This document shows, piece after piece, positions 1-64,000 of a stretch of 64,000 nucleotides of DNA; within the stretch, counting starts at the first letter, position 1; each line of letters begins with the position of its first letter. The notes under the pieces were generated by a model. That model was not told the origin of the DNA. It ran no database searches and saw only the letters and a program-made list of their open reading frames with translations. The translations under genes and the position numbers were made by a program. Source of the stretch: Paraspadella gotoi (lineage: Eukaryota; Animalia; Chaetognatha); contig CM119267.1 of the NCBI GenBank assembly GCA_051294375.1, positions 1,061,601 through 1,125,600 on the forward strand. Reading direction: 5' to 3'.

Positions 1-616
1 GCGCCCGGCGTCGTCCTCGCCTCCGGTTGCGTCCCAGTCTTGGGCGGCCTGCTGGACATCCTGGATCGATTCAACCGCCTCGCTCCTGGTGAGTCGGTGG
101 TTGTTTTTTGTTTGTTTGTTATTAAAACGACAATTGTTTTGTTGGACTCAATGTTTTGAAGAATCACTTGAAATGTCAACGGGGCAATGATAAAGTTGAT
201 GACAATCATCAATTAAATATTTAAGTAATCAATTATGCTTTGTATGTAATGAGAAGAAGATTTGGCTCTTGAGGTGGGATGTCGATCATTGGTCGGTCTC
301 AGGTTGTCGTAAGATCTATGTTTCGACGGCCACCAATCACATCACAAGGCGGACCAAAGTTCGTTTATGGCTCTATTCAGTTTATTTATAAGTCTATTGT
401 AATAAATCCTTGGATAAATTTCTTTTTCATCTCCAAATCTCTTCTTCGTCCAGGAATGCAACGCGAAGAGAATGAGGACTTGGCCTGGCCGGGATTTCTC
501 TCTACTTCAACGCGCGGATATCAGAACACGACGGAGACTGAATGCCCCGTCATTAGGAAGGAAGACTTTGAGAATCACAACAAGGACGGGGGATTGTGGC
601 TCATTCTTAAGGGCAA

Positions 617-679
<63 letters not shown>

Positions 680-3600
680 AAATATCTCCCTCTCCCAGGT
701 CTACGACATCCAAGACATCAAAGACGATCTGTCCTCAACGGTGGAGGATTTCTCGACTGCCTCGTCGCTAGAGGCGTTGGCGTCGTCCGATCCGGCGTTG
801 AAAGAGCGCCTCGACTCTTCCTGCGTCGGCGTCTTTCTCAAACCGGAAGACGACGTGGTGCAGTCGACGGACGTTTCCACGGTCTCGTCTCCGCTCGTCG
901 ATGCGGCCCGGTCGCTTGCCTTTCTGCTCGGGATGCATGCAGCCGGTGAGGGCGACAAGGGATGATCGATGGGAAAGGGGAACATATGAAAGAATTTATA
1001 TTAAGAAATTGGTACAACCAATTTAAAAAAATGTATTCATTTTTTTCAATTTAAACATGCTATTGTGGCGAATCCTAAATTCGCCTCCCGTATAGCATGG
1101 TGAAACTCAGCTCGTCCCATTGACTTGGACAGCTAAGTACTCGTTCACCAACCATGAGTTCCGTTTCAATCCCCTCACTGTCACACTGGTTAAAGTGTGA
1201 TGGTGTTGGCATAAACACATCCAGTAACATGGGGTGGTCACTTCAGGTCCAAAGCCCTGTGCGCCAGCTGTCGGGAAATGCCTCACACCCTGGGCCTCAC
1301 GCATGTCCCCCCATTGCCATAAGTGGTGAGCCCTCCTATCGAACACACAACCGCTGTGTACCGTCGCTCACGTTGTTGCTTAAGGATATGCATTAAGGCG
1401 TAGTGAAAGTTACGTATGGAAATTCTAAAAGTAAATTATGAACAACATACGCATCAGTAAATATTAATTTGTAAAAAAAATTATTTTAAATGATTTTTTT
1501 TAAAAATTTTCGCAGTAGGCTATATTTATATATAGTACTATCCTTATAAAATCGAAAAATTTCAAAAATAGGCTTTTCTTAATTTTGATTGCAGATTGAA
1601 TTTCTGTCAAAAGTTGATAAAGAGAAAATATTAATTATTTTTAAAAATTCTTTCATTAAGTGGGTTAAAATTAAAAAAACTATATTTAATATATAAAAAG
1701 TTAATTTTCAGGCTAAAATATAGCTTTTTTTAATTTTTGACCCACTTAATGAAGGAATTTTTCAAAAAAGGGTTATATTTCTTTTTATCAACTTTTTATG
1801 ACAAATCCAAATCTGCAGAAAAAAAACTTTTAAAAAAAAACTGTTTTGAAATTTTAAACATTTATTGAATTAGTACTAGTATAAATATGGCCTACTGCGT
1901 AAATTTTAAAATTTATTATAAATTTTTTTTATGTATATATGTTCATTAGTATAATGTTGTTCGTTCCTCACTTTTAGAATTTTAATTAAAGTTAAATTTA
2001 GAAATTTTACTACGCCTTAATATGCATCCCACGCCTATGCCCTACTTCTCGCTCGCTCTCTGTGGCCATGAGTCAGTCTACTCTCAAGACAGTTACTCTG
2101 GCTTGGTCACCCCAGTGTGCTGTCTTGGGGGGGGGCATGTGTGGCGAATCATAAATTCTCATATCGGTCCGCCTCGCCACGAAAGCCCTTTTGTCGCGCT
2201 AGTCGATAGACGCGCGTTTATCAGAGTAAGAAAAACGAACAAAATAACATCGATAGATGAAAAAAAGAGAATCCAGGGGAAGCCGTCACGTGACCGGCCT
2301 CGACCAATGGGAGCCCGGCAAATCCCAAGCCGCTCCCTCCCTCATCCGGGTATACGAAAGCCTCATTCTTTTTTCGCGCTCATCTAGTTCGGTTGTTTCC
2401 TTACGGATTTCGCGTTTTTTCTTGATTTTTCACGATTTTCTCGTATTTCTACGTTCGAAACCCGCTCATTAGAAGTCATCAAGTAGAGACGAACGTTCGG
2501 ACAGGTCTGACAGCCGAAAACGTTCGGACATGTCTCTAAACGTAGAGAGGGACTGGAGATCCCTCGGGGCTTGAGAGGTCTAGGGAGACCGAGCGGTCTC
2601 GCCCCCGCCGCCACCTGCCCCCACCGACACCGCCTTCTCCCCCTTTACCGTGGTTTTCGGCGCCCGATTCCGTCGGTTTTGGGGACTCGGCCCGTACCAA
2701 CCGACACTTCCGTTGCCCGGCCGAGCGGTGGGGCTTAGTCCGAGGCGCCCTCTCTCGCTGCTCTCGGACCTAGTGGCGGCCGGTCTGATCATCCCCACTG
2801 CCGGAGACGAGACCAGAGGACTGGAGTCTGTCCTTACGACGATGATTTCGTCACTGAACAGCTTTAGGAAGGATTTCGACGATTTTCGCCGCGAGTCTAC
2901 AGCGGCGTTTCGACGCTTTGGGGCGGTGAGTTTTTCCCGCCAGATGGCGTAGTGGGGGTTTTAGCTCGTTTTTCAAACGCCTCGCCTCCCTCTTTTGTTT
3001 CTCCTTTATTTCTTTTCTTTTTTCGAATTATTCGATTTTTGGAATTTAGAATTTTTATTTCGTCTGATTTGATCGAAATATTTTTATTGAAATAACCGCT
3101 TTCCTCCGCCTCTTGGCATGGGGCTTTCGTGGCGAGGCGGACCGATATGAGAATTTTTAATTCCTTTATGGAATATTAATTCTATATCGGTTCCGCCTCG
3201 CCACGATCCCACCGTCCGCCCCTTTTTGTCTCCTACCATGTTTTTTCGTGGCTTTGGCGTGGCTTAGGGAAAGGGGGTTGGGGAAAAGGGAGGGGGGGGG
3301 TTCGGGAGTTTTTTCCGTTTAATTCTCGCGCTAATTTTTTACCGCTTACTTTTTTTTACATGTGACGATTCCATATCGGTCCGGTTTTTCTCTCCACTAC
3401 GCTTCCCCTCGTTTGACGAGTCTCGAATTCCTTCCATGCTGTTCCGACTCCAGTAGGCGGCCCCTCTCAGATCGGGCGCCCGCCTCGGACCGTCACACGG
3501 TCTCGCCTTACCCAGCGTCATCGATCCCACACAGTGCCGGATCCGGACGCCAAGTACTCCTCCGATTCGGCGGAGGAGGGAGAAGTTTCATCTTCGGATG

Positions 3601-6600
3601 ACGACGTCGGCAGTTTTCGACGGCTCCCTGCCCACGAGCAGGTCAGCGCCGGGTTCCAGGTTCGTTACATGTGGCATTCTCTTCGCTGCGTTGGGGAAGG
3701 GGTCTTCCTCACGGCCAACTGGAACTCGCTGGGACGCCCAGCGATCGCAGTAACGCCACTGATCGACGTCGCTTCTCCTCCGGAGTTCACCGCTCCGACG
3801 CCGGACACGTGCCTCTCCGCTCAATTCGAGTCGGCGTTTTCCAAAGGGAATAACGCGGCTACTCTCCGCTCCTTTCACGTGCGATGCAGGAGAACGGCGC
3901 TACCGCGCATGCCATCCTTACAGTTGTCGATGAGCTGCGCGGAATCAAGGAGGCTCTCCGTTCCGGCCCGTCCAGAAATGAGGTCAGCGCTGGCGTGACG
4001 CCCTTGCCGCCCGCTTCGCTGACGCGGCTCTTATTCAAGCGGCGTCCCTCAACCTTTCAGTCGCGAGAATCCGCCGCCAAATACTCGCTGTGGCGCCGCA
4101 GGATCTCCGCGCCACGCCTTTTCGCTCAGCGCCCACCGCATCTTCCTTTTTTGGTATTCAGGAAGCGCAGGTGGATTCGCGCGCTCTATTCGACGCTTCT
4201 ACGAAACGCGCTCGCGCCAAACCGCTGCCGACAAGCGCCCTCATTCCGCTCGAAGTCTTCCTTCAAGCGCAAGTGGACCAAGAAGTCTGTTCCCCGCAAC
4301 AAGTCGGGAGACGGGAAGGGCCGGGATTCGCATCCCGGCGAATGACTCGAAACGCCCCCCCTCGCGGTCGCCGCCTCGTCCGGCCGCCCAGGTTTTAGGC
4401 CTGGATCCACCCATGGACTCGAGTCTCGACACGGACCCTTCCACGCCGGCGCTTCTTCCGGAAGTCCCCGTCGGAGGTCGGCTTCGTCTCCTTCAACCCT
4501 TGGACGACGCTCGTTGGCCGAGACGTCGCCCATTCTCGATAACTTCTCGGTTTTCGCCTCGAGGGGGCGAAGCGGTTCCAGCACGCTTCCATCTTCCCTC
4601 GGACGCGACACCGTCTTTGGGGACCGAGACGCCTTGGTCGACGCGGAGATTGCGGCGGCTTTGGGGAGGACGCCATCGAGGTAGTCCCGGTTTCTCCGGG
4701 TTTCTTTTCCATGTTTTTCCTCGTTACGGAAGAAAGATGGAGGCTGGCGCCCGATTTTGAACTTAAAAAGAGCTCAACTCTCGTTCTTTCGCCGCCTTAT
4801 TTCCGGAGGGAAGGAGCCCCGGACGTACGAAGGATGTTTCGACGAGGCGATTGGGGTGCCTCGTAGACCTCCGAGATGCTTTTCTCCTTCTCCCGATCCA
4901 CGAGGATCATCGAAATCTTGCCGCTTCCTTGGAAGGGCCGCCTCTACCAGTACAGAGTCCTTCTTTTCGGCCTCTCGACGGGCCCTTGGATTTCGCCAAG
5001 ACGACGAGGCCCCTTTAGTGGCTTTGGCTCCGCCCACTGGGGATTCGATGCCTTTTTTCATGTAGACGGCATCTTGATCCTGGTTTCCTCGGCGGACGTT
5101 TGTCGACGAGCCACTCGGAAGGCGGTGTGGCTACTCAAGAAGGCGGGGTTCATCATCCACCTTCAGAGTCGAGCCCGTCTCCCTCTCAGAGCTTCGATTT
5201 CCTCGTTTCGTTTGGGACAGCTCTCCCACTCCATCGCTCTCCGGAGACGAAAATTACGACTCTTCGCCTCTGCGGAGAGTCTTTGCCAACGACCGCACAC
5301 GTGCTCGTCAGTGCCTTCAGCTCTGCGCTTTCGACGGCGGCGTCCTTGGCAGTACCGCTGCTACGCTGCAGGTTTTCGAGGATTCAACGAGACGTCTTTC
5401 GTGTCTACAAGTCGAAGAAGGATCTCGACCGCGTTGTTCCTCTCCCTCGCCGGCGATGGAGGAGCTGCGGTGGATCGCAGCCATCTCTCCAGACAGTGCT
5501 TCGCTCCGCTCGACGACCTCCTCCCGGAGGTCTGCACGCTGGAGGTGACGACGGATGCTTCGTCGCAGGGATGGGGGTTTCTCCATCAGGGCCAACTGTC
5601 GATGGGAACCTGGTCGACTGCGGATGCCCCTCTCCCTTTTCTTTGTGAAGGAGTTCACAGTTTTGAGGACCTTCCTCCAACGATTCGGAGCTTCCTTCCA
5701 CGGCACGTCCATCCTTGAAGACGTCAGCTTCGTCTCTCTCTCCTGCTTCGTCGGGGCTACAGCGGAGTCAATCTCTTCGGAGGAGATTCTCTTCACGGCC
5801 ACGGCGTCGAGGGGCCGCAAGGTGGCGGACTGGAAACTTCTTACGAGAGTTTTCCGCCAGATGGTCGACATTTTCGGTCTCCCCAGCATCGATTTTTTCG
5901 CGACTCCCCGGTCGGCTCAAGTTCCACGTCTTTCGCCTGGGAGGTGACGCTGGAGGCGGAGGGGAATAGACGCCTTGGCGCAACGCTGGGTCTCGACCTG
6001 GCTATCTCTTCCTCCCCCTCCTCTGCTGATGATGGTGATCCGCAAGCTAGAGAAGGCGAGGGCTCCCTTCTCCTGATCACCCCGTTTTGGCCGACTCAGA
6101 AGTGGTTCCAGAGCTTCCTTTTTTCCTTCGGTTTTGGTCGCGAGGCGCCTTCCGGCGCGGAAAACCTCGTCGTCGACCTCGTGTCCGGTCTTCCGCCTCC
6201 GCAAGCGGATCGCTTCAGGCTCGTCGTCTGGAGGTTTTTAAGGCGGTGCCACAACCTCTCCGACATCGACGACTCCACCTTCTCCGTCATCGTCGACAGC
6301 TGGAGAGGCTCTACCAGAGAGTGCTACGCCAGAGCTTGGAGTTCCTTCTGCGACCTCCTTCAGGATAGGGAGGTTCGAGAATCTCAAGCCTCTCTAGAGG
6401 ATGTTCTACGATATCTCGGTTTTTTTGTGCGGGAAGGGCCTCTCGTACAGCACGATCAACCTTCACAGGTCGGCCATATCAGCTGCTCTCCCCCCCCTGC
6501 GGGAGCGCCGGTTGGAGAGCATCTTTTGGTCCGGCGCCTTCTCAAGGGAGTTTCAGAGAGACGCCCTCCCTCACGTCGGACTTTCCCCTCGTGAATGCGG

Positions 6601-9600
6601 CCTCGGTTTCACGCATTCTCGACTCGGCGCCACTTCCGATCACGCCGAGGGATCTTCTACGACGCTCGCTCCTTCTCGTCGCTTTAAGCGTCAGCTCGTC
6701 GCCTCTCAGAGATCGTCTCTCTTCGTTGCGACGCGGGCTATCTTTCCTTAGCGGAGTTCACGTTCGTCTGGTTCCATCGACGCTCTCGAGGACGGACAGG
6801 GTCGGACACATGGGTCCGGCGTTCCGTCTCGATTCGCTGCCGCTCTCGGATCGTTGCCCGGTTCAGGCGCCGCGCATTTGGCTCTCTTCGTTCGGAATTG
6901 GCGCCGCCGCACGATTTTCTTTTCTGCACCCCCGCGCCGCCTTTTCGTCAACTCTCGACGCAGCGTTTCGCCTCCTTCTCAGGAGCTCTTTTTGGAGGCA
7001 GATGCTTCTGCGCCCCCGGGGTCGACACACGCTATGGCGGTTTCAGAAGCCTCGCTCGCGGCGTGGTTTCTCGGCGTCATCTTACGCGCGGGAGATTGGT
7101 CTGGAGCGCAGACCTTCTACCGTTTCTACTGCAGGACGTCGCGTGGGGCGCCCCTCCGGGACCTTCTGGGACGTTTGAGGCTTTACGTATACCCGGATGA
7201 GGAGGGAGCCGCTTGGATTTGCCGGGCTCCATTGGTCGAGGCCGGTCCGTGACGGCTTCCCCTGGATTCTTCTTTTTTTCATCTATCGATGTTATTTGTT
7301 TCGTTTTTTCTACTCTGATAAACGCGCGATCTATCGACTAGCGGCGGACAAAAGGGCTTTCGTGCGAGGCGACCGATATAGAATTAATATTCCATAAAGG
7401 AATTAAAAATTCGCCTCCCGTATAGCATGGTAAAACTCAGCTCGTCCCATTGGCTTGGACAACTAAGTATTCGTTCACCAACCGTGAGTTCCAGGTTCAA
7501 TCCCCACAGTCACGCTGGTTCGTGTGATGGTGTCGGCGTAAACACGACAGCTGTCGGGAGATGCCTCACACCCCGGGCATCACACATATCCCCCCGTTGC
7601 CATACTATCTTGCATAGGGCTTTGGACACTGGACAGTAGAGTGGAGTACTGGGGAACATAAATTGTATTGAATGACAACAAGGATATTTAGATGTGAGAT
7701 AGTATGATAAGGAATATAAAAAAATATTTTGCTTATATTATTTGGGGGAACGTATCATTAATTACAATATATTTATATAATATCCTTATAAAATCATTAA
7801 ATTTTTAAAAATTTTTTAAAATTTTTTATTAAAGATTCTGATTCTTCATAAAAAAGTTAGATCAAAAATATAAATATTTATTAAAATTTCAATGTCTTCA
7901 GCATTAAAAATAGGAAAAAAAAAGTTTAAATTCTCCATTTTTTATGCTTGTAGTAGAAACTATTATATGATGAAACGTTTGATCAGGTTTTCGCAGCTTT
8001 AACCTAAAAATATCATTAACATATTTTACAAAAGTTTTTCAGTTTTTTCGGCGAAATCCAAATTGTTCTTAAATTAAAAAAATATAATTTTGAAATTTTA
8101 TGATTTTTTATAATAAGGATATACTATAAAAAAAATTCAATTAATGATACTGTTATGGCAAATTCTTTTAAAAAGGGCTTAAATTATTTTTTATTATATA
8201 TACAAAGGCAAAAAAAACAATTGTTCCATCGCTCAATCTTTTCATCACTCCACCCTACGTGGACAGGGGTTGGTCCGCCTCGCCACGAAAAGAAGAAAAA
8301 AAGGAAAAAAAAACTATTATCCTTTTGTTTTATTTGACAGAACAAACTCGTTCTCATCCTCGATCCTCGGAAGAGAATCAGTGCCTCTCGTGGCTTAGGA
8401 CGAAAGCTTTCGCCGGCGGACTTCAACTCTTGCAGCCCAAGAATCCATTCGACGAGGAAAAAGGTCAGTTTTTATTAGGTATATATTAAGCTAAAAACCT
8501 CTTTTAAATTATCCCTCTTTACCTCCTCAAGGCGAATCCCGCCACGGATCCAGCGCCACCTCGCCGATGGGCGTGGCCGAATGCGCCTCTCATGCGGCGC
8601 CGACAGCGAGCGTCAAATTGGAAGACTCTCTTCCATCGCTGCTGGCGGCGTCGTCGTCGTTGACGGCGTCGACGCAGGAAGATGGAGGAGGGAAACCCGC
8701 CGACGCCGTTAGGATCTTTTTGCAGAGTCAGTTTAGAATTTGCGTAATGAAGAATGAGAAGGGTGTTGCGATATTCTTTCATACGCCGACACTCGCCCGA
8801 GAATTAGCGATACCTTTGCCTAGCATTTTAAAACTCCAAAGGTGTCTGGGGCCTCGTTTTGGTCCTCTTGATTCGCACAATTAAGCAAGACGGGTCGTCA
8901 AACCAGTTGTTAGAAAGAAAACATATCTGTGGGATTATTCACTTTCTAATTTCTATTTGGTGTGATGACAAACGATCGCACAATGCCCAATTCATTATGG
9001 TCTAACCTACTAGATACAACAAAATTGGCTAATTCAACTACTTACGTATTATTTGTACTTGTATTTGTTCCTATATATCGAGCAAATTTTTGTTATCTTC
9101 ATTACTTAATTAATTCTATTAGAAAAATATTGGCTAGAAGTGATGACAAAACATTTTTCTGTAATTTGATTTAAATTCATATAAAATCGTTCTCTTTATG
9201 AATACATCGGCGTTTTAACAAAACTTTAAGAAAGTGATATAGCAATATCATATAACATATTTATTTATTTATTATCATTTATTTATTATCGTATTCCATA
9301 TTTTAAAAATAAAAAATCTTTCAACTTACGAAACAAATTTGAAATTGAGAATAATTTGATGTTCAAACGGTCCAATATATAATCACTTAATCGTAATGAA
9401 AAAAAATGATTTCATTTAATTTTCACCTTTCTCTTTTATACTTTTCCTGAATTCCTTCAATAAAATTAAAATAAATTTCAATAGATTTGTCAAACGATTT
9501 CATAACTTCTCGATATTCATCATCAGTACATTGGTCAAAAGCTTCGGCTCGTCCGTTTGTTTCTTTCAACTTCTCATTTAAATTCTCAAGACTTATTTTA

Positions 9601-12600
9601 TATATGCCAAAAATCTCATTAAATGGAATCAGAAGAATAATATTGATTGTGGAAAAAAACCTTTGCCAAACATCTTCTGGATTTCCAATTAGATACTGAA
9701 TACAATTAAAATCTTTAGATGTGCACGGCGTGTGCGTAATAAAAAGTGTCAAAGACTTTTTCTCAACGAGAAAGTTTTGAAAGTTTTTAAAAAAAATGTC
9801 CATAATTTGTTCACAATGGTGTTCAGTTTTCGGGCTCGCATATTTTTTTGAACAATTTTGGAAACAACCGAGAGCACGATCGTTCACTTTTATGATAGCA
9901 TAAGCGTGAGCTGATCTATTGATAGTTCTTAAAAAAGTGACGCCATCCTTGTTGTTGTAGAGGAGTTCCATTATTTTCAAATCCAATTTACTGACAGTTG
10001 AAGTAGTCGATAATCCTAAAAAAATGGCTAATATTATAAATACATTTACGAAATACTACTACTTTCACAGGACTAAAAATCGTTTAAATAAACCTTGAAA
10101 TAAATAGACTTGTCCGTGAATGGCTTTTTCCATTGACGTAATTTCCTCTTCTATTTTGCTTCTTTCCTTTTCCTCCATTTCTTCCAAATAAACCGTTTGT
10201 CCGCTGAACCTTTCATCTCCGCCGATTTCCTTCATCTCCTCTGAATCTCTTAAAGAAAATCTGAGCCTTTTTTTTCTCGGTTTTTCTTCGTGGCGAATTT
10301 GTTTTGTCGGCGTCGACAACACGGGTTCCGCAACCATCGTCTCCAGTCGACTTTGGCTTTCTGTTAAAGAAAAGAAATAAAAAACGATACAGAAGTTTGA
10401 AAAAAATTATGTCTACTTTAAAACTCCTACCTTTTTCAGTATCGTTGGATTCATTCAAATTTTCATTTTCGTCGTTGACGATATCTCTTATTTTTTTCGT
10501 CATTGGTACCTTTTCCTCCGTTTTTTCTTCTTCTTCTTCTTCTTCTTCTTCTTCTTCTTCGGAAGTCGCTTTTACATGAACAGTTGCGTCTTTTTTATTT
10601 TTGCCCCAAATTATTATTTTTCCTTTTTTGCCGTCAATTATTTTTCCCAGTTTCTTGAGGCTTTGAGGTTCGAAATTTTTCAGAATTATTTCGTAAATAT
10701 CGTTTTCTTTTAAGTTTTCGTCTAAATGTTTTATCATTGTTTCCCAAATTGGGTCTTGGTCTTCCTCAATTATAAATCCTTTGTGATATTTTGTCTCAGA
10801 ATCAGACTGGACTATTTTGATGATGACATAATTGTGAACGACGTCGAGTTGATGAAATGCGCCAACCGTTAAATCGAGGACGTGCGCACCGGGAAAAGGG
10901 CAGTTGCACTTGAATTTTCCCGGATTTTCTGTAGGAAAGAAAATATAAATTTAATCAACGAACAACTTTTGTAATGGATCTTGATAAATTAATTTTAAGA
11001 GAAGTCTTATAATTAGTTTTATAATTATTTCGTGTTCATTCCTCAAAGCAATGAAGAATTAAAATTAAGCCGAAGTCATGAAAAATCGGGGATATATTTT
11101 CTTTTCCTCTTATCACTCTCTCTCTGTGTCTCAATATTTGTAAAAGTCGGTCAGTCGTAAAATGGGCTTCACATCATGTCATATCACGAGAAATATACGT
11201 GATAAGGCAGTCACTGTGGCGCAACACATTTGATTAACCGTTCTTGTTCTTTTAAGCGTATTAGGTTTCAAGGTTTCTCTCTCGTGTTATAAACCGATGG
11301 TTGAAGTTGTCATTAAAACTATCATATCATGATTCTCTATTCGAAAGTTTTTTGTCTCTCCAAAAGGCAAGACACCCCGTGGAGGGGGGAGGTTCGATAA
11401 AAATCATAATTCCATTCAGAATTACAGATTTACTATCCTAAACAAATACGTATGGTTGAATTCCCATGCCATCTATAATAGAGCTCATAATATTGATATG
11501 ATTTTTTTCCAAAACATCTGTGGCGAATTTTTATTTCCCGGCCCATGGCCCGACGGCCCGACGGCCCGTGCCCGCAGAGGATCCCCATTGTTACAAACAG
11601 ATTTAATCGCCGTGACGACGCGTGATCTATTGTTCGCCTTCCGTCAACATCGACTTATAATGAATGACTCTTGCCTCCCTCCTTCCCTCGCAGCGCTGGC
11701 CGACTCTAAATCGAGTCCCGATTCTGAAGGACGCGTCAAGACTTTTCTCAAGTTGATGGAGACGAACGCGAGAAAGAAGAGAGTCTCACCCGCCTTCGAT
11801 TTCCCTCAAGGTGAGGAAGAGGGAGACCTTACCCGAACTTACCCATTAGATTTCTCTTGATTCCTCATATTCCCTCTTCCCATTGATCTTCCCAGATCAT
11901 CCCATAGAAGAGTTAAAAAGAGTCTTGGCCGCCGTCCTTCTCAAACATCACGACTTGGGTCACCTCGCCGTCGCCCTCGTCGACCACGGAGTCAACAAGG
12001 TCCCTCCAGCACTCTCTCACGTCTGGCAGTCTGTCTACGACGCCGCCCGCTCTCTGGTCAAGGTCCATCAGGACTGTCAGAGATCCTACAAGGAAGTCTG
12101 TTTTCCGGTCATCGAACGAGCGCTCTTTCTATTCAACGAACTACGACCTTCTTGTTGCAAAGGTTAGATTTTTAACGTTTTTTTTATTAAAGGACAACCA
12201 TTACAATATTGGACTACTTATTGTAATAATAATTTAACTATTTGATAATTTTGAACCCACCCGTTTGGCTTCCCGACGCGATCGGTTCTTCGTCTGTCTG
12301 TGTTGTTGTTGTTGTTGTTAATTCGTAATCATCGCCATCGTCGTCTGTTCTTCGAGTCTCCGATGTTTCTCTACCAATTGACGATGGTTTCTCCATTGCG
12401 ATGGCAAAGTAGAGAAAAGTCGCGATCTGTCGAGTTTGGGAGACGCGACCAGATTTAAATCACAATTTATTTTTTTGGGAATCCGAAAGCGAAAAAAAAT
12501 AATTTTATTTTGCGACAAATGAGTTTCGAAAGATTTTGTAAAAGATTAGCGCAAAAAAAAAAAAATTAAACAGCATTGCAGCTGCGGATTTTGGGAGACG

Positions 12601-15600
12601 GCTCCGTCACGTCGGCGGCGGCGGCTGGCGGCAAATATTTGTTCAATTTTCTCGTTCGTATTTGGAGATGAGACTTCGTCTGACGAGCGGCGGAGTTCGG
12701 AGTTGATAAAGTTCGTGAATTTTGTGAAGAGGATTCGTGAAAGAGGAGGAGGAGGAGGAGGGGGGGAAAGGAGGATAAGAAACGGAAGAGGAAAAGACAT
12801 AATAGACAGATCTTTGTATTTTAATGCCAATGCGGAGTATGGTTTAGTATTTCTCTATTAAATACTAAGGGAGTGGTCCGTGTATACAATTTAAACGGTT
12901 CCCTTATGACTGTCTAAAGGTCAAGGTGAAAATAAGCTAATTTATTGAGACTACTCCCCCTCCTCAGGGTCCGACCCTCTTTTGGATCGAGCCCCGCGAC
13001 CCATTCTCCCGCGGGTCTCGATGGATTCACGTCGTCCGCCGCGTGATCGAAGACGAGGCCGGCAAACGTCACTGCAAGCCGGCAGATTTCCTCAACGAGG
13101 AAGTCAAACTGTGCGATCAATCGCTGCGGCACATGCAGATGTCGCAGCAGCAGCAGCAGCAGTGCAGCGGGGCTAAGGTGGAGGAAGAGGCGAGGGATCC
13201 AAGTCAGGTGAGGATCGAATGACGGTTTGGGACTTTTGCTCTGCGCTGCGGTGGGATTCGATCCTTCGGGAAAGTTCCGGGGCGAGTTCGGGCCAATTAA
13301 GATTCATTCCGTGAAGATGACGAAGCAGTTTTTTTGGGTTTTTTTTTGAAGGACAAAGATAGAAGGGTTTCAAGTTTTTAGATTAAAGTTTTGATGAAGA
13401 CTTAATGAAGACTTGAAATTAAAGTCGAAAACATGTAGTTTAGATCAACAACGACTTATTTTTAAACTTTTCTCATTGGTTTAAAGTTATACGCTTCGAC
13501 ACTTATTATGGTAAGCAAAAAGGGTTAAATTGTGGTTTCATTTCAAATGAGATTGAGTTCTTCAATCTCATTTACATATTGTAGTAGTTTGGCGCCATTT
13601 CTTCATATCTTTTGATACAGTTTTCAATAATAGTCTTATTTTACGGTTTTGGCAATAGTTTTAATAGGTTTTAATAATGTTTTAGTTTTCCAAATTATTA
13701 TTCAAATATTTCATAGTAGTATTGTCGCTTTATAAATGGAAGTATTTTTCTTGTTCTGGAGACTGGCTCATGTTTGATAGAAGATTGTTATTGTGTCAAA
13801 GGCCTAGCTATTAATCAGCTAGGATTTCAGGGTCGGTTTGAACCACTATGCCCTTTTCTTAGCTTGCCACTTATATATAATAAACCATCATGTATCTTGT
13901 GTAATATTATATAATGTTAAGTTAACAAATACATAAATAATGTAATTAACCACTATTGCTTCTCTTTATAAATTCATAAACATTATCAAGTGAAACAGCA
14001 AAAAATAACAATGCGAGCATTCTACCACTAACCATAAGGTCAACAATAAATAATAATATAAGATGCCCCTCCGTTAGAGTGGTGCATCGGATGTGGAAAT
14101 TCAAAATTTCCAACCAAGAATTTGGCTGCCCATTGTATCAAGATAAACCTAAATCTTATTTTTAATATTTTATACCTTCATAACATTTATCCATTCACAT
14201 TTATCAACTTTCTATGCTCTTCATCCATTAAATGATCCCACATTTCATGCTGTTCTTCCCAGCTTCTGACAGCACCAACTTTGGAGAATGGTGGCAGCTT
14301 TAAGTTGATGCAGCTTCATCCCACAAATGAGGTGTCACAACCTTTGATATCACTACTCCTTTCATGTTCATTAAACTCATTGCAAACCCAGTTTGGAGGA
14401 GACTGTTCCGCCCCAAACTACAACTTCGTTGCTTCTACAACTCATCGTCGCTCCAATCAATAAGGGATACCACACTTCTACAAGCCGCTCACTTTGACAA
14501 TACGTTACAAAATTGTGATTATCTCTTCTCTCTCTCTACTCGTCCACTCTAAAACTCGTCCAAATCTACAAACTCGTCCTAAACTACACTTCGCTTCGCT
14601 TAATTCGTCGATTGGCCCGTTCACACTTTTTCTGAGCTGTTTTCTGTGGGGAATTCAGAGGTCTGAATGAGTTGAAAACAAAACACACTTTACTCTCTCT
14701 CTCCATAATACATTTTACCATTTTCAAATTACATTCCATAATTTTAATAAAAAAAAAAAAAAAGGTTTTGGATATCCACCCCTGCTCTGCGCCTGTTTTT
14801 CCATTCATTTTAAACCTAACATTCTCCTTTTCATTTTACATTTTATGTGACATTCAAGGAACTCATACCCCTCGGACTTCTCTCTCAAATCCAAGCCTCA
14901 AGTTTCATTGGGACAACAAAGTGCCCGTTCAACTCAAGTTTCCATTTCTGCTCATATTTAATTTCTTCTCATATTTACTTGTATTTGACAAATTTTACTC
15001 CTTTACAAATATAAAACATACTTCACCCAAAGCCCACAGATATCAACCTTTTACTACCCATTTCCTCACTGCCTCTCTGCTCTTCTCATCATACTTTATT
15101 TAGTTTCCACACTCTTACAAAATTCAGCAAAATTGAAACCTACACATTACCCTATTTCTTGAGCCTGAAATCTTCAGTTGCACTGTATTCTTTTTGTCCT
15201 ATTTTATAAAAGTAAAGTTAAACTAAGCATATTAAATCACGTCTCCTATCCTGAGCGATGCTCTCCTACACAGTTAAATAATTCTCTATTTTAAATCTAC
15301 TTCTCATTGTGTGGCCATCCCTCTGGAAAACCATCCACACCTCTCCAAATACATAATCTCCAGATACCAGTGGGCTGTTATTCGCTGATAACCTATTGCT
15401 CACTTTTGTTCATAAACCAAGACAAGTGGGCTGTTATCTCTGATAACCCATTGCTCACTTCACCACATACTGCTGCTAACTCCACAAATTTCATATCCAT
15501 TTACGTTCTCTCACTTATCACTATCTTTTCTATTCAACTGTTTTATCTTAAAATGGATTCTTTCTATGAAATTGACATAAGACCTTTCAACTTCAGTGAG

Positions 15601-18600
15601 AAACAAGACATAGAATTGTGGCTCTCAAGATATTCTTGGGCAGTTATTGCAGCTTTAACCAGATGATGCAACAAATGAAATGAAAATTAATGCATACCTC
15701 CAAACATCTCCCAACCAAATTGGATGATCTTGGTCTAAAAATATTTGAAACTTCACAAACAAAAACAATTGGCCCGCACTGAAAGCTGAACTAATTCAAA
15801 AAACTTGCAGATCCAATAAAAAAGCAACACTTTCTAGATAACATTGATGCTCTCAAATGGGATGGTTAAACTTCCTTTGCATACTTTTGAACATTTGGTC
15901 ATAACAGAGACTCGCTCTTTGCACCCATTAGTTGCCGAAAACCAAGAACTATTTCAAATACACAAAAGATTCATAGCAGGACTTCCACCAGATTATCAAT
16001 CTTTCATTGACTTAGGCTTGCCTTCCACGCACATACGATATAGAAAAAGCACGGGAACGAGCAGAAAAGTGGCAAGAATTGCTCCAGAAAAATGAAAAGC
16101 GACCATTAGCTGCAGCCTGGACATCTCGCCCTCCGGAAGTTTCCTTTACCGCCGCTTCCATGACAAGCATGAAAAACTGTCTCAAAAAATCTCATGATAT
16201 GTCAATCAATAAAAAGCACAATTAGAGGCACAGCAAGAAACCAACTCAAGCATTAATGGATTACTTGATGAAAATAAGGATGAATAGAAAGAAAGAACAA
16301 GAACATTACTCTTTCCAGCTTTGAAAGGTCAAATATGACCAAAAATTTGATTTTTCTTATCCCAAAGATAAAAATTACTACACTCAAGATCACTTTCAAA
16401 ATCAACAGCCAGATTATCACAAGGGGTATCATAAACTCCGAAGAAAGATATCGCCATAATTACGTGGCCCACAAGACGACTGCCGCCATATTCAAACTGA
16501 TCACTATTATAACAAAAATAGATATGAAGAATTCCCTGACCAACCTTATTTACAAGATTATGAAAGAGGCCCAAGAAGATATGAACACGAATCTGATTCA
16601 GAATAAATCCAAAGTTTTCTCTACACAATTGTTCCACATTTCATCAATTTAAAAAAAAAAAAAAACAAAAACAAAAAAAAACAATGCATTTCATTGAATG
16701 ATCTCAAAGTTGAATTAAAATATATTTTTTAGCAGAACAAAAAACACACATAACTACTTTGTAAATTTTTATTCTTCATAACAGTTTTTTCAATTAATAA
16801 CAATTTTTCCATTCTTAAATTTATACATTGCTTTTTTCAATTAATTATTTTACATACATTTTAAGTAACCTACATCATTTTTTCACAAAACATAAAAACA
16901 AAGCATAAAAATAATCATGAAACATGAAAATTCATATCCACTCAATGTTGCTTGAACAATTGGATCAACTTAGTACAATTCAGATTTCAAATCTATAATA
17001 AATTTGCATAAAAATTATTTCATACTACTTTCTTTCATTATTTCCATCTTTGTGTGGCATCACTTTATCCATCTCATCATTCTTAAAATTTGTGGTCAGC
17101 TACTTCACTTCCTTTTTGGACTTCACAAAACGACTTCCTCGTGGTTGCCGCTCATCTGGATATGGATTACCTCTTCACATCATCTTCACTTCATGTTACT
17201 TAACTATTTTATCGTTCTTTACTTCGTTTTATTTATTTTATTTTATTTATTTATTTTATTTTATTTTATTTACCGTGGTTGTGACGTATGTAGCAGAATA
17301 ATTTGTGGTTCATTTCAAATGAGATTGAGTTCTTCAATCTCATTTACATATTGTAGTAGTTTGGACCATTTCTCATATCTTTTGATACAGTTTTCATAAT
17401 AGTCTTATTTTACGGTTTTGGCAATAGTTTTTAATAGGTTTTAATAATGTTTTTAGTTTTCCAATTATTATTCAAATATTTCATAGTAGTATTGTCGCTT
17501 TATAAATGGAAGTATTTTTTCTTGTTCTGGGAGACTGGCTCATGTTTGATAGAAGATTGTTATTGTCAAAGGCCTAGCTATTAATCAGCTAGGATTTCAG
17601 GGTCGGTTTGAACCACTATGCCCTTTCTTAGCTTGCCACTTATAATATAATAACCATCTGTATCTTGTGTAATATTAATAATGTTTAAGTTAACAATACA
17701 AAAATAATGTAATTAACCACTATTGCTTCTCTTTATAAATTCATAAACATTATCAAGTAGAACAGCAAAAAATAACAATGCGAAGCATTACTACCAACTA
17801 ACCATAAGGTCAACAATAAAATAATTATAAAGATTGGCCCTCCCGTTAGACTTATTTTAATAATATGATAATTGGCCTCAGAAAAAAAGTATAGGTATAA
17901 AACATGGTTTCTCAATATGATTTCTTAGCACTATTTTTATACGTCAGATTTAATTACTGCATTATGTAAAAATTGTTAGTTATTAGAATGAGTGCACCAA
18001 ATTTCACCTAGAAATAGATATTAATAAAGAAGTAAGATATTGAGCTTAATAAAAAAAATCCATTCTCTCTCTCTCAGTTGCCCCCTTCAGACGAATCCCT
18101 CCCCCTCGATCCCATTGTCACGCCCATTTCCGCTACCACGCCCACTTCCGCCCCCACTTCCGCTGCCACGTCCACTTCATCGAACGACCCCGAGGCGGCC
18201 ACGACCTCGACGCCTCCAACGTCTCCAGCGACGGAGACATCGAGCGTCGCATCTGAGGAGAGCGCTGCTGCACCCCCCGCCGCCCCCGCCGCCGCAGAAG
18301 AATCGGCGCCAGAGGTTGTGGAGGCGCCGGTTCAACCGGAAGTGATGACGGCGTCGGTTGGCGGAAGAAGCGCGGCGCCGAATTATGCGCCGGTAGAGAG
18401 AAGCGATATTGTGAAGGGGTGGGAACGATACTTAAATGATGTTGAGCCAATTTCTCTAATCTAAGGTTTGATCGTTTACTTTTTTCATATATTTTCGTAT
18501 ATTTTAATTTCCAGCCCCGTGACGCCGTCCCGACTCCGGCCCAACGCCGCTGGGATTTCGTGGCGTCGACGCTGAAGAGCCGTTCGAAATTGGCGCATCT

Positions 18601-21600
18601 CAAGTATCGCCTGACGGGCGAAGGGTTCGATCCAGAGTTGACGACCGACGTCCTCGCTTTTGTCCTTTCTCAAGAGGCAGTGGAGATCGATCGATTGAGA
18701 TGCGCCTTGCAGGTGAAAAGGAAATTCATTCCTCCTTCATTCTTCTTTTTTTCCTTTTTCTTTTTCCTCCTTTTTTATTTGCCCCTTTTTTTCTATTTCC
18801 TTCATCTCTTTTACTTTTTTTTCCTTTTTTCTCCTTTTTTCTCTTTTATTTCCATTTCCTTTTTTTTCTTTTTCTCTTTTCTCTTTCATTTTTTTTCNNN
18901 NNNNNNNGTCGGCGGCGGCGGCGTGGCGGCAAATATTTGTTCCAATTTTCTCGTTCGTATTTGGAGATAGAGACTTCGTCTGACGAGCGGCGGAGTTCGG
19001 AGTTGAATAAAGTTCGTGAATTTTGTGAAGAGGATTCGTGAAAGAGGAGGAGGAGGAGGAGGGGGAAAGGAGGATAAGAAACGGGAAGAGGAAAAGACAT
19101 AATAGACAGATCTTTGTATTTTAATGCCAATGCGGAGTATGGTTTAGTATTTCTCTATTAAATACTAAAGGGAGTGGTCCGTGTATACAATTTAAACGGT
19201 TCCCTTATGACTGTCTAAAGGTCAAGGTGAAAATAGCTAATTTATTGAGACTACTCCCCCCTCCTCAGGGTCCGACCCTCTTTTGGATCGAGGCCCCGCG
19301 ACCCATTCCTCCCGCGGGTCTCGATGGATTCACGTCGTCCGCCGCGTGATCGAAGACGAGGCCGGCAAACGTCACTGCAAGCCGGCAGATTTCCTCAACG
19401 AGGAAGTCAAACTGTGCGATCAATCGCTGCGGCACATGCAGATGTCGCAGCAGCAGCAGCAGCAGTGCAGCGGGGCTAAGGTGGAGGAAGAGGCGAGGGA
19501 TCCAAGTCAGGTGAGGATCGAATGACGGTTTGGGACTTTTGCTCTGCGCTGCGGTGGGATTCGATCCTTCGGGAAAGTTCGGGCGAGTTCGGGCCAATTA
19601 AGATTCTTTCCGTGAAGATGACGAAGCAGTTTTTTGGGTTTTTTTTCTGTTTAGTTTTTGAAGGACAAAGATAGAAGGGTTCAAGTTTTTAGATTAAAGT
19701 TTTGATGAAGACTCATTCATAATAGTCTTATTTTACGGTTTTGGCAATAGTTTTAATAGGTTTAATAATGTTTTAGTTTTCCAATTATTATTCAATATTT
19801 CATAGTAGTATTGTCGCTTTATAAATGGAAGTATTTTTCTTGTTCTGGGAGACTGGCTCATGTTGATAGAAGATTGTTATTGTCAAAGGCCTACTATTAA
19901 TCAGCTTAGGATTTCAGGGTCGGTTTGAACCACTATGCCCTTTTCTTAGCTTGCCACTTATAATATATAACCATCATGTATCTTGTGTAATATTAATAAT
20001 GTTAAGTTAACAATACAATAAATAATGTAATTAACCACTATTGCTTCTCTTTATAAATTCATAAACATTATCAAGTAGAACAGCAAAAAATAACAATGCG
20101 AGCATTCTACCACTAACCATAAGGTCAACAATAAATAATAATATAGATGCCCCTCCGTTAGACTTATTTTAATAATATGATAATTGGCCTCAGAAAAAAA
20201 GTATAGGTATAAAACATGGTTTCTCAATATGATTTTCTAGCACTATTTTTATACGTCAGATTTAATTACTGCATTATGTAAAAATTGTTAGTTATTAGAA
20301 TGAGTGCACCAAATTTCACCTAGAAATAGATATTAATAAAGAAGTAAGATATTGAGCTTAATAAAAAAAATCCATTCTCTCTTCTTCAGTTGCCCCTTCA
20401 GACGAATCCCTCCCCTCGATCCCATTGTCACGCCATTTCCGCTACCACGCCCACTTCCGCCCCCACTTCCGCTGCCACGTCCACTTCATCGAACGACCCC
20501 GAGGCGCCACGACCTCGACGCCTCCAACGTCTCCAGCGACGGAGACATCGAGCGTCGCATCTGAGGAGAGCGCTGCTGCACCCCCCGCCGCCCCCCGCCG
20601 CAGAGAATCGGCGCCAGAGGTTGTGGAGGCGCCGTCAACCGGAAGTGATGACGGCGTCGGTTGGCGGAAGAAGCGCGGCGCCGAATTATGCGCCGGTAGA
20701 GAGAAGCGATATTGTGAAGGGGTGGAACGATACTTAAATGATGTTGAGCCAATTTCTCTAATCTAAGGTTTGATCGTTTACTTTTTTCATATATTTTCGT
20801 ATATTTTAATTTCCAGCCCCGTGACGCCGTCCCGACTCCGGCCCAACGCCGCTGGGATTTCGTGGCGTCGACGCTGAAGAGCCGTTCGAAATTGGCGCAT
20901 CTCAAGTATCGCCTGACGGGCGAAGGGTTCGATCCAGGTTGACGACCGACGTCCTCGCTTTTGTCCTTTCTCAAGAGGCAGTGGAGATCGATGATTGAGA
21001 TGCGCCTTGCAGGTGAAAAGGAAATTCATTCCTCCTTCATTCTTCTTTTTTCTTTTCTTTTCCTCCTTTTTTATTTGCCCCTTTTTTCTTATTTCCTTCA
21101 TTCTCTTTTCCTTTTTTCATTTTTTCTCTTTTATTTCCATTTCCTTTTTTTCTTTTTCTCTTTTCTCTTTCATTTTTTTCTCCACTTGTTTTTCTTTCCT
21201 CGTCCACCCCCCTTTTATCTCCCCCCTTCCATTTACCCTTCCCCCTTTATCTCCCCCTTCATTCCACCCCTCCCCCTTTTATCTCCCCCTTCCATTCCAC
21301 CCCTTCCCCCTTTTATCTCCCCCCTTCCATTCCACCACCCCCCTCAGTCCCAAGTTTCCCGCTCCAAACTTCGGCTCCGCGGCGTCGAGTCAATGTTTAG
21401 CCTCGTCCACAAGGATCACCTCGTCCCGTCCGTCACCTATGGCGCNNNNNNNNNNNNNNNNNNNNNNNNNTAAAATGAAGACTTGAAATTAAGTCGAAAC
21501 ATGTAGTTTAGATTCAACAACGACTTATTTTTAAACTTTTCTTCATGGTTTAAAGTTATACGCTTCGACATTATGTAGCAGAATAATTTGTGGTTCATTT

Positions 21601-24600
21601 CAAATGAGATTGAGTTCTCAATCTCATTTACATATTGTAGTAGTTTGGGCCATTTCTCTATCTTTTGATACAGTTTTCATAATAGTCTTATTTTACGTAC
21701 GGTTTTGGCAATAGTTTTAATAGGTTTTAATAATTGTTTAGTTTTCCAATTATTATTCAAATATTTCATAGTAGTATTGTCGCTTTATAAATGGAAAGTA
21801 TTTTTCTTGTTCTGGGAGACTGGCTCATGTTTGATAGAAGATTGTTATTGTCAAAGGCCTAGCTATTAATCAGCTAGGATTTCAGGGTCGGTTTGAACCA
21901 CTATGCCCTTTTCTTAGCTTGCCACTTATAATATAATAACCATCATGTATCTTTGTGTAATATTAATAATGTTAAGTTAACAATACAATAAATAATGTAA
22001 TTAACCACTATTGCTTCTCTTTATAAATTCATAAACATTATCAAGTAGAACAGCAAAAAATAACAATGCGAGCATCTACCACTAACCATAAGGTCAACAA
22101 TAAATAATAATATAAGATGCCCCTCCGTTAGAGTGTGCATCGCGGAATGTGGAAATTCAAAATTTCCAACCAAGAATCTTGGCTGCCCATTGTATTCAAG
22201 TAAACCTAAATCTTATTTTTAATATTTTATACCTTCATACATTTATCCATTCACATTTATCAACTTTCTATGCTCTCATCCATTAAATGATCCCACATTT
22301 CATGCTGTTCTCCCAGCTTCTGACAGCACCAACTTTGGAGAATGGTGGCAGCTTTAAGTTGATGCAGCTTCATCCCACAAATGAGGTGTCACAACCTTTG
22401 ATATCACTACTCCTTCTCATGTCATTAAACTCATTGCAACCCAGTTTGGAGGAGACTGTTCCGGCCCCAAACTACAACTTCGTTGCTTCTACAACTCATC
22501 GTCGCTCCAATCAATAAGGGATACCACACTTCTACAAGCCGGCTCACTTTGACAATACGTTACAAAATTGAGTATCTCTGTCTCTCTCCTCTACTCGTCC
22601 AACTCTAAAACTCGTCCAAATCATTACAACTCGTCCTAAATACACTTCGCTTCTTTGCTTAATTCGTCGATTGACCCGTTCACCTTTGTGCTGAGCGTGT
22701 TTTTCTTGTGGGGAATTCAGAGGTCTGATATGAGGTTAGAAACAAACACACTTTACTCTCTCTTCTCCATAATACATTTTACCATTTTACAAATTACATT
22801 TCATAATTTAATAAAAAAAAAAAAAAAAAAGGTTTTTGGATATCCACCCCTGCTCTGCGCCTGTTTTTCCATTCATTTTAAACCTAACATTCTCTTTTCA
22901 TTTTTACATTTTTTGTGACATTCAAGGAACTCAATACCCCTCGGACTTCTCTCTCAAATCCAAGCTCAAGTTTCATTGGGACAACAAGTGCCGTTCAACT
23001 CAGTTTCCAGTTTCTGCTCATATTTAATTTCTTCTCTATATTTACTTGTATTTGACAAATTTTACTCCTTTACAAAATAAACAATACTTCACCCAAAGCC
23101 ACAGATATCAACCTTTACTACCCATTTCCTCACTGCCTCTCTGCTCTCTCATCATACTTTATTTAGTTTCCACACTCTTACTAATTCAGCAACAATTGAT
23201 CTCTCTCTTTTTTCGTCTGCGGATGGCAGGGTCTGCTCGGTTATCCCGACATCTCCGCCGTCACCCTCTCGAACGACTCCGGCCACAACAACAACAAGCT
23301 GGCCAACGTGGGCGTGGCCGCCGCTGGCTGCGTCTCGGGCTTGGGAGGACAAGGCGGATGCGGAAGAAGCGTCCCGCCGCCACTGGCCGACGTCGAACTC
23401 ATTCCGCCATCTGGTGAGGGAAAGAGAGAGAGACCGACCGACCGACCGTCTTCATTTTTAAACGATTATCATTGCAGATCGCGCGGTGCTGAAGTTGATG
23501 TACTCTCATCTACATCACTGGTTTCTCGATTCTCTGCGACGAGAGTTGCTCTCCGTCGAAAATTATTACAAAGAGGTAAGTTAAAAACCTTAAACTCTCT
23601 CTGAATTATTAATAATATTATTCGTAATAAACAATAGTAAGAAAGCGAATTAAAATTGGTTTTCTTTTCTCAAGAACGGCATCCGCCCTTCCCCGCCTTG
23701 TCACGACAACGGCGCCAAGGACGACCTTACCCTCGGTCTTCTGCCTCAGGCGCGATTCATCCTAACTTACCTTCAGCTTCTCTCGTCGAGCGCAAGCGAT
23801 CACCCGGCCTCCGCATCGCCGCTCATTGACGCCGGGTGCCTGGCCTTGTGCCAGACCGTCTTGAGATTGGCCGGACCAGAAGAGGGTAAAGTTTAGGCTG
23901 GCAATTGACATTTCCATTCCAAGGATATGTAAGAGATGATTATTTAATATGATCTTAAATGAGATTGAATATCTCAATCTCATTTACATATTGTAGTATT
24001 CATACTATTCATAGTATTCATATTCATAGTTAAACTGTTTACTTAGACTATACTTATCTCATCTTAGGAGAATATACCCTCCTATAGATACTATTTATAG
24101 GTTGTCACGTGACTAGTGTGGTCACCGAGGTTTAAGGGAAACAATGAATTTTAAGATAAAAATAAATTAACAATGATAAGAAGTAATTATTACTCATCGG
24201 TAAATTCAGTTTTTGGATGATCTTAGTCGTGGAATTGTCTCCATTACTAGTAGACGATCCGAATCTTGAGCGGAAGGAACGTCTGTCTATTAAGTATTAT
24301 AACTAGTTTTATGAAGCAATTCATACGTATTGTGTTAGTATATTAAGTTGCGTGTTTAAAACTAAAATTCGACAAACAGACAAAAAGTTGAGTTAAAATG
24401 ATCGAATCTATTATAATTACCTACTATGACCTCCATAGGGAAACTCCCCGCCCCTTCAACCCCCGTCCAAGTTATCGTTGAGGAGCCTCGAATCAAACCA
24501 GCTCAGCCCCACCCGTCAGTCTCGGGCCCCGACCAAGCTGCCCTCATGAAGGTGGGATCTCGGGTCGTGAGGGGCTTGGACTGGAAGTGGGGCGATCAGG

Positions 24601-25057
24601 ACGGGTCGCCGCCCGGTGTGGGCCGGGTCATCGGTGAACTGGGCGAGGACGGTTGGGTCAGAGTTCAATGGGAAACCGGGAGCACCAACAGTTACAGGTC
24701 AGGAGGTCACTCTTTTCGCTTTTTATTCATTTTAAATTTTAGCCGCTTTCTTTTTATCCTTATTACCCTTTTCCCTCTTCTCCTTCCCTTCTCCATTTCT
24801 TTCCCTTTCCCTCTTCTCCTTTCCTCTTCTTCCCCATTTCTTTCCTTTCCCCTCTTCTCCTTCCCTTCTCCATTTCTTTTCCTTTCCCCTCTTCTCCTTC
24901 CCTTCTCCATTTCTTTTCCTTTCCCTCTTCTCCTTCCCTTCTCCATTTCTTTTCCTTTTCCCTCTTCTCCTTCCCTTCTCCATTTCTTTTCCTTTCCCCT
25001 CTCTCCCTTCCGTCCCCTTTCCCTCCCCTTTCTCTCTCCTTTCCCATCCTCCCCTTC

Positions 25058-25090
<33 letters not shown>

Positions 25091-28000
25091 TCCTGCTCAT
25101 CTCTCTCAGAATGGGCAAAGAGAACAAATACGATCTCCGCTTAGCCGACCCGACGATCGGCGATGGTCACGGTGCAGATTCTGACTCTGAAGAGTCCGAC
25201 ACTGAAAGCCTCGCCGCCGCCGCCGCCGCCGGCGACGCTGACTCCGCCGCCGACGACGCCGCCCCTTCTTATTCGGGTCTCCACCCGACGGAGGCCTTGA
25301 GGACGGCCGCCTGCGCCCTTCTCCGCCAATTGGCGCTGTCGACGAGCGTCTTGGCCGACACCGTCGACCAATCTCCCTTCGACAAATTAGCGTCGCTCTT
25401 GAGGGAGATCGTCTCGAGTTCGTGGATTCCTGGTCCCGCTGTCGGCTCCGTTCTCGCCGCCACGCCTTCATCCGCCGCTCATTCTTTTCAAGCCTCGATC
25501 CACGCCGGTTCTTCGCAGCCGACGATGCCGCTCTGGCTCGCCTCTCTGCAGCACCGTGCCTGGGCGCCGCTCAATCTGGTTGCGGCGTTGGCGACGGCGC
25601 CGTCTTTGTCACGAAGGATGACGTCGTCTGCTTGGATCGATCTTCTCATGGGTCTGCTCGAGGAAGACCTCGCCGACGAAGAATCCGGCGTCGTGGGCGT
25701 CAAATCAAACGGGGTCGTTTCGGGCGCCGGAAATCGCGTCAAGAACAACGCCGAAGCCAAGAATCGGCACGCTTCCGTTCCAACGTTGATGAGACAGATC
25801 CTCGTCGTTCGAGTCATCGGCGCCGTTTTTCCCAATTGGAATCGAGGCAGCGCCGCCGCAGACGCCGCTTCCGCTGCGGCAGAGCGAAAGAGAATGAACA
25901 GCGCATTGAGTCGCCTCCTCGTGCGTCTCGGTCAGATCCTCCTCTATTGCCCCAACGATCCGGTGCTGCTCCTTGGGAATTCTAATCGAGACTCCAAGTC
26001 CTCGTCGTCCACGACGTCCAAGACTCGCGTCGTCGTCCCAACGACGGCCTCTTATTCCTCCACCCTCGCCGATGAGCTCGTCCGCGTTCTCCGTCGACTT
26101 CACTCTGTCGCCGCTTGGCGTCCGATCCTCAACGCTGTCGTCGTCAAGCAACTTCACGAACTCTCCGTCGATGTGACGGCGCTGCATCCGTTAGGCGTCG
26201 CCGGAAAGTCCATCGCCTCGCCGGATTCGACGGCGTCGTCCGCTGAGGCGCGTCTTCCCTCCAAAGATTACAGCGCCATCCTCGCCACGTTGGCGCTGTT
26301 GGGCGGCGTCGATTCGCGCGTTCATCTTGGTGAGTTTGAGGTTTAAGTTAATTTTGTTCTTTTCTTTGGAGATAAATTGTCAATAAATTTGGCCTCGTTT
26401 AACTCCTCTTTCGCATTATCCCTTTGTCTTTCCTCTTCTTTTTCCTCTTCCTCCCTATCTTATCCTTCCCCTTTCTTTCCTTCCTCCCATTCTTCCCCTT
26501 TCTTTCCTTCCTCCCATTCTTCCCCTTTCTTTCCTTCCTCCCCTTCTTCCCCTTCCTCCCATTCTTCCCCTTTCTTTCCTTCCTCCCATTCTTCCCCTTT
26601 CTTTCCTTCCTCATCATCTTCCCTTTTATTTTTTTCCTCCCCTCCTTCTCTATTTCCACTTCCTCCTTTTCTTCTTTCTCTTCTCTTTACTTCCATTCTT
26701 TCTCCTTTTCCCTTTTTTTCTCCCTCTTCCGCCCTTTTCCTACTCATCTCTTTATCCCTCTCCCTCCTCAGGCTCCCTCGTCGAGGGCGACATGGGCCGA
26801 GGCGTTGTCTGCAAGATCGCGCGCAAGGGACGCGTCACCCTTCAGTTGGCCAACGACGACGGCCTTTGCAAAGTCTCCTTCGTCTCCTGCAAACTCTCCG
26901 AGGTGAAACCGGTCGATCGTGTCCCGCTGGACACCCTCGCCTTGCCCCTCGACGACCCCGCCTTCAGAGAGAGTTGGGCCGTCCTGCTCTCCACCCTCTT
27001 GAGCGACGTCTTGCCGCGGATCAAGCTCTCCTGCTCCAAAGAAGTTCACCTCAGTTCCCTGCGGCATCAGCACATCTGGTTGGCCTTACTGCAGGCCTTT
27101 CGCTCGCTCTTCTCTTCCGCGCCCAAAGACTTTGTCGTCGCGACGATGATTTCGAGGACCAAGTTTGGCGCCGAGGAGGAAATGGCGTCGAGCGGACGCG
27201 AGGGGGCGTGGGAGGCGTTTGTTGGGCGTGGCGTCGATGATGATGACGTGAAAGGCGGTGACGGAGACGGCGTTCGATCCGAGGAAGAGACGTCGCGGAT
27301 CGCGGACGGAAGACTCGACGAAAATATCTCCGGGAAGCGACTGTCTTCGTCGTCGGAAAATAGCAAAGGTACATTGGTTATTGGAGGCGGGGAATTATCG
27401 CTGACCGCAAATGGACGATGGTGTTGGCGCTGGCCCGAGCGGCGGCGCGACGAAGCCCTCTGTATAACCTGCCACATGGATAGTCATTGACGGACGACAC
27501 AGTTGACGACGACTTCAACCATCTAAATATGGATTCACACATTCATAACGCGTACCAGTCGGCTTATAGAATATAACGCTCACTCACTCTGCACAATCAA
27601 TTCCATTACTGTTAAAATATTTAGCGATTAAACTTTTTTTTTCACAGGCTGCAAATTTCGCAAGCTAAGTAATCTGTTATCTAGGACCAGTCACTCCCTT
27701 AAACATTATTACTGAAATATGCAAATGAGAATAAAAATTTTGGAAAGTTTTCTTATCGTCCTAAATATTCTCGTTCCCAGGAGGCGACAGTCAACGACTT
27801 CGGGATTTCGTCTCCACCACCGAAGACGAACGCAGCGTCAGCAGCCCAGAGGGCGACGTCGCCGAATCCTACAGCTCCGCCGCGTCGACGCCTGGCTGCG
27901 TCTCCATCGTCCAGCAGCTGCTCTCTCTGGCGACTCAGGCTTCGCCCGTCAAAGCTATTTTCGGCCTCGAGGAGCTGGAGACGAGCGCCGTCGCCGTCGT

Positions 28001-31000
28001 ACAGCATCTCGTTACCGAAGCTTCGCTGCAGCTAAAAGCAGAGACGATGGACGAAGAAAACACGAGGCTGCAGCGCGAGCAGCAGCAGCAGCATGCTAGG
28101 GCGGGCGGAGATGCGGATTGGTCGACGAGCCTGCCGCAGCCGGCCGAGAACCAATCACACGCCAAGGCTCCGACGCATCTTACGCTAGAAGTCGCGCCCC
28201 TCGTCGGCGTCGCGGACAGCGATGAAGTCAACTCCGGCGCCAAAGTGAAGTCGCGATTAGACAAAAGCGGCGCTGGGCGCGATTCATCCGGCACCGAGCG
28301 AGATTTATCCGACGCCGGTCGAGATTCGACCCTCAAAACCAAAGACTCGGCGCCGCGATCATCCAAGGAACTTCTGCGATCGGCGCGGCTTCGTTCCCTT
28401 CGACGTCGAAGCGGCGACTCTGCCGTTGGCGCCGCCGACGCCGCTCCATCCACGGCGTCCCTCCTTCCCCCGGAGGCCGTGTCGCAGATGATAGAGATGG
28501 GGTTCTCCCGACGGAGCGCCGAGATCGCCTTCAAGGCTCTGCGTTCGACGACGGCGTCGACAGATTGCGAGGCGCTCGTCGGTTGGCTCCTCGAGCATCA
28601 AGATGTGGCGCTAGCCGATTGGGCGTCGGAGGAAGAAGAGGAAGAATCCGACTCGGCGTCGTCGATGGGCGCCGCAGGAGCAGCAGCCCCCGCTGCAGCG
28701 GGCGCCGCCGCCTTCGAAGAGTCGGATTCAATCACGGGAGATTCATTCGACGATCTTGAAGACGCGTTCCAGGAATCCCTTTCCGCAGAAGTCGCGCCTT
28801 TTAAGAAGAGGACAGAGTTCGCCGTCGACGATGATTATGCGGCTTACGTTAGGGATCATTTGAGGGTGAGATGAGAGAGACAAAGAGAAAGAGAGAAAAG
28901 GGAAAGAGAGAGAGAGAGAGAGAGAAAAGAAAGAAAGAGAAAAGAGGTTGGTGAAAGAGAGATAGAAGAGAGAAAGAAAGATAGAAAGCGCGCGTTATGA
29001 ACTTAACAAGTTTTGATTCTCATCATTTTCTCCCCCCCCCACATTCTCCTCCCCCCCCTTCAAAAGGAGGGAATGATGGTGAGGTGTTGTCGAACCTTTG
29101 AGGAAGTGGAGGAGGGCGACGTCGGTCGCGTCATTAAGATTGATCACGATGGACTCAACGAGCTCAACGTTCAAGCTGATTGGGAGCGCAAGTCCGGCCC
29201 TTACTGGCTCCGCTACGGTCACGTCGAGATTCTCGGCTTCGATCATCCGGCGTCCCGAACCGGCGTCGTCGGCGCCGCCGCCGCGCCGGGATCCAAGGTG
29301 CCGACGGGCGGCGCCTCCGCCACGACGACGTCCTCTTCGATCCGCGTGGGCGACCGAGTTCGAGTCAAAGATGCCGTCAAGATACCCAAGTACAAATGGG
29401 GATCGGTGAGCCACGCCTCCGTAGGGGTCGTCAAAGCCATAAGCCCCAACGGTCAAGATCTCACCGTCGATTTTCCGCAGGTCTCTTGGGGGGATGAATT
29501 AATGATTGAATGATTGAATGAATGAATGAATGAATGAATGAATGAATGAATGAAATTGTTAAATAATTAATGAGGGATTGACGGAATGGATAAGTAAAAA
29601 AAGTATTAAAGAAAAGGAGGATGTTATGATTGATTGAGCTGGAATTATCGTTTAGGGTCTTGTCGTTGTGTAAGAGATGATTATTTTATATGATCAATCT
29701 CATTTACATATTGTAGTATTAAATCTAAATGCGTCTATTTTCATTTTGGATTTCAATATTAATTCTGTTTTTTGGTTTTTCAGTATCTAAATATAGTTGT
29801 TGTCACTTTACAAATAATATTTATCTTTTTCCTTTAATCTTCCTCGTCCCCCTTCTATAAAAATAGCAATCCCACTGGACTGGACTCTTGGACGAGATGG
29901 AACTTCTGCCCGCGTCTCATCCAAGAGTCAAGTGTGACGGATGCTCGATGTATCCAGTTTCTGGTCCGCGATTCAAATGCAAAATCTGCGACGACTTCGA
30001 CTATTGCGAGCCCTGCTTCCAGGCTAAACCCTCGCACCGCCATCCCTTCGTCCGGATTGCCGAGCCCGACGCCGCCCCCGTCTACGTGGGCCGGCCCGGC
30101 AAGCGGAGGGCCGCGCCGGCCGGGCAGGGAAGGAGGAGGGACAGTCTTGGGTCCGAGACGCGAGAAGGAGAAGGCCGTTTGTTGGAGGTGAGAGAGAGAG
30201 AGAGAGTGTGTGTGTGAAAGAAATTTGACAGAAAATATAATAAGGTTAATTCCAGCCTATTTTATTCTTTTAACACACCCAACATTTTATCTTCGCCTTT
30301 GAGTTGACATAGGATCATCATTGTCCACCCTCTGTTATCTTAGTTATCATATCTCTGTCAATATCTCCGTCTCTTGGGCCATCATTGTCCACCCCCTTTC
30401 TTTCTCTCTCTTTTATCTTCTTTCTCTCTCTCTATTTCATTTTCTTATTCATCTTCCTCCATTTCTCTCTGTCATTATCTCCCTCCCTCTCTCTCTGTCA
30501 TCTCCCTCCCTCTCTCTCTGTCATCTCCCTCTCTCTATCATTTCCCTCCCTCCCTCTCTGTCATTTCCCTCCCTCCCTCTCTGTCATCTCCCTCCCTCCC
30601 TCTCTGTCATCATCTTCCTCCCTCCCTCTCTCTCTCTCTCTGCTTCCCTTTCCACTTTAACCTTTCCTCCCTCTACTCCATCTCGTTTCCAGAAATGGCA
30701 CAACTGCGTCAAGACGATCAGCGTCTCCTCGCGCGAGGCGACCGTCTCGCGTCTCTACGACGGCTGCGGTGGATATTGGCAGAGTTCCGGGAGTCAGGGA
30801 AAGCACTGGATCCGACTGGAGATGCAGCCCGACATCCTCGTCTGCCTCTTGAAGATGAGGGTCGATCCCGTCGACTCGTCTTACATGCCGTCGGTGGTGC
30901 AGGTTAGGAGAGAGAGAGAGGGAGAGAGTGAGTTTTAAAAAAATTAACTTGTTTTCTTCATCAGATTAGCGGAGGTCAGACTTTGGAGTCTTTTCAAACT

Positions 31001-34000
31001 TTGGCAAATGTCCAGATCTCTCCCTTCGATTCTGATATCATTTTACTCCATGGTAAAAAAAAAATATGCCTTTTGTTTTTCCCTCTTGAGTTTTAACTAC
31101 GAATCCCCATTTTTCTTGTCGCAGACCAACTGACTTATTACAAATACGTTGAAATCTCCATCAAGGAATGTCGCGCCAACGGAATCGACTGTAAGATTCA
31201 TGGACTCTCGATTCTAGGACGAAACAGGTCGGTCGGCCCTTCATTCTCAATTTCTATTTAATAGAATCTTCTAATGAACTGTGTAATTTTAAAGTTCCCT
31301 TTTTTCTTTTCATCTCAATTTTTTTTCAATTATTTTTTTTTCTTTTCTTTTCTTTTCAATTTTCTTCCTTTTTTTTCTTTTCCTTTCCTTTTCTTTCTCT
31401 TCCTCTTTATTTTCTATTTATTTCTTTATTTTCCTTTCCTTTTTTTTCCCTTTCTTTTCCTTTATATTCCTTTCTTTTCCTTTTTTTCTTTCTTTTCCTT
31501 TTTTTCTTTCTTTTCCTTTTATTTCCCATTCTTTTCTCTTTTTATTTTCTTGACTTAAATCTCCCTCCTTCCTCCTAGACGCGACGTTATCGACTTTGCT
31601 GCGTCCTTCGGTTACCTGGCAACGGAGGCGGAAGCGGACGCCGATCTTCCCGAAGCGTCCGTCCGCGGCGCGGCCAGCACGCCCCCGTCTTACCCCGGGA
31701 AACCAGCGACAGTCGTTTTCACTTGGGGCCTCAACGACAAAGACCAACTGGGCGGCGCCAAAGGATCAAAGATCAAGACGCCAACTTTGTCCGATCCTTT
31801 GTCCAAACTGAATGTGGCGCAAGTTGCAGGTGGGGAGTGGGGGGGAAATGAATGGGGAAAATTATTAATAGATTATTGTTACTTGTCAACGAAATTAACT
31901 AAACCTTTTCCATTTTGTTTCAATTTTGCTTCCTCTTTACTTTTCCTTTTGTTTCCATTTCTCTTTTGTTTCCCTTTTGTTACTCTTTTTGTTCTCCCCC
32001 AGGCGGCAGCAAGAGCCTCTTCACCGTGACCCAAGAGGGCAAGCTCTACGCTTGCGGCGAAGGCACGGGCGGACGCCTCGGCCTCGGCCATTGCAGCAAC
32101 GTGAGCCTGCCCCGCCTCGTGGCGTCGCTCAATCAGTTCGTCGTCAAGAAAGTCGCCGTCCACTCGGGAGGTCGACACACGATGGCGCTCACCGTCGACG
32201 GGAAGGTCTTCTCGTGGGGCGAAGGCGACGACGGGAAGTTGGGTGAGTTGGGAGTGAAATTCCTCAATCTCATTTGTATGTTGTAGTGGAACAGATGGTT
32301 TTTTAGTATATTACTTGAGTTTATCAAATCTCATTTAGTAGTGTGATTTTTTTTTTTTTTTTTTTTTCTGAAAAGAAAACAGAGCAAACAAATAATTGCG
32401 GGAATGGTTGCAAAAATATCTTATGTCAACAATAAACGAGAACAAATAAGGGGAAGATAAAAATGAAAAGAAGAAGAGATCGGGAGACAAAGTCAAGCAA
32501 CTCCGTCCACATGAGACGGCAACTCAATCACGGGACTTCGGGAAGCGAGCAGGTCCCCGTTCTCGCGCTGAAGGCAGACAGAAAGTCTCTCAAAAAAGTG
32601 CTTAGACGTTTTGCCGATATCTAAGCCTGCATTCGTTGCTTGGAGTTTGGCGAAATCTTTTAAGTTTGAGAAAGCATCCAGGTCCCATGCCCCGAAGGTA
32701 GTAACAACCAGAGGGATGAAGCCAACGTCGGCCGGCAGTTTGCCTTCGTACTTAGCATGTTTGGCCTGGCGAGCTCGTTCCAGGGCATAGGTGGGGTTGA
32801 GGATGGTATGACCAAAACAGTCCTGGCGAAGGGGAGAGGTGACAGTAACATCAAAGGCTGTGGTGGTCTTGTTCCGACATCTTTTCCAACCACGGATTGT
32901 GAAATCCCCAGGTCTAGAGGCATCATCCGCCAGGTTCCTTTCTTCTTTGGTGGGCGCAAGTAGGGCTGCTGAAGCAGTCGAGACAATGGCATCCCGAAGG
33001 AGGTTATGACGGCGAATTTTGTCTCCAGTAGAGGAGCAAGCTGAAATGGCATGGTCTCCATAGATGTCGGAAGGTCTGTCACAGGATAAGCAGGGACCAG
33101 GAGCTGGAAAGATGGAAGCCCCAAACGGTATTTGACAGCCATGATGAAAGATTTGGGAGGTAGGCGCAAGCCAAGGGCAGGAGAAGGGATGACATTGAGG
33201 AAGTCTCCAGTTCTGGACAGGCAGACGGATTGGAGGACGGCTCGAAAACGCTCATCCAGGACCTTTGACTTGAGGTTTTTCAGCCTAGCTTCGTCCACAC
33301 GTCGGGAAAGGTATTTTTGGGTGATTGAGGCATCAAGCTGAGCAGGTGGAGGAGAGGAGGCTCCGGCGGAAAGGTTGGATAGGAGCTCTAAGGCCTGAGT
33401 GTGGTCTCGCTGACAGGTGAGGGTGAAACCAGTCGATCTACGAGTGACTTGGTCTGCAAGATGGAGGAGACAAAGGCCGGAGCGCTGTGGGCATGGGCGC
33501 TGCGTATTCCCAAGCCGCCCAGGGAGACGGGTAAGGAAGAAAGGTCCCATTGAGGATCTGAGAGTGAGAACGAGCATCCAAGGATGGAAGCGAGAGAGGA
33601 GCATTGGGATTCATCAAAAAGAATGGCTAGGTTGGAGCTAAGGTGAGGAGCTACAGTTCTTAGGGTGTAAGAAAACTTTGGTGTTCCGAAACAGCTGCGA
33701 AGCAGGGCATAAGCAACTTGGGGGTCACCCAAGGATTCAAGGTTGGACAAAAAGCCCGAGAGTTTTAGAATGAGTTTTAGAATGTGATTAGTGTCATTGG
33801 TTTATGTTCTGTTTCAGAATTTGTGCTATTTTGGATTTTACTTTGATTTTCTATATTGTTCGAGTCGAAACAATTCATTGATAACCCAGTGATGTTTTGT
33901 TGCGGTGGCGGCCGGTCTGGTCACCCCCCAATGCTGGGTTGCTTGGCCTGAGGACTGGAGTCTGTCCTCATAACGATGATCTCTTCATTGAAAAGCTTAA

Positions 34001-37000
34001 TGAAGGATTTTGACAGTTTCTCCGCGAGTCTTTCCAGCATGGATTTCGTTGTCATCCTTCGCGCTGGAGATTGGTCTGGCCTTCAACTTGAGGGACATAG
34101 CTTGGGGGCCCCTCTGGGACCTTCTGCATTCCCGGATAAGGGAGAGAGCCGGATTGGGATTTGCAGGGCTTCTATTGGTCAAGGCCAGTCACATAACAGC
34201 TTTCGCCAGGATTTTCTTTTTTTCTTTTTTCGGTGTTATTTTGTTCTTTTTTCTGACTCTGATAAACGCGCGATTTATCGACTACCGCGAACAAAAGGGA
34301 ATTTCGTGGCGAGGCGGACCAATATAGAATCAATATTCCGTAAAGGAATTAAAAATTTAAATGAATTAGGGTTTATTTCAAACTGGCTGACCTTATCGTA
34401 ATCCATAAATGTATTGTTCAAAAGTGAAGGCATTCCTTTAAAGAATCTGTATGTATTCTATTCAGAATTTAAGATAATCACACGAATACCCAATTACCCA
34501 TTTATTATTCCACAGGCCACGGGAATAGGTCAACCTTCGACAAGCCCCGCCTCATTGAGTCACTCAAATCAAAACGAGTGAGAGACGTCGCCTGCGGTTC
34601 CTCCCACTCGGCCGCCCTCACGTCCAGCGGGGAACTCTACACCTGGGGACTGGGCGAGTACGGCCGGCTGGGTCACGGCGACAACACCACTCATCTTAAG
34701 CCCAAGCTGGTCAAGGCTTTGGCTGGTCGGAGGATAGTTCAGGTCGGGCTGAGAAGGGGCATGGGGAAACTGTGAGCCGTCGCTGAATTTTGATCTTCCC
34801 ACCAGGTGGCGTGCGGGAGTCGCGACGCCCAGACGATGGCGCTCACCGACGACGCCATGGTCTTCAGTTGGGGCGATGGGGATTTCGGCAAATTGGGCCG
34901 CGGCGGGAGCGAAGGCTGCGCGTCGCCGCAAAACGTGGAGGCGCTCAATGGACTCAAAGTTTGTCAGATTGAATGCGGCGCACAATTCTCTTTGGCGTTG
35001 ACTCGCGACGCCGGACAAGTCTGGACTTGGGGAAAGGGAGACTACTTCCGGTTGGGTCATGGCGCCGATGCTCACGTCCGTTTGCCGCAGTTGGTTGAGG
35101 GTAAGTTTAGTGAGGACGAAATGTGGCCTTGGAGGCGACAATCGCTAGAAAAACTTTTTTCCGACTTCTTTTCCTTTATTTTTTATATTTTCCCTATTTC
35201 CAACCTTCCACGTTATTGCCTCTTTTTCCATCTTTCATTTCCATTCTTTCAACATGTTATTCCCTGTTTTTCCATCTTTCATTTCCCCTCTTTTCATCCT
35301 TCTCACTAATATTCCTAATCTTCTCCCTCTTCCACAAAACTTAATCAGGGTTGTCCGGGAAGAAAATTGTTCACGTGGCCGTGGGGGCGTTGCATTGTCT
35401 GGCGGTGACGGACAAGGGAGAGGTTTGGGCGTGGGGAGACAACGATCACGGGCAGCAGGGTAACGGGTCCACGGCCGTCAACCGGAAACCCTCGTTGGTT
35501 ACAGGACTAGAAGGATATCGAATCGCGCGAGTGGCTTGCGGGTCGTCTCACTCCATAGCTTGGACGGTGAGTGGGAAGCGTGGAGAGAGAAAGAGAGGGA
35601 GAGAGAGAGAGATTTGCATTGTATTCTCCTGGGAATATATGTAACGGATCCACTAAAGAGAGAGCGGGAGAGGTGGGAGACAGTCGCTGAGATGGACGCC
35701 CCCTTTTCCCTCCCCCCATGATGAGGATGAGCGCAAACCGCGACAAGAGAGAGAGAGGAAGAGAGATGGAAAGACAAAGGAAGGATAAGGTATAATATAC
35801 CTTATCCTTCCTTTGTCTTTCCATCTCTCTTCCTCTAAGGTATATAAGGTATATGAGCCGAGGTGAAGAGATGCACAAAATAAATTTTGAACAGGAGGAT
35901 AAAGGGAATGAAAAAAGATGGAAAAAAACTTCTCATAAATAGTCTTCCTCTTCCCCTCAGATCAACGATTCCCTCGGAGTCGTCAAAAAGTTAGACCCCG
36001 TCTCTTTCTCCGTGTCCCGCGATCCGCTGGGCGCCTCGGCGCTCGGCGTCGTCGACCCGACTCTCTTGGAGGAGATCGCGTCGGCACCCGCGTCGGCGCC
36101 TCCCTCGTCGTCTTCTGCCTTGCCGACGCTGCCGGAAATGTCCGTGGCCGGACCGACTTATCTGCCGGGCGGACCCAACTTCCCCAACGCCATGTCCGCC
36201 TTGACTCCGCCTCCGATGGCGGCCTTCTTCGGTCCCGCGACGACGGGTTTCATTCTCTCCGCGATGGCGCCGTCGATGAGGTCTGGGGAAAGGGGGGGGC
36301 AGAAGGGGGGCGGGACTGAGGCTTGGCGTTATAAGTTAATAGATGTTATTAATCCTATTGTTTATGCTGATGTTTATTTAATTTTCTGTTAGAAAAATCC
36401 GCACTACATTACACTACAAAAAAGGCACTACATTGTTGCTTTTCTTTATCACTTATAGTGTAAAGACTTTCGATTCGTTTCGTTTGAAATTAAGAGTTTA
36501 TATTCGTTTACAAACAACGAGTTTTATTGTATAATAAAACTTGTTTGTAAACAAAAACAATCTTTTTTTCCCTCCTAATTCATTTATTATTTTAAAGATA
36601 TATTTATTTCTTCCTCTGTAATGAATCTCACCCTCCTGTCCTCCTCCACAGACCCCTTCCACACCCCGCCTTCGCCCCTCTTCCCATCCGCCCTTCTCTC
36701 TCCAAAATTCTTCTCTCACTCGATTCCATACACGGACGTCAAGTGGCGCTGAATCACGTCATCTTCGCTCTCTCCGTTAATCTCGCGCGTCTCGCTCTCG
36801 TTCGCGTCTTCTCCTTTCTTCGTCTCGGACCGGCGCCGGCGGCGTCGTGCGAGCGGCGCTCCTCGACATCGAGAGACGACTCCGGCGGTGCCCCGCCTGG
36901 GTCGTCGGAGGAGGAAGCCGGCGCCGCGTTGGCGAAGATGGGCGGCGAGACGACGCCGCTGCTGCAAGGGTGGGGAGCGAAGAGCGCGACATCATTGCGA

Positions 37001-40000
37001 AGTTCGGATTCCCTACCCAGGTAAAAGTCGAATACTTTTTTCTTCATTTTTATTTAATTGTTTTTCTTTTATTTTTTCTTTAATTTAATTAATTTAAATT
37101 GAACTAAGGATGAATCCTATGACCGCGAGCGTGATCGCGGCGACGTTAACGACTCCCGATGACGTCGCCCGTTCCTCCGACTTTCTCGACGCCGGCGCCA
37201 CTATTTCCTTCGTCTCGGCGCCGGACGCGACGCCGGTTCGCACCGGCGTCGACGACGGATCCGCGGAGGCGCTCGTCGCCCAATTGACGCCCAACGACGC
37301 GAGGGTGATCGTGGATCTTTTGAAGTTGGCCGTCGCCGGAAGAGTGGGATCCTCCGCGCAGGGCATCTTGTCCACCGCTTTGGCCGCCATCGGTGGGTGA
37401 GGGGAAGAGGGGGAGGATGAGGAAGAGGGGGAGGGTGAGTCTTCCTTTTATTTCTTCACGATTTTCATTCTCATTTTTTTTTTTTTTTTTTTTTTTTGAA
37501 AAAAGGCGGACGCAAGAAGTCAGTGGCTGACATGTTGATCGAACACTGCATCACCGAACTCGAAGACGTCGCCTCCGACTTTGAGTCTGGCGGAGATCCC
37601 ACGCTTCGAATCGCCCACGGTGCGTCTCTCTACCCGGTCACGCAAGAGAGCATCCATCCCTACACCTCGGCGGCGACTCAGAGCGGGAAAGTCAAGATTC
37701 CAGGTGAGGAAAACATTTTTAAGACTAGGTTATGGCAACAGTTTTCTCATAAAAGATATTATACCATTTTGATTGGAAAGCCGTGTGCTCTGGCAGTTAA
37801 TTGATTGACAGCTTACAGATTGTGGCTAATGGCTATGTTTTTATCTTGTAAGAGGGGTGGAGGACTTATACCACCATAGCCCGAGGAGGCAAGATAGCTT
37901 GTTTGTTGAATGAATTTTATGTTTTACATCAATTTTATTTTTGTTGTACCAATTTCATGAGTACATGTGGGATAAAATTAGAATAAAGGTGGGTGGTGTT
38001 TCTTGAGGTTGTCGACTTTTGAGGAGAGAGTCTTCCGAGGACCATCTACGTCTGTTGATCAATGTTAAGCCACCTTAAAGTAGAGACAGGTCCGTGATTT
38101 GTCACAGTTCTGCAAATTAGGTAGATTGTATGGCTATAATGAGTATTATATTAATGACGTCAACCTTATTCTTTTCGAATCAGGGGCTGAGGCGTTGAAG
38201 ATCGTCTTCGATCCTCGATGCTCGACTGAGCGACGTCAGGACGCGTTGACTATCATGGACGGAAAGGGAAGAACAGTCGCCGTTCGATCCGGCAAAGAAT
38301 TTTCAGATTGGAGTTCCGAGGTGAAAAATTACTTTCATGATTATTTTTATTACGATAATTAAATTAATAATTAATTGTACCACAAACAAACAAGACCACC
38401 GAATATGATATGTATAATACGACAATATGCAAATGAGATTAATAAACTTTATATCTTTTGTAGCGAATCACCTATTACTATATTTTATTTATCTTGCATC
38501 TTGTGTCTTCCCTTATATATGCTCTCCCTCCTCTTTAGCTCCGTGTGTTGGGCGACGAAATCCGTTGGACGTTCTCCTGCGATTCATCGTTCCAAGGATG
38601 GGGTTGGTCCTTCACCGCTTATCCCGTCACCTCCTCTTTCTCTTCTCCCTCTGATCTTCTCAACGATCGAAATGTTCTTTCTCGTCCATCGATCGATCTG
38701 GTCACGTGCCTCCTCGGCGCTATATTTTCCTTCGCCAAAAACGCCCCGACTTTTTCTCTTCGTCTCGCCGCCGCGTTGGCCTCTTGCTCTCAGTTGGGGG
38801 CGTTGTCGCCTTCGGACCGGATGTGGGCGTTGCGACGCTTGCGCAATCTCGTCAACACGACGGACGACGTCATGTCGGCGCTGAGGGATTGCACGGCGCC
38901 CCCGTACTCCACCGTCGCCGCCTCGCACGCCGCTGCCGCAGCCGCCACCGCTCCCCCACTCAACCCCGCCATCCTTTACTCCCCGTCGACGTCGCCGTAT
39001 GCGCCGCCATCCTACGAATCTGTCGTACCGCTCGTTCGTTCGCCGGCGCTGCCCGTCACGCCCGCCTCCGGTCTGACGGCGCTGGTGCAGTCCCTGCCGG
39101 AAATGCTGCTGCGTCAATTCGAGTACGAGGACCCAATTGTCAGGGGAGGGAAACATCTGCTGCACAGTCCCTTCTTCAAGGTCAGACTCGCTGTTTTCTT
39201 CTTAACCTTTTTCTTATTTTATTTTCTTCTTCTTCATCTCTTTTCTTTGCCTCATATAATCTTTGTTTTCTTCATCCTTTTTTCTCCTTTTCTTTTTTAT
39301 CTCTTTTCTCTTTCATCATTCTCTCGTCCGTTATTTTTCCTCCAAAGGTCCTCGTGGCTTTGGCCTGCGACCTTCAGCTCGACACGCTCTCACTCTGCAC
39401 GCCGGCGGAGACGGCGCACAAGTGGGCCTGGTTCAGGCGCTACTGCATGGCGCATCGCGTGGCGACGGCGCTGGAGAAGCGCCACGTCTTTCCGCAGGGA
39501 TTCCTAATTGACGTGAAGAGAAAGATTCAGGAGATTCAAGGTAAGGTCCCTTATCCTTAGACTTAATCTTATCCATAGTTGCGATTGATTTTCCAGTCTG
39601 GTGTTGATTCGTCCCTTTGTCAGTTTATACATTAATCTATCCAGAGGAGGAATTAGCTTGCCGTCCCATTCTCCCCTTGCTCTTCCTCTTTTTTCATCTT
39701 CTCGTTTCTACTCTTCGCCAAATATAGGATTTTTCCTCTTTCATCAAGCCTTCAATAGACCTCAGGCTATCCTATTTCCGATTTGAATGAGCAATTGCTA
39801 TTTATTTATTTATTTATTTATCATTTTATTTATTTAATACTTAGCTTTTATCACTAAATTGTGCCGTTCTATGATTCAGGCGTTGGGTTTCTTCCTCCAC
39901 AAGTCGATGCTTCCAAATCTCTGCGTCAAACGCACGAAAGCAACGAGGTCTTCAAGAAGGAACACGACGAGCAACTTCTGCTTTGGCTCAACCGTCGCCC

Positions 40001-43000
40001 AGAGGATTGGACTCTTTCGTGGGGAGGGAGCGGGACCATCTACGGCTGGGGTCACAACCACCGGGGCCAGCTGGGTGGCGTGGAAGGCGCTAAAGTTAGT
40101 CTCATCCTCATATTCCTCCTCCTCATACTCTACTTCTTCATTCTCCTTCTCCATTCTCCTCCTCCTCATCTTCTCCGTTCTTCTCCTCCTCTTCTCCTCC
40201 TTCTCATCTTCTCTATTCTCCTCCTCCTCATCTTCTCCATTCTCCTCCTCCTTATCTTCTCCATTCTCCTCCTCATCTTCTCCATTCTCCTCCTCCTCAT
40301 CTTCTCCTTCCCCCAGGTAAAGCTTCCGTTCAGCTGCGACGCGCTGGCGGGCGTTCGACCCGTGCAGCTCATCGGTGGAGAGCAGACCCTGTTCGCCGTC
40401 ACCGCTGATGGAAAGGTATGATTGGTCAGGAATGAGTGGTGGCCCATTATTTGCTTGTTGACTACCAAATCCATTGACAAAACAGGTTTACGCAACGGGC
40501 TACGGTGCGGGTGGACGATTGGGCGTCGGAGGAACTGATTCTGTGGCGACGCCGACTCTTTTGGAATCAATTCAGGTCTGTCGTTACCCAATCAACAATT
40601 TGTTCTCAGTCTTACGATGTGATTTATTATGTATTATTTATTATTAATGTTGTGGTGCATTAAATCTTATCATTTGAAAAATTAGCGATTATTTATTTAT
40701 TTACTTATTTTAGTTAACCGCTTATCTTTCTTTACTCCTTCTTCTTTTATCTTTCTTCCCCTTCGCTTCTCCTCATCCTCTTCCCCCCCCCCCAGCACGT
40801 GGTGATCAAGAGAGTGGCGGTGAACTCTGGCGGGAAACACTGCTTGGCTCTCTCCGCCGATGGAGAGGTCTACTCTTGGGGCGAAGCGGAGGACGCCAAG
40901 TTGGGCCACGGGAATCGGACGCCTTGCGATCGACCACGAGTCGTGGAGACGTTGCGAGGGAAGGAGATCGTCGACGTCGCCGCTGGGGGCGCTCACAGGT
41001 TTGGGTGTCGATCATAGTGATGAGCGTTTATTACGTTTATTACTGAAATATTCTTATCGGAGACTTCAAATGTATTTATTGTCATCATCCACCCAAATTA
41101 CACTTAGTGCTGCAACTGCTCCATTTACTTATTCTGTCCTAATTTTTTTTATTTTCCCCTTTTTCTTTACTATTTATTTTATCTGTTTCTTCCCTCCGCT
41201 CTCTTCCCTCCGCTCTCTTCCCTCCAGCGCGTGCATCAGCGCCGCTGGTGAGCTCTACACTTGGGGCAAGGGTCGCTACGGCCGATTGGGCCACGGGGAC
41301 TCGGAGGACCAGACAAGGCCCAAAGTGGTGGAGGCTTTGCGCGGGTTCCGTGTGGTGAGCGTGGCCTGCGGATCAGGCGACGCGCAGACCCTCTGCATCA
41401 CCGACGACGATTCCGTCTGGTCTTGGGGCGACGGAGACTACGGGAAGTTGGGACGAGGTGAGGATGCTTTTCATTATTTAAGTTGGGACGAGGTGAGGAT
41501 GCTTTTCATTATTTAAGTTGGGACGAGGTGAGGATGCTTTTCATTATTTAAGTTGGGACGAGGTGAGGATGCTTTTCATTATTTTCGCTCGGCTCGCTAT
41601 GACTTTGGTTTGCGGCTTTAACCGGGAGATAGCGACACGGAGCCCGAAACAAATGGCTGACGTGACGACGGGGAGCTATTCCTTATTTCGAAGTTTTGGT
41701 TTTGCCGATTGAAAAGAAATACATGTCAATAAGTGAGATTGTCCACGATATTGTCTCCATCACACGTTGACTTCGACAGGCGGGTCTGACGGATGCAAAA
41801 CCCCGATGAGGATCGAAACCCTGCAGGGACAAGGAATCGTCAAAGTCGAGTGCGGGAGTCAATTTTCCGGTGAGATTAGGGAAGAGGCCGAAGTGTGGAA
41901 CTTAGTGGAAATTGTCGAGATTGTAAAAATTATCTAAAGTGTAGAAAATGGTAAAGAGTGTCAAAAATAAGAGGAAAGTGTGGAACTTTGAAAAATTGTA
42001 GAAATTTTAAAAAAATTGTGGAAATTGAATGATCTATGGCAACAGCCTGTGATGCCCATTGGGATTGGGCATCTCACCGTTGGCTTTGGGGGCTTCCGAC
42101 CCTCAGTGATGCCTCCAGTCACTGGCGCGGTTACCCTAGGACGGTCTCGCTTTGCCAACGCAGAGGGAAGTCGTTAGGACTGTGGATGGAACACTACGCC
42201 TGGGATGGTGTGTTCCCCCTCTGAGCCAATGGATTTGGCTGAAGGATGGTGGACGTGAGGCGGTGTGAATATACCGCCACAGGTCATTAATTGACCCCTT
42301 CATGCCCAACCCAATCACCAGTGGCGCTCTCCAAGGACGGCGCCGTCTATACTTGGGGAAAAGGCGATTATCACCGCCTCGGTCACGGAACCGACGAACA
42401 CGTCCGTCGTCCGCGCAAAGTCCAAGCGTTGGGGGGCAAGCGGATCGTCTCCTTGGCAACGGGTTCGCTCCACTGCGTCGCCTGCACCGATTCGGGCGAC
42501 ATCTTCACATGGGGCGACAACGACGAGGGTCAACTGGGCGACGGATCCACCACGGCCATTCCGCGCCCGCGTCTCGTCTCCGCCCTTCAGGGCAAGAAGA
42601 TCAACAAGGTGGCCTGCGGTTCCGCCCACACCCTCGCCTGGTCAACTGCCCAACCCGTCTCGGCGGGGAAACTCCCGCTCGTCGTCCCTATGGAGTACAA
42701 TCTGTTGTCTCACATCTCGATTCCGGGTGAGATGGTTGGGGGGGAGGAGGAAGGGAGGATGATTAATGATGATGATGATGATGATTTGGGATAGAAAGGA
42801 GAAAAGCTATGTCTATGTTTGTGAAATTTTTTTAGCACAGAAAAACATTAAATATGTCGTTGAAGTATAAACCTTGAAAATTGAAATATTTTTCTTTCAA
42901 ATAAATACATAAATGCATTTCGTATTTATTATAATCTAATTATCGTATTAAAAGAATTTGATTTTAATTTTTCGTCTTTTTCCATCTTTCATAATTCTTA

Positions 43001-45724
43001 TCTATCCTCTTCCCCACGCCCACCCACCTTTCAGTCCTCCAAAATCGCCTGATCCTCCTCCATCATTTCTCTGATCTCTTTTGTCCTTCGATCCCGATGT
43101 TCGATCTTCCTCAATTGGAGAAGGACGTCGGCGCCGTCGTCCCGGCGTCTCCAAAGTCGTCCGTCGACTGGGCGCCCTTCCATGACGGCTCCGCCGGCGC
43201 CGCCACCGCGATGCCGAAACGAGGCGGCGCTGCGTCGGGTGAGGTCTCGACTCTGAGCCCCTTCTTTGCCTTTAACTTACCTAGCTCTATTCCCCTCTCA
43301 GCCGCTTCATTGTCCGCGCCGGACCTCCCGTCGCCGCGCGTCCGCGAGCCTCAAATCGGGGTGGACCTCTTACGCGGCTGTCTGGTCTCCTCGGTCAAAG
43401 AGATCGCCTTCAAGAAGGTTGTTCAGGCGACGATGGTGCGCGACAGGCAGCACGGGCCTGTCATCGAGCTCAACCGGCTGCAGGTATGAGGTCATGTCAG
43501 TGGGGTGGGTGTATAATCGTACTGCTCATTTATGTTGTCCCTGACTTTGGATAATGGATAGGCTTTGGATAATTGGATAGGCTATGCTGGGTTAAGGTCC
43601 CCATTCCTTTTCCTTGGTAATAACCGAGCATTTATTGTTTACCTTGTTGAAGGGATAAAACTTTAAAGCCAACGTATCGGCTGATTACAATATGCAAATG
43701 AGATAAAGAGCTTGATCTTTCCCAGGTGAAGCGGTCTCGCCACAAAGGCGGCCTCGCCGGCCCCGACGGCTGCAAATCCGTCTTCGGCCAAATGTGTTCG
43801 AAGATGACGACTCTGGGTCACGACGACCTCCTTCTGCCTCATCGCGTCTGGAAGGTGAAATTCGTGGGCGAATCCGTCGACGACTGCGGCGGAGGATACT
43901 CCGAGTCGATCGCCGAGATGTGCGACGAGTTGCAGAACGGATCTCTGCCGCTGCTCATCGTCACGCCTAACGGGAGGGACGAATCGGGTGAGAAGGGGGG
44001 AGGCGAGATGGGGAAGAAACGGTTACGTCTCTTATTCTCTTTTCTTTTATTCTTTCTTTAAGTCGCGGTTTCAGCTTTGAATTCAATGTAGTAAGAAGCC
44101 CATTCCCCCTCCCCCCCCCAGGCGCGAATCGAGACTGCTTCCTTCTCAACCCACGCGCCAACTCGACCCACCACATGAACATGTTCCGCTTCCTCGGGAT
44201 TCTTATGGGCGTGGCCATTCGGACCGGAAGTCCTCTCGCCCTCTCTCTCGCCGAGCCAGTCTGGAAACAGTTGGCGGGTAATATTTAAATCTTTTAACTT
44301 ACTGCTAAATATCATCGCAGGATATTTTTAAAATATTTTTTTGTCCGCTTTGAAGGAATGGAGCTCAACGTCGCTGATTTGACGGAAGTGGATCGAGATT
44401 ACGTCCCTGGATTGTTGTGCATTCGCGACATGCCCGTCGAAGGCGAGTCACTTGATGATGATGATGGTGATGATTCTTTATCATGGAGTTGACAAAGATA
44501 GATGGTGATTGATTAAGCAATTTGCTAAGCTCATGATGAGGAATCATAATGTCGTTAATGATAATAATAATGATGAATCTATGATTAATTTACAAATATT
44601 GATGAATTGAATCATCAATCCTCTTTCCTTCGTCTTCAGATCTTCTTTCCATGGAGATGCCATTTTCGACGCCGTCCTCTTCCGGTGTCGAGATACAATT
44701 GGCGCCGACATCTATGGCCACGCCGGTTCCGCCGGCGTCGGAGGACCTCATGTCGACGTCGAGCGGCGTCTTCGTGACGCCGGAAAATCGGCAGGAGTTC
44801 ATCAGATTAGGTGAAGATGTTGTGATATTTATCACACGATGTTCACAGAGCTGAAAGGGAAACAATTTCGTCTCTTTTTCTCCTTTTATTAATTTTCTTT
44901 CCCCCTTCTTTAATCCTCCCCCCCCTCCCTCCCCTCTAACAATCCCTCCTCCAGCCCTTGACTTCCGCCTCCGCGAGTTCGACCCCCAAGTCTCCGCCGT
45001 CCGCGAAGGAATGGCCCGCGTCGTTCCCGTCCCTCTTCTCTCCCTCTTCACGGGATACGAGTTGGAGACGATGGTCTGCGGATCCCCGGACATTCCCATC
45101 GGTCTCCTCAAAAGCGTCGCCACTTACAAGGGCGTGGAGGCCGTCTCGTCTCTCATTGGCTGGTTTTGGGAGGTCATGGAGGAGCTGACCAATCAGGAGA
45201 GATCTCTTTTCCTTCGCTTCGTTTGGGGACGGACGCGTCTTCCTCGAACCATCGCCGACTTCAGAGGAAGAGACTTTGTCCTCCAGGTGTTGGACAAGTA
45301 CAACCCGCCCGATCATTTTCTGCCGGAGAGTTACACCTGCTTCTTTCTGCTCAAGATGCCGCGATATTCTTGCAAGGCGGTGAGTTCGGTTGAGCGATTT
45401 TCTAACATTGAAGATTCCAGGGATTGCTGATTGCTTTCAAATTTTCCTGTTTCCTGAGAATATCCCCTTGGAAATATATTTCTTTAAATAATCGGTGAAA
45501 TAATAAAATAATTTATTTTTTTAATTTAACGATCTCAGGTTTTGAAAGAAAAGCTCAAGTACGCGATTCACTTTTGCAAATCGATCGACACTGACGACTA
45601 CGCGCGGATCGCCATGACCGGCGACCCCGTCGGCGAGGAGGTCAGCGAGGAACGCAGCGTCGGCGAAGTCAGCGACAGCGGGGACAGCGACGCAGGAGAC
45701 GCAGCGCAGGAAGATTGGGACTGA
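1..45724 (+). CDS. HERC2: HERC2 giant E3 ubiquitin ligase, multi-exon, 5' part outside window; a few frameshifts, probably sequencing errors
   Basis: Spliced exons give the HERC2 domain order: cytochrome b5-like ([20 protein letters not shown], 454-945), MIB/HERC2 (24439-25140), UBA-like (about 28480-28610), CPH and SH3-like (29067-29480), ZZ finger (29867-30187), DOC (30693-31227), RLD2 (31579-35566), RLD3 (39880-42726), HECT (43726-45724). Stop TGA at 45722-45724. Confidence 0.97.
454..945 (+). CDS. HERC2: HERC2 exons 454-617 and 699-945 (cytochrome b5-like domain)
   Basis: GT-AG bounded exons translating EDLAWPG...[22 protein letters not shown]|VYDI...[19 protein letters not shown], matching HERC2. 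Confidence 0.93.
619..674. repeat. (GA)n microsatellite
   Basis: Pure GA run at the start of a short intron. Confidence 0.95.
1064..1392 (+). mobile_element. SINE-like dispersed repeat; other copies at 2139-2152 plus 7412-7640 (split by DIRS), 49993-50223 (-) and about 50325-50512 (-)
   Basis: Four homologous copies; the fuller ones begin TGTGGCGAATCCTAAATTCGCCTCCCGTATAGC. B-box-like GGTTCAATCCC at about 7494-7504, weak A-box upstream. The tRNA-derived origin is inference. Confidence 0.65.
1397..2016. mobile_element. Palindromic MITE with TTAA target duplication (Kolobok-like)
   Basis: TTAA at 1393-1396 and 2017-2020. Termini GGCGTAGT...ACTACGCC. The arms are imperfect inverted repeats over nearly the whole length. 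TTAA with RR termini fits Kolobok. Confidence 0.8.
2153..7411 (+). mobile_element. DIRS-type tyrosine-recombinase retrotransposon, family A, full length, frameshifted
   Basis: Inverted terminal repeats 2154-2365 and 7176-7385, ICR 3121-3206. RT ([20 protein letters not shown]), RNase H ([12 protein letters not shown]), MT-like ([21 protein letters not shown]) and YR ([29 protein letters not shown]) motifs. Inserted in a SINE-like repeat at AAATT. Confidence 0.93.
7752..8150. mobile_element. Degenerate AT-rich MITE
   Basis: Inverted ends GTATCATTAATT / AATTAATGATAC and subterminal TATCCTTAT / ATAAGGATA. Shares TATCCTTATAAAATC with the 1397-2016 MITE. Confidence 0.55.
9423..12396 (-). CDS. Antisense four-exon gene encoding an AID/APOBEC-like zinc-dependent deaminase (497 aa predicted); exons 12396-12261, 10928-10431, 10360-10094, 10015-9423
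   Basis: ATG in gcaATGG context. Three phase-1 GT-AG introns keep one frame (136+498+267+593 = 1494 nt). C-terminal motifs [22 protein letters not shown]-x6-C and IPFNEIF parallel the APOBEC order. Confidence 0.8.
11694..13207 (+). CDS. HERC2: HERC2 exons 11694-11810, 11896-12162, 12968-13207
   Basis: [23 protein letters not shown]...[23 protein letters not shown] matches HERC2; GT-AG boundaries. Confidence 0.9.
13509..17850 (+). mobile_element. Non-autonomous LTR retrotransposon with a gag-like remnant and no pol
   Basis: Direct repeats of about 560 bp (about 13509-14078 and 17289-17850). PBS TGGTGCATCGG (14080-14090) is complementary to the tRNA-Gly(GCC) 3' end. Probable CTTA TSD. Broken gag-like ORF at about 15553-16650 ([15 protein letters not shown]). 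Confidence 0.78.
18908..23192 (+). other. Gap-flanked near-identical duplicates of 12609-13400, 17395-18897 and 13385-15130 (likely mis-assembly), with one unique HERC2 exon at 21348-21445
   Basis: Copies differ almost only by 1-bp indels, start at N-runs (18898-18907, 21446-21470) and have abrupt chimeric joins. Confidence 0.75.
24439..26329 (+). CDS. HERC2: HERC2 exons with the MIB/HERC2 domain (24439-24697, 25110-26329)
   Basis: [19 protein letters not shown]...[16 protein letters not shown]|MGKENKYDL. Confidence 0.95.
29067..31227 (+). CDS. HERC2: HERC2 CPH, SH3-like, ZZ zinc finger and DOC exons
   Basis: [22 protein letters not shown]; PKYKWGSV; [34 protein letters not shown]; [17 protein letters not shown]. 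Confidence 0.95.
32347..33760 (-). mobile_element. 5'-truncated CRE-clade non-LTR retrotransposon (RT C-terminus plus restriction-like endonuclease) with poly(A) tail
   Basis: ALLRSC...[25 protein letters not shown]...KYRLGL, then [30 protein letters not shown]. Poly-T at 32347-32367. Imperfect TSD of about 14 bp (tttagtagtgtgatt / tttagaatgtgatt). Confidence 0.85.
33902..34357 (+). mobile_element. Internally deleted relic of DIRS family A
   Basis: Sequence like 2773-2900 is joined directly to the YR C-terminus ([10 protein letters not shown]) and a diverged right ITR ending TAAAGGAATTAAAAATT. Confidence 0.8.
41445..41584 (+). repeat. Four copies of a 35-bp tandem repeat spanning a HERC2 exon/intron junction
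   Basis: Unit AAGTTGGGACGAGGTGAGGATGCTTTTCATTATTT. Confidence 0.92.
43726..45724 (+). CDS. HERC2: HERC2 HECT-domain exons
   Basis: [25 protein letters not shown]; [13 protein letters not shown]; catalytic Cys in [16 protein letters not shown]; [15 protein letters not shown]. Confidence 0.97.
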
Positions 45725-46785
45725 TTTCCCACCCGGATGTTGATTGCCGAGGGATGTGAACTTTTGACGAAATCAAAAAGAAAGTCGGGTGTAGAAAAGT
45801 TTTGGGTGACGAGGCAGTTTCCTGTTTTTTTTTCACCCGACGATCGCTCATTTTCCCTTTTTATCACAAAAAAAAAACGACAAAAAAAACAAAACAATGT
45901 TCGGTTTAAATGTTTGCCTCAGCTCATCTCTAGTCTAATCAAAGGATCAAAATTTTTAGTTGTTCGCCCGGCGATTTTTTTGCTGTGATTCCTTAGGAAA
46001 ACTTAATATTTAATCAACGTTCTTTTTTTTTTTTTGTCTTAATTGCTTTTTTTTCACTGTGTTGTCCGTAGATAGTTTCTGCTTAAATTAATACCCTCCA
46101 TAATTGGATAAATACAGTTTTTATGTAGTTTTCTTCTCCTATTTTAATTTATTTATTCCTCCTCGTTATATATCTAGTTTGTATTTTCCTCTGGCTGAAC
46201 TTTTAAATTAAACTGACAAATCACGGCCAAGGTTCTTAATCTTATGTGTAATATATAAACCATTTTTTTCTCTCGTCAGTTTCGTAATATAAAGAAAAAG
46301 GAAATGAAAACATAAATGGAATATCGAAAATTAAAAGTTGGGCGTCGCCGACTTTTCTTCCTCCTCGATTGACGACGTCGACGTTTCGGACTTAAGACCC
46401 TCGACGCCACGACGACGACGACGACGACAACATAGACGACGATCGAAGTCATTGTCGAAAACCAACAACGACAACGACTCCTGCTCATTGCAAGACGTCA
46501 TCTTCTTTTTCTTCTTCGGAAGGCTCGTTACTGAATGACTTCTCGTCACGTCTTTCACGCTTCGCAACGACTTCGACGTCTTTTCTTTCTCGGCTCGAAT
46601 CTTCGTCTTTCGATCGCGAAAAATATCGATCTCTGGCAGAGACTCTGCTCTCCTCGATCCCCGCTGTCGTTCGATCCCCGCGGTCGTTGATCGCTGCAAC
46701 TCTAAATCCCCGGAACTGTCGATCGTGCGATTTCCGCAATTCAATTCTAGATCGGGAATTCTAATTCGGAAATTGGATTGGATGA

Positions 46786-47797
<1,012 letters not shown>

Positions 47798-48672
47798 TGA
47801 ATCCCTCTCCTTTGTCTTATGGTCTCTATGACTACGAAGATCTTGTATTTACTTTTATGTTCTTCATTTTGTCGTCTCCTCTTTCTTGCAATTTTCCTTG
47901 CCCCCCGCCCTTCTCGGATTCCCTCCCCTCCCCACGCCGGACTTTAACGATAAGACCCGTACCGTGCTTTGATTAATATTGATCAATAAATAATTAAAAT
48001 GATTAAATCGCTATCGATAAGTAAATTGTATCGATGTCGGGCTTCGTTTCTAACTCGTTTCACCTTTGGTATCTCGCGTATCTTTTATTTCCACAAAGAT
48101 CTTTCGACCGTGATTGATAAATAACTGGAACGTGCAATTCGCCTATCTTAATAACGATTTTAATAGTTAGATTAAGAATAGATAAATAAAACCATTTTTA
48201 ATTTCCCCCTCCCTCACTTTTTTGGTGAAGAGAATGGATCCAGAGACTACATAGAAATCCCAAAGAAGTTGAAACGAATATCTTTTTTTACGGTCACGGC
48301 GAGTAACGGATTATCACTTTTTTCGTTGTTACAGTTAGTGTCTCTGGTATCGAAGATAAGCTTATCACAAAGACTATAATAAATAATCGAACTTAAACAA
48401 AAAACACTACTTTTTTACTACTCCATTATCCAAGCTAAGACGTCGTTAACCTTCACTCGAATTTTTGTTTTGCAAGAATTGTCATGAGGGAAATATTTTC
48501 GAGCCACCCCATATTCCAAACAACGACATGTACTAATCGTGTTAACTCTCGTAACTACTTATATATTTATTCATTAACTTATTACTTTTTTCACAAAAAA
48601 GCGCGGTTAAAGTTTTAAAAAGTTACAACGTTTGGTAAGTTTTTCGGGCGTTTCGAGCATTTTAACGCTGTT

Positions 48673-48673
<1 letters not shown>

Positions 48674-48725
<52 letters not shown>
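48674..48725. repeat. (CT)n microsatellite upstream of the phosphatase gene
   Basis: Pure CT run. Confidence 0.95.
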
Positions 48726-48728
<3 letters not shown>

Positions 48729-48939
48729 TTTTGTAGACGTAATAACGATTGTTTTATGATCATCATTATTTCAGCGACTTTATAATAAACTATACATTTA
48801 CAATTACATGGGACGCTTTTATTTACTGCTGAGAAAAAAAAAACTAAACCCAGTCACCAGCCAGTCCGCTTTCACATCCAAAACACGAATTCCACTTTTC
48901 TTACTCTTAGTCTCGGTTTTTTCCTTTGAAATAAAAAAA

Positions 48940-51900
48940 ATGGCGGCGGCGGCTGCTGCTGCTGCTGTGGTGGCGTCTGAGTCTGCGCCTTCATTCCGAA
49001 CTTTCTCCAATTTCCGTCCCTTCGTCTCGTCCGCCTCAGGAAAGTCTTTGGCGTTTCGATCCGCGCGGCAAGACAAGATATCGTTGGAGGAAACAAAGGT
49101 CTATTAAAAATGATTGCTATGAATGTTTAGAGTGGCATATTTATTAAGCTTGGTAGAATCATTAATGTAATTTAGTCAAACTTGTGGATGAATATAATTT
49201 AATTGAATGAATTGCAATTTAGCTCAACTGAAAATTGTGAATTAGGAAGTCATTTCTGCTGGGGCACTTTTTTATGTACATCTATTAGAGAAAAGCGCAA
49301 TATTATTAGACAGTTTGAGACAATAATAATCAATATAAACCCCTATGCTATGGATAGTTTTAATACTTATCCCGGATAATCCAGGATTTCTTTGAATTCG
49401 GGATCCGGACTATCGTCGATCTCCGCTCGCCGCTCGAATACCAAAAGACTCCGGGGGCCAAATTGTTGGACGCTGTCTACGAGAAGTTTGAGGTCGTCGT
49501 CCCTAAAGGCATCGGCCACTTTGACGAAGAGGTGGAGTTACGACCCATCGATGCTGGCGCCGACTCCTCCTCCAGGGGTGCGGGAGATCTTGATTTAAAC
49601 CTTCGTTTTAAAATCAATTTAATCAATATATTCATATCTTGAAATTGTCGATTTTATAAAAACTGGGGACAAAACCAGTTAAACTGAAATACTTAAAGGA
49701 GTAGTCTTTTCATACAATTGAAACATTCTTTGAAACATTATACCACTTCATTGATAGGGAAGCCAGGTTCTCTTGGAGTGAATATGCGAGACTCTGAGAG
49801 TCTTGATTGAAAGCTTGCAGGTACCTGCTATGTCATTATCTTGTAAGAGTGATGGAGGCCTTAAACCACCAAAGCCTGTATAGAGTCAGGGGCAAGAGAG
49901 CTCATTTATTAAATGAATAGATAATTTTTATATTGGTTGTACCAATTTCATTGAACTATCGAAGCGGATTTCGAGCCGAGATAATATGAACGTTATGGCA
50001 ATTGGGGGACATGTGTGATGCCCGGGCTGTGAGGCTTTGGACCTGCAGTGACCACCCCATGTCATTGGCGTGTTTATGCCAACACCATCACACTTTAACC
50101 AGCGTGACCGTGAGGAGATTGAACCCGGAACTCAGTTGGTAAACGAGTACTTAGCTGTCCAAGGCAATAGGACGAGCTGAGTTTCACCAAGCTATACGGG
50201 AGGCAAATTTAGGATTTGCCACAACTTCTCGGAATTATCCCATTAGGACAAAACGATTTATCAAATTATTCAGTATTGAACTAACATTAACTCTTGGAGT
50301 GAACTCGACTTTGAGAGTGTCTTAATGTGATGCCTGGGGTGTGAGGCATCTCCCGATATTTGGCGCTCAGAGCTTTGGACCTGCAGTGGCGACCAGTGAC
50401 CACCATCACACTTGAACCATCGTGTTCGTGAGGGAAATGAACGGGGAAATCACGTTTGGTAATGGAGTACTTAACTGTCCAAGCCAATGTGACGAGCTTA
50501 GTTCCACCGTTATATAAGTTTTTAGTCGGATCTGCTTATCAGCAGATCCCGACTCTATAACTCACTTTTTCGGTCCGTCGGTCCGCCCCCTCAATATTGT
50601 CGGGCACACACTATATATCATGTCAGAACATCGAATTATGATAAATTATGCAAAAAAAAATGATGTCCGTCCGTCCGTCTGTCTGTCTGTCTGTCTGTTG
50701 TCTGTCTGTCCTCCGTCCGTCCTGTTTAGCAAAAAAATCTAATTACCGTGATTGGATGGATGGATTGGTATGAAATTTTGTGTGGGGTAGGAAAATGTGT
50801 GATTGAGATGGATATGAAGTTTCGAGGGAATCGTGCGAGTGGAAATTGGTTTAAATGGAAAAAACAAAAAAATATATTTCACTATTTGAACGCCAATTGC
50901 TCATGAGTAGATTGTGCAATTGACTTGAAATTTTGTATGATGGTAGGAAAGTGTGTGATTGAGCCGGATATAAAGTTTCGATGGAATCGTGCGAGTGGAA
51001 ATGAGTTAAAATGGAAAAACAAAAGTCATATTTACTTGAAGTATTTTATTAATTTACCATAATTATTTTGTTTATTAAAATTGGATAGATAAATCGAAAT
51101 TGAATTTTGTGTGTGGGTAGGAAAGTATGTGATAAAGCTGGATAAAAATTTTTTGATGGAATTTTAGGAGTGGAAAAGAGTTCAAATTAGAAAACAAAGA
51201 CACATTTATTTGAATTTTTTAAAGTTTCCTCTCTCTCTCTCTGATTGATTGATTGATTGACAAAATTATGCTAATTGACCAAATTATGCAGTTGACCAAT
51301 TCTGCAAGTTAATCAAGTTTTGCAAGTTGACCAAATTATGCCTGTTGACCAAATTAGGCTAGTTGATAAAATTATGCCAGTTAACCAAAATTATTGCCGG
51401 TTGACCAAATTATCTTAATTGATCAAATTATGTCAGTTGACCAAATTATGTCAGTTGACCAAATTATGTCAGTTACCAAATTATGTACATGTCATTAACC
51501 AAATTATGTCAGTTGACCAAATTATGCAAGTTGATTAAATTATGCAAGTTGACCAGATAGCTTATTACCACCTAATTATCAATTGACCTGGAATTTTGTA
51601 TGTGAGTAGAAAAGTGTGTGATTGAACAGGAAACCAAGTTTCGATGGAATCTTTTGAGTGGAAATGAGTTTAAATGGAAAAAAAACAAAAACCCGTTTCA
51701 CTAATTGATTATGCTTCTTTTTCCTTTTATATTAAATGTATATGCAGGATGTATTAATAAGTCAAATAATTAATCAGTTAATTAGTCAATTAATTAATCA
51801 ATAATTAATTAATCAGTCAATCAATCGTCATCCGTCCCACCTTAGCAAAAAGCTCCAATAACTCGTGTTGGCTGGTTGGATTGAAATGAAAATTTAGTGT

Positions 51901-54900
51901 GTGGGTAGGAAAGTGTGTGATAAAGCTGGATATAAAGTTTCGACGGAATCGTGTAAGTGGAAATGAGTTTAAGTGGAAAAAACATAAGTCGCATTTACTA
52001 AATCTTTTTACTTATTTTAACCAATAAGTACTCTAATTAATCATAATTGGATGGATAGATTGAGTTCAAATTTTTGTGTGGGTAGAAAAAATGTGTATCG
52101 ATGCTTGATATATGATTTGGGGGAAACGATCAAGTGGAAATGAGTTTAAATGAAAAAAATATGAGGCACATTCACTTGTTTTACTTTTATTTTAACCCAT
52201 AATAGATTGAGATGAAATTTTGTGAGCTGGTAGGAAAGTGTGTGAAAAAGCTAGATATAAAGTTTTGACGGAATTGTGCCAGTGGAAATGAGTTTAAATG
52301 AAAACCTTAAGTCACATTTACTTGAAGCAGAAAAATGATACAAGTTAAAAAAATCCTAAAAGCATAAGGATCGTCGCAATTGCAAAGAGAGAGAGAGAGA
52401 GAGAGAGAGACAGTAAAATGAGCATAAGGATCGTCGCAATTCTATCATGTTGCTCCTCTCCACCACGCCAATGCTCTTTTGTTCCAGATGTCGTGTGTCC
52501 ACAAGAAAGACAAAAGAGAAAGCAGAAGGAGTAGACTCCTCCTCCTCCTGCTCCTCTCCTCCTCTTCCTCCTCTCAGCTCCATCTTTCGGATGCATCGGA
52601 AGGGAAAATCACTTTTTGTTTCACGACCACGTGTTCACTGGTTTTTCTAGGAAGTTATATTTTTGCGTTATTTTTTGCATTGTCTGCATTATTTTTGCAT
52701 TATTTTGGATTGTAAAATTTTTTGAATATTTTTCAGCGTTTCAGTTTTTCTGAATACTGGTTTTTTTTTTGCGAAATTTCTTTTCGTATTGTCGGTTTTG
52801 ATCCATCTTATGTCTGAGACTCGCGGATCAGAGTCGAGCCGCGCTTTTTAGCGGCGAAAGCGAGCGGGCACTTCGTCCTCTTCAAAGGGACTGGCCCAGG
52901 AGCCGTTCATGGACGTGAGCTGTCTCCTCCTCCTCCACCTCCCGGACCGGCTCCCGCATCTCCGCTCAGTAAGCGAGATCGGCCCGGTAGGGCGCCGCCG
53001 GGTTTCTCTTCGTCGCCGTCTGGGCGATCAAGAGATCGAATGCATCGTCTTATTCTTCGGGTATGGTGGCTTGGGGGCAGATAAGGTGCTTGGGAAGTCC
53101 CGGCTAGTAGCCTAGAAACGAATCAGCTCGAGTCATCCATCTGGTTTTTTCTATTGTGGCAACAACAGTTGGAGGCCTTTCAAAGGTCGATGCGTCTGGA
53201 GATGGACTCTTTTAAACGGTACGTTTATATTTTATGATTCGTTTGAATTTTTTGCCTTTGGCGTACATTACGTGAAATTTTTTCGAAATATTTTCGCTCC
53301 ACAATTCGACTTTGTTTGTTTTTCTTCTTGCCGCTCTCGTTACAGAGCATTGGCGTGGTGGAGAGGAGCAACATGATAGAATTTATGGTCTCTAGTGGAA
53401 CCGCGGGGATTCTTCATGGCTCTCTCCACCACGCCACCGTCCCTCCCGCCGTCCACCCCTGGCACCACCGGTGGTGGAGGGCGGCTTCGAAGAGTTGTTT
53501 TTGTCTTTTTGGTGTTCTCTTCTCTAATATTTTCTCGTTTTTATTTTTACATGTACACATCTTCGTGGCTCCTGGAATCTCACGTTATGTTGCTGTATTC
53601 TCCATCTTCGCTGATTTCGTTTCTAGACGTCATGCCCCTGCTGTATTTCCCGGGGTCGACCTTGCTACCCCGGCTTTCCCCAAGTCGGCGCCGACCTGTG
53701 TTCGGCCGAATGCTTCCTTATACGACTCACCAGACTTGGATGTTTCTGGTTCGGAGGAAGATGAGACTCGAGTCTATTTCTGATGCTACAGTTTTTGATA
53801 CCTTTTTTGATTGGACTTGTCAACAATGGAGAGAGTTCCGTTCTATTGACGGTGCGTGGCGAGCTCAAGAGGGATGGGAGCCTGGTCAAGGGCGCTCTGT
53901 ATTCGCTAGATGGTGATGGTGCTTCTCCACCAGAATTTGGACCTCCCGCAAAGACAGTTGCTTGTCTGCGCAGTTCGATGCTGTTGTAAAGACCGCAAAT
54001 CGGCCTCTATTTACAAACAAGCAGTGCGGTCCATGAGAGATGCTGGTGCCGTTGCGCACTCTGTATTGCATACAGCGGATGGATTGCGTCATATTTGTCA
54101 ATTCTCTCAGAGCTTCCGATGCGGATCCCGAGCTCATGGCTGATCTGGAGGCCTTGGCGGCCCCTCTCAAGGATCTGCGACATGTTGGCTTCCTCTTCAA
54201 CGCAGCCTTGGTTGAAGCTCGGCGTTCCATTATCCAGTCAGCTCCCAAAGAACTCAAACCCACTCTTTCGGATGCGGGTCCTTCGGCGGGGTTCTTTTTG
54301 GAAATCGCGCTACAGATGTTACTGCTGCGATCCACTCTTCTCTGTTCAAGAGTCAAGCCTCTCGACCTAAGACCTATTTCCAAGATTCTAGGAAGCGTTA
54401 CAACCCCAGTCCCAGGGACTTTCAGAGCTGGCCGCAAGTCTACTTCCGACCAAGCGTTCGGGAAAGGGGGAGTCGGGGGCGTCAAAGGACGCCAAGTGAC
54501 TCCTCGATGCTCCAGTACGGCCGTTGCCCTCGTCCGGCCCATCAGGTTTTTCAGACCTCGGATTTGTCTCAGGACTCGATTCTCGGTTCTCCGGCCCTTC
54601 TCCCCTCTGTTCCAGTGGGGGGCAGATTACGTTTTTTCCTTCCTTTTTGGAAGAAGTTGGTGGAAAAGGATTCCCCCGTTCTTCAGAACGTTCAGGGGTT
54701 TCGCATTTCGGGCGCAAAGAGGATCCCGGTCAGGATGCCAGTTCCTTCGGACGAGACCCTTCTTTTGGAGAGAGAGATTCTCTAGTCGACGCGGAGGTTA
54801 CTGCCGCATTGGAGAAGGGGGCTAATAGAGGAGGTCCCTCCGTCTCCGGGCTTCTTTTCGAAGATTTTTTTGGTCACAAAAAAGGACGGAGGTTGGAGAC

Positions 54901-57900
54901 CCATTTTGAACCTCAAGAGGCTCAACAAGGCTTTCATTTCCCCCCTTACTTTCGCATGGAGGGGGCTCAGGACGTCCGGAAGATGCTGCGACCAGGAGAT
55001 TGGGCAGCCTCGATCGATCTCCGCGATGCTTATCTCCATCTTCCTCTGCACGAGGACCATCGCAAGTTTTGCCGTTTTATTTGGAGAGGCAAGATCTACC
55101 AGTACAAGGTTCTGCCTTTCGGTCTTGCTACAGGCCCCTGGTTGTTTACCAAGACGACTCGCCCTCTGGTGGCTTGGCTACGTGCGAGAGGGATTCGATG
55201 TCTGTTCTACATCGACGATATTCTCATTCTGGGCACGTCCATGGAGGAGTGTCTTTCCAACACCCGAGTGGCCTACAACTTCTCAAGGATGCAGGCTTCG
55301 TCATTCACCCCAAGAAGTCAAGTTTAGTCCCTGCTCAGAGCTTCGAGTTTCTGGGTCTTCTGTGGGACGGGGCGCTTCATCAGGTTGCGCTTCCCAGCGG
55401 AAGATTTCCCTCTCAGGTCTCTGGCTTCGTCCCTATTAGAAGGGACCACTCCATCAGCCCGTCAGGTTCTTCAGCTCATGGGTCATGTGGCTGCAGCCAT
55501 CCCGCGTCTCCGGTTCTCCGTTGCAGATCGACGCGGATTCAACAGGACCTCAATCTTGTTTATCATTCGGAGAGGGATTTGGAGAGAAGGGTTCTCTTCT
55601 CGGAAGGCTGCGAAGGAGGAACTTCTTTGGATTTCGACGATCGATCCAGGGGTTTGCACGACGCCGATCGACGACCTTCTTCCGGAGATGTGCTCCTTGG
55701 AAGTGACGACAGATGCCTCCATGGAGGGTTGGGGCTTTCTGTTTCGCGGAGACCTTCACAAGGAGTTTTGGGAGGATGCGGTTTGCCCCTCTCCATATAA
55801 CTGTGAAGGAGTACATGGTACTACTCAAATTCCTGCGTTCCTTCGGAGCTCAAATTTGCGACAACAATCTTCTATGGAAGACGGGACAGTCTGGTGTCCC
55901 TCGCTTGTCTCCGGCGTTGTTGCAGCCGTTCGCCAGTTCTTCACGAGATTGTGAGAGAAGTCTCTTCTCTTGGCGGATTCTCAGCGATCCGGATTGTGGG
56001 TGTTCACATTCCCTCAGAGGAGAATTTGTGTTGCGGATGCTGCTTCCCGCGGAGAGCAGTTCAAGATTGGCACTTGGATCCTCAAGTTTTTCGACGGATC
56101 GTCAGGACCTTTGGTCCCCTCAGATCGACCTTTTCGCAACGAGTTCCTCTCGTCAGGTTCCTCGCTTCTTTTCATGGAAGATGGAAAAGGAAGCGGAGGC
56201 TCTCGATGCCCTCAGTCAAGTTGGAACTTCGAGCGGGCCTTTGTCTTTCCTCCCCTCCCTCTGATCCCTCGGGTGATCCTCAAGTTGAGGGAGGCTGTGG
56301 GGAGTTCCTTTTGGTAACTCCGTTTTGGCCAGCCCAGAAGTGGTTCCGTCTCTGCTGGATCTTCATGTGTTGGAGGCGCGACGCCTCCCTTGTCTGGGTG
56401 GAGGTGGTCGACCTGGCCTTGGACGACGTTATTCGTCGCTCCTAGATCGCCTCAAGTTGGTCGTCTGGAGGATTATCGGCGGCGCACGGCACCCTCAGAC
56501 GTCAGCGATTCAGCCTTCTCTCTTATTTCCAAGAGTTGGAGAGTCTCCACTGTTTCCCGTTACGAAAGGGCTTGGAAGTCCTTCGTCTCCTTCCTTCAAG
56601 GTCGGGACCTTCGAGGAGATCAAGCTTCTGTGAAGGATGTGCTGGATTATCTCGCCCATCTTAGTGACAACAAGTTGTCCTATAGCACTATCAATTTGCA
56701 TAGATCGGCGATTTCTGCGACTCTTCCTTTGGTGGAGGGTGCTCCTATTGGTCAGCACCCATTAGTTTGCCGTTTGCTCAAAGGAGTTTTTCAGCTACGG
56801 CCTCCTTCGCGCCGGATCTACCCAGCTTGGAGTGTGGCTGCGGTTTTGCGCGTTTTTGATGTGATGCCCTTACCGTTATCACCTTATGATATTTTACGCA
56901 AGACTACGTTTCTTCTTGCATTGGCTTCCGCTAGGCGACCTTCTGAATTGGTCTCCTTGCAATGTGGTCCAGACCACATGTTTTTGGTTGAGGACCACGT
57001 ACGTTTCGTGCCCTCCAGGCTTTCCAAGACGAATCGATTCGTCATCTTGGCCCTGTTTTTCGTTTGGATCGACTGACCGGTTCTGTTAGATGCCCGGTCC
57101 TGGCCTTGCGTTCCTGGTTGTCCGTCAGACAAGCTCTGCGGCCTCAGCACGATTTTCTCTTCTCTTCCCCTGCGCCGCCTCATGGACCTTTGTCTCTCCA
57201 GCGTTTTGCCGCCCTGATCAAGTCAGTCTTTAGAGATGCGGATATCGACGCGCCTCCTGGATCTACTCGCGCTATGGCAGTGTCGGAGGCCTTCGCTAAA
57301 GGAGTGGACTTGGATGTCATCCTTCGTGCTGGAGATTGGTCAGGCGCACAGACCTTCTTTCGTTTTTATTGTCGGGAGTCGGCTTGGGGCTACTCTCAGC
57401 GGGGTCTTGTGGATGAGTGATTTTCCTTCCGATGCATCCCGAAAGATGGAGCTGAGAGGAGGAAGAGGAGGAGAGGAGCAGAGGAGGAGGAGTCTACTCC
57501 TTCTGCTTTTCTCTTTTGTCTTTCTTGTGGACACACGACATCTGGAACAAAAGAGCATTGGCGTGGTGGAGAGGAGCCATGAAGAATCCCGGTTCCACTA
57601 GGAACCATAAATTGCAAAGAGAGAAAGAGAGAGAGGAGAGAGAGAGAGAGAGAAAAAGATAGAAAGAGAGAGAGTCCGAGATAAAAATTAGCGAATAAAA
57701 AGTTGTTATTTTACTCACAGAATAAAAATACTTAAAATACTTACAAAATACATAAAATTGATAAATTATTATTCCGATAACATTGTTTAATCACATGCAA
57801 TATATCTAGTTAGGCCTAATATCTAGTAAGGCGGGCCAAAATTGAACACTTTTTATAACTTCTAGTTCTCTTTAAATTTTTTTTTTCCTTTTACTACTAA

Positions 57901-59313
57901 ATCGATTTTCAATATAACTTTTTGAATTAGTTCATTGGGTTGTTGCACTGAAGCTTTTAAATATTTATTAATATATAATAATATATAAAGTATTGACGGA
58001 ATTGTGCCAGGGGAAATGAGTTTAGATGGAAAAAACATAAGTCACATTTACTTGAATCTTTAATAATAATGATTACTAATAAATGTTTTAATTAATTAAT
58101 GAATTAATTAATTAATTAATGTGAAAAAATGATGCAAGTTAAAAAAAATCTGAAAAGCATAAAGATCGTCGCAATTGCACAAAAAGAGAGAGAGAGAGAG
58201 TGAGTGAGAGAGAGAGAGAGAGAAGGAGACATAAAATAAAATAGAGGATATTTGTTTGTTTTGATAAAATGTAAACAAAACATATTTAATAACTGTCCTA
58301 ACCCAATTTTAAGGACATCGATGATGATAAGTTGAATATAAATTTAAAATTAATTATTAATATTAAAATTAATTAATTAATTAATTAATCGATTAATTAA
58401 TTAATTAATTATCGTAGGGCAGATCCGACATTGTTTGCTCAAACTTGTTAAGAATTTAAGTTTCGCCACACTATGTTATTATTAAGGCATTAATTCACCA
58501 TGGCGTATCCAAAGTCGGGGGCAAGATAGCCGATTTATCAAATCAATGCAAATGTATTTTTTATCGGAACGATTTTACAATATGAATCCATCCATCCGTC
58601 TCTCCTCCTCAGACCCCTCCTCCCCCAAAAGGGTCTTCATCAACGTGACTTCCTCCCATTTCATCCGCTGCATCTTGACTCGAACGATGAACGTCTTCCT
58701 CGTCTTCTTTCTCCTCATCCTCGATCTCCTCACAGGATTTCGTTATCGTTTTCTTCGTCGTCGTCTTCTTCGTCATCTCACGGAAAAAGGACTCGGCCGA
58801 TTCTATTACTATACGATGCAATATTCGGGCGCCACCGTCTGCGCCGCGCTCAAGATCCTCGCTCAACCTCGGCACGCCCCGGTTCTCGTCAACTGCTTCT
58901 ACGTGAGAATATAGAGGAATAAGATGTTTTATCTTTTGCCCTTTTGGCCCGTTTCCACCGACGCCGCTTTCCCCATCCTCCAGGGCAAAGATCGAACCGG
59001 TGTGGTCGCCGCTCTTGTCCTCCACATCCTCGGCCGAAGCCGTGCTGAGATCCGCGCCGACTTCCTGGCGTCGGAGCGCGCCCTCGACGCCACTCGCGAA
59101 GCCGACCGGAAGGATATGGGAGAGTACGAGGTGGTGCTGCCCGAGTGTATCCACCACGCCGCCGTCGAGGACATCGACGATGCGTTGGACTTTCTCGTCG
59201 AGCGTCATGGATCTGTGGAGGAATATCTCGATTGGATCGGGTTTGGAGAGAATTGGAGGAGGAGAATGAGGAAGACATTGGGGGAGGAAGAAGAGGGAGA
59301 AGGGGAGGAGTGA
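48940..59313 (+). CDS. PtpB/IphP-like tyrosine or phosphoinositide phosphatase (Y_phosphatase3 family); exons 48940-49098, 49385-49577, 58613-58902, 58984-59313
   Basis: NFR...FRSA, GIRTIVDLRSPLE, P-loop PVLVNCFY|GKDRTG (CX5R), IRADFLAS, HGSVEEYLDWIG. Splice phases are consistent. Confidence 0.87.
51255..51555. repeat. 18-bp minisatellite TTGACCAAATTATGTCAG inside the HINE-like element
   Basis: More than a dozen degenerate tandem units. Confidence 0.9.
52438..57613 (+). mobile_element. DIRS-type tyrosine-recombinase retrotransposon, family B, full length
   Basis: ITRs about 52452-52613 and 57417-57577, ICR 53344-53436. RT (WAASIDLRDAYLH, LPFGLATGPWLFTK, YIDD), RNase H (TTDASMEGWG), MT-like (PQIDLFAT, TPFWPAQKWF), YR ([28 protein letters not shown]). 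Empty site GATCGTCGCAATTGCA visible at about 52369. Confidence 0.95.
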
Positions 59314-59611
59314 AGAAGGAAGAGAGAGGAGGATGAGGGAGACATTGGGGAGGAAGAAGAGGGAGAATTGAAGGAGGAAGAGAGAGGAGGAAGAAGAGAG
59401 AAGAAAGAGGGAGAAGTGAAGGAGGAAGAGAGAGGAGGAAGAAGAGGGAGGAGTGAAGGAGGAAGAGGGAGAATTGAAGGAGGAAGATAGAGGAGGATTT
59501 GGAAGACATTGGGGGGGGGAAGAGGAGGGGAGGAAGGAAGGCAGAAGCTTGCCTCACAATTAAAGTCCTGTGACGGTATATTCACAGTTGGTGACTGATT
59601 CGCGAAAAAAA

Positions 59612-59840
59612 TTATTAAATATGTTTTGTTTACGTTTTATCAAAACAAACAAATTTTCTTTCTTTGAATTTTATGTCTTTCTCTCTCTATTTTCTCTTTT
59701 AATTACATGTCTTTCTCCCTCTCTCTTTTCCCGAGTCACTGATTCATAAGAAAAAAAAAACGAGTCTGCAGCTGGCTCTGCAGGGGCTTATTCTTTATCT
59801 CTCTTTTCTCCTGCTGCTTCTGCTGCTGCCTTTTGATTTT

Positions 59841-59879
<39 letters not shown>

Positions 59880-60222
59880 GCGTTTTTATTAAAAAAAAAA
59901 ATTGAAATATGATTGAACTCGTAAAATTAGGCATCGCATTCGTGCATTTATCATTTTGCTATCGCAACATCGGGTTTTTATTTCTTTTTTTTTCTCAGGG
60001 GCTGCGTCTGCTGATTAGTTTATTTTTTGACAATGAAAATTTTTTTTTCTTTTTTTTTCAGAAACTGTAACTTTAATTTATAATTTATAAAATATAATTT
60101 TTCTTTCTGTTTATAAATTAATTTTCTTTTTTCAAATTTCATTTTTTTTAGTATAAAAATTTGTCGTCAATCCAGATATTTCTTATGCGATTGCGACGAT
60201 CCTTATGCTTTTAAGATTTTTT
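59612..60222 (-). repeat. Inverted partial copy of HINE-internal sequence
   Basis: Reverse complements of 58249-58292 (TTTGTTTGTTTTGATAAAATGTAAACAAAACATATTTAATAA) and of AAAAGCATAAGGATCGTCGCAA. Confidence 0.55.
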
Positions 60223-60906
60223 TTTCTTTTTCTATTTTCTATTGTTCATTTATTTATCTCTAATTATATGGATTATTTTTTTGTTTTTCGCTTTCTAATT
60301 TGACTCTCGTAGTTTCTTTTCTTCTCTTGTTCGCTCGTCTTTTTGTTTTTTCTTTTTTTTTTTTTGGTTCGCTAATTTGACACTCGTTGTCTTCTTTTCT
60401 GTTGTTCGTCTCTTGTTCGCCTTTTGTTCGCTCGTCTTTTTGTTCTTTTCTCTTAGTTGATTTAATTTTTTCCCTGAAGCCAATACTGAGGAGTTAATCT
60501 TTTTCATGATCGATTTGATGAGAAAATTTCGTTATTTCTTTCAATTCGCTTTTCATTATACATGTCTCATTCTAAAGATCCAATTCCATTAAATGTACCA
60601 ACTTACAAAATGTGCTAACTCGCTTAATGGATCTCTTTTTGTCAATTTTACGGTCCTTTTGTAATTTGTTACTAAAGTTTTTAAACGAAATAATCTGTGT
60701 TGGTAATTTTGGCGAATTGTTTTGGAGACAAATGGATATAAATGAATTTATTAAATATATTTCTATTTACCCCGATTTTCCAGATGTATAATTGCCGAAT
60801 TGCAAGTCGGCAACTTCTAACTTATATCTTTCTCGACTTAATTTCGTATTTATTTCTTTAAATATGGGACAACCCTAAATCAACTATGTCCGGCTTTAAA
60901 CTTTAA

Positions 60907-64000
<3,094 letters not shown>

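Follow-up and report, generated by a model that had tools for sequence, protein, structure and literature searches.

The window, the whole 64,000-nt stretch of Paraspadella gotoi DNA that was analysed, contains a four-exon spliced gene on the minus strand that runs antisense through introns of HERC2 (Table 1). Its exons join into 1,494 nt encoding 497 amino acids and a terminal TGA with no internal stop, and its three introns (1,332, 70 and 78 nt) all have GT..AG ends and lie in phase 1. The gene is real, and the original prediction, which had joined a small exon beginning MEKPSSIG to three open reading frame fragments, described it correctly. The window also carries an ERF4/GOLGA7-type gene and a SIK3-type kinase gene, and its introns are short.

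Table 1. Positions in the window of the antisense gene, its motifs and the interleaved HERC2 exons.
Feature	Positions	Strand	Content and evidence
5' UTR of exon 1	12397–12560	-	RNA-like contig over 12261–12560; no upstream ATG; upstream in-frame stops
Coding exon 1, aa 1–45	12261–12396	-	acidic/Thr-rich; inside the 805-nt HERC2 intron; hydrophobic signal-like stretch absent
Intron 1, 1,332 nt	10929–12260	-	joint 10928/12261 in X7/X8; contains two HERC2 exons on the opposite strand
Exon 2, aa 46–211	10431–10928	-	CxC-x5-H motif (aa 53–61), region of about 120 aa, then poly-Glu tract
Exon 3, aa 212–300	10094–10360	-	charged linker with basic stretch KPRKKRLR at 10283–10260
Exon 4, aa 301–497	9423–10015	-	predicted AID/APOBEC-like deaminase domain
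Exon-4 motif NC	9857–9852	-
Exon-4 motif HxE	9818–9810	-
Exon-4 motif PC-x6-C	9728–9702	-
3' UTR	9207–9422	-	RNA-like contig down to 9207; AATAAA hexamers
HERC2 exon before the 2,967-nt intron that holds exons 2–4	8532–8726	+	joint 8726/11694; open spliced frame
HERC2 exon in intron 1	11694–11810	+	joints; open spliced frame
HERC2 exon in intron 1	11896–12162	+	joints; open spliced frame
HERC2 exon following the 805-nt intron in which exon 1 lies	12968–13200 (end approximate)	+	joint 12160/12966

All three joints (10014/10093, 10360/10431 and 10928/12261) were present in contigs of runs X7 and X8 at a depth of about 10, with CT..AC ends on the plus strand, and were absent from the contigs of both DNA runs compared (X1 and X5). 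X7 and X8 agree number for number in contig sizes and depths and are therefore probably one data set filed twice; the run records do not state RNA, and X7 was classed as RNA because its joints are spliced and its introns are empty. The transcript is split over two contigs of 605 and 1,195 nt, with the break near a GAA repeat, which jointly span 9207–12560. Stranded reads had been proposed as the check on these junctions; the joints themselves were all recovered, and the minus strand was deduced from the ends of the introns together with the open frame, as the contigs carry no strand information.

The predicted interleaving with HERC2 was confirmed and is mutual: exons 2–4 lie within one HERC2 intron and exon 1 within another, and two HERC2 exons lie inside intron 1. 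Plus-strand GT..AG joints of HERC2 at 8726/11694 (2,967 nt), 11808/11894 and 12160/12966 (805 nt), with a depth of 181.7, enclose the exons of the antisense gene, and DNA contigs bridge 8240–9672 and 11404–12733, so that the arrangement is not an assembly join. The plus-strand gene was assigned to HERC2 from an open spliced frame between a weak cytochrome-b5 match upstream and same-strand matches to MIB_HERC2, UBA, Cul7, RCC1 and HECT domains downstream, an order that we take to be that of HERC2; no solved-structure relative of the intervening HERC2 exon was found. The layout would most likely have arisen by insertion into HERC2 introns, for which a functional link would not be required.

The zinc-deaminase site claimed for the last exon is intact. 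His367, Glu369, Cys398 and Cys405 are all present in H367-C368-E369 and P397-C398-x6-C405, giving the signature of the zinc deaminase superfamily, in which helix 2 carries HxE and loop 5/helix 3 carries PC-xn-C. They are accompanied by YAIIKV in strand 1, GCFQN (aa 350–354) and IPFNEIF (aa 430–436), and KPRKKRLR, originally proposed as a putative nuclear localization signal, occupies aa 238–245. Two features of AID/APOBEC-like deaminases (AADs) are found here: Asn354 opens loop 3, in keeping with the definition in Krishnan 2018 (PMC5889660), and loop 7 has an aromatic residue for the cytosine pocket, either Phe436 in the Tyr column or Tyr439 in an alternative register. The IxxxxLY motif originally read here has its counterpart in IPFNEIF, with the modification that strand 4 ends in Glu434, where most AADs have a basic residue. 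Judged by hydropathy only (maximum 1.3 in the first 60 aa), the acidic, polar N-terminus lacks the signal peptide of SNADs. Across all six frames of the window, each motif pattern has a single match, which falls in this domain. With patterns drawn up when the sequence was already in view, the generic HxE..PC-xn-C order arose in 48 of 20,000 shuffles of the domain, in 3 of 20,000 when a hydrophobic strand 3 was added and in 0 of 20,000 when the NC motif was added as well.

By sequence the gene is an orphan, as the searches made found no close relative of the last exon. None of 43 candidates of similar length and none of 739 longer ones proved to be homologues, nor did any of 105 metagenome pattern matches; phages and plasmids gave no match, and NCBIfam gave nothing relevant. 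No true relative was present among 1.84 billion representatives, which is unlike the expectation for a conserved housekeeping deaminase. Three matches among these representatives were repeat proteins and were discarded, and sequence matches in the PDB were to FYVE domains or other chance matches. A literature check, itself a weak one, found no description of this gene.

Comparisons at the level of families point to the AID/APOBEC-like affinity that had been proposed, with no significant hit among them. The trimmed core matched one of 24,736 Pfam families, NAD1, an APOBEC-clan family whose alignment covers the zinc motif region, at E 0.022 and 15.3 bits, below the cut-off of 27; the Pfam match of a giant-virus protein that bears the motifs of the cnidaria-algae type was similarly weak (E 0.006). 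The top ESM Atlas cluster scored 0.93, with 200 of 256 features shared and a recognition of 2476, and first matches of at least 0.9 also arise for 4–10 of 100 shuffled proteins. All 10 Atlas clusters listed were APOBEC/SNAD-type or unnamed, with no TadA, dCMP or CDA cluster among those listed. When aligned by MAFFT with 28 AID/APOBEC-like proteins, the H, E, PC, C, strand 4, helix 4 and helix 5 fell in register. An unguided structure model (pLDDT 44.5) has a strand-helix-strand-helix-strand-helix order around the motifs, and no deaminase was among the 50 matches listed for its fold. The deaminase fold is a five-stranded sheet with strand order 2-1-3-4-5. The fold check proposed with the prediction yielded a deaminase match only from an AAD-guided model (pLDDT 56.6, TM 0.31–0.40), whose match to APOBEC/AID (Z 6.8, rmsd 4.2, 121 aligned) is circular because the model was built from an AAD alignment. 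Both models have helices at the places of helix 4, between strands 4 and 5, and of the two helices after strand 5, with pLDDT below 60 there.

The last exon thus probably encodes a fast-evolving, non-secreted AID/APOBEC-like zinc deaminase, with motifs nearest the APOBEC4/cnidaria-algae branch, which is predicted to convert C to U on single-stranded nucleic acid. From what is known of the family, His367, Cys398 and Cys405 would bind zinc, Glu369 would shuttle a proton, and Asn354 in loop 3, together with the loop-7 aromatic Phe436 or Tyr439, would hold the flipped-out cytosine. More tentatively, the orphan-level divergence may reflect host-parasite conflict, in which case the target might be foreign or mobile nucleic acid, and the N-terminal region and charged linker might set location or partners. 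The suggested action on retroelements was not borne out in a coarse test that leaves editing possible: in one DIRS family, G>A and C>T places in contigs, from which rare copies are dropped, numbered 65/70, 59/57, 38/41 and 61/57, with no G-to-A strand skew in 4 of 4 runs.

This balance, together with the APOBEC4-like motifs and Glu434 at the usual basic position, would also fit a protein of AID/APOBEC-like fold that is catalytically silent or nearly so and whose role would be nucleic-acid binding or transcriptional modulation, along the lines proposed for vertebrate APOBEC4. Deaminase activity was not detectable for human APOBEC4 according to the abstract of PMC4889046, and the acidic linker might act as a competitor of nucleic acid. 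However, the protein retains all of its zinc ligands along with the catalytic Glu, the Asn of loop 3 and an aromatic residue in loop 7, and across four runs, which represent very few individuals, exon 4 had no listed coding variant, against three amino-acid-changing ones in exon 3. We consider a silent protein unlikely.

A closer match to free-nucleotide deaminases had been named as an outcome that would speak against the prediction, and profile scores do not separate the domain from dCMP deaminases. Over the whole domain, the HMM scores were 1.7 bits for the AAD profile (80 of 1,000 shuffles as high) and 5.7 bits for dCMP deaminases (1 of 1,000), and the pairwise z values were 3.0 and 5.45, respectively. 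Purpose-built AAD profiles ranged from 1.7 to 7.7 bits, and the 22-sequence invertebrate-type profile scored below one with 8 of 23 sequences, which omitted HTE forms and one sequence without the motif; hhalign to a five-sequence AAD profile gave a probability of 0.4%. The better scores of the N-terminal half against dCMP deaminases, and the likeness of G-x3-N in strand 2 to the GYN motif of the dCMP/TadA group, would suit a divergent TadA/ADAT or dCMP-deaminase paralogue acting on tRNA or free nucleotides. Among 139 pairwise targets, too, a dCMP deaminase scored highest (z 7.3). Yet the alignment to it is out of register at HxE, and the region after the second Cys, which was not motif-selected, favours the 22 invertebrate-type AADs (z 2.5; 3 of 200 shuffles) over the 18 dCMP deaminases (z -0.8). 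All 18 of these controls have Cx2C, where this protein has Cx6C, and no match to Pfam dCMP_cyt_deam_1 or MafB19 was obtained at E up to 10, while both real dCMP-type proteins used as controls matched Pfam at E 1e-14 or better. Together with the Atlas clusters listed, these differences make such a paralogue less likely still than a silent protein. Least likely of all is that this real orphan gene encodes something other than a deaminase and resembles one by chance, a reading that would agree with the missing alignment-based and unguided fold matches and with the Atlas scores of shuffled proteins but is opposed by the rarity of the motif set in shuffles, the Atlas recognition and shared features, and the single Pfam match to an APOBEC-clan family.

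For the region encoded by exon 2, no family was found by Pfam, Atlas, hhalign or HMM tests. A degenerate second deaminase domain was considered for it and rejected (hhalign 0.3%; HMM scores equalled by 86–89 of 300 shuffles; pairwise z 0.4–1.1; no usable Atlas match). We also consider, at low probability, that the protein could be the first known member of a new animal branch of APOBEC4-type deaminases, an active single-copy editor in which the second zinc site is split. In that arrangement, CxC-x5-H would cross a 275-residue insert, which carries a new domain and the acidic linker, and come together with His337 and Cys355 near the substrate loops. Modelling the exon-2 region in complex with the deaminase domain and zinc gave a score of 0.21, which is not counted as evidence. 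Such a protein, if this reading is true, would offer a tractable handle on what APOBEC4-type enzymes act on, and base editing would gain a new scaffold.

Invertebrate AID/APOBEC-like enzymes have been described (PMC5956068, PMC5889660), so that the enzyme class and its occurrence in invertebrates are already published. What is likely new is this highly divergent AID/APOBEC-like variant, with an N-terminal region for which no family was found. Mutators of the AID/APOBEC type that occur outside vertebrates change rapidly in sequence and tend to go unnoticed; the present one stays below the Pfam cut-offs, was missed by all the sequence searches made here, and lies concealed on the antisense strand of a ubiquitin-ligase gene that ranks among the most conserved. 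Should it be active, it would represent a cytosine editor of deep divergence that bears APOBEC4-like motifs, and would show that annotated introns can conceal genes of this kind. Mutual interleaving is an unusual arrangement, and it allows transcriptional interference to be tested. According to the abstract of PMC3814207, nearly 10% of Drosophila genes lie in nested structures; the gene described here likewise sits within the introns of another on the opposite strand, but the nesting is mutual, each gene having exons in an intron of the other.

Among known deaminases, SNAD4 of sponges and other secreted AADs share the order of the catalytic motifs (PMC5889660), but the protein described here has no signal peptide, has Cx6C rather than Cx2C and lacks the loop-7 Trp. 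The classical AADs of lophotrochozoans, echinoderms and cnidarians form the Lop-Ech-Cni clade (SpAIDL, LaAIDL; Liu et al. 2018, PMC5956068), which tolerates variable Cys spacing. Twenty unnamed proteins that bear the NYS and WP motifs of this clade align in register with the domain over the whole core at 14–26% identity, and the resemblance is strongest in helix 4, strand 5 and helix 5. However, neither the NYS before CxnC nor the WP before strand 1 is found here, where THT precedes PC. In addition, proteins of this type are mostly single domains of 180–250 aa, unlike the 497-aa protein, and the clade is often expanded, whereas no close paralogue was found here at 90% likeness.

The closest likeness in motifs is to the cnidaria-algae-APOBEC4 clade (Krishnan 2018, PMC5889660; Iyer et al. 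2011, PMC3239186), which we compared by eye from Table S1 and Figs S1, S13 and S14 of the former and Table 1 of the latter. Viral scans yielded one protein of the cnidaria-algae type, L317, to which BLASTP gave no significant match (E 3.5 or worse), and a closer relative could stand elsewhere in the Krishnan 2018 supplement. In the clade, conserved Cys and His residues of helix 1/loop 1 make up a second zinc site, and helix 6 carries RxxxD. Here, by contrast, His337 precedes strand 1, no Cys lies between aa 55 and 351, CxC-x5-H stands about 275 aa upstream, the only RxxxD matches are at aa 15 and 16, and about 300 aa of unrelated sequence form the N-terminus. The PC-x6-C spacing had been called APOBEC4-type; it recurs in the APOBEC4 rows of the supplement, which have the same insert of six residues followed by Ile between the zinc cysteines, although a long spacer is not specific to APOBEC4, as Table S1 gives n=2–13 for the Lop-Ech-Cni clade and 2–25 for the cnidaria-algae clade. 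The absence of a signal peptide is shared with the clade, as are the CxxC insert, a hydrophobic strand 3 with Thr before xxPC, a Pro that ends strand 4, a Glu in strand 5 and an acidic-aromatic pair in the next helix; as in a Nematostella row, the Pro is followed by G-x-Y. Finally, loop 3 opens in both with NC, here Asn354-Cys355, a pair that just 2 of 116 motif-bearing AADs of other types in the reference set possess.

The minus-strand gene interleaved with HERC2 is real, intact and highly divergent. Recomputation from the sequence reproduced the original prediction exactly: four exons, separated by introns of 1332, 70 and 78 nt with GT..AG ends and phase 1 throughout, splice into a frame of 497 codons plus a stop. 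Contigs from four of the 11 runs (DNA runs X1 and X5, RNA-like runs X7 and X8) were compared over positions 7800-13600. All three predicted junctions were present in X7 and X8, with CT..AC ends on the plus strand and a depth of about 10, and absent from X1 and X5; the transcript extends over at least 9207-12560, in two X7/X8 contigs. X7 and X8 are probably one RNA data set, because their contigs are identical, and since contigs carry no strand information, the gene's strand was inferred from intron ends and frame. In X1, depth over the gene was about 25-55 (90% likeness, repeat-bearing bins excluded), that of the adjacent HERC2 exons, which suggests the lack of a close paralogue. Three variants among the four runs (10324, 10325 and 10346) each change an amino acid. 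They all fall in exon 3, the linker, and codon 224 contains two of them; none was listed in exon 4.

The predicted antisense interleaving was borne out by the joints of both genes. Exons 2-4 sit within a 2967-nt host intron and exon 1 within an 805-nt one, intron 1 contains two host exons, and the exons of the two genes do not overlap. The host transcript reached a depth of 181.7 in X7/X8 contigs. The arrangement is not a mis-assembly, because DNA contigs bridge both junction areas. From its domain matches (weak cytochrome-b5 upstream; MIB_HERC2, UBA, Cul7, RCC1 and HECT downstream) and the domain order of HERC2, we assume the host to be HERC2. Nearby, repeated blocks in which the HERC2 exon near 12968 is duplicated, together with single-base insertions, look like assembly error or uncollapsed haplotypes.

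Features of the window and of viral or metagenomic sequences met in the reference searches
Feature	Position	Strand	Remark
New gene, exon 1	12396-12261	minus	136 nt
New gene, exon 2	10928-10431	minus	498 nt
New gene, exon 3	10360-10094	minus	267 nt
New gene, exon 4	10015-9423	minus	593 nt
Host joints	8460/8529, 8726/11694, 11808/11894, 12160/12966	plus	GT..AG; RNA-like contigs
Host open spliced frame	8340-12162	plus	
Repeated blocks	12611-15136 vs 17287-23199		0.5-1.8 kb, 93-96% identity
N gaps	18898-18907, 21446-21470		adjoin repeated blocks
Single-base insertions	12990, 13006		4 of 4 runs compared
DIRS-like copy 1	about 3400-7200		in HERC2 intron; frames interrupted
DIRS-like copy 2	about 54000-57400		high-copy family; frames interrupted
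Tyrosine-recombinase N-terminal domain	56318-57073		in DIRS-like copy 2
Two long frames within HERC2	32496-33610	minus	no Pfam family matched; possibly mobile-element remnant
ERF4/GOLGA7-family gene	46786-47430		downstream of HERC2
SIK3-type kinase gene	60907-64000		downstream of HERC2
Giant-virus genome bin protein	L317:472-1314	minus	motif set of cnidaria-algae AAD clade
Deaminase-like ORFs	L032:527-1150, L089:305-1294, L189:157-801		weak AID/APOBEC Pfam matches

Exon 4 probably encodes an AID/APOBEC-like deaminase (AAD) domain. Its ESM Atlas neighbours were APOBEC-type clusters (best score 0.93), which we treat as a lead because only 11-26% of top-cluster members carry these Pfam families. 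The trimmed core had a single Pfam match, NAD1 (E 0.022, below cut-off); the giant-virus protein scored about as weakly and had no further relative in the viral collection searched. Reference AADs were gathered by pattern scans and profile search (148 matches, 120 listed), "invertebrate-type" denoting NYS and WP motifs rather than source organism. In a MAFFT alignment with 28 of the 120 listed, zinc ligands, strand 4, helix 4 and helix 5 were in register. Atlas neighbours, NAD1 match and register point to AADs.

The alignment statistics were weak, and whole-domain scores were higher for free-nucleotide deaminases than for AADs: 5.7 bits against 18 dCMP deaminases (1/1000 shuffles as high) versus 1.7 bits against 22 invertebrate-type AADs (80/1000), with mean pairwise z of 5.45 versus 3.0. 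AADs scored better only over the half of the domain that follows the second Cys (z 2.5, 3/200 shuffles, versus -0.8 for dCMP deaminases). No sequence relative of exon 4 was detected among similar-length and longer proteins, representatives, metagenomes, phages or plasmids. The proposed fold check was divided: a single-sequence model (pLDDT 44.5) had no deaminase among the matches listed, whereas an alignment-guided model (pLDDT 56.6) matched APOBEC1, APOBEC3 and AID best (Foldseek E 5.6e-4; VIA Z 6.8 for AID versus 3.9-4.0 for dCMP deaminases), circularly through its guide alignment.

The expressed product, which has His367, Glu369, Cys398, Cys405, Asn354 and a loop-7 aromatic, is rather likely an active cytosine deaminase. 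From family chemistry in the available text of PMC5889660, a zinc-activated water would deaminate a cytosine that single-stranded nucleic acid presents in flipped-out form. Activity should not be assumed, because human APOBEC4 showed no deaminase activity in vitro (PMC4889046, available text). Less firmly, a defence role may be proposed because the sequence is extremely divergent and because AADs of a sea urchin and a brachiopod are active and infection-induced (PMC5956068, available text). The suggested action on DIRS retroelements found no support: in a coarse test on the element at 54000-57300, its copies differed by changes that were balanced between the strands in all four runs. The two DIRS-like copies are 65-71% alike where they share parts.

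AADs are already known from invertebrates; new here are an orphan sequence that mixes clade features, an N-terminal half without family match and the mutual interleaving with HERC2. A CxC-x5-H at aa 53-61 resembles the APOBEC4 loop-1 CxxCPxH but lies 275 residues away, and the remainder of exon 2 matched no family by Atlas, Pfam, hhalign, HMM or pairwise comparison. Judged by the available text of PMC5889660, the exon-4 domain lacks the features that define the Lop-Ech-Cni clade, and the protein lacks those that define SNADs. The domain is not placed in the cnidaria-algae-APOBEC4 clade because that clade's helix-1/loop-1 cysteines and RxxxD are missing. By eye, it resembles this clade, as described in the available parts of PMC5889660 and PMC3239186, in four respects: loop 3 starts with an NC motif, an insert separates the zinc cysteines (x6 spacing, as in APOBEC4), strand 4 ends in Pro and strand 5 contains a Glu.

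Follow-up and report, generated by a model that had tools for sequence, protein, structure and literature searches.

A 5' position of the ICR is a clade-wide architectural variant of DIRS1-like elements and not the property of a single family. We recognized this layout in element B, a DIRS1-like element in the window (the whole 64,000-nucleotide stretch of DNA analyzed here), where the ICR lies inside a predicted intron of gag, and found it again in a second element of the same window and in related loci. Comparison of these sequences makes it likely that the ICR-bearing gag intron is removed by splicing.

Element B and the position of its ICR

Self-comparison delimited element B as a DIRS1-like element of about 5.2 kb (52438..57613, plus strand, as are all of its features described below) with AATT at both ends. 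Its termini are inverted but non-identical repeats of about 175 bp, characteristic of DIRS1-like elements: the left ITR (52439-52613) is 96% identical to the right ITR (57416-57587) over 177 columns, and the latter continues into a right extension (57588-57613), so that the right end as a whole covers 57416..57613. An empty form of the targeted repeat unit, containing a single AATT, is located at 52368, 70 nt upstream of the element; this empty copy fixes the ends of element B and fits recombinase-mediated integration. The element ends in NTT and lacks a target-site duplication, with AATT at both ends and one AATT in the empty site. The junction core may be either the canonical 3 bp (AAT/ATT) or 4 bp, given that the fourth base can be target-derived. 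The target itself is a short repeat with a GA microsatellite at its end and is present several times nearby (52331-52441, 58125-58212 and 60181-60240). Split direct repeats, which would point to PAT-like or Ngaro elements, are not present: the ends are inverted, and the sole internal repeats are the two halves of the ICR.

The coding content is likewise that of a DIRS element. The pol region (54500..56550, extent from tblastn; frameshifted in the window copy) encodes a reverse transcriptase (RT) that matches the Pfam RVT_1 domain (E = 2.6e-16), followed by RNase H-like and MT-like regions, and groups with DIRS pol proteins. No Pfam match was obtained for an MT domain after the RNase H; MT-like motifs (ADxxSR, xFPP and PFW, as tabulated for DIRS) are found in the pol proteins of the clade and in the window frames. 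In place of an integrase, the element encodes a tyrosine recombinase (YR; 56438..57420) that overlaps the end of pol and matches Phage_int_SAM_1 at E = 2e-7, above the cut-off, while the match of its frame 56992-57420 to Phage_integrase (E = 5e-5) falls under the cut-off. The YR stop codon (57418-57420) lies within the right ITR, an overlap that an earlier reading of this DNA, made from the sequence alone, had described correctly.

That reading had also proposed that 53344..53436 is the reverse complement of the circle junction, and this is what we found. The left half (53344-53383) is identical at 40 of 40 positions to the reverse complement of the left end (52438-52477), and the right half (53380-53436) matches that of the right end (57559-57613) with 90% identity over 58 columns, each at E = 3e-14 within the window; the halves overlap on AATT, so that, as in DIRS1-like ICRs generally, the region is complementary to both ends. 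It is directly followed by a C-rich, CCCACC-like motif (53433..53450), as are canonical 3' ICRs. The ICR of element B lies 0.9 kb from the left end, and self-comparison of the element found no second internal match to either terminus, in agreement with the proposed absence of a 3' ICR. The usual, if not defining, layout, with the ICR between the YR gene and the right ITR, is therefore not that of element B. That the canonical location is 3', as the sequence-only reading assumed, is confirmed by the survey of Piednoel et al. 2011 (PMC3266345), where the ICR is behind the YR motif in all 28 curated DIRS1-like elements.

The same layout is seen in element A, a member of a second family (about 2155..7410, plus strand; approximately 70% alike to element B in RT DNA). 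Its ICR (3121..3206, plus strand) consists of 43 nt matching the left end at 95% and 41 nt matching the right end at 100%, and is located 195 nt behind a GTGAGT donor at 2926; this copy is too broken for the splice phase to be read. Thus, the 5' position that had been attributed to family B is real but not special to it. These observations also bear on the possibility that the layout is an accident of the window copy, through an assembly error, an inversion of the element body, or a small element nested in gag, which we consider extremely improbable and, indeed, largely refuted already. The window copy of element B does contain many indels and frameshifts, and in the near-identical contigs of four public runs, aligned over 52300-57700, gaps far outnumber substitutions (for example, 9 gaps and 2 substitutions in 588 nt), so that part of the frameshifts may be assembly noise, with noise and decay being inseparable. 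Nevertheless, the layout recurs in element A and in three independent contigs, contigs from the public runs span both the donor (52764-53337) and the acceptor (53457-54228) of element B, and the ICR matches the ends of its own element, with the flanking motif in the canonical orientation. The summed contig depth is severalfold higher over 53205-53566, which includes the ICR, and over the element ends than over most of the coding body; this excess could reflect non-autonomous derivatives or merely shared sequence, and is not a copy number.

Elsewhere in the window, exons with repeated RCC1-like motifs at approximately 24400-42600 may belong to a HERC2-like gene; inside it, on the minus strand, the ORFs at 32493-33610 resemble the C-terminal part of a non-LTR retrotransposon.

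Distribution of 5' and 3' ICRs among related elements

We collected 95 related loci: 80 metagenome stretches, the best of 462 confirmed ones, and a further 15 loci from genome contigs. Eight of these (L001-L007 and L065) are 50–64% alike to the query, and the remaining loci are 31–43% alike. In a pol tree (FastTree, 123 rows with L094 dropped, no bootstrap), elements A and B and the eight loci fall within one clade of 23 rows with an SH-like value of 97, although the use of an in-clade protein as the reference for projecting the rows can bias the tree towards this clade. All 22 loci with a 3' ICR identified by self-BLAST lie outside this clade.

ICR position was then scored blindly with a detector that combines an inverted repeat with the C-rich motif and needs no termini. 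In the 5' region, the detector found an ICR in five of the seven clade elements compared with one of 66 other DIRS elements, and in the 3' region, in none of two clade elements compared with 27 of 54 others. The two clade elements missed in the 5' region are contigs that apparently start behind the ICR. The sole 5' match outside the clade, in L078, lies in a tandem repeat. The C-rich motif follows the ICR in 14 of 18 canonical and in all five 5'-type elements, in the same orientation, which argues that the ICR module moved as a whole. L002, L004 and L065 lack termini, so the putative ICR was recognized in these loci by its shape and motif. The ICR centre of L065 coincides in alignment with that of element A (p = 0.003), and the right ITR of L065 starts about 30 nt past the YR stop. 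The locus that adjoins the clade on the pol tree, L052, carries an ICR-like repeat, identified by eye, at its 3' end, suggesting that the 5' position is derived, a direction that hinges on the root of the tree. The clade loci are few and related: the 5' ICR is represented by about four lineages and the TGA layout described below by about three.

Some further observations accompany the survey. By eye, all five 5'-type elements show a pyrimidine run followed by CATGT about 100–150 nt past the ICR, at 53545-53555 in element B, at 3352-3364 in element A, and also in L002, L004 and L065. Scans of IMG/VR gave no match, a PDB search returned generic RTs only, and the ESM Atlas yielded only LAP2alpha-type clusters (score 0.91, 11–22% of members), consistent with a DIRS Gag. 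The loci L081-L095 are DIRS elements in contigs of bacterial genome assemblies and most likely represent eukaryotic DNA in bins; among these, L086-L090 and L092 form a family in which about 1.7 kb separates the 3' ICR from the right ITR.

A predicted intron in gag and the expression of pol

In element B, the ICR is enclosed by a predicted 408-nt GT-AG intron of phase 2 (53219..53626; T content 0.39, stops in all three frames), 125 nt behind the GT donor and 190 nt ahead of the AG acceptor. The predicted first exon (52811..53218, GC content 0.57) begins with the ATG at 52811 and an Arg/Ser/Pro-rich stretch and contains frameshifts and stops in this copy. The predicted second exon (53627..54499, also frameshifted) encodes an acidic patch, an FFGN-like motif and a basic C-end, terminates at the TGA-C at 54497-54500, and is supported by tblastn with clade Gag proteins (E = 5e-5). 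Without splicing, the gag frame stops four codons past the split codon; the splice would join the exons in frame, into the acidic patch common to the Gags of the clade. The donor GTACGT starting at 53219 and the acceptor AG ending at 53626, both named in the sequence-only reading, are the top-scoring sites in the 400 nt preceding and the 260 nt following the ICR, respectively. The positions and the in-frame join thus hold, but, taken singly, neither motif scores significantly above dinucleotide-shuffled sequence (p = 0.25 and 0.46). The branch point proposed along with them did not withstand scrutiny: the usual distance from the branch A to the AG is about 18–40 nt, and the proposed A is located only 12 nt before the AG, which makes that assignment doubtful.

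The 53218/53627 joint is absent from the 15 of 33 contig joints listed for the four public runs, which is not evidence either way on splicing. A search for a spliced Gag protein returned 10 matches and 94 cluster representatives, and a first-exon-to-last join was clear in none of the N-termini examined (6 and 27, respectively). Several of these Gag proteins start with hydrophobic runs, as if read from the end of the intron, an observation that is suggestive only. Of the proposal that the ICR resides in a gag intron, the 5' location is directly observed, and the intron itself draws its support from the comparison of relatives rather than from spliced reads.

The most informative relative is L004, which is clean and retains the gag start. 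Only a three-exon model (242-472, 825-879 and 1252-2180) yields a full, open Gag of 404 codons, compared with 81 codons if unspliced, 107 with intron 2 kept, and 222, out of frame, with the 55-nt mini-exon skipped; the ICR-like repeat of this locus sits in intron 1. L004 and L002 differ by 10 indels in each of the two introns, mostly not multiples of 3, and the same tendency holds for the introns compared with L001. In contrast, the last gag exon of L004 and L002 differs by indels of multiples of 3 only, with 106 of 169 changes at third positions. The mini-exon shows no indel across L001, L002 and L004; no third-position bias was found in it. In L001 and L004, 43 of 73 changes in the 127 codons ahead of the first Met of the last exon fall at third positions (p = 7e-6), showing coding constraint, so that these codons are likely translated from an upstream start; in L005, 242 codons precede the first Met. 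Both introns of L065 join in phase, the first acceptor having been picked by frame, with the top-scoring acceptor elsewhere. GT donors end the upstream frame in elements A and B, L004 and L065.

These patterns weigh against an arrangement without splicing, in which the 5' ICR would occupy an untranslated spacer separating a short upstream ORF from a gag ORF with its own start. Such a spacer would account for the weak splice motifs of element B and for the fact that no spliced reads were seen, and the ICR itself would impose a non-coding stretch; moreover, base 53628 is T in other copies of the family, placing an ATG right behind the acceptor, outside the Gag frame of the window copy. However, the constrained codons ahead of the first Met, the donors at the end of the upstream frame, and a mini-exon that restores the frame between an AG and a GT are not what a spacer predicts, and we regard this alternative as unlikely. 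Overall, the comparative evidence for splicing is strong for the clade and moderate for the copy of element B, so that splicing of gag is the likely interpretation.

The relatives also delimit what the intron can explain. A second gag intron, without an ICR, is kept in L001, L002, L004 and L065 over 15–20% divergence. In L065 (1692-1813) and L007 (approximately 245-384), it apparently occupies a shared position behind the acidic patch, and in L001, L002 and L004, it precedes the patch, so that intron positions vary within the clade; element B has only one predicted intron. Retention of an ICR-free intron implies that the position of the ICR alone cannot explain why introns are kept, and that a further mechanism must shield the template from splicing. 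Probably, the template pool escapes splicing altogether, with the ICR being at most one safeguard. A real intron could, in principle, merely tune expression, for example, the level of Gag, or reflect a separate unspliced pool, with the ICR located there as the only non-coding place left and no sorting of RNAs. The second intron, likewise kept, is compatible with this scenario, as are the separate RNA pools of BARE, which are defined by promoter and end structure (PMC3735527). Yet, an RNA that loses intron 1 loses the ICR, without which DIRS-1 cannot finish transposition (PMC7192593), and the sole predicted intron of element B is the one that carries the ICR; we find this scenario improbable.

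In seven of the eight clade loci, which represent about three lineages, gag ends in a single TGA that is in frame with pol and 8–31 codons ahead of the pol match. The TGA is followed by C, a leaky stop context, in five loci, and in six, there is no ATG between the gag TGA and the conserved start of pol. Not counting five loci in which the frame remains open up to the contig start, a long same-frame ORF upstream of pol was found in only three of the 82 other loci. In elements A and B, gag likewise ends in TGA-C, with the frame to pol unreadable in these noisy copies. This layout suggests that a Gag-Pol protein is produced in the clade by TGA read-through, in which case Pol probably depends on the same spliced mRNA as Gag.

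Whether the canonical 3' ICRs might also be intronic was assessed in 18 canonical loci. Around the 3' ICR, the combined p values were 0.056 for donors and 0.057 for acceptors; the sense strand gave the better score for donors in 15 of 18 loci (p = 0.002) and for acceptors in 11 of 18. Strong acceptor-like sites of 10–15 bits occur 54–84 nt behind the canonical 3' ICR in L014, L024, L037, L064 and L077. Some canonical ICRs may reside in 3'-UTR introns, but this is not established.

A proposed replication scheme and its relation to known systems

In line with the sequence-only reading, we propose, with reasonable confidence, a scheme in which an intronic 5' ICR distinguishes two RNAs: the spliced mRNA would give rise to Gag and, by predicted UGA read-through, to Gag-Pol, and the unspliced RNA would serve as the template. 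In this scheme, the ICR, which is 5' and single in element B, would have moved as a whole module, with the C-rich motif in the same orientation, from the usual 3' place, a direction suggested by the tree. Gag would require splicing because the unspliced frame stops just past the donor, consistent with the indel and codon patterns of the relatives. Pol would have no start of its own and, as in the relatives, would be read through the gag TGA. The spliced mRNA, devoid of the ICR, would thus encode both products, and the unspliced RNA would retain the ICR and encode only a peptide of about 140 residues. An RT made from ICR-less RNA would have to work in trans on the unspliced template, in which the ICR would be copied last, near the end of first-strand synthesis, rather than first. 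The ends would be rebuilt on the ICR, and the YR would integrate the circle at an ATT core, as in the DIRS-1 model, which the target core fits. Experimental tests of the DIRS life cycle are, to our knowledge, limited to a single element. In DIRS-1 of Dictyostelium (Malicki et al. 2020, PMC7192593), the RT is able to work in trans, and the ICR is indispensable once the first strand has been synthesized: without it, cDNA is made and transposition remains unfinished. By analogy, only unspliced RNA should yield new copies. The sharing of the layout by a clade, the probable dependence of Pol on the spliced mRNA, and the ICR-free second intron had escaped the sequence-only reading.

An extended version of this scheme, which we consider about evenly balanced between true and false, envisages a thoroughly rewired clade. 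All enzymes would come from the spliced, ICR-less mRNA. The genome would be a nearly non-coding unspliced RNA, distinguished by the intronic ICR as the last part to be copied; replication would be strictly trans-acting and would include an inherent control for full-length cDNA. Canonical 3' ICRs may in some cases be intronic as well, and the ICR would then have moved as part of an intron.

Retroelements normally lose introns. Retention of gag introns in a clade, with the end-repair template concealed in one of them, would be a clean case of discrimination between mRNA and genome. The clade also demonstrates that an ICR can be located far from the 3' end, and its members would be misread by annotation that presupposes a 3' ICR and a gag without introns. 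The TcDirs1 paper reportedly describes an unusual domain order. We encountered no DIRS element with an ICR that is 5' or intronic, with a gag intron, or with read-through from gag to pol within the accessible parts of the open literature, including PMC9210276, PMC3783388, PMC6681497, PMC2996953, PMC8226300 and bioRxiv 2021.04.08.439009; Repbase, Dfam, Poulter and Goodwin 2005, Poulter and Butler 2015, the TcDirs1 paper and the supplements of PMC9210276 are outside that scope and could hold a precedent.

Element B resembles the DIRS1-like elements described by Piednoel et al. 2011 in its ITRs with a right extension, ends in ATT and length of about 5.2 kb, in its gag, pol with RT, RH and MT-like regions, and overlapping YR, and in ICR halves of about 40 and 57 nt that follow the same order and overlap on AAT (PMC3266345). 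Unlike all 28 of those elements, it carries the ICR ahead of most of gag (PMC3266345), and the word "intron" is absent from the main text of that study. The ICR of DIRS-1 is, similarly, complementary to both ends in the same order, but it is located near the right end, and no natural gag intron was found in the accessible text on that element (PMC7192593). Outside DIRS, separation of translation and replication RNA pools by splicing has been described for BARE (PMC3735527) and for plant Ty1/Copia elements such as EVD (PMC5580714), which are LTR elements where spliced RNA gives Gag only and full-length RNA gives Pol. Unlike in BARE and EVD, the spliced RNA of the present clade would make both, and the intron would carry an essential replication signal. 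In retroviruses, the packaging signal lies downstream of the major splice donor, so that splicing removes it and marks the unspliced RNA as the genome, and Pol is produced by read-through of the gag-pol stop on unspliced RNA that encodes Gag-Pol. In the clade described here, by contrast, the unspliced RNA would encode only a short, truncated peptide.
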